A stretch of 64,000 nucleotides of DNA, from the NCBI GenBank assembly GCA_047967505.1, contig CM106538.1; one strand, given 5' to 3'. The translations under genes and the position numbers were made by a program. The DNA comes from Dipteris shenzhenensis (taxonomy: Eukaryota). Below the pieces are notes generated by a model that saw nothing but the letters and a program-made list of their open reading frames with translations, ran no database searches and was not told where the DNA came from. How positions within the stretch are numbered: position 1 is the first letter of the stretch; every line of letters starts with the position of its first letter. Of the stretch, positions 1 through 64,000 are shown in pieces.

Positions 1-91
1 CCTTGTCTCTGTTGAAATCTTGCAATGCCTGCACTGGTATGCAAAGTAAGAAGAATGGAAGCCATGGAAACCCAAAGCTAGCCATTGACAT
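1..91 (-). CDS. Possible 5' end of a host gene with a signal-peptide-like N-terminus, running off the window edge
   Basis: Minus strand reads ATG(91) MSMASFGFPWLPFFLLCIPVQALQDFNRDK, open to position 1. It has a hydrophobic core ending in V-Q-A, and an upstream TTGCAG|G acceptor-like site at ~183. Only 30 codons are visible. Confidence 0.3.
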   Translation of the reverse strand, partial: MSMASFGFPWLPFFLLCIPVQALQDFNRDK

Positions 92-3000
92 CAGTGAAAA
101 CAAACTTCTGATCCTTAGCTATAGATATGACCCATCAGTTCTTGTAAGGATAGGGCTAAGTTGCAAATACCCTGGTAGAAACCTGCAATGCCAACACATT
201 CATACATCAACAGATGTTTCATATCAGTTTTGCCAATTACTTTCTATTATAATGCAAGAAAAAGTATTTTCCCTTTCCTTTTTTGTTCATAGATTGTACA
301 ACATCATGGCCAATATCTGCAGCTAGTCTTCTCACATTAGCAATAGTGCACGCAGCACTTTGTAACATGGTATCTTTCATGAGGCAACTCATAATGTCAA
401 GTCAGGAATCCCGTGTAATACACTTGCTAGCGTACACGAATCAACTTCCATATACAGACTTTAAAACTTGGGTGGAAGTGGGAGTTAAATTTGAGATTAC
501 AATTTCCAGCCGGGGAGAAAAAGGTGATCTAGAACGTAAATGTCCTAACAACGGTTTTGCGATTTTTGAAAATTGTGAAAGCTGCGCTCTACACTGCTAT
601 CTGAACGAAAGCTATACAAACAGATCTTCCAGGTTTAGTGATTTTTCGCTGGTACTGCCAGGACAGACGTAGCTTTGTACAGTCATTGTTTCCCGAACGA
701 AGAATTCAAAACCAAATGTGCTGTCAACGGACTAGCAAGCCAGCTGTGGACGGGAATGTGGTCGACACCGTCAATCTTTGCTGCCAACTGTTGTAGAAGA
801 GACAGACGACTTTGCTGGGCAGCACCTCTGAATTCAAGACTAGCAGGCAGCTCCGGCAGCTGCGGTTAGTGTATGTGGAGTAATAGGAGTTCGTATGCAT
901 CGAGCTGGTATACAGCACGATGTAACATTAGATTGCAAGCGGAGACAAGTTCTTCGCCAGGGAATGGGTTCAGCCACATAGTGGTGCTGTCAAATAGCGT
1001 GCAAAAAGTTACAAATCTTCTTAGCCTTGGGAAATTGGGTTCACCCTTGCAGAACGCTTTAGGACTGCTCAAATGCACAGGATCAGTGCCACGAGGAAAC
1101 AGCTGAGTCTGGAAAATAGATTGCACCTAGATTATCTGGACTGTCACTTTCTAAAGACTTCGGTATTCTTGGCCCTAAAGTGAAGACCAGTCATCGAAAC
1201 AAGCGTTTTAGCAGCTTCTTCTTATGGTTTCTCGAATGTCTGAAACCTCGAGTGTTGGGCTAATCATCAAATGGGCTGGCTACTGCGTAAAAGTTGCAAC
1301 TACCAACAGCTAGTTCTATGGCCAATGAAAACTTTCTATCCACTTGTAATCTCGATTAACGCTTGAACAGCTAGATTTTCTTAACGAGCCCAAATGAACA
1401 ATCAAAATATCAGTCCTAGCCAAGCCGAAATGAATTCTTAGAAGTTAGCCATATATTATAGTCGCCGCTCAAAAAAATCTTGGTCGCTTCGCTTTGAAGT
1501 CCGAGCACAGAATGGTGATGAACGCGATAAGACGGCGAAAATGCCGGGAGCCTGTATTGAAATATGCTAATGACAACCGCTCACTTCCGTTGGAACACAA
1601 TACAAGAGGGTGGCCAAACATACCTGAAGGCTGAGGTTATTCGATTCGAACACGATGCTTCAAATTATTGATTGACTGGAAGATAGAGATAGCAAGTTTG
1701 AATGGTATTTGACAGTATGAAGTTGTCACCTTGATTGTCCCTTTGTATATTGAGCAGCGATGATGCGAACTGTTGTCGAGATGTTTGCAACGGCGGATTA
1801 AGACATGGAGCTTTCGAGTCCTTGGCAGCCCCACAAGGCCTCTAAAGAGCCTCCTGCTTAAGCGACGATTGGAGAGGATTGAGAAAAAAAAGCAACGAAC
1901 GTTCAGCACTGCGACAATCCCGGTCGAGGGGTACAAATGCATGCATGCATGCCTGTGGAGGTTGCTGCGACGAAGGAAAAGAAACCGTTGTCTGAAAGCA
2001 ATTTGAGGAGCCGAGGAGTGACGGAGAGCTTCAAGGGAGTCAAGCAAAGCGTTGACAGCGCTCCAAGAGCTGAGAATGGCAAGAGGGTGAAGGATAGAAA
2101 AGCAAGCGAGCAACGCTGATAAGACCAGTAAGCACTCCGAAGAATTCGAGAAGGCTTACTTACATCCAGCTGATACTGGGTATGAAACACAGGATAGATG
2201 TTTGGTGGTCACTCCATTACTCATCGTCAATCCTTACAGTCAACCTCTCCGATCCGTAGGTAGTTCAGTCGTGAGATGGGATTTGTTATCGCAGAAGCTT
2301 GAATGGGTTGGCAGTAGATGGTCAGCTTGAGCATCATGTCTACAGCAAAGTCACGGGGTGACTATCAAGCACCTCTCATATACCTCGCAAGCAAGCTTTT
2401 AGCTCCCTGTATCAAGAGCACATACCTCCAACGTCTTACTCTATCGCCCTCCCTCATTTATTGTAGCAGCTAACGTCTTTCTCGATCACACTCTCTCATT
2501 CATGTAGTAGCCTTCATACAACACAACCGGTTTTATAATGCCTGAGGTACTGACCGCCGCTACCCAAGACTTGCAAATGCGTATTATAATCATGTAAATC
2601 GTGTACTTCCAGTGCTCATTAGCGCCTGCAATGGGTGTGTCTCAAGCACACTCTCATTCATTGTGGCATGTCTATTTTGAAATCACTGTGAGCTGGGTAA
2701 CGGGTTGGGTGTATGCATTATAGCTGGGGATCGGTGAAAGACTACTGAGAAAGCTGTCTTAATAGGTGGACGAGAAAGATTGGCAATGGGCATGGAGCGT
2801 TTGGGCGAAATATCTCATGAGCAGCAGTGGAGCTGCGCAGTGGGCAGATTAGAAAGAGAGCCAGGTAGCAAACCCAACTCAATGCGGAAGTGTGTTGTAC
2901 GAGGACTCACCAGGAGATGATCTGCCAAGGCAAACTACAGAGGTTGACAAGCTATTACAGTCCAAAAAAAATAAAGTTATTATAATTTACAGAATACGAC

Positions 3001-6000
3001 TGCTAACTAGTATAGAGAGATGCATCATGTATGCTTGGGTTAAGAGCTGTAGGAGCTGACAGGCCAGAGCCAGCAGCCATTCATGACGGCAAAGAGGTGA
3101 AACTTGAAAGAGTGGGCAAGGGGTTGGAACTTGAGTTTGGGAATAATAGCAAGCTAGCAGGCCTTGCAGCCTGCAGGTCTACGAGGTAACATACAACAAA
3201 ATTTGTGGCTCATTTGGCATATAAAATATATAAAATTGACAGGACTTGTAATGGTTTCCAGCCTTGCCATGGCAGCCTTATTATGTCCAGCTCAGCCGCT
3301 GACTAAGCGTGGCAGCGAGTCGGTTGGAAGGAAGGGTTTGCCTAATCAGAGGTGCTAGTGCCACGTGGGAGGCAGCCCTGCCTACATCAAGTGGATGCCT
3401 TAAATGTACGCGCACGATGGGCTCTATGAGTGGTGCTACGTGGAGACAGCCTGTCGTGTTGTGCCACGCTGGCCTACAACGCCCCTGGCCACATGAAGTG
3501 GATGGCTTCAATCCGCGTGCACAGACTGTGTGAATAGAGTCTGGACCATTTGTTGGGCACAATCAGTTCTGGTCTCTTGGGGGGACTTGAGTCTTGGGTA
3601 GCCGTATTGAAATCTTTTGGACAATAGCGTGCATTGCCAACTTGCTCTTTTTTGCTCTATTTGGAGACCATTTTGTCCTTTTTTCAACCTGCCACTTTCC
3701 TTATGTTTAATCCTATACAAAAAATAAAAGAGGCCCTTACAGCCATTGCATCTCTTTCACCCAATGTGCCACACGTGGCCGATTGGCTACCAAATTCAAT
3801 CCATCCTCTTTTCAGTCTGCCAAATGTTTCAAGATGCCATCTTGTGTAGATATATTATAGCCCTCCCTCAGACAGGAGTGCTCACCGCGTCACTCTTCAA
3901 AGAAAGGGGTGTGAGCGACTCAGGGAATCAGGATTATTGCGAGCACGCGTCTCTAATTCTTTCTCAAGAGACATGTTGACATTATTCATAGTAGGTTCTA
4001 GGCGACTACAAATCAAATTTCTCGAGAGTCGGAGCTGTGTGGCCCAGTGTGGGTTTTGAAACGAATGACCTTCCTGTAGTTTCGAGCCTTGAGCCTGGGT
4101 CGTGGAGATCGTTTCGTACAGGGCATGACTGCAGGGTGTAGCCTGCAGTTTTTTTACACGGCATCTGGTAACTCTGTATAAAATATATTTGGAATCTGGT
4201 ATTTCAGCCCACAGACTGTATACAGGTCCAAACTATACGTGATACTACAAATAGTCCCAACTTCCCAAGTCCACTCCTACTGGATCCATAGGACCCGAGA
4301 TCCCATGTTTCCGCAGACTCCAGCTTCGCATAGAATCACTGCACTCACCGTGCATCACGCAGAGTAAATTAATGCAGCTAAATTACAAACTCTAGGGAGG
4401 GTCTGGGACCAACTCTCTGTTCGTGCATACGAACATCGGGGTTCAGTCAGACATCATAGCTACTGAAGTAGCTTGGCTTCCTGTAGCTAGGACTCTAGCC
4501 TTCCGTCGTTCCATGGTCCATCGGTCCCGTTTCAACTTTTTCTATCTGAAGCTAAAGTTACATAAAGGGCACAATGCCATCTGCTTGCTTAGCTTACTAC
4601 CTAGGTCCTGTAGGTTATCTCAATGCTCAAGCTAGGGGTATTGTAGATTTCCCCGCATACCTGTAGAAATTTTCACATGACTCGACACGAGGTTCTACGA
4701 GGCACCGATCTAGCCTAAAGTGCACTACCATGGGTTCCTTATAAAAATACATTTGGGAGCTTCAACTATGCTCGCGACCTAAGCTCAGTAGGGTTCAGAC
4801 ACTGATAATGAGCGAGGAATCAAATCGTTCCTTTTCCCAGAAGGAAAACTGATAATTAGTTCCCTCTAGAGATATTGCACCTCAATTTCCAAACTCTGAT
4901 AGTCAGCAAGGAAGGGAGAAGTAAAATTCACTCTTAAAATTTAAGTGATTAACGTGCTCAACCTCGAGCGTACAGCCTACTATACCATCCACTGGGCCTG
5001 GGCACCGATCGGCGTCCCCTTGAGTCTTTTGGACTGCCAATTTCCAAACTCCAATGATATTCCTTGAGCTGCTCAGCTCAATGGTTGCCGCGAATCCCGC
5101 GATCCGAAAGTGATCCACGAGTTCTCTGGCTGCTGGCCTACTGGCTCGAGTGTGACTGTCGAGTCCCGACATGGCAAGGCCGCTTTGACTGCCCACTTGC
5201 CAGTCCGTGACCCATCCCATGGTACCTCTGACTCAGCATGTATGTGTCCTATCTCAGGAAGACATCTGTAATCGCATTACCTTGTACAAATTTGCAATCC
5301 TGCTTGTAAACTTTTGAACAGGCTAGCCGCACTCATACGATTAAACACCCTATCTCCCGACTCTCCGGTCCTTGGTAACTGGAGCCTATTACGGTGCCGG
5401 CAAAGACCGTGATCAAGCATTGATGAGAAAGTTCGCTGATTTTAGCAAAACTAGGCAATGCATTGTGCACCGATGACCGATATATGCAAGTTAATTTGCA
5501 AGCTGCAACCAGCTCGTTTGCCAAGAATCGGTGATGAATACTAGTAATAATAATCAGCGTGAATCTGAATCACCACGGAGTTACGGACGGCGCAGCAACG
5601 ATGAAAAAGCCATTCAAAGGCCAGATCAAGGGACCAGATTCCAGAGTGATACACATAATCCAGAATCCAGATTATGCATTGTTCAGCAGATTTAAGGCCA
5701 TTTGATAAACCCCAACACATGCAAGGACAGTTTTCTCCGTCTGATGAAAGTGACAATTGTCTAAAAGTCTCCCGAATCCAGACTCTACAACGACACGGCG
5801 TGAACGTACACGCTCTTAGAGCCATGGCGTTTGGGTTCTTAGATTAATTTCTTACATATGAATCTTTCTAGTTCTTTTTGAAAAGTTAACGCCGAATATA
5901 ATTTATCGGTGCATTCGAGAGGCGCTCTCATCAGGCATTTCTTTCAAAAGATCTCCGAACGGGGACTCGAAAACTTGGCTATTTTCGAGTTAAAGGTACA

Positions 6001-6187
6001 ATTTATCCGGCAACAGTCGTCGCATGCAACAATAGAGATTCGAGTCATACAATGTGGAAAGCTAGACACAGGAAGAAAATCAATGAATGAGTCGTACATA
6101 CATGATACTACTGGTTTCTTCTTTTTCTTTGATTGCCTTCACCTTAAACGCATTCAATCTGAGGTGAAAATGACCGTTGCCGGCTAA

Positions 6188-6600
6188 GGGGCAGACCACA
6201 CGGCACAAAGAATGCTAGGCTAGTGCCACTTCAAGGCCCCAAACTATATATTGCGTGTGAACAAAAGTGAAGGTGCCTTTAATGCTCTGGCTGAGCTTAC
6301 TGCATAGTCTGACGATCTGCAGGAAGAGCTGTAGGGTGTTGGAGACTTGTAGGTGGCAATGCTTCATTGGACAGAGAGAGCAGTCTGTCAGCTCCCGGAG
6401 CATTATAGCCAATGCACAGAAACACATGGCAAAAGCCTATTGGCTGGAGCAGGAATGGCGCACCAATGCTGAATTTTGCAACCTCCAAAATGGAGGTGCA
6501 AATTTGAGCACCAGTGGCGCTCAAGCTTGACCTCGAAAATAGTGAAGCTCCCCAAAGCTAGCCACCAGCTGCGCATTCGTGGAAGCGTGTGCACTGGACC
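6188..6600. mobile_element. Tourist/PIF-Harbinger-like MITE
   Basis: Flanked by TAA (6185-6187) and TAA (6601-6603). Imperfect 15-bp TIRs GGGGCAGACCACACG / GGTCCAGTGCACACG (11/15). Non-coding. Right half resembles 8330-8492. Confidence 0.65.
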
Positions 6601-8119
6601 TAATTGATCGTATCTTTCGGGCTTGAATTTAAGCAAGCACAATTGTATAGTACACCCCCGGCGGTCCCGGCGGGAGGCTAATTAGCAGCCGGAGTACGTT
6701 TACTGACTTCTGAGTCCCTCGGATGGGTAAGTGACAAGTGTATTTACTAAAGAATCACGCCAGGGACGAAGATGGGTAGTGTACTTCACGCAAGCCGGTC
6801 AGTACTACCATAGTCCCTTCATGGATCAACCGTGGCACAGTGTAATAAGCACTGAGAATCGCTCCCGCTGCGGGCACGGAAAGCCACTATTTGGCAGTTT
6901 CATGGAGTCACGCTAGGTCTCCAGAGAGCATTCTGTGCTGCATCTGGCAACCGTGCATCAGCGATGCGCAAAAAACTGCACAGCAGCACGCCGACTGGCA
7001 TTTACTATCGTGCACTGTGCGTCGCTCTTGAGAATCTTGGAGGGCTTGCACCGTGCAGCCTCTTGCTACGGGAAACACTTTGCATTCCTTTGAATTCCTG
7101 GTGAAGCAAAGAATCCATACGAAAGTGGTGAAATCGGTGACGCGTGAGTGTAATAATAAAAGACGGACTGAGGCCCGAGGGGCACCTATGAATGGCATGC
7201 GAACTTACATGTTGCCAACCATTGTCAAGCAGTGCAAACTTCAAGGCACTGAGGAAATGATACTCCTCCGAACTGTGATCTGAGGGGAGTGATGCGCCGT
7301 TCTGGTTGCACGGCAGTCTGATGAAGCTAGCTTTCCAAGTTCCAACAAATATGATCAAGTAGCTGCAATTGGAAGAGGTGAGCTGGTGAGTGGAGAGCTC
7401 AGAGCTGCTCTCATCAGAGGAGAATTGCAGTGTGCACTGGGCTGCGGGCAGCATGCTCCTGAGTCGGAGACATGAACCGCTTGATTAACGAAGCCTCTCT
7501 CCATCAAATCAAGACTGTGAGAGTGCAGTGGGAACGTGTGTCTACAAGGGCGGGGGATTGCTACTTGATCAGATTTGAATCTGAGCAGCAGCAGAGTAGG
7601 ACGGATCATGAATCGATGCTCTTTTTGTTTTTGAACAAAATCAGTGGCATTGGATGCAAAACCCAACACGCGTTGTATGCAAAGTGCATACCCCCACATG
7701 CCTAATTCCTGAGCAAAGGCTCTGCGTCCTGGCAGCTCGAGCACCGACCTGCACGACTATTTGCATGCATTTCGATCGTCTGCTTGTCCTTTAGTGTATT
7801 TTGCACCTGTTGAAATTGAGAAAAACCAGCTATAGTTTTATGTGCCTTAAAAATAATGGCTGAGGTTTTGAATAATTTAGTTTTGAAAACGAAAACCGGG
7901 TGTGAGATTGGAAATGTGGCTTCACTTGGAGAGTGTCCTTACTTTGATTGGCTCGGAAAAGAGGTTTCTCGCTAGCACTACTTCGATTCCCCTCAAGGTG
8001 AGAGAGTCGCTGGTGTCAACATAGCCCACGAGCAGCAAAGCCCCTGTGTAGTTGGTCAAGTGTGTGTAATATGCCTAATGGAAAATCAATGCAGAGTGAC
8101 ACTCCCTTCTCACAATTTA

Positions 8120-8492
8120 GGGTCTCTGCACACGAGACACAAATGCGTAGCTGGTGGCACAACAAGATTTTGCTCACACACATAAATTCCTCAAGGAGGC
8201 TTTGGCATTTAGTAGAGGTTGGATAGAGGTCTGAGCACTTGCAAGGAGCTCTGCACTTGAGAGGTGGGAAGTTCTCATTGGTGTACCCATCCAAATTTAA
8301 TCTACTCTCAGTTTGAAATGCTAGTCTCCTACTGGCTGGAGGTGAAATAGAGCACTGGTGCTCAAAATGGCACCTTTAAAAAATGAGTTGAAAAAACGAG
8401 CACCAGTGGCACTCCAACTGTGCCTCGAAATTTGAGCCACCCTTCAAACCTCACCACCAGTGGTGCATTTTAGGCCACGTGTGCACTAAGCC
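8120..8492. mobile_element. Tourist/PIF-Harbinger-like MITE, related to 6188-6600
   Basis: Flanked by TTA (8117-8119) and TTA (8493-8495). TIRs GGGTCTCTGCACACG / GGCTTAGTGCACACG (11/15). Shares GAGCACCAGTGGC and CCTCGAAA motifs with the first copy. Confidence 0.65.
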
Positions 8493-9015
8493 TTAGTGAT
8501 CAATCCTTGGGGTGTAATGTGAATGCATATATAAATTAGGGAATGTCTATTAGAGTTCATCTAGCAACCATTGGCCCCTTACCGCCTGTAGCCTCTGCAA
8601 GTTGAGGTGAATCCTTTACAACAGAGGACAGTCCCTATGAATAGGTAAAGCCACCTACAACGTTGAATGGGCTTCTTTTTTTGGTTTGTAGGAAACAGAC
8701 TTTGGATTTTTGCAGGTTGATAGATGGTGCCTCAAGCCACCCCATAGAACCTTTGTAGCAAGTAAAGATATCTACCGAAGCTAGTTGGCATGGTCCATGG
8801 GTGCAATTTGAATGCATATGTAGACTATTGAATGTTCAATCATTTAGAACTCATCTCATCCCCAGCTCCAACAATCCTCCAACAATCACCCACCATTGAA
8901 GCTTTTGCAAGCTGTGGTGAGTTATTTATTTTTTTGATTTACAGGAATTCAACTTTGGTTTCTAGTTGCCAAGAGGTGACTCAAGCCCCTCCTAGAACCT
9001 TTTGAACGAGTTAAG

Positions 9016-11509
9016 TGTTGGATTGTGAATGTGAGAAGATGAAGAAGGAAACATGCATGCAAAGAGAAAGAGATCAGGGAGCAAACAAAGAGAGCGACCA
9101 TTCATATAAAAGAAGACTTTGTTGTTTGTATTGAGAAAACATGCATTCTTGTAGAACATCAAGTAGTTATTTGGCTACAACCAATTGAGTGATTAGCGCA
9201 AACATGCGCGCGTGATCCGGTTGATTATTTTAGGCTAATCACATTTGGGAGTTAATTATTCTAAGACCCCCCCTTAACTCTAAATGTGAGAGCAGTTCTG
9301 AGATACTACTGCGGGCTAGAAAGGCCAATTGAGATGCAACATTTCCAATGTTACGGGCCTAGAAGAGAATTCATGAGCACATCAGCCTTCATTTCTGCTG
9401 TTGGGACATATGCTAACCGGACCGTGCCATTGTCCACATGATCTTTTAGAAAGTGGTACTTTAGATCTATGTGTTTAGTGCGATCACTTTGCATGACATT
9501 ATGAGCTATCGCGATGTAGGACTGGTTGTTCAAGTGAAGAGTGAATGGCCCTTTGATTGAAACACCGAGCTCGTGGAGGAGACCTTTGATCCATAAGCCA
9601 TCCCGAACCGCCGCTGCTGATGCAATGTATTCAGCCTCAGTAGTGGACATGGCAATGGTAGCCTGCTTCTTGGAATGCCAAGTGATGGGTCTAGATGCCA
9701 TTTGGTATAGGAAGCCAGTGGTAGACTTCCTAGTGTCGAGGTCACCACCCCAGTCTGCATCGCACCAACCTGTGGGAGTCATTGACTTGTCGAAGTAGTA
9801 GGAGATTCGGACATTCTGAGGGTACTGCAGATAGCAAAATAGTCGTTGAACAACTTGCCAGTGTTGACGACCAAGATTTTGCATATGTTGAGATACCTGT
9901 GAAGCTGAGAAGGCAATGTCAGGGTGCGTGTAGGTCACCAAATACCGGATCGAGCCAACCGCCTCACAATAGGGGATGTTGCTCATGAGGACTTTCATTT
10001 CTTCATCACTTCGAGACATTAATTTGGAAAACTGCTGGTTGGCCTGCATGGGTGTGGAGATTGGCTTGGAAGCACTCATTTAAAATTGGTGTAAGATGTC
10101 CAGGATGTAGCGACGTTGGACCAGCTTGATATAGACAGATTGAGGGTTGCGTTGGATCTGTATCCCAAGGCAATACTGAGCTGGTCCATTGTCTGTCATC
10201 TCAAATTCAAGTGAGAGTTGCATTTTAATTTGAACGAGAAAATCTAAATCATTAGAGGAAAGAAGCAAATCATCCACATAGAGTCCAAGGATACAGTAAG
10301 CAAGATGGGACCTGGACCATTTGATGTAGACACTCGAGTCAGAGCATGTGCGTTTGAAGCCGAGTTCGTTGAGAAACTTGTGAAGACGGTGATACCAGAC
10401 ACTTGGAGATTGTTTGAGACCGTATAAGTTCTTGAGGAGGAGGCAAACTTTATTTTCTTGACCTGAAGGTTCATATCCTCTGGGCTGGCATATGTAGACT
10501 CGTTGATATTTCGAAAGCACTCCATTCAGAAACTCGGTCTTCACATCCATTTGATGCTAGTGGAGGCCTTTCGATGCGCTGAGAGCTATGATTAGCCCGA
10601 GGGATTGAATTTTGATTACGGGGGCATACGTTTCAGCATAATCAATGCCATGGATTTGAGAGAAGCCTTGTGCCACGAGCCTAGCTTTGTAGCAAGAGAT
10701 GGAGCCGTCTGCATTGAACTTTTTCTTTAAAAGCCATTTCGAACCAATGATCTTGCGCTTGTTCGGAGGGTCGACTAAGATCCATGCATGGTTCTTTGAG
10801 AGGGACTCAAATTTATCGTCCATGGCATTTCTCCATAATGGGGCTTCAGGGGAGTGAAGAGCCGATTGAAGAGGTATGTGATCATCGACCCTGCCAACGG
10901 GGGGCTGTGTTGATGCACCCAAGGAGTAGTCAGAGTCACGAAAGCATTGTCCATACTAATCGCGAGTGGAACGAGAGGACCTTTGGATGGGCAGCTACGT
11001 GGGCGATCCGTGAGTTACATTACGGAGGGAATCCTCTTGATCAAGATGGAGCCAAGGTTGAGCGTCGACGTAGCCTTCGGGATCAATGGGTTCTATGGGA
11101 GGGTCAAGCATCACTGGTGAAAGGGGAGCAGTAGACTGCTTCGTAGGTGCATCTTCTTGGTTGATTTGTGTGGGATTTTGGGGATCTGGTCGGAGATGAA
11201 GAGGATTGAACAGAATTGGAGTTGACTACACAGATGAAGGGGCGTTGACATATTTTAACTGGAGTTGTGCCTTTGTTTGCTGGAGGGAACATCACGTTGC
11301 GCGATTGGGTGGATGAGGACCACCAAGCGGAGTGATAGGTTGCATGGTTGCGATGTGGACTGGTGGATTCACTGAACGTGGCATGAGCGGGATGCCATCC
11401 TCATCCTCATCCTCGGGATGATAGAGAGTTTTTGGGTTGTGAAGTTGGGATATGGTTCCAGAAGAGAGATGGGGAAGGGTGACCTTGATCGTCATGTTCG
11501 TCCTCCTTG
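9016..11509 (-). mobile_element. Ty1/copia retrotransposon A, 3' half (RT, RNase H, PPT, 3' LTR), decayed; 5' half missing
   Basis: RT motifs YKARLVAQGFSQ, MDVKTEFLNG, LYGLKQ, LYVDDLL. RNase H motifs DADWGGD, KKQATIAMSTTEAEY, KHIDLKYHF. PPT TTAAGGGGGGG abuts a putative LTR at 9266 to 9016 ending in CAACA. In-frame stops present. Cut at 11509 by the LTR of copia B. Confidence 0.9.
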
Positions 11510-11866
11510 TGTGAAGAAAGTGGGAGAGAAGTAAGGAGTCTCACTTGCAAGTTTCTCACATACACAATGGGGAATACACACAAAGGTGGAGGCTGAAAAC
11601 AGTTTTCCTCTTCTTAGTTGTGAAGGCCAAAAGAACTCTCTCTTAGTACAAAAGGAATAGATGAACCCTATATGTGGGTCTCAAACCAAACTCAGCTAAC
11701 CTAGGTGGCATACTAACTGAGCCACTAACTAGAGTACATAAAGGTAGTTATCATCCAGCTATTATTCATGGGTGGTGTACCAATCGCATCTATAGCTAAC
11801 AAGTCAGTGACATAAATGCACAACGGTCACCCTGGCATATCACGAGTGGAGCTCGATATCTCAACA
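11510..11866 (-). repeat. 3' LTR of copia B copy 1
   Basis: TGTTGA...CTTCACA on the minus strand, next to the PPT. It is the inverted homolog of 29465-29570 plus 32159-32401. Confidence 0.88.
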
Positions 11867-13619
11867 CTCCCCCTCGAGCTCAATCCCAATTCTTGCACAC
11901 CAAGCAGGTCTCTGAACTTGCGCAGCTTTTCTGCACCCAATGCCTTTGTGAATATGTCAGCTACCTCATCCTCTGTGCTAACATAAACCAAATCAATAAA
12001 ACCTTCTAGAACCTTCTCTCGCACGTAGTGATAATGCACCTCAATGTACTTTGTTCTAGCATGATAGACTGGGTTATTTGCCAAGTGTATACTGCTCATG
12101 TTGTCACAATAAATGACAATTGGCCCATCTGTAGACTGATGCATATCATAAAGTGGCTTACGCAACCAAGCTACCTCACATGCAACCATTGCTGCACCCC
12201 TATACTCAACCTCTGTGCTCGACAAGGCAACTGTAGGCTGCTTCTTGCTGCTCCAAGTGACTGCAGCACTCCCAAAAGAAAACACATATCCACTAGTAGA
12301 TCATTTATCAGAAATAGAACTAGTGCAATCAGCATCAGTATATCCATACAACTGTATTTGAACCCCACTCTCATAAAATAGTCCATACTACAATGTGGAC
12401 TTCACATACCTCAGTATGCATCTAGCCACATCTAAATGCGATTTCCTTGGAGCCTGCATAAACTAACTTACGAACCCAATAGCATAGCTCAAATCTGGCA
12501 TGGTAATAGTCATATAAATCAAACTTCCTACTATGCGTCTGTACATAGTAGGGTCTTCCAGAAGCTCACCTGCATCTGTGCTCAGCTTCACATTCTGCTC
12601 CAAAGGAACTGAAATAGGCTTACAGCTTGTCATCCCATATCTGGACAGCATGTCCAATCCATATTACCTGTGCAAGAGCCAATCACCTCAATGCCCAAGA
12701 AATAACGCAGCTCTCCCAAATCCTTCATCTCAAACTTCTGCTTCAATAGCATTTTCACATGAAGGATATCTTCATCACTATCACCTGTGATGATCAAATC
12801 ATCAAGATAAATGATAAGCAGCATAATACCTTTCTCTGTTTTTCTCACATAAAGTGAGAAATCTACCGTGAAATCTGAAAGCCAATAGTGACAAGATACA
12901 GTCCTATCTTGTCAGACCATGCTCTGGGTGCTTGCTTTAAGCCATACAAGGATTTCTTCAACCTACAAACAAACTCAGGAAGAACAGCATGCATATAACT
13001 TGGTGGTTGCTCCATATAGACCTCTTCTTGCAAATCACCATGCAAGAAGGCATTCTTTACATCCATCTGATGTAAAGACCATCCCTTTGATGTAGCCATC
13101 AATGACTGCTCTTACAGTTGCCATCCTTGCAACTGGACTGAATGTTTCTTCATAATCAATGCCATATGTCTATGCATACCCCTTGACAACTAATCTTGCC
13201 TTGTATCTACTCACAGAACCATTTGCATTGTCACTACTACACACGGATCCTATTGCGACATTTATATACCGACGTTTAGCGCCCACATGGCGTTAATTGT
13301 CAGTATGAAAAGTGGGTTCCGTAAAGCATCGCTATATAGCGACGCTTGGCAAAAGTCCCTATATAGTGACTTTTATAAAGGTCGCTATATAGCGACTTTT
13401 ATAAAGGTCGCTATATAGCGACACTGATATACTATTTTATAGCGACGTTTTCCAGAGAGGCTTTTTTTTCCATATAGGCCTTAAAAGTTAGTTTTTTCCA
13501 ATGACAAATTTTTTTTAAATTTCATACATGTTTGATCTCATAGAGAATAAAAATATGAGAGCATGTACATCAAGCCTTTGAAGCTCATATATTCATGTCC
13601 AAGTTTGAGATGAAAAAAG

Positions 13620-16600
13620 TCAATTAAGAGCATTTACATCAAGTGTTTCATCTTGAGCCAAGTCTAAGGCGCCAAACAAGTCTATCTCTAGCTCTATACC
13701 GAGTTGATCTCCTATATCATCATCGTACTCTAGCATCGTATGTTCACCTAAAAGTATTTGATCATCTTCTTCAATAAAGTGTGGTAATTGTTGATGATTG
13801 TTGTCTTCTTCCTCAATATCATGATCTCCATCTTCCTCTCGTGTGATGTCATTATGCGCATCTTCCTCTTGGCTCATATGGTGATCTACATCTTCTTCGC
13901 TAGATTCATCAATTGGATCCGGCATTGGTAGTGGCATCTCCATATCCACATCTCTATCTTCAAAAATTTGCTTACTTCGTGGTGCAACTTGGATCACGTA
14001 CCACCATCTTGGATCAGAACAATCTGGATGAAAAACCACCTATATTAAAGATGGGTGCCAAATGTGGTCAATTATATATATGAAATTATGCTCAAGTACA
14101 TGTATCAATGGATCTTTAAAAACGAAAGCTTCGATTAATTAAATCATTAGTATGCACCTGCTCACAGTGCTCGGGAAGAACAAAAGTATCACTTTCATCG
14201 GTGCAATGTTTGGTGGAGTCTATTGCAAAGAAACTGCTACTATCTTTTCTCACTATTGCATGGGGACCGTTGTAAATAGTTCTAAACCATTTCACATTAA
14301 GAATGAAAATACTAAATCGTCTGAAATCAACTTGATAGATGTCACGTATGGTTCCACAATAATCCAACTGTGAGCAGAGAAGATTGGTATCCAAAGCACT
14401 TACTCGGCTATCTTGTGTGAAGTTAGCCATGACTCCACAATCATACATGACTCTCTTTGAATCGATGCATTTCACACGAAAATGTTGTCCATATGACCAT
14501 AATGCACTATACTTTTTGTACTATAAAAGAGCATCATTAAAACAATGAAGATGCATCTATTTTATAGCGTATATAGCCACAAATAATTACTTAATTATGT
14601 CAAGAGGTAAGAAACTTACATGCACCATACATCCAGATGATAACTCTCGCTCATGCTTGTTTATTGTCTCTCCATCACGTTCGGCTTTACGTAGAGCTAG
14701 TTGTAGCCAATCAAGTGACATGTGAGTAGGGAGAAGAGCTAGATCCCGTGGATATGGTTGTGATTGCCTGTACATTACTCTGAATCTCGTCCTTGCATTT
14801 ATTCTTTCTGCTTTGGCCACTTCATATCTCTCAATCCACTTCTGCATCTCAGGGCTATTGAGGATACAAAACTTATTGAATTTCTCCATTTGCTCTTCGC
14901 TCATCTTTCTTTCAATCCCTTTTCCTTGGGGAACCTCGCCAATGATGCGATCATCGTCCTTTTTTTCCCAAGCTTGCGGCATATCGGGATCCGTCGATGC
15001 AAGAAACTCTGTGATATATACTAATGACTCTTGCACAAGCCATCCCTCTACCATGCTTGCTTCTGGTCTTGCTCTTTGTCTTACAAATCCCTTTAAAGTT
15101 TTCATAAACCGCTCAAGAAAAAACATCCATCGACTATGAACGGTACCTGCTATAGCCACCTCATCAAATATGTGCACAAGCAAGTGGACTTGAGTTGTCA
15201 TAATGCTCGAGGGAAAGTGCTTCTCAAGCAAGCATAAGACTTCGATGGGTTCCACCCTAGCCTTCTCGATGCTCGAATGGAGATCTCTTTTTGAGATATC
15301 CACCTATTTCATATGTCCATGTAAGATATTTTCATAATCAGTCTACAGATTAATCAGCTTAAATTGAAGAAAATGCAATCAATGCAATTTGATAGTAAGC
15401 ATACCTCACAATACCACAGATCTTGAATATAGCATTTCTAACATCTTCTTGTAAGCACCCTTTTATTGTAATTGGGAGGATGAACTATCAAAGCAACAAA
15501 GAAGTCATGTCAACAATATAACATAATCATAATTACGCTAACGCATCATGATTATCAGTACACTAATTCTACTTAGAATACCTGTAAGACCTTGTGTCAA
15601 TCATGGGACTTGAGCCCACTAAGCTTATTGTCCTTTGAAAATGCTCCTTTCAAGCAATGCATGTACCCTGTCGGTGTTTGAAAAGAGGCATTGTCTGCCT
15701 TGACCACTGCCTCGTCCCTCGTAGAGAGGATCCACGTTGCTTTCGGGAGGACAACTTTTCTCGAAGCATGCACTTGGGGCCACAAACGAGACATCCTATT
15801 CATAGCACGCAAGTCTTCTCACACTCTTCTCGAGTCTTTGGAACCAACCAAGTGTGCCCAAATAGTAGCCCCCACATTCTTGAAGATATATGCATGGGAT
15901 CCAAGAGATGATTGATTTGTAACTGACCCCAATAAGGAAGCTCGTGAAATATCGATAGCCTCTTCATACCAGGAGGAGGTTCCTCTCCATTCACCCTCCA
16001 AGCTTGAATCCAGTCACTTGCCTTCAAATATGATGGTGGTGGATCAAGCTGACCTCCACGTGCAAGATGGTCGAGCGGAAGGTATTGAGCATGACATTCA
16101 TAAACATTTTTCCTCATATGTTTGGAGTAGCGTGCAAGCGATTTCAGAGCCAGTCCACAAACAGGACAAGCACAAGTCTTGTACGCGTGCATGAATGTTT
16201 TAGTACAAGACATGCATGTGAAAGAGAGTCATAAAAGCATAATCCCTCATTATACATGTAAAGACACAACCGCGTATCTGTGCACTCTCCATATCCTGGG
16301 TAGTCATGCATGGTCCACGTCAAGATACCCCTGACCAAAATATCATTGTTATGTCATGAGCTCTGGAAATATCAAAGACCTGCACTCCTCTCCATAATAT
16401 CTATAACTCCTCTATCAAAGGTGCCATGTACACATCCATATTTTTTGCCTTGTACTTTCTTGGCACAAGTAGTGCAAGCATGAGTGTCCCTTTTTTATTG
16501 TTAGCCATGGTGGGATATTGTAATTCACCACGACTATGGGCCATGTCGACCAAGATGTCGAGCGTAACCCGAAAGGATTCACGCCGTCCATGGTGAGCCC

Positions 16601-17726
16601 AAGATGTAAGTTGCATGGCTCCCTCGCAAAGTCTAGCCACTGATTATCTATGTGCTTCCAAGCTGCACAATCTATGGGAATCCTCAATGTGTCATTAGTG
16701 GACCGATGAGATGCATGCCATGTCATTAACTCCGTTATGGATTTGCATCGGAACATGTGTTGTATTCTTGCAATGATGGGAAAGTGTCTCAAGACCTTTA
16801 CCAGTATCCGCTCACTCTGCAAGTCATCTCTATATCATTGTTCCCCACACTTTGGACAACTAGCGAAATCTCCATGCTAATGACAAAAGAGAATACAATC
16901 ATTACGGCAAGCATGGATGGTATCATAATCCATACCCACCATTGTTAGCATCTTTTCCGCTTCATCTCTTGATGGGGGCATGGTATTTGGTACAGGCAAC
17001 ATCTTCTGGAGCAACCTATGACAATTCAAACATACATAGGCTTCGAACAATGATGATTCGGTATACACTATCTAAATGATGATTCCCAAAACAAACATGA
17101 TGATTCTCAAAACAAACAATATCCAAATAATGAGTCAAATTAATGCAAGAGCTAACCTCATGAAGGCCGAGACACTTGTATCTGACCACCCATACTTTAC
17201 TTGCAGATTCAAGATTGAGAGACAAGCACGTAGTTTAGACATCCTAGCACCCTCGTATAATTGTGTTGATTGCAACTCTCGCATTTTGACCTCAGACTCT
17301 GACATCACGTGTACATGGGATGTAGTGCCCCTAAAAATGGAATCCATCATGTCGACCATACCCTCGTCATCATCGGGGAGACTATAGTCTTGCTCAAAGT
17401 GAGAAGGTATATGCGTACCCTCATCACCCTCCTCATTCTGTTTTAAGATTTCGTGTAAATATAAGATCTTTTATTTCTTGGTATCCAATAAGACTCGAAG
17501 TTAAATAGCTTTGACTTACTGATGGTCCATCAACACGTGCAACACCAATAGTGGGTACTGGTTTGGGCTCCTCCCCATACATCCGCAAGTGGCGCATGAT
17601 AATACGACGTTGATGTCATACTTCTCGCTTGCAATGAGTGCAATGACAGTATAATCTCTCCATAAGCCACTCCATGCTCCCGAGCATTGGCGCATCATCG
17701 GACGAGTTTCCACTCGTCCCTTCCAT
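13620..17726 (-). pseudogene. CACTA TnpD-like transposase (multi-exon, stops and frameshifts)
   Basis: N-terminal CHCTHC...RHL...G, then CRNDCILF. Transposase_21-type motifs KVLRHFP, NLHLGLTMDGVNPFG...STWP, HLLDPMH, LSGLKSHD. DUF4218-type QVHLLVH...RWMFFLERFMKTLK...RPEASMVEG. DUF4216-type YCGTI...VKWF...FVLPEHCEQV. Acidic C-terminal tail. Confidence 0.9.
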
Positions 17727-17831
17727 CTACACTTATAAAATCACAACATAAGTTGCAAGGAAAATATATTAACAATAATAAAATAGCATCTATGAGCTTC
17801 CCTTCATGTTAGAACAAAAAGTGACTTAAAG

Positions 17832-17912
17832 CGTCACTATATAGCGAATTTTTGCTGTGTTCCATCACTATATAGTGACGTTTTTAATTAAAAATATCGC
17901 TATATAGCGATG
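17832..17912. promoter_or_regulatory. Internal cluster of the CACTA-1 subterminal palindrome between the two divergent genes
   Basis: GTCACTATATAGCGAA, ATCACTATATAGTGAC and ATCGCTATATAGCGAT (17896-17911) match the motif found at both element ends. A regulatory role is inferred. Confidence 0.5.
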
Positions 17913-18559
17913 ATGCTGTGGGTTAAAACCCAAGACTCGCGTCACACGGTGCTTTCTTTAGTAATCTCTCTAATCTCTCAAGTAACCAAGGCAATCTCTC
18001 CTCCCACCTATTTTCGATGACCTCCCACCTATTTCTGACAACCTCCCACTCTATTCTCCACTCCTCACCCTTCTCCTAGCTCTTGTACTCCCTCTCTACC
18101 CTTTTCCCTCTTTGGTTTCTTGAAAGGAAGTTCTTCAAAAGGTGAGTTTGTTTCAACAATGTAGGCTATTTTTTGTTAGCTTTAGTTTTGTGAGTGCTTC
18201 TCCTTGTATTGCTAAACCTGTAAACTAGTTTTCATGCTTGTTTTCAAAGGATTGAAACAAAAAACGAGATTTCAAGAAAGAAAGAAGACTCACCTCTTTT
18301 TTGTATTTCTATTCCTTCTCTTTCTCCTTGTCTCCTCAATCTCCTCCTTTCAAGAAGTTACTTTTGTAATCTCCTCCTTCCTCTAATATCTTATTTGAAA
18401 AATGGTACGTTTCCTCTCTTTTATAGGGCTAGTCCACAACACCGAGTGGGATGTACTATTTCAGATAAGTGCTTTCTCTTTTTACCATTTATTATTTTTG
18501 TTATTTGCATTGGCCTGCAGTTAGCGCCTTAAGTGCTAGCTACAGTGATGGGTGTAGGA

Positions 18560-21110
18560 ACCCTCTCTTCCCCTCAATCTCTTTCCTTCTTCTCTCCTTC
18601 AATCTCTTTCCTCCTCTTTTTCCCTCTTTCCTTTTCCTCTTCTTCTCTCTTTCTTTCCCTCTTTTTCCTTCTTTCCTTTCCCTCCTTCTCTCTTTCCCCC
18701 TTCTCTTATGCTCATGCATAAACATAAGCATAAGCATAAGAGAAGGAGACATATGCTCATGCTTATGCTTATGCATGAGCATAAGAGAAGTAGACGTATG
18801 CTCATGCATAAGCATGAGCATATGTCTCTTTCCTTTTCCTCTTCTTCTCTCTTTCTTTCCCTCTTTTTCCCTCTTTCCTTTCCCTCTTCTTCTCTCTTTC
18901 CCCCTTCTCTTATGCTCATGCATAAACATAAGCATGAGCATAAGAGAAGGAGACATATGCTCATGCTTATGCTTATGCATGAGCATAAGAGAAGTAGACA
19001 TATGCTCATGCATAAGCATGAGCATATGTCTCTTTCCTTTTCCTCTTCTTCTCTCTTTCTTTCCCTCTTTTTCCCTCGTTCCTTTCCCTCTTCTTCTCTC
19101 TTTCCCCCTTCTCTTATGCTCATGCATAAACATAAGCATGAGCATAAGAGAAGGAGACATATGCTCATGCTTATGCTTATGCATGAGCATAAGAGAAGTA
19201 GACGTATGCTCATGCATAAGCATGAGCATATGTCTCTTTTTTCCTTCTTTCTCTTTCCCTCTTCTTCTCTCTTTCTCTCCCTCTTTCCTCTTTTCCAATC
19301 TCTCCTTCCTTTCCCTCTTTTTCTCTCTTCTCCTCTTTTCCCCCTCTTTTCCCTCTTTCCTTTCCCTCTTATTCTCTCTTTCCCCCTTCTCTTATGCTCA
19401 TGCATAAGCATAAGCATGAGCATAAGATAAGAAGACATATGCTCTTTCTCTTTCTCCTTTCCCTCTTCTTCTCTCTTTCCCAATCTCTCTTTCCCAATCT
19501 CTCTTTTCCAATCTCTCTTTCCTCTTTTCTAATCTCTCTTTCCTCTTTCTTCTTCCCTCTTCTTCTCTCTTTTTCCCTCTTCTTCTCTCTTTTTTTCCTC
19601 TTTCTCCTTTCCCTCTTCTTCTCTCTTCTCCTCTTTTCTCCCTCTTTTTCCCTCTTTCATGCTCATGTTCTTATGCTCATGCATAAGCATAAGTTAAGCA
19701 TGAGCATATGTCTCCGTCTCTTATGCTTATGCATAAGACTCCTCTTATGCATAAGCATAAGCATGAGCATAAGAGAAGGAGATATATGCTCATGCTGATG
19801 CTTCTTTCCCTCTTCTTCTCTCTTTCCCTCTTCTTCTCTTTTCCAATCTCTCTTTTCCCTCTTTCCTTTCCCTCTTCTCTCTTCTCCTCTTTTCCCCTCT
19901 TTTTTTCCTCTTTCTCCTTTCCCTCTTCTTCTCTCTTCTCCTCTTTTCCCCTCTTCTTTCTCTCTTCTTTCTCTCTTCTTTCTCTTCTCTCCCTCTTCTT
20001 CCTCTTTCCTCTCCCTCTTTCCTTTCCCTCTTCTTCCTCTTCTCGTCCACTTCCTCTTTTCCCTCTTCTTTCTCTCCTTTCCCTCTTTCCTTTCCCTCTT
20101 CTTTCTCTTCTCCTCCACTTTCTCTTTTCCCTCTTCTCTCCCTCTTCTTCAGATTCCTCTTCCTCTTCTTCCTCCTTCTCTCCCTCTTCTTCCTCTTCCT
20201 TTCCCTCTTTCGTTTCCCTTCTCTTTCCCCCTTCTCTTATTTTCTCTTCTTTCTCTCTTCTTCCTCTTCTCTCCTTCTTCTTCCTTTTCTTTCCCTCTTT
20301 CCTTTCCCTCTTCTTCCTCTTCTCGTCCACTTCCTCTTTTCCCTCTTCTTTTTCTTCTTTCCCTCTTTCCATTCCCTCTTCTTCCTCTTCTCCTCCACTT
20401 TCTCTTTTCCCTCTTCTCTCCCTCTTCTTCAGATTCCTCTTCCTCTTCTTCCTCCTTCTCTCCCTCTTCTTCCTCTTCCTTTCCCTCTTTCCTTTCCCTT
20501 CTCTTTCCCCCTTCTCTTATTCTCTCTTTCCCTCTTTCCTTTCCCTTCTCTTTCCCCCTTCTCTTATTCTCTCTTCTTTCTCTCTTCTTTCTCTTCTCTC
20601 CCTCTTCTTCCTTCTCTTTTCCTCTTTCCTTTCCCTCTTCTTCCTCTTCTCGTCCACTTCCTCTTTTCCCTCTTCTTCCTCTTCTTTCCCTGTTTCCATT
20701 CCCTCTTCTTCCTCTTCTCCTCCACTTTCTCTTTTCCCTCTTCTCTCCCTCTTCTTCAGATTCCTCTTCCTCTTCTTCCTCCTTCTCTCCCTCTTCTTCC
20801 TCTTCCTTTCCCTTCTCTTTCCCCCTTCTCTTACTCTCTCTTTCCCCCTTCTCTTATTCTCTCTTCTTTCTCCCTTCTTCCTCTTCTCTCCCTCTTCTTC
20901 CTCTTCTTTCCCTCTTTCCTTTCCCTCTTCTTTCTCTTCTCGTCCACTTCCTCTTTTCGCTCTTCTTCCTCTTCTTTTCCTCTTTCCTTTCCCTCTTCTT
21001 CCTCTTCTCCTCCACTTCCTCTTTTCCCTCTTCTCTCCCTCTTCTTCAGATTCCTCTTCCTCTTCTTCCTCTTTCTCTTCCTCTTCTTCCTCTTCTCTCC
21101 CTCTTTGCCT
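18560..21110. repeat. Polypyrimidine (CT-rich) tract with 204-bp tandem units built from ATGCTC/ATGCTT/ATGCAT hairpin motifs
   Basis: Unit starts at 18701, 18905 and 19109 (period 204). Nearly pure C/T from ~19800 to 21100. Lies between GT donor-like sites (18142, 18405) and an AG immediately before the ATG at 21171. Confidence 0.9.
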
Positions 21111-21170
21111 ATGCCTATGCTTATGTTTGTTTTTACGTTTTTTGTTTTTGTGTTTGTGTCTATGTTAGAC

Positions 21171-22720
21171 ATGGGATCACGTCACTCATTCGACGAGTAC
21201 GGACAGCCTCGTAGGAGGAGAGCTCACGATCTATATGCTCCAGAGGACTTTGATTCCTCTCAGGTGACTACCTCGAGGACTACCCCTGGTCTGACTCCTC
21301 TTGGACCTAGCACTACGACTACCCCTGGTCTGACTCCTCTTCCATGTAGCACTGCGACTACCCCTCGGGGAACTCCTTTCTAGCCATGCATGGCTTTGTC
21401 GGGAGTCCCCACGAGTTTGTAGCGCAGATGAGGGATGAGGAGGCAGCGAGATTCTTCTCTCTGCTATCTCAGAGCAATTCCCTCCCCTACACCGATGGCT
21501 GGACGTACTGCCCAGCCGTCCCCTCATGCCCCTTCGATCGAGGGGTCATCATTTGCGCATGCCTCTCATAAGGGAAGGAAGAGTAGGAAGGGCAGCTTAT
21601 GTTGTGCTAACTCAGGAGATGTAGACGAGTTAGCACACTCACATTCCTACAGGTCTCCACTTGGTCCAGAGACACAGTATCAGTCAAGTCCCTTGCCCTC
21701 TTCTACTCCCACTGCTACTCCTCGCTCCGGAAGCGTTCGCACATCTTCCACTCCTTCTGACTCTGCTAGCATCAGTCCTCCTTACTCATCAGGGGATCTC
21801 TCCTATCAAATCACAGTTGCCGGAGAGATAATAGAAGATAGAAAGGGCAAAGTAGTGATGGCCACCATGAGGCGGTTGATGATCCATCACTTCAAGAGCG
21901 GCATTGCTACCGATTGGTGGTATCAAGATGACCAAAAGAAGCAGGCGGTCATCGATGAATTAAAACAAAAATACCCTAACCCGCCAAATTGGGAGTTTAA
22001 TGAGGATTATATGCGAGAGCGCATGGGTTTGGTCTTGAAGCATCATAGATCAACCTTGCATACTTCCATCACAAAGGGGTTGGCTAAACCCAGCTGGGTA
22101 GACAAAGCTGATTGGAAGTTCTTCAAGAAGTAGAATAGGGACAATCCGAAATTATTCGAGGGTCAGAGGAAGGCTGCGAAGAGATAGCTAGACATAGTAG
22201 GTACTTCGCACTTTGGTGCAGGTGAACGGTTGGCATTCGAGGCAACCATGGTAAGTCTACTTCTTCTCATTTAATGTATTGTTCTATTTGTTTTACTACA
22301 TATTACATGCACTTTAGCTAACTCTAACTCTCGTAAATTGGATCCACAGCAAGCTGCGATGGGTCATCTTCCTACAGATGCAGAGACGCGATGTGCATTT
22401 TGCATAGGAACAAAGCCGTGGTTTATTGAGCAAGAGGCAATGGGAGCGACGATCGATTGGGCTGAGGTGGCTGCTCGCATGGTATAAGTCTACTCCTACT
22501 TGTAATCTCAGTTTTTAAATTGTTTTATTCTTTAAGTTTCAATCTAATTTTTGATTTATATGGTTCACTCTTAGGGTCAAAGCTCAAGCGTCCCATCATC
22601 AGAGGTGAGCGATCACCAGGGCCAGGGATCAGATGCACGTGACGAGAATCAGGGAGAAGGTGCAGCTCATGAGGACCAAGGAATAGGCCAACAAGACAAG
22701 GACGATTCGGATTCGGATGA
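21171..22720 (+). pseudogene. CACTA ORF2 (TnpA/Transposase_24-like), disrupted, oriented opposite to the transposase
   Basis: Ser/Thr/Pro-rich N-terminus, then AKPSWVDKADWKFFKK*NRDNPKLFEGQRKAAKR*LDIVGTSHFGAG, a P-x-W...W...H-x-G pattern like CACTA ORF2 proteins. Donor GTAAGT at 22251, acceptor at 22349. A homolog lies at 43150-43660. Confidence 0.65.
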
Positions 22721-25700
22721 GTAGTCGTAGTAGTAGTGGTAGTAGCAGTTTGCATTTTCTATGTATGTCATTTTGTATATCTGGTTGTTTGAGCAATTTT
22801 GTATCGCCCTTTCGAAAGGATAATTTTGTAACAAACAATGTTGTATATGTTCGACATGTATATGCTTTTGTTGCTTGATCATTTCATTTGAGCGATTTTG
22901 TATCACCCTTTTCGCAAGGGAAATTTTGTTATAAAAAAGCTTTGTTTTGTAATTATTTTAAAAAAAAAAGGATTAGTAGGGCTAAACAGGGCCATAGCAA
23001 GCCCTATTTAGCCCCACTAATCCTTTTTTTTTAGTTCTGTTAATCGTCGCTATATAGCGACGTTTACCAGTGTCATTATATAGCGATGATTAATAGTGTC
23101 GCTATATAGTGATATTTATCATCATCGCTATATAGCGACGGTTCTTTTTCGACGCTTTTAGCGACTTTTATAGCGACATTTGTGCCCGTGAAAATTTTTT
23201 TTTAAATGTAAAAAGCGTCGGTATTTTTGTCAGAAAAGGGCCTATGCCTTGTAGTGTGTGCTTCACCTTATAGACCCACTTGCAACCAATTGCATTCTTG
23301 TCTTTAGGCAAAGGCACCAATTCCCATGTAGCATTTGCTTCCAAGGCATCCATTTCTTCATCCATGGCTTTCTCCCATTTTTCTTTTCCCATGGCTTGCT
23401 CGAAAGAAGTGGGTTTTGGTTCATGTATCACTTTGACCATATAGGCATAGTGAATGGCTGTAAATCCATCATATTTTAGCCTATCCACATGATACTTAAC
23501 TCTGGTAGACCTGTGGAAAATAGGCTCACTAGCAGGTGCTCTCAAAACATCCCTTGTCTTCCTTACTCCAGGTGTAACAACAGAAGGAATACCCAACTCA
23601 TCATCAAGGCTCTGTTCTGAGACACTGGATTCACCATCCACATAAGAGTGACCTGCATTCACATCAACCATGGGCTGATCTACTTTCTCTTTTCCCTTTC
23701 GTGATACTTGGATACCACTATCTGCATTGCTTTGAGGAGATTCTCCTGATCTCAATCTGCTTGTCCATGGTGAAGTATGTGAACCACTGTTAGAGGATAC
23801 TACAGGTCCATTAATATTTTGTGATTGCTGCTGTAAATTTTGTGTAGCATTACCATTTTGTGCACCTACATAATCAATCATATTTACCAGTTTATACTAG
23901 CTGCTCATCTCATAAAAGACATCTCTGCTCATTGTAAACTTACGAGTAGAAGGATTATAGCATCTATACCCTCTCTACTGTAGAGAATAACCAATAAAGA
24001 TGCACTTCTCAGCTTTTGGATCCAACTTGGATCTCAACTCATCTGGCACATGAACATAGGCAATGCAACCAAAAACTTTCAAATGAGAAATATTTGGTTT
24101 CCTACTAGTATACCTCTCCTCTGGCATCATGCCATGTATTGCTGCAGTGGGAGTCTTATTCATTATGTAGACTGATTTAGCAACTGCTTCAGCCCAATAA
24201 TAATGAATAACCTGGATCTCAACTTTCTTAGCTCTTGGATCTCAACTCATCTGGCACATGAACATAGGCAATGCAACCAAAAACTTTCAAATGAGAAATA
24301 TTTGGTTTCCTACTAGTATACCTCTCCTCTAGCATCATGCCATGTATTGTTACAGTGGGAGTCTTGTTCATGATGTAGACTAATTTAGCAACTGCTTTAG
24401 CCCAATAATAATCTAGTAGGTCTTTTCGTTGAGCATGGCATGAGATACCTCTCCAATATGCATGTTTTTCCTTTCTGCAAGTCTGTGGGGTATGACTGCA
24501 AGAATATTGCTGCTTTATGCCATGCTCCTTCAGGAACCTTGCAAACTCATTTGAGAGGTACTCTCCACCTCCATCTGACCTTAGGCATTTTATTTGCAGG
24601 CCTGTTTCTTTCTCAACCATGGCTTTAAAAGCTTTGAAATGCCCAAACACTTCACTTTTCTTTTTCATAAAATACACCCAAACTTTTCTATTGTAGTCAT
24701 CAATAAAAGTGACAAAATAATGACATCCTCCAATAGATGTAGCTTTAGTAGTCCACACATTAGAGTGGATTAATTCCAATGGCCTCTTACTCTCTTGAAC
24801 ATGTCTAGGAAATGGTTTCCTTGCCTATTTTCCAAGTTAACAGGCTTCACATCCTTATGCATTTCTGCAACCTTGAACTGTACATTAATTTAAGTCGATG
24901 TACATTAACATGACCAATGCGTTTATGCTAGATATCAATATCTACAACTACACCGATCCCATGTGCAAACATTGCTGCACTCAATTCAAGCATGTCCACA
25001 TCCAACGTAAACATCCTGCCCTTCTTCTTTCCTTTTGCTATCAAGCAACCTTTATTTTTCATATCCTCAACAAAGCATCCATGAGGATTAAATTTGACTT
25101 GCAAGCCTTGCTCAACCATTTGACCAATAGAAACCAGGTTCTTGGTGATATTCGGGACATGAAATACATCAGGCAGGTATTTCTTTTTCCCATCCTACAT
25201 AGACAAAGGAATTTTACCAATCTGCACAATAGGATGTGTAGTATCATTACTAGTCTCCACAAATCCTAGTCTTTCCATTTTCCTTGCATCCTGCATCCAT
25301 TCTGCATGACTTGTCATGTGGTTTGATGCACCTGAGGCAACATACCACACATCATTGCTTTCTTCTACACTTGTCATAGAATTGGTCATGTGCTGCACCA
25401 TAAACAAATGCTCATTTCTGTCATTACCCTGTCTACTAGAGGATGCATAATTGCCTTGCTGCAATTTTCCATTCATGATGTCATTCTGCTTTTTGTAGCA
25501 GTCTTTAGCCATATGACCCATTTTACCATAGTAGTAGCATTCAACATTGATGTTTGCATTTTGGCCTCTCTGCAATCCACCATGACCTCTTTGGCTCCCC
25601 TTGCCTCTAAAGATACCACGTCCTCCTCCATAGGACTGGTTTTCTTGAATTTGTTGCATATTCTGATTTCTGCCATAGCCTCCAGATCTCGGCCTGCTCT

Positions 25701-28700
25701 ACCTCTGCCTCTACCTCTTCTAGCATTTGAGTAGAAGACAATTTCTTTTGAAATTCCTCCTGAAGAAGATGCACCACCATTTCTCTGCTCTTCAAAAATT
25801 AGAAGAGCAATCAACTCCCCAAAATCAAGAAAATTCTCACGTATGGCAATGGATGTCTGGAACTTTGCATAATCCTTTCCTAGACCATTCAAGGTCATAG
25901 AAACTAAATCATCATCTTCCACTGGTGACCCAATAGAAGCAAGTGCATCTGCAATCTTCTTCACCTTCATGTGGTAGTCATTGATGCTCATATTTTCTCT
26001 CTGCACATTATGCAACTCCTGCTTGAGCTGCATTTTCCTAGCTTGCGTATTTGTGCTATACATTTTTGTCAAAGTATCCCATGCCTCCTTCAGCGTGCTT
26101 ACATCCTGAATATGCACAATCATAGAATCTGAAATACTGATAGACAGCCAATACATAACTTTCCTGGCTCTATTTATGGTGCAGCACATGACCAATTCTG
26201 TGACAAGTGCAGAAGAACGAAATGATGTGTGGTATGTTGACTCAAGTGCATCAAACCACATGACAGGTCATGCATAATGGATGCAGGATGCAAGGAAGGA
26301 TGCAAGGAAAATGGAAAAACTAGGATTTGTGGAGACTGGTGATGATACTGCACATCCTATTGTGCAGATTGGTAAAATTCCTTTGTCTATGTAGGATGGG
26401 AAAAAGAAATACCTGTCCGATGTATTTCATTCCCGAATATCACCAAGAACCTAGTTTCTGTTGGTCAAATGGTTGAGCAGGGCTTGCAAGTCAGATTTAA
26501 TCCTCATGGATGCTTTGTTGAGGATATGAAAAATAACGGTCGCTTGATAGCAAAAGGAAAGAAGAAGGGCAGGATGTTTACATTGGATGCGGACATGCCT
26601 AAATTGAGTGCAGCAATTTTTGCACATGGGACTGGTGTTGTTGCAGATATTGATATCTGGCATAAACGCATTGGTCATGTTAATGTACAACGACTTAAAT
26701 CAATGCAGGCCCAAAATATTGTTGCAGGATTGCTAAATTCAAGGTTACAGAAATGCATAAGGTCTGTGAATCCTGTCAATTTGGAAAACAGGAAAGGAAA
26801 CCATTTCCTAGGCATGTTCAAGAGAGTAAGAAGCCATTGGAATAAATCCACTCTGATGTGTGGACTACTCAAGCTGCATCTATTTGAGGCTGGATTATTT
26901 TGTCACTTTTATTGATGACTACAGCAGAAAAGTTTGGGTGCATTTTATGAAAAAGAAAAGTGAAGTGTTTGGGCATTTCAAAGCTTTTAAAGCTATGGCT
27001 GAAAAAGAAACAGGCCTGCAAATAAAATGCCTAAGGTCAAATGGAGGGGGAGAGTACCTCTCAAATGTTTGCAAGGTTCCTACAGGAGCATGGCATAAAG
27101 CAGCAATATTCATGCAGTCATACCCCACAGCAAAATGGACTTGCAGAAAGGAAAAACAGGCATATTGGAGAGATATCTCGGGCCATGCTAAATGAAAAAG
27201 ATCTACCAATTTATTATTGGGCTGAAGCAGTTGTTACAGTAGTTTACATAATGAACAGGACTCCCACTACAACAAGGCATGACGCCAGAGGAGATGTATA
27301 CTGGTAGGAAACTAGATATTTCTCATTCGAAAATTTTTGGTTGCATTGCCTATGTTCATGTGCCAGATGAGTTGAGGTCCAAGTTAGATCCAAAAGCTGA
27401 GAAGTGCATCTTTATTGGTTATTCTCTGTAGCAGAAAGGGTATAGATGCTATAACCCTTCTACTCGTAAGTTTACAATGAGCAGAGATATTGTTTTTGAT
27501 GAGATGAGTAGCTGGTATAAACCAGTAAATGTGATGATTGATGTAGATGCACAAAATGGTAATGCTGCACAGAATTCACAGCAGCAATCACAAAATATCA
27601 GTGGACCTGCAGTGTCCTCTAGCAGTGGTTCACATACTTTGCCACAAAAAGGAAAAGAGAAGGTAGATCAGCCCATGTTTGATGTGAATGCAGGTCACTC
27701 TTACGTGGATGGTGAATCCAGTGGCTCACAACAGAGCATTGATGATGAGTTGGGTATTCCTTCTATTGTTACACCTGGAGTAAGGAAGACCACAGATGTT
27801 TTGAGAGCACCTGGAAGTGAGCCTATTTTGCACAGGTCTACTAGAGCTAGGTATCCTATGGATAGGCTAAAATATGATGGATTTATAGCCATTCACTATG
27901 CCTATATGGTCAAAGTGATATAGGAACCAAAACCCACTTCTTTTGAGCAAGCTATGGGAAAAGAAAAATGGGAGAAAGCCATGGATGAAGAATTGGATGC
28001 CTTGGAAGCAAATGCTACATGGGAATTGGTGCCTTTGCCTAAAGACAAGAATGCAATTGGCTGTAAGTGGGTTTATAAGATCAAGCACAATGCAGATGGT
28101 TTTGTGAACAGATACAAGGCAAGATTAGTTGTCAAGGGGTATGCACAAACATATGGCATTGATTATGAAGAAACATTCAGTCCAGTTGCAGGGATGGCAA
28201 CTGTAAGAGCAGTCATTGCTATGGCTGCATCAAAGGGATGATCTTTACATCAGATGGATGTAAAGAATGCCTTCTTGCATGGTGATTTGCAAGAAGAGGT
28301 CTTTATGGAGCAGCCACCAGGTTATGTTCATGCTATTCATCCTAAGTTTGTTTGCAGGTTAAAGAAAGCCTTGTATGGCTTGAAGCAAGCACCTAGAGCA
28401 TGGTCTGACAAGATAGGACAATATCTTGTCACTATTGGCTTTCAGATTTCCAAGGCAGATTTCTCACTCTATGTGAGAAAAATAGAGAAAAGTATTATGC
28501 TGCTTGTTATTTATGTTGATGATTTGATCATCACAGGTGATAGTGATGAAGATATCCTTCATGTGAAAATGCTATTGAAGCAGAAGTTTGAGATGAAGGA
28601 TTTGGGAGAGCTGTGTTATTTCTTGGGCATTGAGGTGATTAGATCACCAAGTGGGATACAGCTCTTGCAGAGGTAGTATGGATTGGACATGCTATCCAAA

Positions 28701-29692
28701 TATGGGATAACAGGCTGTAAGCCTATTTCAGTTCCTTTAGAGCAGAATGTGAAGCTGAGCATAGATGCAGGTGAGCTTTTGGAAGACCCTACTATATACA
28801 GACGCATAGTAGGAAGTTTGATTCATATGACTATTACCAGGCCAGATTTAAGCTATGTTGTTGGATTGGAAAGTCAGTTTATGCAGGCTCTAAGGAAACC
28901 GCATTTGGATGCGGCTAGATGCATACTCAGGCATGTGAAGTCCACATTGCAGTATGGACTATTTTGTGAGGCTGGGGTTCAGATACAGTTGCATGGATAC
29001 ACTGATGCTGATTGGGCTGGTAGTATTTCTGATAGACGATCTACCAGTGGATATGTGTTCTCTTTTGGGAGTGCTGCAGTCACCTGGAGCAGCAACAAAC
29101 AGCCTATAGTTGCCTTGTCAAGCACAGAGGCTGAGTACAAGGGTGCAACAATGGCTACATGTGAGGTACCTTGGTTGCATAAGCTACTTTATGATATGGA
29201 TCAGTGGGCCAGTTGTCATTTATTGTGACAACATGAGCAGTATACACTTGGCAAATAACCCAGTCTATCATGCTAGAACAAACACATTAAGGTGCATTAT
29301 CACTATGTGCAGGAGAAGGTTTTACTAATTCTTATTGATCTAGTTTATGTCAGCACAGAGGATCAGGTAGCTGACATATTCACGAAGGCATTGGGTGCAG
29401 AGAAGCTACGCAAGTTCAGAGACCTGCTTGGTGTGCAGGAATTGGGATTGAGCTCGAGGGGGAGTGTTGACATATCGAGCTCCACTTGCAATATGCCAGG
29501 GTGACCGTTGTGCATTTATGTCACCAACTTGTTAGCTGCAGATGCGGTTGGTACACCGCCCACGACACTTGGTATCAGAGCTCAGAGGACGGAAGACGCG
29601 GAAGACGGGAAACGCAGAGGTGGAAGACGCTTGGTGACAGAACGGACCACAGTGGTGCGCAACATTGTGGGAAGGTCTGAAGTCAAGTTGCC

Positions 29693-30832
29693 ATGGATAA
29701 GGGAATGATGATGAAAGCAGGTCGGAGTTTACCATTGGAAAACGCAGACGGGAGCGTAGTGCGAACGGCGGTCGAGATTATGAGGAAGGTGCCAGAATGG
29801 GTGACGGTCTTGATCAAGAAGGACATGAGCTACCTTCAAGGGTTAGTTCACCGCTTCGATATGGAGGGTGACTCCGAGAAGTGGCGCCATGAGTTCTTTG
29901 TGGTTTTCAGACTTGTCTATGATATTTACCTCAAGGGAGAATTCGGACCGACCGTGGAACCGGAAAGTGACTCGGAAACGGACTCAGGGGAAGAGTCTGA
30001 AGCAGAAACGGCGATGGAGCCGGAGGATGCGGATCTAGAAGAGGAAGAACGGCGACAGTGGAGCCAGAGATGGTGGCAGTCAAGGACTGAACCACAAGCA
30101 GTGGGGAAGTCGAAGGGGAACGGCCAAGGGAGAGCCGTGGGAAACACAAACGGGAACGGCCAAGGGAGAGCCGTGAGAAACGCAAACGGGAACGGCCAAG
30201 GGAGAGCCGTGGGAAACACAAAGGGGAACGGCCAAGGAGGAGCCGTGCAAGAGAGAAAGGGAAACGGCCAAGGAGGAGCCATGAAAAAGAAGAAGAAGAA
30301 CGGTCAAGGAGGAACCGTGGAGCCAAGGCAGGGCAGACCTAATGAAGGGTCAAGAGGAACGGGGACACAGAATGGAAACGTGGGCTCAAGACGAGCCGTG
30401 GCAGAAACACCGAGTGTGGGTTCAAGTGGAACCGTGGGCTCAGAGAGAGCTATGATGCAGAGACCGTGTTCAAGCGGAGTCGGTGATGGAAAGGGTAATC
30501 GAAGCCCGGGTGAAAACGGCAAGTCAGGCCGTGATGAACAGATGCAGAGTGGCGACATGAGCCACAGTGAACAAGTGGGATCGGGTGAGATGAGCCGGAA
30601 TGTGTCAAGGAAGAACGGCGAGAAAGGCCGTAGCATGCCAGCGCGGAGCGGCGTCCAAGGCCGCAAGGAACGGAAGCAAGTGGAGGAACAGGTGGGCACC
30701 GCGAGCCCAAGGAAACTAAAGCAAAGGGATGAACAGGTGGGCACCGTGAGCCCAAGGGAACAAAAAGAGGAGGAACAGGTGGGCACCGTGAGCCCAGAGG
30801 ATGATGGACTATTGGAAGAGACCGTGGATTAG
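29693..30832 (+). CDS. Uninterrupted 379-aa ORF of unknown function inside the PBS-first element
   Basis: About 85-aa globular-looking N-terminus, an acidic stretch, ~7 repeats of a 10-aa GNGQGRAVGN-type unit and 3 EQVGTVSP-type repeats. The stop codon overlaps the first bases of the 541-bp repeat, so the ORF may be truncated. Confidence 0.55.
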   Translation: MDKGMMMKAGRSLPLENADGSVVRTAVEIMRKVPEWVTVLIKKDMSYLQGLVHRFDMEGDSEKWRHEFFVVFRLVYDIYLKGEFGPTVEPESDSETDSGEESEAETAMEPEDADLEEEERRQWSQRWWQSRTEPQAVGKSKGNGQGRAVGNTNGNGQGRAVRNANGNGQGRAVGNTKGNGQGGAVQERKGNGQGGAMKKKKKNGQGGTVEPRQGRPNEGSRGTGTQNGNVGSRRAVAETPSVGSSGTVGSERAMMQRPCSSGVGDGKGNRSPGENGKSGRDEQMQSGDMSHSEQVGSGEMSRNVSRKNGEKGRSMPARSGVQGRKERKQVEEQVGTASPRKLKQRDEQVGTVSPREQKEEEQVGTVSPEDDGLLEETVD

Positions 30833-32158
30833 TGCACGTGAACGTGAGCGGGGAACGGTGAGCGGCCCATTCCTTTCATACCATTGTAAATATTCGCGAA
30901 CTGTTGTGTAACCGACCAAGCAAGATGGGCTAAAGGTGGAACGTCGCGGGGCGGGCGTTCCGTGTGTGAAGTGTGAATCGGGGAGGCTATCCCAGGAAGG
31001 TCAGGTGTTGCGCAGGCCCGTGAGTCTGTGTGTCTTCACTGCGAGACCGGGATACAAGCGGGGAGTCGGAACCGTTTGGGGAGCAGTGGCCCATGAAAGG
31101 GGCGTGGGGATCAGAGGATCCGTGAACGGCGGTCTAGGGGAGGACGCGTCGTGGTTGGGATTGGAAACGGCCGTCTAGGTGCAGGACGTGCCAGGGCCCG
31201 TTTTGGCCCGAAAACGCAGAGGCGTCGCGGGACGCAAACGAGCTGCGGATAGCTCCGAGTGTGTCTGGGGCTGGTGAGTCCTAGGTGCGCCTGAGGTCAG
31301 CGGGCCGGGTCGAGAGAGATCCGCTGCATAGAGAAAAATTCTAAGTCCCGAAGACCTGGTCCGTGACACTTGGTATCAGAGCATGGAAGGTGGTCTCCCT
31401 GCATGTGAGGTTGCGTCCAGCAGGAAAACGTAATGATGCGGTTGTGCGCTCAGTTGCTTGTAAATACTCTTTCTTGCAGTCTAGCGTTATCAAGCCATCG
31501 TTTGGCACTCTTTCTAGTACTTTCTTGCAAGTAACGTCTCGGGCCGTTTTACGTGTTGTGATCTCGTGGTGCACTTGTGTGGGCACACACCGGAAAGCAG
31601 AACGTGGGAAGGGCGTGAGTGCACGTGAACGTGAGCGGGGAACGGTGAGCGGCCCATTCCTTTCATACCATTGTAAATATTCGCGAACTGTTGTGTAACC
31701 GACCAAGCAAGATGGGCTAAAGGTGGAACGTCGCGGGGCGGGCGTTCCGTGTGTGAAGTGTGAATCGGGGAGGCTATCCCAGGAAGGTCAGGTGTTGCGC
31801 AGGCCCGTGAGTCTGTGTGTCTTCACTGCGAGACCGGGATACAAGCGGGGAGTCGGAACCGTTTGGGGAGCAGTGGCCCATGAAAGGGGCGTGGGGATCA
31901 GAGGATCCGTGAACGGCGGTCTAGGGGAGGACGCGTCGTGGTTGGGATTGGAAACGGCCGTCTAGGTGCAGGACGTGCCAGGGCCCGTTTTGGCCCGAAA
32001 ACGCAGAGGCGTCGCGGGACGCAAACGAGCTGCGGATAGCTCCGAGTGTGTCTGGGGCTGGTGAGTCCTAGGTGCGCCTGAGGTCAGCGGGCCGGGTCGA
32101 GAGAGATCCGCTGCATAGAGAAAAATTCTAAGTCCCGAAGACCTGGTCCGTGACACTT
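30831..32158 (+). repeat. Direct repeat pair 30831-31371 and 31618-32158 (541 bp, offset 787)
   Basis: No differences found on visual comparison; the ORF track gives identical translations at offset 787. Both copies end CCGTGACACTT. Confidence 0.95.
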
Positions 32159-33132
32159 TGGATGACTGCTATCCTTATCTACTCTAGTTTGTGGCTCAGT
32201 TAGTATGCCACCTTAGTTAGCTGAGTTTGGTTTGAGACCCACATGTAGGGTCCTTCTATTTCTTTGTACTAGAGTTCTTTTGGCTTACACAACTAAGAAG
32301 AGGAAAACTATTTTCAGCCTCCACCTTTGTGTGTATTCCCCCATTATGTATGTGAGAAAGCTGCAAGTGAGCTTTCTTCCTTCTCTCTCACTATCTTCAC
32401 ATGCAATTCCTTGAAAAAAAATTATTTTGCATCCCTTCCAATCACATATGCAATGCCTTGAAAGTTTTTTTAAAACCATTGGTTTTCATGAATGTGATAT
32501 TGCTCAATTCATTCTTGTAGGGCTATTGGCAAAAGAGGCTAGAGAAGATTCATATGGAGCATTGTCATATAAAGTGAGTCAATGAATTTTTAGAATTGAG
32601 GAAATCATAACTTCTTTGCCTTCCTTTTCAATGGGTTGATGTGTACATCATTCTCTATGTATGGAAATGCAAAGACTATGAGTCTTTTAATGGGTTTGTC
32701 TCATCCATGAACGAAAGCAAGCATCATACACATCGTGTCAAATTAAAAAACAAGGGTAGACATGCACGGCCCATACAATTGGGACATAGAGCATCACTAG
32801 TCTCGCTTTGAGGTCCTACCATGATGTAATCAGTGATGCAATCCTTTTGCATGATTTGCTATTGGCTCCCTCTCTCTTCTACAAGAATCCATGAGTTTAC
32901 AAAAAAGGTCAACTTCAAGGAACCTTCCAATCAAAATGTCCTCCCTTACTAGATTGAAGGGCATCTCCTTCTCATCTCAATAGCCACAAGCAAGTAATAC
33001 GTGAGAGGCACACTCCGATTGAATTGAAATCTCTTTCTCATCAATTGAAAAGCATCTCTTTCACACCCCTATAATTTGTGAGAGGTACACTTAGATATTA
33101 GGGATGACATGATAAAAGAATGTTGAATAAGA

Positions 33133-33171
<39 letters not shown>

Positions 33172-33811
33172 GTGGGATTTTTCACATTATTTGGAAGCAT
33201 ATGATTTTGGAGTCAATTGCAAATTAAACCACATGAGATTGAGAAGCTTGATTTGAAATATGACATTAGACAAATGTTAGCCACTGATACTTGCAATTCT
33301 TTTTTCACAGAATAGTCGTAAAGCCAACTTTCTTGTAAATTAAAGCTATTAATTTCTCCTTGCCTACTTTGGGGAATTCAAATGAGTTTTTCATGAAAAA
33401 GTATCCCAAGTTTAGTTGCCTACTTTTGGGAATTCAAATAAATGTTCAAAACTATTCGAAGAATTAATTTCTTACATATGGATCAAGAAGAGAACTTTAT
33501 TACAGAGGACCTTTATAAATTTCTTAACTATCATGAAACTTTATATCCTAAAATGCAGATAAGAGGCTCAATCCAACACTACATCAGAAACTATAAAAGG
33601 CACTATGATAAGGCACTAAGGTCATGTGCATGCAAAAACTTAGCAATTTTATAAATCATACTCGTACAATGACTTTTTACCAATATACCACTTTGTACTT
33701 TTTCCATCTTAACTACCAGCATGACTACAAATGTTGCACATGTAATAGGCTATGGGGGATTGGTGTAAGACTTAGGTAACATTGGGGGTTGGAGTAAACC
33801 TATGCAATAGG

Positions 33812-33955
33812 TGTTGGAATGAGAGGAAGAGAGGAGTGAGACACAAGATTTCTCCTTGAAGAAGTTGATTGTATTGATATATCAGAGGCATATATACAAT
33901 TCATAACTAGATGGATTTAGGGCAAGCTATATATAGGTCTAACACCCCCACTTAA
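33812..33955 (-). mobile_element. Short copia-like 3' LTR plus PPT remnant
   Basis: Minus strand TTAAGTGGGGG|TGTTAG...TCCAACA (LTR 33944 to 33812). No coding remnant adjacent. Confidence 0.45.
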
Positions 33956-34169
33956 ACTAGGCCCTCTAGCTATTGAATGAAAAAACCCTTGGTGAGTACA
34001 AAGGAAAACCAAAGCCACTATATGTGTGTGTGTATGTGTGTGTGTGTGTGTGTGTGTATTTGTGTGTGTGTGTATGCATGCATGCATGTATGTATGTATG
34101 TATCACAACAAGAAAAGTTAGCTATAGAAGTGCTTGATAGATGTGCAAAATAGCAGGCACATCTATAGG

Positions 34170-36860
34170 CACTACTAGAATAGTGAAAATACAGGCGTGT
34201 CTAATAGCGCATCTACACTGCAAATTAGACACGGATTTAGATGCAAAATAGAAAATACAGAAAGTGAGATTTTGGTGCAGGCTGATAAATGTACATCACT
34301 GCTTTCCAAACATTGCCCATGATTACCAAAGCACATAATTTTAATAAAAATATCAATGCTTTTTGGCAAACCCACATATACAAAAATTAAGTGAGGTGAG
34401 GAGAATGAGACAATATGTAAAATAGTTTTGCCAATATCAATGATGGGCTACGGTTCAATCTCATCCTCAATGAGATCATCCCTTGCCAAACTATCTACTT
34501 CAAATTCCAAACCAGTGGTAAGATCTACAAATACATTCAGCCCACTACTACTTGTGCTACTCATGTGCTCATCGAAAGTAGCATCACCAATGGTAGGCTC
34601 GTCCTCGGGTAATGGCCTCAATATCTGTATCTCTTATCTCATAATGATCCACCTCTCTCGTATCATGGTCATCATCACCTCCATGGCCATGATCATACTC
34701 CATACACTCCATATTAGTAAATGTACTATACATCACTTTGGAACGTGGTGTAATAGTAGGTATGACGTGCCACCACCTATTATTATCCACCATTGGCTGA
34801 TAGACAACCTAATTCAAACACAAATACAATCATGTTATTTTCCTTGCATCAAAGATATCAAATATTTAAAAGTGAGTATTTTTATATGTGTGTATAGTAT
34901 CTGTTCACATTGTTGCGGTAGTACTAGTGTGTACTTCTTACTTTGCCAAAACTTTGTGGAGTCAATAGTTACAAAGCCACTTGCATGGTGTTTGATTGTT
35001 GCATTATGGCCTCTTTCCACCATGTCCTTAAACCACTTTAATCCAAAACATACAAAAAGAAGCGTCGAATGTCAAGCTTAATAATATCTTGGATTATGCC
35101 ATAATAATCATCCATGGCTCCATTGGCTCCCTCAAAGCTAGCAATGATGCCATAATCTTGTGTGTTTCTCTTATCATCAATCCATTGTGTTCAAAAATGC
35201 TTTCCCTCACACCATAGAGAATTGAACATAGTACACTACACCAAGACAAAATCAATTAAATAAGCAATCTAAATTGTTGAAAGCTCCTAACTTATGCATA
35301 ACATTCTATATACTGACCTTGCTCATGCCTCCCCTAGCCTACTCCCATTATTCCATTGTGATATGCATCCCTTCATCTCTCTCTACTCTCTCCATTTTGT
35401 TAAGTAGCCAATCCACATGAATATCCTTTGGAAGTGCTCTTAGATGCTCAGGGTATGGAACGAGATCCATGGTGTGTATGAAAGAGGGCCCTTTCTCATT
35501 GTCTTCTTGCCTTTGCATCCTCGTATCTTGTCACCCATATTTTCATCACATCACTATTAAGCATGCAATAAAGGTTGATATTAAAAATAAGCAACTCTGT
35601 GTTTATTACTTTGCTCCGTCCTTTCCTTTGACGCACAATCAAGGTCATCCTTAGGTTATCATCATCTCTCCATAGTCATGGGAGAGAGGTATCCACATCA
35701 ACAAGAAACTCAAAAATATATACAAGTGACTCTTGTACCAACCAACCCTCAGCCATGCTACCTTCGGGCCTTGCATTTTGTCTCATGAAACCCTTCTAGA
35801 TCTTCATGAAGCGCTTGAGGAAGAACAACCATCGTGCATGTACAGTAGCACATATAGCAATCTCATCCACCGAATGTACTATGAGATGTAATTGGCTTGT
35901 GAAAATAGAACGTGAAAATGTCTCCACTAAACAAACCACCTCCATTGACATAACTCGAGCATTTTGAAGCATGGTGGGATCTATTTCCTTTGAGCTCACA
36001 TACCTAGAAAGGAAAAAGTACACCATATTAGCAATATGAAAACCCTTACATGGAGCATTGATACACTTCACATTTTGTATCCTGTAAAGTACCTCACAAG
36101 CTCGCCCATCTTGTAAATAGAATCCTTCACGTCCTTCGATGCACTATGAGAAATGCTAGTAGGTAGTATGAACTGAACACACGAGGAATGGTTGATTAGT
36201 TGCTTCTAATTCACTCACAAATTTGGAAGGAAAAAGATATTATGCACATAAAATACTTACTTGGAGCATGTTGTGCCAATCATGAGATTTCAAGCCATAT
36301 AAATGCTCTACACCTCTTTTCTTGCTCTTTGTGAAGGCCCTCTTCAAACACCTCATGCATCCAATGGGAGTATGAATTGTAGTGATAGCTCGTTTCACCG
36401 CCACCATCTCTAACTTTGATAACCTCCACAGTGCACGAGGTAAAAAGACACACCCATTTGGCCTCTCTTGTGGCCAAAATTCATGCATCCTCCCTTTGGT
36501 TCATAGATCCTCCCTTATGCCTATGGAATCTCGTGTCCCATTCAAATGTTCCCAAATGGTAGATGCCACATTCTTGAAGATATGCATGGGATCAAGTAGG
36601 TGATTGATCTTGAGGTGGGACCAATATGGTAGTCAATAAAAGATGGAGTATCTAAACAAAAGCTGGTGTTAGCGTGCAATCTTTATTTCCATTCAATATA
36701 GCACATAATAGTTACAAACCCTTACCGGCTCATGCCAAGTGGTGGAGGAGTCATGGAACCGTCCCAAATTCTCATCCAATCTTCTGCAATGAGTGAGTGT
36801 GGGGGGATTTCATTCCAAGGGGCCACATATCTAGTTCTTGTGTGTTCTGCCCCTTCCCCT
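34170..36860 (-). mobile_element. CACTA-2: terminus plus decayed TnpD-like transposase 3' part (different family from CACTA-1)
   Basis: CACTACTAGAA at 34170. Fragments HLLDPMHIFKNV, LYGLKSHDWHNMLQ, SQLHLIVHSVDE...HARWLFFLKRFMK, IDSTKFW...LVLPQQCEQ, NNRWWHVI. The other terminus was not found. Confidence 0.8.
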
Positions 36861-36917
36861 TCCCCTTCCCCTTCCCCTTCCTTTTCCTTCTCTTTCCCTT
36901 CCCCTTCCCCTTCCAAG

Positions 36918-37090
36918 AAAGGGATTGCATGAATGATGGAAATAAGTGATTGCATGAATGATGGAAAGGGATTGCATGAATGAAGAAAGGGATTGCATGA
37001 ATGATGGAAAGGGATTGCATGAATGACAAAGGGGATTGCATGAATGAGGAGATAAGGGATTGCATCAATTATGAAAATAAGTGATTGCAT
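36918..37090. repeat. 22-bp tandem repeat (GGGATTGCATGAATGATGGAAA)
   Basis: About 7-8 degenerate copies, followed by a CT-rich tract at 37175-37635. Confidence 0.85.
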
Positions 37091-37899
37091 GAGGGCGGAT
37101 CCAAGAAAGAGGAAAATTGGGGACTGAAGCATGAGGGTGGGATAAAGAAAGAGGGCCTGCATGATGGAGCATTCTTCTTTCCTCCTTTTTCCTCTCTTTT
37201 TCTCTCTTTTCTCCTCTTTTTCTCTCTTATCTCCTCTCTTTTTTCTCCTCTCTTTTCCTCTCTTTTCTCATCTCTTTCGTTCTCTCTTTTATCCTCACCT
37301 TTTCTCTTTTTTTCCTTCTCTCTTTTATCCTCTCTTTCCTTCTCTCTTTTTGTCTCTTTTCCTCTCTTTTCTCCTCTCTTTTTCTCTCTTATCTCCTCTC
37401 TTTTCCTCTCTTTTCTCATCTCTTTCCTTCTCTCTTTTTCTCTCTTTTATCCTCACTTTTTCTCTCTTTTTCCTTCTCTCTTTTATCCTCTCTTTCCTTC
37501 TCTCTTTTCGTCTCTTTTCATCCCTTTTTCTCTCTTATCTCCTCTCTTTTTCTCTCTTTTTTCTCCTCTCTTTCCTTCTCTCTTTTTCTCTCTTTTATCC
37601 TCACTTTTTCTCTCTTTTTCCTTCTCTATTTTTCACCATGGCCCATGGGGATAATAGTATGATAATCCCAACTTTCTACATACGCACACATTGGAGATCC
37701 TTGCTGGGCTGTTGAAGAAGTAAGGGCAGATGGTACTAAAGGGGAGGCCAAAGAAGCTTGACCTGTAAGCATGAGGAAGGAGAAAGAAGGCTCAGCGTTC
37801 TTGGCCGTCGGCATTGTCTGGACATGTGAGAGTGCCAGCTGAGGGGTGGAGGCCGAGGGCATATCTTCTTTCCCACCTGTTGTTGCATGTGCGCTAATA

Positions 37900-40040
37900 G
37901 GACAGTCTCTTTCTTCGTGAACTATTCATCCTTCTTGTAGCATTCTTGGATTTGCTGTTGCAGTCGGGAGACCTTCTCAAGATTTGCACCTCTTTCCTAT
38001 GATCAACCATAAATTCATCACGATTTCACTAGAATCAACAAGCACATTACTAAAGACCTTAGAGCATCTCATTTGTCCAGATGGCTGAAAACCAAATTTA
38101 GTCCTTGGACAAAAAGATGCCCATTTTCCTAGAGAATCCTTTCCAAATTATGTAAGGTCTCAAAGAGTCTCAAGCTGACCACATACCTTTCTATAAGTCT
38201 AACCCCATTCCTATGTAGAGTTCCTTACCATAGAGGTTTGAACCTACCTAAGGGTGTTTCCAATGCTTGCACCTATCAACCTTGACGTTGCTAATATTTC
38301 TGAGGATTGAGTAGGCCCAAATCTTTTCCAGATTTTGCACCACCTTGATGATCCCTTGAGCCATGAATCTGGCCATAGATTTCTCCACATCTACAATTCC
38401 TATCCTGTTGCCTTTGGCATTGTGCATGATTGCCATTTGACTTTAGGAACCTTGTGATTAACAGTGTCTCCTCCCCAAATAAAGGATCTAAATAAGCTGT
38501 TAATTTGTCTAAGAAATTTTTTAGTTGGGTACAAGCATGAAATGAAATAGATGATGGAGGGGTACATGTAGTGGCTGAGGACAAACTTTCTTCTTGCACC
38601 TGAATTCCATAGGGATTCCCAGTAATATGAAGCCTCTAAGTTTTTTTATCTCTTTACAACCCTTGTTATAAAGAAAAAGGGGGGGAGGGCTCAAGGTGCC
38701 ATATATCCCCATCTTATCATGATTAACTTTGGATCTTGAGGCCATACAAAAAGTATTTAGACACTCCAGCATGACTCTTACTGACTCTTCATCATTGTGT
38801 GGTGCTAGATTTTGTCTTCTGCAAATTGTTGGCACATAATCTGTCTGTCCCCTTCCACCTGTATTCATTTTACATTGCCCTTGTCGAGTTCATCCTTAAG
38901 CAGCCATCCTAGTGCATTTGTAGCTATAGCAAATAGTAGAGGAGCTAATGGACAGCCTTGTGTGATTGATCTTTTTAACCCAAAGGGTTGCGCCGTTCTA
39001 CCATTTACTTCGACTTTGCTTCTAGCATGACATAGGATAATTTCTACATAAATCTAGGATGAGCTTCCATGTCCTTGAGGGAGGACAAAATAAAGCCCCA
39101 TTCCATTCTATCATACACTTTGTCAAAGTCAATTTTGAGGAAGCATTTGTTCTACTGAGTCTCCTCAGCCAGCTCAAGTCCTTCCCATAGGGCGAGGATA
39201 GCTTCTAGGATATGTCTTCCTTGAATGAAACCTTTTTTATCCTCCCTTCTAATAGCAAGTGTCTTTGCAAAGATCTTGTAGCTGCAATTCAGCATGGTCA
39301 ACGGTCTCCAATTCTTCAGTTCCTCTTTTGGGCTACCCTTAGGGATAAGTTTCATCATGCCTATTTTTATTCTTGGGTCTAAAAACCCTTTCTCTTTGGA
39401 GTCTTTCCAGAGCATCATGAGATAGGGGCTATCGTTTCCCAGAATACTTGATAAAATTCTATAGGGAGGCCATCTTCTCCTGGTGTCTTACCCTTCCCCA
39501 TTTGATCTATTGCACCTTTCAGTTCCTCTAAGGTGAGGTCTCAGTCTAGATAGATGCTATCAAAAGAGGACACTTTTCTTTCTCTTACTTTAGATCATTT
39601 CCCTTGAGCTATAGCCTTTTCTGTTGTGATGATCTCCTCCTCTCTTGACAACTAGTTAATGTGTTTTGAGATTGCCTCAAGGACTACAACTGAGTCTTGG
39701 ATGAGTCCTATCTCCAACTTGAAGAGCCTCTAGGGATTCTTTAGCATTTTTTTTCCTTAGCGTTTTGAACATATCCTCATTAGCCTTATCTTCTCTTCCC
39801 ACCCACCAATCCCGAGTGTAAATCTTGGCCTGGTTGGATGCTATTTCTGCTTCTACTCTGAGTTTAGCTTTGACTGTCCTCATTTTTCTTTGTCCCTTAT
39901 CAGTGTTGTCTCGTTCAAGTAGAGCCAGTTGATCTTCAAGCTTTTGAGTTCTAAAAGACCTAGCTTTGTCATCTCTATGTTTGACTTCTTTTAAGAATAC
40001 TTTTGTCCTATCCGTGGCTCTGATCCATTTATCCATTGCA
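37900..40040 (-). mobile_element. L1-type LINE, decayed RT region, 5'-truncated
   Basis: GKTPGEDGLPIEFYQVFW, KLIPKG...KNWRPLTMLNCSYKIFAK, GFIQGRHI, LKIDFDKVYDRMEW, QGCPLAPLLF, QFAED. Ends are approximate. Confidence 0.85.
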
Positions 40041-40042
40041 GT

Positions 40043-42422
40043 ATGATTGGCATGACATCTTACAGGTATTCTAAGCTGTAGAATTCGTGTATCGATAATC
40101 ATGATGCGTTAGCGTAATTATGATTATGTTATATTGTTGACATGACTTCTTTGTTGCTTTGATAGTTCATCCTCCCAATTAAAATAAAAGGGTGCTTACA
40201 AGAAGATGTTAGAAATGCTATATTCAAGATCTGTGGTATTGTGAGGTATGCTTACTATCAAATCGCATTGATTACATTTTTTTCAATTTAAGCTGATTAA
40301 TCTGTAGACTGATTATGAAAATATCTTACATGGACATGTGAAATAGGTGGATATCTCAAAAAGAGATCTCCATATCAAGCATCGAGAAGACTAGGGTCGA
40401 ATCCATCGAAGCCATATGCTTGCTTGAGAAGCACTTTCCCTTGAGCATTATGACAACTCAAGTCCACTTGCTTGTGCACATAGTTGATGAGGTGGCTATT
40501 GCAAGTACCGTTCATAGTCGATGGATGTTTTTTCTCAAGCGGTTTATGAAAACTTTGAAGGGATTTGTAAGACAAAGAGCAAGACTAGAAGCAAGCATAG
40601 CAGATGGATGGCTTGTGCAAGAGTCATTAGTATATATCACAGAGTTTCTTGCATCCATGGATCTCGATATGCTGCAAGCTTGGCATAACAAGGATGATGA
40701 TCGCATCATTGGCGAGGTTCCCCAAGGAAAAGGGATTGAAAGAAAGATGAGCGAATTAGAGCAAATGGAGAAATTCAATAAGTTTTGTATCCTCAACAGC
40801 CCTGAGATGCAGAAGTGGATTGAGAGATATGAAAAGGATATGAAGTGGCCAAAGTAGAAAGAATAAATGCAAGGACGAGATTTAGAGTAATGTACAGGCG
40901 ATCGCAACCATATCCACGGGATCTGGCTCTTCTCCCCACTCACATGTCACTTGATTGGCTACAACTAGCTCTACATAAAGCCGAATGCGATGGAGAGACA
41001 ATAAATGAGTGCGAGCAAGAGTCATCATCTGGATGTATGATGCATGTAAGTTTCTTATCTCTTGACATAATTAAGTAATTATTTCTGGCAATATACACTA
41101 TAAAATAGATGCATCTTCATTGTTTTAATGATGCTCTTTTACAGTACAAAAAGTACAGTGCATTATGGTCATATGGACGATATTTTCACATGGAACGCAT
41201 CGATTAAAAGAGAGTCACATATGATTGTGGAGTCATGGCTAACTTCACACAAGATAGCGGAGCAAGTGCTTTGGATACAAATCTTCTCTCCTCATAGTTG
41301 GATTATTGTGGAACCATATGCAAAATCTATGAAGTTGATTTCAGACGATTTAGTATTTTCATTCTTGATGTAAAATGGTTTAGAACTATTTACAACCGTC
41401 CCCATGCAATAGTGAGAAAAGATAGTAGCGATTTCTTTGCAATAGAGTCCAACAAACATTGGACCGATGAAAGTGATACTTTTGTTCTTCCCGAGCACTG
41501 TGTGTATACTAATGATTTAATTAATCGAAGCTTTCATTTTGAAACATCCATTGATACATGTACTTGAGCATAATTTCATATATATAATTGACAACATTTG
41601 GCACCCATCTTTAATATAGGTGGTTTTTCATTTGGATCGTTCTGATCCAAGATGGTGGTACGTGATCCAAGTTGCACCACAAAGTAAGCAAATTTTTGAA
41701 GAAAGAGATGTGGATATGGAGATGCCACTACCAATGCCAGATCCAATTGATCCCGATGAATCTGGCAAAGAAGATGAAGATCACAATATGAGCCAAGAGG
41801 AAGATGCGCATAATGACATCGCATGAGAGGAAGATGGAGATCACAATATTGAGGAAGAAGACAACGATCATCAAGAATCACCACACTTTATTGAAGAAGA
41901 TGATCAAGTACTTTTAGGTGAATGTATGATGCTAGAGTACGATGATGATGTACGATGATGATATAGGAGATCAACTCAATATAGAGTTGGAGATAGACTT
42001 GTTTGGTGGCTTAGACTTGGCTCAAGATGAAATAGTTGATGTAAATTCTCTTCATTGATTTTTTTCATCTCAAACTTGGACATGAATATATGAGCTTCAA
42101 AGGCTTGATGTACATGCTCTCATATTTTTATTCTCTCAAAAGGTCAAACATGTATGAAAATTTAAAAAATTTTGTCATTGGAAAAAACTAACTTTTAAGG
42201 CCTATATGAGTAAAAAACCTCTCTGGAAAATGTTGCTATAAAATAGTATCTCAGTGTCACTATATATAGCAACTTTTGTGATAGTCGCTATATAGCGACA
42301 TTTGCCTAAAATTGCTATATAGCGATGCTTTACGGGATGCGCTTTTTATACAGACGATTAGTTCCCCATGCGCGCTAAATGTCGATACTTAAACGTCACA
42401 ATAGAATCCATGTGTAGTAGTG
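40043..42422 (+). mobile_element. Truncated second copy of CACTA-1 (transposase 3' half plus terminus), inverted relative to 13232-15600
   Basis: Near-identical peptides (LEKHFP..., VFH.D.SDPRWWYVIQVAP) and introns. Subterminal palindromes at 42256-42326. Ends GTAGTAGTG at 42422. Confidence 0.92.
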
Positions 42423-42699
42423 TCCTCTGTTTTATCCCCACTTTTTCTCTCTTTTTCTCCTCTCTTTTCCTCTCCTTTCTCCTCTCTTTTATCCCCACTT
42501 TTTCTCTCTTTTTCTCCTCTCTTTTCCTCTCCTTTCTCCTCTCTTTTCCTCTCTTTTCCTCTCTTTTCTACTCTCTTTCCTTCTCTCTTTTTCTCTCTTT
42601 TTCTCTTCTTTTTCTCTTCTCAGCTCATTAGTAATCTTCCTTTTTTCTTTTTTCCAGTTCATCATGTGGCCAGGAAGCTCTTCAGGCTCACCTGATCTT

Positions 42700-43876
42700 C
42701 GGGAGACCATCTTTTGGGAGTTATATAAACTTTTGGGGCACCCTCCCAGTCTTGGGGAGTTATATGGCTAGATGACGGGTACTCTAAACATCTCCCAGGA
42801 GTCGGCACTACAGACTCCAAACCACCCTAACCCCACACTAGCTGAGATTATCCCAGCGGAGACAACACAACCGAGCCCCTTTCCCCATGCCATTCTATGC
42901 CCCTTCCCCCATGCCGTCAGGAGGCCCTTCTACCTCGCAAAGCCGTCGGCATACTCTTGTGCAGTCGAGACTCGATTCTCGAGCTACTAGTGGTCCACGT
43001 AGTCCCATGCAATCTCCAGCTATGAGTGGCCAGTGTACTAGCTTGACATGACACAGTAGCAGGCATAGTAGTAGGGAGAGCAGTGGGGGATGCATGGCAC
43101 AGTGCTTTGGGAGGGGTGGTGGTGGGGATGAGGATGATTCAGATGATTTAGACATGCCTCCAGGTGATGGTACAATTTACTATGACATCACTCAGACAGG
43201 AGGCATCTTGATGGATGCACGAGGGAAGGACATCATGGCCTTCATGCACTCTATAATTGGTAACAATTATAGAGATTGCTTTATCCGCTACAAAGACCAT
43301 CCAAAGAGGTTGGTTGATGAGACCCTCGCTGTTGTTGGCTCTAGGTATCCTAAACCCCTAATGTTCAGTTCATAGATAAATGGGCCAAGTCAAAGATCAT
43401 TGTTACGATACTTGGCAATAAAAGATCTTCGCTTAAGAGGCAGGCACTAGCGGAGCTTGCCAGGCTCGAGGAAGGTCAACCACCAAGGGGCCCACCCCAC
43501 ACCGCTCACAAGCATGTGGAAGAAAGCAATGAAGTCAGCAAGGGAGGAACCTAGTTTGCAGCACATGGAGGCACAAAGGATCCAAATGGAGCAATATGGA
43601 AGGGTGCATTTTGGAGCAGGGGATAAGTATCGATCTCAAATTATATTGTTTATGTAGTTTATTAGGAGGTTGTTTCTTTGTACTAACCCCTTTGCAAATT
43701 GTATCATCTTGCAACTTGATATCATGGGCAGGTGTCCTACTCCTGTCGAGACAGCCTACCACCGCCACCATCGTAGAGGAGATACATGGAAGCACTTCCA
43801 TAATGACGGGGTGATTACTAAGGAGCAATTTATCTGGGCTACTGAAGCGCCCCCCGAGGTATTTGAAAGTAATTAA
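42700..43876 (+). pseudogene. CACTA ORF2-like remnant (probably of CACTA-2)
   Basis: YDITQTGGILMDARGKDIMAFMHSII parallels YQITVAGEIIEDRKGKVVMATMRRLM of 21435-22133. Later MWKKAMK...RVHFGAG parallels DWKFFKK...SHFGAG. Preceded by a CT tract. Confidence 0.6.
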
Positions 43877-44124
43877 ATAATGTCAATATTATAAGTAACG
43901 AGTAGCATGACCCGTCTACGACGGGTTAAAGACCCGCTCTGCTGGGTCTCAAAGTGAGATTTTAAAATGTTTGTAATTTCTAGCAATAGAATTTCAAGTT
44001 TCAAAATCCTCCAGCATAGGCACCACTTGGCTTGGCTCTATGCTCAGTTTTACTAAACTATTCAGTTAGAAGAGAGGCAAAGCATTCGCACAACACCCAC
44101 CCCCCTTCTTGCACACACACAAAT

Positions 44125-44125
<1 letters not shown>

Positions 44126-44187
<62 letters not shown>
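44126..44187. repeat. (CT)n microsatellite
   Basis: Uninterrupted CT run. Other microsatellites occur at ~33134-33169 (CT), ~34023-34073 (TG) and ~63787-63820 (GA). Confidence 0.95.
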
Positions 44188-44190
<3 letters not shown>

Positions 44191-44230
44191 TTTGATTGTG
44201 TCCCTCATGATGCACACGCACATGCACTAA

Positions 44231-44263
<33 letters not shown>

Positions 44264-44554
44264 CTATCTATCTATCTATATATATATATCTCCATTGTAA
44301 GTTTGCTAGAATTCTCGGTCAAAGCAAGCAACATCTCAGTTTGTCAAAGGAAAATAAGAGTTCTATGTTGGCAATAATCCATGCACTATCTTAGAACATA
44401 ATAACGATTGACGCAAAAGGAATGACAACCAAAAAGAGAAATAGCAATTCTATGTTTCTCAACTCGATGGAGCCCATAGCAATATAATAAGACAACCGTT
44501 AGGCTGCTAGGCTCCCTATCTCCCCCCCCTCTCTCTCTCTCTCTCTCTATCCCA

Positions 44555-44654
44555 NNNNNNNNNNNNNNNNNNNNNNNNNNNNNNNNNNNNNNNNNNNNNN
44601 NNNNNNNNNNNNNNNNNNNNNNNNNNNNNNNNNNNNNNNNNNNNNNNNNNNNNN
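44555..44654. other. Assembly gap (100 N)
   Basis: Run of N. Contiguity across it is not guaranteed. Confidence 1.
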
Positions 44655-44819
44655 TAATCATGGTGCCTTTTACATGAAGTAATCTACACTAAACATTTTT
44701 TTCAACCCAAAGATGGCCAAGGGGAACCTTGGGTATGAAGTTGCTGCATGCTAACATTATGCTGCCACACCAACAGATATTTACTTGAAAGAGGGCGTGT
44801 TTGTAAATTCACAACTTCC

Positions 44820-44966
44820 CTGTCTCTCTCTCCTCTCTCTTCTCTCTCCCTCTCTCCTCCTCTCTCTCTCTCTCCTCTCTCCCCCTCCCTCTCTCTCTCC
44901 CTCCCTCTCTCCTCTCTCTCTCCCCCTCTCTCTCTCTCCTCCCTCCCTCTCTCTCCTCTCTCTCTT

Positions 44967-44999
<33 letters not shown>

Positions 45000-45510
45000 C
45001 TCCCTCCCTCTCTCTCTCCTCCCCCCCTCTCTCTCTCTCTATCTCTCCTCTCTCTCTCTCTCTCTCCTCCCTCTCTATCTCTCTCTCTCCTCCCTCTCTC
45101 TCCTCTCTCTCTCTCTTCCCTCTCTCTCCTCTCTCTCTCTCTCCTCTCCCTCTCTCTCTCCTCCCTCTCTCTTCCCTCTCTCTCTCTCTCCTCCCTCTCT
45201 CTCTCTCCTCCCTCTCTCTCTCCTCTCTCTCTCTGTCTCTCCTGCCTCCCTCTCTCTCTCTCTCCTCCCTCCCTCTCTCTCTCCTCCCTCCTCTCTCTCT
45301 CTCTCCTCCCTCTCTCTCTCTCTCTCCCCTCTCCTTCTCTCTCTCTCTCCTCCCTCTCTCTCTCCCTCCGTCCCTCTCTCTCCCCCCTCTCCCCCTCTCT
45401 CTCTCCTCCCTCTCTCTCTCACTCTCTCTCTCCTCCCTCCCTCTCTCTCTCCTCCCTCTCTCTCTCTCTCTCTCCCCCTCTCTCCTCCCTCCCTCTCTCC
45501 CTCTCTCCTC
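44820..45510. repeat. Degenerate CT low-complexity tract
   Basis: About 690 bp of almost only C/T. Confidence 0.95.
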
Positions 45511-46489
45511 GCTATATATTTTCTTTTGTTGATGACAAAGAAATAGTTGGCTGTTCGGTGGACAACCATGATGCATCTTCACCAAGCAAAAATACATATC
45601 CTTGTGTGGATCTCTTTGTCTCATGGTCTCCTACATAATCATATCATAATATCCATCCAACATTGTGGTCTTTGTGAGCAATGATGTGACAAAGGCCACC
45701 ATGTTGGATGAATATTATGATATGATTATGTAGAGTCACAATGAGAACTCCTACATGCAACATGCAACTCCTACATGCAACTTCTATATGCAAGTTCTAC
45801 ATCTAGAGAGAGAATGTCTTATAATTCCTACATGCAGAGAGAGAAGCTCTCCAACTTGTATAAATACCCCATAATGGAATAGAGCCCAGACTCTTTGGGG
45901 CATTGCATTGAGTTCTACTTTGGTATTCTAAGCAATTGTCTCAAGTGTCCATGCTTCCTTGCACTCCACGTCCAAAAGCATGTCCTAACCTTGCAACTCC
46001 TCCTCCCCTCTCCTCCAACCTTGCAACCCATCCTCTCCCTCTCCTCCTCCCTCCTCCTCCCTTCTCCTCCTCCTCCTCCCTCCTCTCTATTCTTTCACCC
46101 ATGCTCTTACAGCTTCTTCCTCTCCCACTCCTATGCTCCCCCTAAACACTTACTTCCTCAACCCTTAACCTCCATGACCTATGAGGGAGACGAGTTCTCC
46201 ACCATGTACTCTACCTTCAACCTTGGATCCTCCTTCTAACCCTTGAACCTCTTCTAAACTCTGGAACCCCTCTCTAAACCTTGGAACGTCCTTCTAACCC
46301 TTAAACTCCTCCTAAACCCTTCAACCCCCAATGAAGTCAAAAGCCTTCATTACCTCAACCACGATGATGCACATTTCTTTCACACATGCATTCACTATGT
46401 TTGCTTACCACACTTAAGCCTACATCTCTCACTGGAATACGACTCGAGGTCCTAAGCTACATGTATACTACAAACAACAGAGGATTACC

Positions 46490-47525
46490 AAAAAGCGAGC
46501 GACAAAAATCGAGCAAGCCAAAAAAAGCGAGCGATAAAAAAAAAATAAAAGATTTATAAATCCCCCATTTTAGTAGCAAAAAATAATAACTTATTCAAAA
46601 GTGCATATGTTCCCTCAATGCCAGAAGGTTAAACATGCATATAACTTTAAAGCCATTAACACTAATTTCACATCATCCATGAGACAGTTTGTATGTTTAA
46701 CTTCCAAGTCATTGTTTGTATCAAAGACAAACCCTACTGCAATCAAGTTCTCTCTTTCCACTAGAGTAATTGAGATCATCTTTCCAAGGACTCCTTGCAT
46801 GGATTAGTCTAGATTCCATGCATATGTAAATGCTTAGGTTTTTTAACTCTGTTCACTCTTGGAACAAAACCCATGTTTCTTTGTTACTGCAAAAATATCC
46901 TTCCCTAATGATTTATTCTTACCTCCCACTAATCTTACCAATGCAGCAAATTGGCCACAAATTCATTTTTTGGTGCATTAAATTTTACTAGATGGTGCAC
47001 AAAGACATGATAACCGTCTAAAGTACGCCTTGCCATTTGATTTGATATGTAACATGACCCCGTTTGGACTTGTAAATCAAAAGATACAGGGATGTGAAAA
47101 TGTCCTCTTTTGGGCCAAAACAGGGAGCGCGTTAACGCGCTCCCTGTTTTGGCCCAAAAGAGGACATTTTCACATCCCTATATTTTGGCAAGATGTCAAC
47201 ATTTGATTGTTTTGGCCCAAAAGATGAGTTTTTTACATCCCTGCATCTTTTGATTATCAAATATAAATGGCATAATGTTACATATCAAATCAAATGACAA
47301 GGCATGATTTAGATGAATATCATGCCTTTTTGCACCATCTAAAAAACTTGTGTGCATCAGAATATAAATTTTGTGACACAACCACCTTTTTGAATACTTT
47401 GTACTTCAAGCAATTATTTTATAAAAAACTTAGATTCTTTCTTTGCTTGCTTGATTTTCCAACCACTTCAACTAATTGTCGCTCGCTTTTTTGGGCTCGC
47501 TCGCTTTTTATCGCTCGCTCTATTG
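46490..47525. mobile_element. Foldback/MITE-like element with nested inverted repeats and a central 92-bp perfect palindrome
   Basis: Outer IRs AAAAAGCGAGCGA (46490-46550) / TCGCTCGCTTTTT (47476-47525). Inner ~135-bp IRs at 46985-47120 / 47208-47342. Perfect palindrome at 47088-47179. No TSD identified. Confidence 0.6.
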
Positions 47526-47634
47526 ACTGCCTCCAAACAACAATGCCGATTTGTAGGTGACAAAAAGCCTCAAAACCCTGCATACATAGAATACCCTGCT
47601 CTTCCTACGGAAGCCATGGGAAAGAGCCAACATT

Positions 47635-48617
47635 TGGCACCGCTGTCAGGGAGACAAGCGTCTCAAGTAACGAGTAAACATACGCATATATGTATAAAAA
47701 ACAAACTACTTTGAACTCTCACGGACATAGCACTCAAGGGCAAGGAGAGTAAAATTTTTCCCAACTAAACATATCAACCCAAGCATCAACCTTGGGTTAC
47801 TACCTTAAGAAATTTTCTTTATTGCTTAAAAAGAAGCCACTTGATAAACAAATGAGGCTAGGTAGTGGACATGAATGCGTAGAGCTTATAATTTTGATCA
47901 TTTCAGCTTTTTACAGAAGAGCGATCCGAGCTTACCATGAAAAGTTATGGTGGGGAAGAGTTTAGGATTTAATCCTAAACCTACACCTATTTCTTATAAA
48001 AACCCACTCCACCCCCTCATTCTTCTTCTTTCATATCTTGCCTCCATCCTCTTCCCCATTCTGAGCCCTACGCAAGACACTCCTCCCTCTCCATCGACCA
48101 CCACCCTACTCCCATCCTCACACGGTGAGTTACTTCAAGCCCATCTCGCAGCGATAACCTAGCCATCCACATTCGCCCTCAACAATCCCGTTACATCGAG
48201 AAAGACTTGAAGAGCATTTAGGTGACCATGTCTTCCTCCCTTTGGATTTTCGTCAAAGTTTTCCGTCAGTTAAGTTTCCTCCACCCCCCCACCCCCTCCA
48301 TCCCTCCCTCTCCACCCCCTCCACCACCCCTCCCCCTCCACCCCCACCCCCTCCACCCCCTTTCCCCCCCACCCCTCCACCCCCCCCCTCCCCTCCCAAC
48401 CCCCCCCTTCCCCCAATGCCCCCCTGCCCCCGCCCCCCTCTCCACCCCCCCCCTCCATCCCCTCCACCCCCCCCCTTCCTCCATCTCCACCACCACACAC
48501 CCCCTCTCCACACCCCCCCCTCCATCTCCTCCACCCCCCCCTCTTTACCCTCCCTCCATTCCAAACCCCCCTCTTCCCCCCCCTCCCTCTTCTCTCTCTC
48601 TCTCTCTCTCCTACCCC

Positions 48618-48665
<48 letters not shown>

Positions 48666-51600
48666 CCCATCCTATACTAAGGGCTTATAAGCCCCTTGGT
48701 TCAAAAGCACCTGCAGCGAGGATGCCAGCTAGTCGCCTGCGGCAGAGCTGCCAGTGGCAATGCACCAGCCACGCCTCACCATAGTCACCTCGCCCTCTTC
48801 TGGCACTTCCTCCACCAGCCCGTCTCACTACAGCTCGCCCCGCCTCTGCTTGTGATGCCTCCCTCTCTACCCGCCTCTGCCCATGGCACCTCCTACCCGC
48901 CCTGTGATCCTCCCTGATGGCTGCCCCTCTATCAACTTGCTTCATTCCCTCCCTTCTCCAAACCTCTTGCATCTCCTACCCCTCGCCTCCATTCGAAAAA
49001 CCCCTCCCCCCCTCTCAACTGCCACCCCGTCCACCACGCAACCCCCCCCCCACATAATTTTTTAAGCAGGCACCCCCTGGGAAAACTAAAACTTCCCAAA
49101 TATAATGGTATGGGAGATCCAACCCGATTCCTCCAGCCTTTGATGCCGCATGCCAAGAGGGTGGAGATCAATTTAATGAAACCAAGGGCGCCTGGTTTCC
49201 CATGGCCTTAACCGATGAAGCGTTTGAATGGTACCTAGACCTCCTAGTGGAAGAGCAAGCCACATGAGACTTGCTTCAAATAGAATTCAAAAGGCGCTTT
49301 CAAATGGAGAGATTACAAGATGATCCCAAATGTGACCCACACCTCAATGCAAAGTACCTCACAGCCTGGTTCATTGCAAGGATAAGGAAGAAAATCTGCA
49401 AGGATATGAAAAAGACTAGCAGCTATGAAACGTTCAGTGCTAATCATGTGGTAGCCATTGACATCGATAAAGGCATGACCGACTCTAATGCCAGCAGTGA
49501 TGATGGCAGATCCATGCACGAGATAAGCGCTCTAAAAGGGGCAAATCCAAGTCCACTACCCAAACATCAAATGAAGATTGCTTAGAGGCCATGACCATGA
49601 AGCTAAAAGAAGACATGCTGCAGGCCATGGAACAAAAGCTTCACTTGTCTCAGCCGCCACCTCAAGCTTATCCACGGCGAGAAAATGTCTGGTGCCCACA
49701 CTGCATGGCCAATAGTATAGCAAATGAGTGCCCGGTCCTAAGAGCTAGGATTATTGCACAAGCAATCCACTACCAAGATTGTGGTGCCATATCTGTGTCG
49801 TCGGTGGCCATGATGAAAACAGTTGCATCTTCACAACATGCACAACAACCTGCCTCGACCTCAACAATACCAACTGGCACCCATGCCAATGTACAAGCAA
49901 CTGGCACTTGCACAAGCACCCCCAGCTTCGAGGCTAAATCATGTTCTTGTTCGGACACAAGTCCCGTAATTACTCAAGAATTCGAATCCACAACCATATC
50001 CAAGAGCGCCAAATCCATCTCCTCAGGCAATTCCAATACAACAACTGCGAGACGAAGAAGTAGACTCACCATTTGAGTATGAAGTAGAGTACCCAGTGTA
50101 CTATGTAGAAGGTTCAGAGGGTCTAATAGCAGTCTACGCAAATCAAGTTCGACCCAATATATATCAAGCACCGATCAAGTGCTACGGTTGTGGAGAAAAT
50201 CATCAGAACGTAGAGTGCCCTCATCGTGGTAGCCCCGCTACTTTCCAACCACTCTGTAGAAGATTGTGGCATAGGACATGCCTGTATGGATTGTCCCATG
50301 AAAAATAAGGTCCCACAACAAACAGAGGTTAAGCCTGACATCCCAATCGGCATCATCACTAGGGTGGACCATCAAAGTCTGGGGCCGGCAAGCATAATAT
50401 CACAACCTGTGAATGTAATTACACGCCAGCAGAAAGAGGCCACCAAGGACCCTAACATTCCAACCCAACCTAGATGACTTCTTAAAAAGAAAGCACAAGT
50501 GCCTCCACCTCCACCAAGCAAATGAGCAGCCGAGCCCATCCACATCAACTCCCGAGCCTCAAATAAAAGAAGCTCCATACCCAAATGCAGTGGTGGAGAA
50601 GGCTCGTTTTCAGGCACTTCAACAATGGGTACAAAAGGAATAAGCTCAATTGAGGCTGAGAAACAAGCTCAAGATCCAATCCATGACTTGGCCCCACAAA
50701 GTATTGATACTGTACTCGATCCTCTATTCCAACAACAGACTCCGCAACATAATGTACTGCCACATCAACTTGAAGGAGCTGCACTCTCTAGCATCCTGAG
50801 TTGCCCTGTGTCAATTCCCATCGCAATCCTCCTACGGAATTGTCCCAATCTCTGGGAGAGTTTCAAAGCTTGGATTGAACTTGCGAATCCCTCTCCACCT
50901 ATGGACGACATCGAAGATATCCTTGTGTGGATGGGTGAGAGAGATGGCATACGCAACATCATTGTGCCTTTGATCCACAAGGCATATAATGAATTCCAAG
51001 CCATAGTGGATGGTGGAGCAGGTGTAAATGTCCTATCAAAGGAGCTCTATGATGAATGGAGTCTCCCACCAATGCAAAAGGCTAATTTTAACATACACCT
51101 TGCCAATCATTCACGGGCTAAACCCTTGGGAATAGTGAATGACATTTCAACAAAGGCCGTAGGAGTCTGCTTTTCCCTTTAATTCACAATCTTGGATCTC
51201 CCCAAAAAATCCTATCAAATCTTATAGGGACATCCTTGGTTATGGGAAGCATCAGTCCTTCATGACTAGGGAACTAATAGACTCACAATCAAAAATCATG
51301 ACACCGCAGTCAAGGTGTCGATGTGGGCACAAGAGCTATAAAACCAATTGTGGATGACACATCTTCAATGACGATCTCAAGCAAATCAGCTCCCCTGCAA
51401 TAGCATGCCATAGCGGGCCCAAAGCAATGTCAATAACTGGATACAAACATTGGCAATCATCGACAACTACCATTCATTAGACCCCATTTTCTCGCAGATA
51501 GATGCTAAGGTGCTATAGGTAGATTCTCCACTCACACATAAAGAACCAATCGATCTATAGGTACCATTCTTTATGGTTGACCTTGAGTGGGATAATGAAC

Positions 51601-52395
51601 CTACAGAAGGTACCCATACCAATGAAGAATTCGATTTCCCTTGGGACCTTGAAACAAAGGCTGAGAATGCTGAAATTGAAGATCAAGTCTATGACAATGA
51701 CTTAGCCATCCTGCATGCCCTAATGGTAGTCGAGCTCCCAAAAATTGAACCTCCAAAGTTGAATAACAGTAGAAGATCCCACAAGAAAGCTGGAGGAAAT
51801 CGCAGAAAAGCCAAGGCCGACACTTCAATAAATTCGAACGAGTCCAAACATCGTCGAATTGTATCTTGCAAGGCCAGCTCCCTCAAAATCAGAACCACTG
51901 CCTCTTCAATGGTCTCCTAAGGGACTGGAAGGAGTATGCGCAACACATGAACCCTTACTTGGGAACACCTTACTAGTGGAAAAGTTACCCCACAGTTCCC
52001 AAATTAAGAAGTTTCGGAAGTATAAACCACATGTGTGGATGAAGCTCCATCAAGAGAATTTAGAAAAAGAAAGTCAAAAAGAGCCTAACAAATTGGTAAA
52101 TGAAACTATGCCACCCAGTACACATGGTACATGTCAGGCTAGTTCAACACCATCAGAGGCCAATCTTCAAGAAGTGCCGGAGTACTTCAAGAATTACACA
52201 AGTGGCAGTGTCCCCATAGCAATGCCAAGACCACTAAGAGAATCTAAAGTTCAAGAAACCGATAGCATTGGAGAAACTCCAATCTATGAGGGACTGGCAA
52301 AAACTTGCACAATAAACCTCGCCCTTGAAGGGGAGGAAGAAAAACTAGTTTTCATTGGGAAACAACTTCAACAAGAAGATGAAACCACACTCAAA
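47635..52395 (+). mobile_element. Decayed Ty3/gypsy element (Athila/Tat-like): PBS, gag, protease, truncated before RT
   Basis: AACA-TT-TGGCACCGCTGTCAGGGA resembles the Athila-type PBS TGGCGCCGTTGCCGGGGA. Gag LPKYNGMGDP, AFEWY, LQIEFKRRF, with Cys/His knuckles. Protease AIVDGGAGVNVLS...ILIGHPWL. Pre-RT TINLALEGEEEKLVFIG. Confidence 0.8.
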
Positions 52396-52634
52396 GTAGT
52401 AGAACTTGCATGTAGGACATGCATGTAGGAATCGCATGTAGGGCTTGCATGTAGAACTCGCATGTAGAACATGCATGTAGGAATCGCATGTAGGACTTGC
52501 ATGTAGGAGTTACAAGTAGAAGTTGCATGTAGGATTTGTATGTAGGACTTGCATGTAGGAGTTGCAAGTAGAAGTTGCATATAGGAGTTGCATGTAGAAC
52601 TCGCATGTAGGAATCGCAAGTAGAACTTGCATGT
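52396..52634. repeat. 13-bp tandem repeat (GGANTTGCATGTA)
   Basis: About 18 degenerate copies. A short inverted version occurs at ~45745-45800. Confidence 0.9.
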
Positions 52635-52639
52635 TGAGG

Positions 52640-53530
52640 ATTCCTAAGAAAGATTATTCCTAGCCTTATGCAAGTACAAGCGGAGCTGTGCCACTAATCT
52701 ACACACACATTCTGTACTACCTAAGTCCATGTTGGCACAAACACAACAATCACAAAAAGTTGGATGTAAATTCATGCAAATGAATCATAGTTGGCTATAG
52801 TGATGAGTGCAAAACATACAAATTGTATGATACAGTTAACCAAAAGGTCATTATCTTCAAACATGTAGTGTTTGATAAAGAATTAGAATGGAAGTCATAA
52901 AAAACACAAGAAATTCATAGTGAGAACTTAGTCACATCCACAAAAATTTGATGAAGAAGAGCCATCATTCCTAGTAGATCTCCAAGAAGAGGACAACTCA
53001 GGACGCTCACAAAGACCACCATGTTGGATGGATATTATGATATGATTACATAGGAGACCATGAGACCAAGAGATCCACACAAGGATATGTATTTTTGCTT
53101 GGTGAAGATGCATCATGGTTGTCCACCCAATAGCCAACTATTTCTTTGTCATCAACAAAAGAAAAATATACAGCTCTTACAATAAGTGCATGTGAGGCTA
53201 TATGGCCCATAAGATTATTATTTTTAAAAATAAGATTATTTTGATGACTCAAAGCCAACAACCATATACTAGGATGATCCGAATCAGTTTAAGCCTTAGT
53301 AAAAACTATAATATACCATTTAAGGAAAAAGCACATTGATGTCAAAGAGCACTTCATTAGAGAAAGAGTGCTACTTGGTGATATCACATTAGAGTGCTAC
53401 TTCATCAAAGAAAGAGTGCTACTTGGTAATATCACATTATAACAATATTTTAATAAATATATCGTTGCAAACATCTTTAGCAAGCCACTTGGTAAAGTGC
53501 TTTTTAAGAAAGGCTAACAAGCTCTTGTCT
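52640..53530 (+). pseudogene. Heavily deleted copia pol remnant
   Basis: HVVFD (integrase C-terminus), [13 protein letters not shown]...ACEAIW and KHIDVKEHFIRERV (RNase H). Confidence 0.7.
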
Positions 53531-55294
53531 AACAAATAACCAAGCCACATGTCCTAGCAATTTTTTCTTCCCTTCTCAACACCTCTCAACACACCCCCCC
53601 GCCCTCCCCCCGAGTCTATTCCCTCACTCATAGATCCAAAGTGCTAAGGTCCCTTGTAAAACTCTAAAACCCTCACCACACTCCCCACACCACTAGCCCC
53701 TCCCCTCACACACTTTTCCAAGGGAAATGGACCTAGCAAGAACACTTTTCCCCCCTCATCAATACCTCCCTCACAGGTCCCTCACACAAACTCACACAAT
53801 TAAAACACTTAGCCTGGCAACGCTCTCACACCTCACAATTTCACAATCCACCATCACTCCCTCACACAAACCCTTGGCAATCCTCATGTGAGGGAGTCTT
53901 AGCTTTTCACTTTATGGAGATGCCCCAAGATTCAAAAATTGATAACTCTTTGTGGGAATGTCAATGGTTGAGCTACAAAAGGGAAAGGTTTATGATTTTC
54001 AAGATCTATGTCATTGAAGAGTTAGCATGTGCAAAAGGAGTTGTAAATTCAGGATTTTGATATATCTTCAACATTAAGACTTACCATTGTAGCTTCTAAA
54101 TGGTCTTCATCAACAATAAAATCCCAAATTTCCTTCACCAATCTATTTCAAAACTCCCCACCAACTAGAGGGACCCTTTTTGGAGTTGTCAAAAGGTTGC
54201 CAATTGATCTATAACAAGATGTTATTAACAATATTTAACAATTCAATGATAGATGGATCTCACTACATTGTGGGTAGATATGAGAACTTGAAATTTGCTA
54301 GTCAAATTTACCTTCGATACATCTGGTTATGCCTTAGTAGAGCTACTTATAACTTTTTCTTGCCCCTAAAAATTTTGGATCTTAGATAGATGGGATTTTC
54401 CCAATGATTGAGAATATCTCTTATCTGTATGCCAATTGAATACTTGTGCTTACTAGAAAATTTCTTGAGGAATTAAGGCTGACACCTGTCGTGATCTTTC
54501 ATCCATGACTTCATTTCTCATTAAATCAACCTTTTATACCACATCAACTAGAGGGGCCCTTTTTGAAGTGTCAGTCAATCTATAACAAGATATTATGAAC
54601 CATCTTTAGCAATTCAATGAAAGATGTAATTTGTTATGTCCCATCCTATGGGGGCCTTATGGATTGCATGCACGCCATGTGGTGCCTTTGCATGGCTCAT
54701 GCATGCCACATGCAAGCTTTGCATGAGTGAGTAGCATTGATTTGCAAGCTTTGCATGAGTGGGTAGTATTGACATGCATGGACATGCATTTGTATGCAAG
54801 TTCTAGTGTCGATTGCATGCCCACCTTTCACTTTGCTAAACATGGAAAATAGATCTCACTTTCACCTTTCGCTACTAAAAGTGAAATAGTTGAATGAGTT
54901 GTGGCTCGACTTTCCTAAAAGTATGGGAGTTGGCCTGATTGTATGCCAACTCTTTTTAGAAAGTGGTGGAGAGTGGTGTGGAATTTGCATGGTCCTGTCG
55001 CATGTTGGGTGTAGCACACTTCACTTTTGTGGAAAAGAGGATTACCTTTTTTGCGTGAATGCTCTTTACTAAGCCAACTTTTCCACACTAGTGAACTACA
55101 AACTACTCGTCCTTCTCCTTTAGCCTGCTACTCCACCCATGTAGCTCAATGTTGAAGCTTGATTGTCATGCATATACCTCTCGAATCGTTCTTAAACTTG
55201 ATGCCCCCCTATGTGAATTGTGCTCTATATTAATCTTCTCTTTGTTTCTCAAACTGGAAAGATTTTGTACTTCTTCTCTAAATCCTCTCAAGCC

Positions 55295-57359
55295 TGTTAG
55301 AAATAGATCAACAGAGGGTACACAGAGTGGAAGACTGATAGAATAGCCCAGGAGCTCACACGATGTGGTGTGGGGACTGGATGTGCATCAAATGTGCAAA
55401 CTCATCAATAGACAACGAACTAGCCAGATATAGAAGAAACCAAAATAATATATTTATGTTCAAAGCTATGGACACAATACAAAAGAGATAGATCCACAGT
55501 CCCACCAATGGTGTGGTCCTCTAATCTTACCACAAAGTACTCCTCCTATTTGCTAGCTATCTCTAGACTCAAGCCCATGTGCTCCACCTCGAGCGTATGT
55601 AGACTCTCTATTCGGATCTCAGCAACCTGCTACCCTAGTAGGTAGCCTAGGGTTGCAGCCTTGTGAGCTAAGTCTACAGTAGCACCTCCAACACTCCTTT
55701 AACTCTTCGTTGTAGGCCAAAGGATCAGGGTAAGCTACTCCTATCTCCTCCTCTGATTGCTGATGTGCTGGATATCAAGAATGAGGCTAAATGCCTCTTT
55801 TTATAGGCCCAAAGGTCCCCTTGAAGTGACTGACTGGCCTGCCCTAATATGCCGACCAGTCTACCATAACTAACCCCACAGGCTCCTTTTTATTGGGTTG
55901 TGGGCACATCTCTAGGGTTGTGTGCTCCCTGCCTCGAAGTGGGGGCCTAGGCCCCGTTGCTTTGTGTGCCAGCCCCCTCCCACTCCCCTCTATGCATGGG
56001 GCTGTGGGCTGGCCTATGTGGCCCACTAGTTTCTTGGCCCTATATAAGGGCAGCGTGCTGTCCACTGCAACCCCTTCCTTCTCTGCAACTCCTATGTTGC
56101 TGCTAGGCCACCTTCAAGGCCTTCTTGTAGGTTGTATCCCTACCCATGGATCTGCCATGCTGTCGTACTACTTGTGTCCCTACCTATAGATGGCCGCCAT
56201 GTTTTGTGCCTCTCCCAGGATCTTGTGTTGCCTCGCCACCTATTGTAGGGCAGACATGTGCCCACAGTCCTTGCCTCCTAGGTTCCATGGCTTTCTCTTC
56301 TTTGATGTGAGGTGTTGCCCATGTGGTAGGCCCCTCTCTTTCTTTTCTCTTGGGCACATCCTACCCTAGGTCTCCCTCCCTCACGCTCTCCTCATATGGG
56401 GGATTACAGATGGGGAGGTGACCTTTCCAACACCCCCTCTCACCGACACATCTCCACCCAATGCCAATACGTCAATGACGATGCTCCAATAACTCCCTGG
56501 TCATAGTCCTTTGCACAATTTGGTTGTCGAAATCTTCTTTCCTAGCTTTTCATCCAATGGCTCCTGCTCCTCTAAGTCTAGTTTCGCTTGGGCACACCAT
56601 CTCGGTACACACATCTATCTCTGGCAGCACCTCCATCACTCTACCTCCTGGTTGTAGGCCAAATTTGCTCCTATCTGCTCCTCTCATGGTTGACTTGCTA
56701 GATATGAAGAATGAGGCTGGATGCCTCCTTTTATAGGCCTAAAGGGCCCCTTAGTGGCTGGCTGGCCTGCCCTAATATGGCCGACTAGTCTTCCATAAAA
56801 CTGATCCCGTAGGCCCCTTTTTATTGGATTGTGGGCACATCTCTAGGGCTGTGTGCTCCCTACCTTGAAGTTGGGGCCCCGTCCCCCTTGCTTTGTGTGC
56901 CAGCCCCCTCCCACTCCCCTCTATGCATGGGGCTGTGGGCTAGCCTATGTGGCCCACTAGTTTCTTGGCCCTATATAAGGGTAGGGTGCTGCCCATTGCA
57001 TCCCCTCCCTTCCTTGCAACTATTGTACTACTGCCAGGCCACCTTCAGGACCTTCTTGCAGGTCGTAATCGTTGCCCATTGATCTGCCATGCTACCGTAC
57101 TTCTTGCGTCCATGCCTATAGACAGCCGCCATGTTTTGTGCCTCTCTTAGGCTCTTGTGCTACCCTACCACCTGTTGTATGGCACACATCTGCCCACATT
57201 CCTTGCCTCTTGGGTTCCATGGCTTTCTCTTCTTTGATGTGAGGTGATGCCCATGTGGCAGGTCCCTCTCTTTCTCTTGGGCACATCCTGCCCTAGGTCT
57301 CCCTCCCCCACGCTCTCCTCATATGGCGGCTTACAGATGGGCAGGTGACCTTTCCAACA
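55295..57359 (-). mobile_element. Internally deleted LTR retrotransposon: full 3' LTR (56432 to 55295), PPT, partial 5' LTR
   Basis: TSD AAGCC at 55290-55294 and 57360-57364. Termini TGTTGG...CTAACA on the minus strand. PPT AGAGGGGG at 56433-56440. Diverged direct repeat ~55710-56432 vs ~56650-57359. Confidence 0.85.
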
Positions 57360-57899
57360 AAGCCTTGGTGGTGGGCTTTTTTGTACCTTTGAGTAGCAAG
57401 TTTTGGGTCCAAAAAAGGAATATAAATGTCCAAGCCTTGTGACAACATGGAGCCTCACATTGATCCATCCACCTCAATGTATCATGATTCAAGAAAGAGC
57501 TTCATCTCTGCGGTGGGACGAAGCATGCGATGTCAAGATGAAGATGTGATGATGGATGATCAAGAACAACCTCATGTACAATCGCATTTCGCCTTGCAAT
57601 AAAGCAATGCACCTCGAGTGCAAGAGCCTTCTATGGACTAGGTGTTTGATCACATGATGGAAAGTAGCACATGAGGCTAGGTCTTCAACAATAACATTAA
57701 CTTCAACATGCCTTGATAATACCTGTGGGGCATCCTTCATTTGCTCCTTCAGTGTGGAGAGGAAAACAACAAGCAACCAAAATATGTGTCTTCTTGGTTT
57801 AACCATTGGGAAGCACATTTCAACATCACGGATATCTTTAAGACCATAGAGTAACGGCTATGAAAATGTATCTGTGTGATAGCATGCATGTATGGATTG

Positions 57900-60760
57900 T
57901 TGAATTTAAAGAGAAATCCAGGGCCCTAAACAAGAGGGAGGGCTTTAAAGCTACATTCGTGGTTAAGTTTTCTAAAGAACCTAATGAGTTTGAGAACTTT
58001 ATCAAACTCAAATGACATTATGTAGGGAAAGACATTGGAGGTATACATATGAGTTCTAAATCTTCAATGTAAGTTTCCTACCTTTCTTAATCAAGTCTAG
58101 TACCTATTCTTCTATAGTGGTCTTCCATATGAGTTCTAAATCTTCAATCTAAGTTTCCTACCTTTCCTAATCAAGTCTAGCACCTATTCTTCTATCGTGG
58201 TCTTCTACAAAATGAAGTGAGATGCAACAAGCTTGAGACCTTGGGAGACGTTGTGCTTTATTCCAATACTTTCGATGATTCTATCTCTTCTTGAGGAGAT
58301 AAAGATGCATCGTGTCTTTCGTCATCTCAAGAACCAAGTAAGGACCAAAAGAAAAATCAAACAAAAAGGGGTTGCAGCAACAAATCAAACACGCTTGGCT
58401 TCAAGTGCAAGCAACCGCGTAAGGATTTCATGCACCCCACAAACGCTAAGGGAAAGTATGTGTTCCAAGTGTAATCGACTAGGGAACATAGCCAGAGATT
58501 GCCCTTCTTCATCGGGACAACCTCCAAAGAAGGGAGGTAAGGTTGTAGCTTATGTAGTAGAGGTGAAAGTTTCAGGTGAAGGTTTCAAGTGGAAGCAACC
58601 ATTTAAGGATTCCGTGCAACTCGCAAAGGCTAAGGAAAAGTCTCTGTGTTCCAGGAATAATCAACCAGAAAACATAGCCAAAGATGCCCTTCTTCATCAA
58701 CACAACCTCCAAAGAAGGGAGGTAAGGCTGCAGCTCATGTAGTGGAGGTGAAGGTTTCAAGTATGTCGTCAACATTGTCTATTAATGAACTTTTTGTTGT
58801 TGATTCCTATTGTGACAATTGTGACGTATGTAACATTTCATGAGAGGATCTGGCATGGGTCAACTAGTGAAAGCTCTTTTCGATAATGCATGAACTCCCA
58901 ATTTCATTGATATGTCATTAGTACAGGAGCTAAACCTGCCAGTGGGGTGGCAGTAGTCACACTTATGTGGTGAACTTCACCAAAGGCGGCTCAAAGGTTT
59001 GGGACCGATGTGTACCAGAAGTTGTTTTGAATATGTAAGGTTATGAGGAAGCAATGAGTTTCCACATTCTACAGTGGATCAGATTGATGTGTTGCTAAAA
59101 AAAGAGTGGTTTTCTCAAAGAACCCCTTTAGAAGATTTTATCACACATAGGATGGCTTTTGTTTATGATGTCGGTGCAAACCATTTCAACAAGGTACCAT
59201 CAAATATGTATTAGGGAAGATGTCCCTAAGACAGGTTTTGGTACATGATATGAGGAGTACGAGTATTTGGTTCAAGCATTTAGACTCAAAATACACCAAT
59301 CACTTTCTGACAGAGGGTGAACAATATCTTTTGTCCATATCTAGCATGATACTTTACAAACAGCTCAAAATAGATTATATTTATACACGTGCAAAGTATC
59401 ATGCCCATCGGGTATGTGCATGTTCAACTAACACACCTCAAAGCATGTTTTTTAGTGATGATGCATAACACTTGGTGAAAAATGGAGTTTGTGGCAAGTT
59501 TAACCATCCAAAGCATATCCGATGGATAGGATACTTTGTACAGGCCTCAATATAGGTTGGATTGACATAAGTGAAGATTATTGTGTCCATCGAGTATGTG
59601 CGCGTACAAATAACACACCTCAAATAATATTTTTGACAGTCGTACATAACACTTGATGGAAATATGAAAATGGGATTTGTGACGACTTTAACCATCCAAA
59701 GCATATACAATGGGTATGATAATTTGTATGTGCATTAACATAGATTGGATGTGGTCATTTTTTTAAATGACAAACTCATGTACGGTGGAAATTCAAACGA
59801 GCATTAGAAGCACTTGAGAATAGTTTTACAAGCTTTCAAGAGTTAAAACCCTCTATGGTAAGCTTCCGAAGTGAGTTCTTTTGTCAAGCATATGCCATAT
59901 TAAACACCTAACCGAATCCGTATAGATTCTAAAAGGATACGGGTTGTCAACAAGTGGCTCATTTTGCATACTATAGTAAACTTCCGAAGTGTGAGTTCTT
60001 TTGTCAAGCACAACATATGTTGTATTAGACACCTTACGGACTCCATATTAATCTGAAAAGGTAGGGGTTGTCAGTAAGTTGCTCATTTTGCATACTATGA
60101 CAAAAGTAATGTGTTTATTTGTAATCACGATTATTTCAGTCATTTATTCGTGACTATGCACGTTGGCATTGCCTTTCTGTAACCTGTTGAAGGGGAGAGA
60201 AAAAGGGATTCTGTACAAAAGATTTAAGTACCGACCCGTTGCATGGATGAATAAACTGGAAGTGTGGTTCAAGAATTTAAAGCATACAATCACCACCGCG
60301 AGCATGTTGCACATCATGGATCATAGTAAACCTTTTGTGGTGGAAACAATTGCCATTGATTGTGCCATTGGAGCAGCCTTACTTAAGGATATGCAACCTA
60401 TAGCTTTTATTGGTCAAAAGTACCTTTTGTGGTGGAAACAATTGCCATCGATTGTGCCATTGGAGCAGCCTTACTTAAGGATATGCAACCTATAGCTTTT
60501 ATTGGTCAAAAGTTATCTGTGGCACATGCATGAGAAAGAGCTTTACGCTGTGTCCATGCAATGAAGAAGTGGCAGCATTATCTAATTTAGTGGTGTGTAG
60601 ATATTAAATCACTTAAGTATTTCTGTAATGCTGCTGAAGCCTGGCATGCGCAGTTGAAAGGCAGGTTGGTCAAAGTTAATGCAAGACTTTGACTTTGAAA
60701 TACATTATAACAGCGGTGCTACTAATGTTGTGGCAGACCCATTGCACACATGGACATAAT
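57900..60760 (+). mobile_element. Highly decayed Ty3/gypsy gag-pol remnant
   Basis: Knuckle CSKCNRLGNIARDCP, protease-like KALFDN, RT VVIFLND...HLRIVLQ, RNase H KPFVVET...AIGAALL, HEKELYAV, QDFDFEIHY...NVVAD. Confidence 0.75.
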
Positions 60761-61251
60761 GAGTGTGCAGTGTTTGCAGGTATGGAGTGCTCGCAGTACT
60801 TGATCTTGGATACACTCAGGTATAGGCCTAGCTAACCCATGCTTGAGTGGATGTTTCATATACCCTCCTCCAAACCCTAAAACCCTTGCATAACCACTAG
60901 GTGAGGGAACTCTCAATTCCTTTGCAGTCTAAGCTTTGGCATCCCTAGCCTACACTCTTCACACAACACGACCATGGCATTATTATACAACAACATTGTG
61001 GTGTGCACCGACGCGAATGGAACATAACACTTCCTAGTATATTACACAATTTTCAAAACCAGACGCTGTACCTGAACATTGTGACTTAAATAGGTCAACT
61101 TGTATATTAGAACACACGAGCACATGAACTGGCCAAGTCCAAGGAAGCAGCATTATTAATGGCTACAAGAGAATCAAGATGCAGCTTTCCCTGCAGAACC
61201 AGTCCAACCAAGCCAAGCTTACAAGGTTTACAAGGACTTCAGCAATGTCTC

Positions 61252-63781
61252 TCATCTTGCAATGGAGCCATTGCCTGTCTGGCTCTCTTTCTCGATTGCC
61301 TGTATGCACTCCAAGATAGGTGCTTTTCTCGACATAGCTGCCATTAACGCCTCATACGGTTTGCTATTATTCTTCAAAAAGGAAGCTGCAATGAGCACCT
61401 GAAAAAAGCATTAAAAGATGTCAACTGAGAAAGCAAATTTCTGTTACCATACTTTAAAAACCGCAATTAGGATGTATTTCTGCATACCTCACCTAGGTCA
61501 CAAGAATCAGCTACACATATGTGGCACTTTGTCATACCTGAGTGATTAACAATAACTATACATGCAATGTGGTCCTAAGGATCTCATCTTCTATTCCTTA
61601 ATGGGGGACATATAAACTCGTACTATCACGTTCCCCAAACTTGGAAAACACACTATTGCTCCATGCAAACAGAAGTTTGGTCGCATCCAAAATGATGCTA
61701 AGCAAAACAGACAGCCATAGCAACATCTTCGTGATAAAACACAGATGCATTGGATAGGAACATCAAAATTGCAAATTTGGTCCGATGGCACTAAATAAGA
61801 GCCTTCCGAAAAACTGTCTATCAAACTGAAACTAGTATTCACGCGAAGACATATCGCAAGGTTTATGACACTATATAAGAGAGAACCATATGAAAATTTT
61901 ATCTTCAAAAACTGAAATTGTTATTCATGCGAAGACATAAGAAACATATTTACAGCCCATCTGGTGAGATTTTGCTGTTGCTCATTGCTCAACTGAGGCT
62001 TGCTCCTATTGATGAGCCTCTGCCATTTCCAAAACCTATGCCAGTTAGTATCTCACCCCATGACTTGGCTAATATCAATTTACCAATTTGAGCATAACAA
62101 AGGCAAGCCCAATACCTGGAGGGAGAACAAATCTGCTGATTGGCCTGTAACTTTATCATAATTCAAACCTTCAGCTGCCAAGCCAGCCATTGCAACAATT
62201 GCCAGCCTACAGATGCAAGGTTAATGCAAATTAGACATAACACTACAATATATTTTGTCATGGAACCCCATCAATTTCCTTTTCATATACTGCAACATAG
62301 GTCAAAGATGAAGCCAGTGTAAACCACTGCTTCTAACATTATTTGTATTTATGTTTACATGCCGTATCCTTGATTAAGATTTGTAAAATGCAAACTACTC
62401 CCAGCAATTTTGCACCTGTCCAGGTCCTTAGCATCGATTCTACCCTCATAAATACGTTTTTGAATCTTCTCATCAACCAAATTCACATGCTCCTTCCCAA
62501 TATCCAGCGAATAATCCATAACAGGCACACCAAGAAGGTACGCCACTGCAACAACATGAGTTTTATGGCATAAGGACTTAGAAATTGAGAATAATGGACT
62601 GTAAAAATGGATCTGCAGTAAGACTTCTCAGGCTGGCACATGAGGATGTCCAATTCTTTCTAGCAAGGCCGTAAATGCTCCAAAACAAGTGCATTAGGAC
62701 TCTCACAGCATTATATTCCTCCCTTCAGGAAAGCAAAGTTAAGAGACATGCCCAAGAAGTGAGCTGCCTCATGCCTAAGGACTCGTTCTTGATAATCTTC
62801 AAATAGTGAAGAGAATCCAACAATGGCTGCCTGCAAAAGACTGAGAATTTGCACAAATCAGGATATCCGATTCAATGCATCAATCATGCCATCAACATTG
62901 CATGCCTGACGTTGAATAACCTATAGAAAACACAGGCATTTACAGAGCACAACTTTTCCTAGTCAAAAGTCAAAAGCGTTGTCCTCTATTTGGAAGAGGT
63001 CCCCACTCAATCATATATCGGTTTCATAATGGAAGAGAACTTTACCCTGGTGCAACGCTTCCAACAGCTAGCACCACTAAAGAAATGCTTCCAATCAAGT
63101 AAGGTACAAAAAATCCCCAATCCTGATGGCACAAAAACATTTGTCAGTATCCTACAAAGAATGTTGACAAATCATTTACTTTTCTGTAGTTTTTCTTGAT
63201 TTGCCACTTGAGAGGGAGCTGGAATTCTCTGCTCTTTTCCTGGTTGTATTTTAAGACTTTGGGCATGCAGCTGTTTCCTGTTAGCCTTTCATCACAAAAT
63301 GATCAAATGTGGTTATATAATTCTTTAAGCCAATAACCTTTTTCTACTACTTCACCATTGTAATAAAAATTGGTACTCCCAAAAACAGCATGGAGATAAA
63401 GACTCAGAAACTTACCCCAGGAAGCTGGCCAGCAAGGACAGCAAGAAAACTGGTACTTCCTACCACAGTCCATAAGAAAGCTGCCTACAACAAGAATGAA
63501 AAAAGAGGTGAGCATTTGATCAGTTCTACTAACACATATATAGGAGCTGTTAAAATCACCAACTTACGTCATCACGCACGCTTGGTATCCCAAGCTTTTC
63601 AGCATTCTTGATACCCATAGTGGTCAGCTCACGAATAAATGTCTATTCAGGGCAGCCGTCACAATTATCCAAGGGTCAATGTGTAATACAATGAGAAATA
63701 TCAATTAAACTTGACTATATGTTAAAAACATTTATTATACTAAGCCTTTGTATTGATCATATATATAAAACACACACACAC

Positions 63782-63823
<42 letters not shown>

Positions 63824-63917
63824 TGCGACGTGAAACATAAGGTTGAGAATTCCACAATTTACACCATCCAGCTTGACTGAGTTGATCCATTGCTTCTTTG
63901 ACAGCATCTCCATCTTT
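61252..63917 (-). CDS. Plant HEXXH peptidase-M41-like (VIR3-related) plastid membrane protein resembling Arabidopsis At2g21960; first exon(s) outside the window
   Basis: Phase-consistent exons 63917-63822, 63642-63568, 63484-63416, 63122-63046, 62920-62911, 62830-62752, 62545-62416, 62206-62116, 62019-61954, 61398-61252. They give ...WNSQPYVSRRT TFIRELTTMGIKNAE...AGQLPG DWGFFVPYLIGS...HEAAHFLVAYLLG...AMAGLAAEG...QSADLFSLQ RLINRS...LTRWA VL...IAR*. Family assignment is from my recall of the Arabidopsis sequence. Confidence 0.9.
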
Positions 63918-64000
63918 CTGCATAGCACCTCTTCATCATAAATTTACCTGGCAGAATTTTGCAACGTGCAAGCAAATACAAGAAGGCTGGCCAGAAGGAG

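Follow-up and report, generated by a model that had tools for sequence, protein, structure and literature searches.

The non-autonomous LTR elements of plants include TRIM, LARD and TR-GAG elements, and tandem arrays of Cassandra are known. Plant LTR tandems have so far been ascribed to template switching, which is then followed by normal integration. For the grass insertions with the order LTR-internal-LTR-internal-LTR the published model, as it is set out there, is a template switch between two RNAs (Sabot and Schulman 2007, PMC1950507). The insertion of LTR-element cDNA independently of integrase is so far known in detail from yeast and from cultured cells, and the Tf1 and HIV-1 insertions that are described show PBS-homologous flanks, truncations of the 5′ LTR and tandems (Li et al. 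2022, PMC11042837). Our literature search found no PBS-first or integrase-independent insertions in plants, which is not a proof of their absence from print.

The locus described here lies in a window, by which we mean the whole 64,000-nucleotide stretch of DNA that was analysed; a scaffold gap of 100 N is located in it at positions 44555-44654. Inside an old Ty1/copia element, in the copia 3′ LTR, the window contains an insert that consists of two head-to-tail units of 1801 and 787 bp, each of which begins with a PBS, continues with an internal region and ends with a 541-bp repeat (Table 1). The left host sequence, ...GGTACACCGCCCACGA, extends up to position 29565, and the right host sequence, TGGATGACTGC, starts at 32159. 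The two copies of the repeat (30831-31371 and 31618-32158) are identical at 541 of 541 positions. The sequence comparison of the internal regions showed that the 11-12-nt PBS is the sole sequence that they have in common, and both occurrences of the 12-nt PBS in the 64-kb window are within the insert. The two direct LTRs that flank the internal region of an intact insertion are not seen here, as the host directly abuts CACT-PBS and nothing LTR-like is present upstream of the first PBS. A sequence-only reading of this DNA had proposed a PBS-first, LTR-last layout of two units of these lengths, with identical 541-bp repeats, with only the PBS and the 3′ repeat in common between the units, and with the 5′ LTR missing, and the sequence confirms each part of this description.

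Table 1. Positions of the parts of the insert, its junctions and the host copia LTRs in the window
Feature	Position	Strand	Remarks
Host Ty1/copia 3′ LTR, left part	29465..29565	+	Starts with TGTTG at 29465
Left junction CACTT	29566..29570	+	U5-terminal CA, CT spacer and PBS base 1; not host (ATAATAGC in the family)
PBS of unit 1 (TGGTATCAGAGC)	29570..29581	+	From the sequence; same 12-mer before gag in contig L001
Internal region of unit 1	29571..30830	+	Purine-rich, T-poor; internal tandem repeats of 36 nt and 45 nt
379-aa ORF	29693..30832	+	No known domain, no relatives found; coding status uncertain
Purine-rich tract before LTR copy 1	30814..30830	+	12/17 purines; possible polypurine tract
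LTR copy 1, unprocessed form AGTG...CACT	30831..31370	+	TG...CA core 30833-31368, 536 bp
PBS of unit 2	31371..31382	+	Internal U5-CT-PBS junction seamless
Internal region of unit 2	31372..31617	+	246 bp; only the PBS in common with its counterpart in unit 1
Purine-rich tract before LTR copy 2	31600-31617	+	14/18 purines; end of unit 2 internal region
LTR copy 2 (AGTG...CACT)	31618..32157	+	Identical to copy 1; CA at 32154-32155
CT after CA of LTR copy 2	32156-32157	+	Bases that integrase would be expected to trim
Single T at right junction	32158	+	PBS base 1 (templated by last tRNA nucleotide) or C-to-T host change; family has C
Host copia 3′ LTR, right part	32159..32401	+	From comparison with paralog and runs
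3′ LTR of paralogous copia copy, "empty site" reference	11510..11866	-	CCCATGA-ATAATAGC-TGGATGA around 11758-11779

The 541-bp repeat is a normal LTR, which has inverted ends and is preceded in each copy by a purine-rich tract. Its TG (30833) and CA (31368) are part of short imperfect inverted ends, in which the start AGTGCACG and the reverse complement of the end AGTGTCACG match at eight of nine positions with one extra base. The statement that nothing pairs with the CGTGACA end is hence correct only literally, as imperfect inverted ends do exist. The tracts before the two copies are broken by C and T, and the identity between the units begins at AGTG, right after these two different purine-rich tracts. 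At the internal LTR/PBS junction the PBS starts 2 nt after the CA. We take this PBS to match the 3′ end of initiator tRNA-Met, and its 12-mer is presumably also the caulimovirid one. When 241 million records were scanned with a 20-nt pattern, the U5-end/PBS string was found in one metagenome contig (L001), directly before a gypsy-type gag and protease; this is a single match, which may be close to chance expectation. It fits the earlier remark that the junction is a typical gypsy one. The scan of a viral contig collection with the U5/PBS pattern gave no match. An Rfam scan of positions 29000-32700 at E≤5 revealed no retrozyme hammerhead, and gave three matches at chance level. The insert is a non-autonomous LTR retroelement with a 536-bp TG...CA LTR and a tRNA-iMet-type PBS located 2 nt after the LTR, and its mobilising partner was probably of the Ty3/gypsy type.

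The coding capacity of the insert was analysed using Pfam in the 379-aa ORF and in 12 other frames of at least 80 aa; these 12 belong to a set of 22 stop-to-stop frames of at least 60 aa, whose other 10 members are the 60-79-aa frames and the 383-aa frame around the ORF. No Pfam domain of any kind was detected in the ORF or in the 12 frames. This includes gag, protease, RT, RNase H and integrase domains, in agreement with the initial observation that RT and integrase are missing. It also includes the caulimovirid domains (movement protein, capsid zinc finger, protease and RT/RNase H), and the tyrosine recombinase and HUH endonuclease domains, although a trans-acting enzyme could be encoded elsewhere. 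The 379-aa reading frame noted previously is present, and its TAG stop codon overlaps the first two bases of the 541-bp repeat. Its coding status is uncertain and weakly supported, because a stop-free frame of at least 383 codons appeared in 14 of 1000 dinucleotide shuffles of the unit 1 internal region, which is poor in T, and because no relatives of the ORF were found. The search for homologues among proteins of 208-664 residues gave no match, the search in 1.84 billion representatives gave only five weak matches, all to the low-complexity repeat of the ORF, and the search of the ESM Atlas with residues 1-125 gave nothing. The ORF also had no similarity to the L001 gag, and the AlphaFold model of its residues 1-130 had a mean pLDDT of 60.

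The ratio of observed to expected CpG was 0.98 in the element (GC 57%), as compared to 0.16-0.24 in the flanks. The complete identity of the LTR copies and this CpG contrast show that the insertion is very young, as the first reading had concluded, so that a 5′ LTR would have had little time to be lost later and almost exactly. Neither the 64-kb window nor four public runs (X1, X2, X5 and X6) yielded a second copy of the family. In the comparison with these runs at 80% likeness only the copia flanks were covered, while positions 29755-32085 were not, except for a blip at 30199-30309; another small blip of cover was seen at 29644-29754. These runs are contigs of low-depth data, which contain at best 0.15 of the sampled words, and are uninformative on the copy number or absence of the element.

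The host element was used to define the sequence of the insertion point. The polypurine tract of the copia element, GAGGGGGAG, extends to 29464, the frames upstream of the host LTR contain RVT_2 and gag_pre-integrs, and the host family is present at high copy in all four runs. Among the joint matches listed, at least 15 bridging contigs in X1 and at least 12 in X2 read ATAATAGC at the insertion point. Each of the 10 site-spanning strings among those listed for X1 and X2 starts with TGAATA, and none of the 10 contains CACTT. The loose-end consensus behind position 29562 reads TGAATAATAGC... in four of four runs. The comparison suggests that eight host bases (ATAATAGC) were lost at the insertion point and that none were duplicated, where the pre-insertion sequence is that of copia relatives about 88-90% identical and of the family consensus, and not that of an orthologous empty allele. 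There is no 4-6-bp target-site duplication directly outside TG...CA, and it is CACTT that flanks GG...GA instead. Thus, the claim that a target-site duplication is lacking agrees with the paralog, the bridging contigs and the consensus. The empty-site comparison had been named beforehand as the test of a pre-existing GACACTT or CACTT target, and its outcome speaks against such a target. As the paralog and the bridging contigs read ATAATAGC and not CACTT, there was no pre-existing core. For the same reason, namely that the host family is without CACTT, these five bases are not a 5-bp target duplication.

The GACACTT heptamer, which was described in the sequence-only reading as a core present at all junctions, is indeed found at three of three (host/unit 1, unit 1/unit 2 and unit 2/host). 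It occurs in the 64 kb seven times on the plus strand and four times on the minus strand, and three of these occurrences are the insert junctions. At the left junction, however, the GA (29564-29565) belongs to the host, since the copia family reads CCCATGA there, and only CACTT is common to the element. As GA also precedes CACT in the LTR of the insert, the left junction is ambiguous by 2 nt. The CACTT is composed of the U5-terminal CA, the CT spacer and PBS base 1, which is the natural end of a cDNA unprocessed by integrase. The right junction is not of the kind made by integrase: the CA of the LTR is followed there by CTT, the same as at the internal LTR/PBS junction, where the host family reads AGC at these positions. 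The features that mark cDNA inserted independently of integrase, which are the lack of a duplication and an end not trimmed to CA, are both seen here, with CT(T) retained and eight host bases apparently lost. In the available description of HIV-1, the unprocessed U5 end carries beyond the CA a terminal dinucleotide that is set by tRNA primer removal sparing the last ribonucleotide (PMC5618025). The CA, CT and T of the right junction fit this pattern.

The sequences next to the two ends of the insert provide additional information on the joining. The 12 bases of the right flank starting from 32158 match the PBS weakly, at 7 of 12 positions in register (background P(≥7) = 0.0137). Had the right end been joined through TGG, which the PBS and the host have in common, two T's would have been left, and three are present. 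The left end of the insert is located 4-6 nt before the PBS, which in the model presented for non-covalent circles corresponds to the end of the minus-strand DNA or to the discontinuity of the circle (bioRxiv 10.1101/2022.09.25.509424). Both ends of the insert are in the same phase of the unit, because the left one lies at the minus-strand end or discontinuity and the right one at the U5/PBS boundary. Repair synthesis copied from a genomic tandem or from a circle would start and stop in the same phase only by chance.

The origin that we favor, with a confidence only slightly above even, is that a reverse-transcription product which lacked the 5′ LTR entered a break in the copia LTR and was joined there with no participation of integrase. 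The substrate would be a replication intermediate that was never given its 5′ LTR. The order PBS-internal-LTR is that of a full-length minus-strand DNA, or of a gapped one-LTR circle, at a stage when plus-strand transfer and strand displacement are still unfinished. This is consistent with the earlier proposal that each unit represents a one-LTR form opened at the U5/PBS boundary, which is upheld by the content of the units and by their ends. For the two units, with their different internal regions, the most probable source would be a single additional switch of template between two RNAs packaged together, or a read-through RNA of a tandem or circular master copy that was reverse-transcribed. 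Both natural DNA ends, located at the U5/PBS boundary, would then be joined to the chromosome break by host end-joining or by annealing repair. The joining would involve the loss of the eight host bases, with a microhomology of 0-2 nt on the left and the weak PBS-like homology on the right. The position of the left end at the U5/PBS boundary is predicted by the model, but it could also result from a chance truncation during or after the insertion.

The same structure might have been produced by integrase, if a three-LTR element (LTR-A-LTR-B-LTR) had been inserted and a later deletion by illegitimate recombination through GA had removed the 5′ LTR, the target copy and a few host bases. Small deletions flanked by microhomology are common in plant retroelements, and the GA at the left junction is common to the host and the LTR. 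Three-LTR complex insertions are also documented in grasses and other plants, in the accounts given of them (PMC1950507; PMC11899658). However, in such an insertion the host sequence, with a duplication of 4-6 bp, is expected to come directly after the CA, and not CTT where the family reads AGC, and the eight host bases that appear to be lost are absent on both sides. The deletion would also have to begin no more than about 10 nt from the insertion point, stop 4-6 nt before the LTR end, and predate any substitution between the 541-bp LTR copies, which makes this course of events unlikely. It is likewise improbable that the second unit, or the join, is an assembly artefact caused by mis-traversal of a perfect 541-bp repeat belonging to two separate elements, in which case the true locus would contain just one PBS-internal-LTR unit or something else. 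The complete identity of the repeats is what such an error would need, and the 100-N gap at 44555-44654 shows that the assembly is not gap-free. On the other hand, the host-CACT-PBS and LTR-CACTT-host junctions lie in unique sequence and could not be produced by repeat collapse or expansion, and the absence of the 5′ LTR and a right end not made by integrase would stand even if there were a single unit.

Rather more doubtful is an origin from pararetrovirus-like, non-autonomous one-LTR episomes, made from a terminally redundant RNA with a tRNA-Met primer and end-joined at the minus-strand discontinuity in the manner of endogenous caulimovirids. Such episomes would fit units that are bounded at the PBS and stand in tandem with no target duplication, and also the PBS 12-mer if, as we assume, it is also caulimovirid. 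The junctions of endogenous pararetroviruses cluster at the intergenic region and at open-circle discontinuities, in the cases reported (PMC526188), and non-autonomous pararetroviruses that have regulatory regions in common with their partners are described (PMC5491270). Against this origin, no movement-protein, capsid, protease or RT/RNase H domain is present in the frames scanned, the units are just 0.8 and 1.8 kb long, and the viral contigs gave no match to the pattern. Moreover, the region common to the units begins immediately behind a purine tract, and its ends are inverted and of the TG...CA type; these features are needed by LTR elements that use integrase and not by pararetroviruses. 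We consider it equally doubtful that the locus is the normal product of a small family, which persists as one-LTR (pararetrovirus-like) episomes or as gapped circles and regularly enters chromosomes through end joining by the host at the U5/PBS discontinuity; if true, its units would be PBS-first, LTR-last and in tandem, and it would be an LTR lineage that gave up integrase-type integration. Finally, the model of the sequence-only reading, in which a family integrates as a circle by conservative or microhomology-driven recombination of its GACACTT core with the same core in the target, so that the site is regenerated and stacking allowed, would account for the same seven bases at three of three junctions and for unit boundaries in phase, but is very improbable and unsupported, because the core is missing from the in-window paralog, from 10 of 10 listed site-spanning strings and from the consensus of four of four runs, the left GA is host and CACTT an ordinary U5-end/spacer/PBS-start, no recombinase or HUH domain is present in the frames scanned, and the single copy offers no recurrent junction.

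The whole interpretation is based on one locus in one assembly, which limits its weight, and in practice it is useful chiefly for the precise prediction that it makes for long-read and extrachromosomal-DNA data from this species. If the insert is natural, its unprocessed end, missing 5′ LTR, target loss and two internal regions would be a plant genomic footprint that links integrase-independent insertion with the formation of tandems. If a reverse-transcription product was indeed joined without integrase, then replication intermediates of LTR elements can be endogenised as pararetroviruses are, and annotated "truncated" elements that start with the PBS are not necessarily products of deletion.

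When compared to the known systems, the insert resembles the TRIM, LARD and TR-GAG elements in that it has no pol and retains the LTR, PBS and purine tract, and the internal region of unit 2 is short as in TRIM. It differs from TRIM and TR-GAG-type elements in that its LTR is larger than that of TRIM, its ORF has no gag signature, and it lacks the 5′ LTR that intact members have. With the complex and tandem LTR retrotransposon insertions, as they are reported (Sabot and Schulman 2007, PMC1950507; PMC11899658), the insert has in common the plant host and the two internal regions around a middle LTR. In both, near-identical LTRs imply one round of reverse transcription, and an extra RNA switch would explain the tandem. 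The complex insertions described in these reports, however, have an LTR at either end and a 5-bp duplication outside, while the insert starts with the PBS, lacks both a 5′ LTR and a duplication, retains bases after the CA and contains unrelated internal regions.

The similarity to endogenous pararetroviruses, as far as these are characterized in the report cited, includes the type of PBS, the junctions at the priming discontinuity and the host repair without duplication (Kunii et al. 2004, PMC526188), and the non-autonomous pararetroviruses described to date also consist of different units with a common regulatory region (Chen et al. 2017, PMC5491270). In contrast to the pararetroviruses of these accounts, the insert has no caulimovirid domain, its units are ten times smaller, and it has LTR-type inverted ends with a purine tract directly upstream. 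Like the integrase-independent Tf1 and HIV-1 cDNA presented by Li et al. (2022, PMC11042837), the insert has no integrase footprint, has lost the 5′ LTR and has a single LTR between tandem elements, and its downstream flank has a possible, weak resemblance to the PBS (7 of 12). The events in that work come from integrase mutants studied in fission yeast and in cultured cells, and those described arose mostly by annealing to pre-existing elements; the target here is an unrelated copia LTR with weak homology, and annealing or end joining is a presumed route. Lastly, the non-covalent or 1-LTR circles, in the form proposed by Yang et al. (2022, 10.1101/2022.09.25.509424), are one-LTR forms held at the PBS, which the units of the insert match both in content and in the point of opening. 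The circles of that report are extrachromosomal by-products seen in flies and in mouse-element assays, while the insert is chromosomal.

The insert, two head-to-tail units of 1801 and 787 bp, is located within a degenerate Ty1/copia element, roughly 100 nt into its 3′ LTR, whose start is marked by TGTTG at 29465 after a purine tract of the copia type, GAGGGGGAG. This LTR ends near 32401, and the frames upstream of the insert contain RVT_2, SH3-like retroviral and gag_pre-integrs domains interrupted by stops. Rechecking of the sequence, repeat identity, junctions, primer-binding site (PBS) and CpG content bore out the description of the element in the sequence-only reading. The two repeat copies were identical (541/541), and pairwise comparison showed that the PBS was the sole sequence common to both internal regions. 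In the 64-kb window the 12-nt PBS was found at two sites only, both in the element, while GACACTT occurred 11 times on both strands, with three of these being the three junctions. The observed/expected CpG ratio was 0.98 in the element (GC 57%) versus 0.16–0.24 in the flanks.

Coordinates of the insert and of a gypsy-type element in the matching metagenome contig
Feature	Position	Description
Left host end	last base 29565	...GGTACACCGCCCACGA; sequence reading
Left junction CACT	29566-29569	sequence reading
PBS, unit 1	29570-29581	TGGTATCAGAGC
Unit 1 internal region		1260 bp; contains 379-aa ORF
379-aa ORF	29693-30832	
Repeat copy 1	30831-31371	
PBS, unit 2	31371-31382	
Unit 2 internal region		246 bp; unrelated to unit 1 internal region
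Repeat copy 2	31618-32158	same as copy 1
Right host sequence	first base 32159	from TGGATGACTGC
L001 gypsy-type element	1-1637 (-)	338 nt presumed LTR end, U5-end/PBS string, then Retrotrans_gag and aspartyl-protease frame

The 379-aa ORF had no Pfam family and no ESM Atlas match; two very large protein searches yielded five weak low-complexity matches and no further relatives, the weak matches being driven by repeats in the ORF region. These repeats comprise five tandem copies of a 36-nt sequence that encodes a GNGQGRAV-like unit (30061–30320) and three repeats of 42–45 nt (30660–30801). The structure model was helical, with low confidence. The region is T-poor, so that 14 of 1000 dinucleotide shuffles also contained an open frame just as long. 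The ORF may encode a lineage-specific protein or be no gene at all.

The 541-bp repeat is an LTR of the ordinary kind, its TG...CA core lying at 30833–31368 (536 bp), as indicated by its identity limits, the purine-rich tracts ahead of it and its inverted ends. The identity between the units starts at AGTG, right behind two differing tracts with 12/17 and 14/18 purines, and runs through CACT to the opening T of the PBS. The beginning of the repeat, AGTGCACG, agrees with its end in reverse complement, AGTGTCACG, at 8 of 9 positions, with one extra base. The core is flanked by two further bases per side, as expected of untrimmed cDNA ends, and the PBS begins 2 nt past the CA. GACACTT is simply the U5 end, a CT spacer and the first PBS base. 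When metagenome contigs (241 million records) were scanned for the 20-nt U5-end/PBS string, one contig, L001, matched, although a single match may be near chance. There the string (25 nt, 96% alike) lies directly ahead of a reading frame with Retrotrans_gag and aspartyl-protease domains, which is a canonical gypsy-type layout and illustrates, rather than proves, this origin of GACACTT. This frame carries frameshifts or stops.

A second, minus-strand copy of the same copia family was taken as the empty site (28087–29562 versus 13231–11769, 89.8%; right flank 32159–32401 versus 11757–11510, 87.1%). This paralog reads CCCATGA-ATAATAGC-TGGATGA, and the corresponding sequence at the filled site is CCCACGA-[CACTT...CACTT]-TGGATGA. 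Contigs of four public sequencing runs (X1, X2, X5, X6) were also aligned to 29200–32500 at 80% likeness. The copia flanks were extremely abundant, and the insert itself was without cover. Among the joints listed, at least 15 contigs in X1 and at least 12 in X2 bridged the insertion site. All ten site-spanning strings among those listed start with TGAATA, most going on with TGAATAATAGCT, and none contains CACTT; in all four runs the loose ends behind 29562 give the consensus TGAATAATAGCT(A/G)GATGA. The absence of CACTT or GACACTT at the insertion point in the paralog, the strings listed and the four consensus sequences is evidence against the heart of the mechanism proposed earlier, in which a circle recombined into a pre-existing GACACTT target, expected as a single GACACTT in other copies of this LTR. 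The GA of the left GACACTT is host sequence, and the insertion appears to have lost ATAATAGC without duplication, as judged for this exact copy from its relatives.

The copia copies at 11510–26172 (-) and 26173–32401 (+) are arranged head to head, and neither has a 5′ LTR within the window. At 26173, an internal point matching 25404 of the minus-strand copy, the plus-strand copy begins abruptly, and the minus-strand copy extends into gag-like sequence as far as the join at 26172/26173. This pair is either an inverted partial duplication resembling a foldback or an insertion that was truncated. The minus-strand copy is interrupted between 13232 and 23256 by some 10 kb of other sequence, the first 2.4 kb of which (13232–15604) matches 42422–40043 on the opposite strand (89.8%) and is therefore another repeat family; inside this nested insert, 18563–20172 contains diverged internal tandem repeats (69–77% identity, offsets about 200–1000 bp). 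One contig class in X1 ran from copia LTR position 32241, through an intervening TATAT, to position 29465, where the LTR begins, which suggests rearranged or tandem LTR copies of the copia family elsewhere. Elsewhere in the window, long arrays of 2-nt period (44126–45484, 48583–48662, 63787–63820 and 33134–33171) match one another, with a 100-N scaffold gap (44555–44654) within the largest, and two direct copies of a sequence of about 750 bp (55681–57359; 84% identity, spacing about 945 bp) may represent either a tandem duplication or the two LTRs of a small element.

An integrase product has CA directly abutting host sequence and a 4–6-bp duplication. At the right junction of the insert the CA is followed by CTT, the same as at the internal LTR/PBS junction, and not by the AGC of the host family, which argues that the junctions were not made by integrase. 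The U5 end of HIV-1 linear cDNA is described as having a terminal dinucleotide beyond CA and as fixed by tRNA primer removal "except for the last ribonucleotide" (PMC5618025); the CA, CT and T of the insert form an end of this type. The left end, 4–6 nt ahead of the PBS, corresponds to the point where full-length minus-strand DNA ends and where a non-covalent one-LTR circle, a proposed plus-strand-transfer intermediate, is discontinuous (preprint 10.1101/2022.09.25.509424). Hence, both insert ends lie at the sole place where a reverse-transcription intermediate naturally ends. The right flank, in register as if a PBS followed CACT, shares 7 of 12 bases with the PBS (background P for at least 7, 0.0137), which weakly recalls the PBS-homologous flanks reported, together with 5′ LTR truncation and tandems, for integrase-independent Tf1 and HIV-1 insertions (PMC11042837). 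A literature search, with supplements outside its reach, found no plant examples, which does not prove their absence.

That a normal three-LTR insertion later lost its 5′ LTR by deletion is unlikely, as this leaves the right junction and the bases missing on both sides unexplained, and requires two near-exact breakpoints in the short life of an insert with undiverged LTRs. An assembly error, equally doubtful, could create the second unit but not the two unique junctions. A pararetrovirus-like episome would integrate likewise, according to the reports consulted (PMC526188, PMC5491270), but it is improbable, given that no viral domain was found in the ORF or the other frames scanned and that the region common to the units has LTR-type ends. 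Core recombination, disfavoured by the empty sites, has very little probability. The sequence-only reading is confirmed in what it observed and supported in part in its interpretation.

On balance, and with moderate confidence, we attribute the insert to an incomplete or read-through product of reverse transcription that derived from a non-autonomous LTR element and was captured independently of integrase. At the middle junction, LTR, CT and PBS follow one another seamlessly. The simplest route to two units would be one additional switch of template between two co-packaged RNAs, the model published for complex insertions in grasses (PMC1950507). Minus-strand DNA primed on RNA A would jump to the 3′ end of RNA B, copy it through its intact 5′ end, jump to the 3′ end of RNA A, and halt at the PBS of RNA A, yielding the observed order PBS-A-LTR-PBS-B-LTR. 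Two other routes would fit equally well: a tandem or circular master could have given a read-through RNA that was then reverse-transcribed (PMC11899658), or two linear units could have annealed via their short terminal redundancy. In normal completion a 5′ LTR is added, which gives the known three-LTR form, and this step is missing here.
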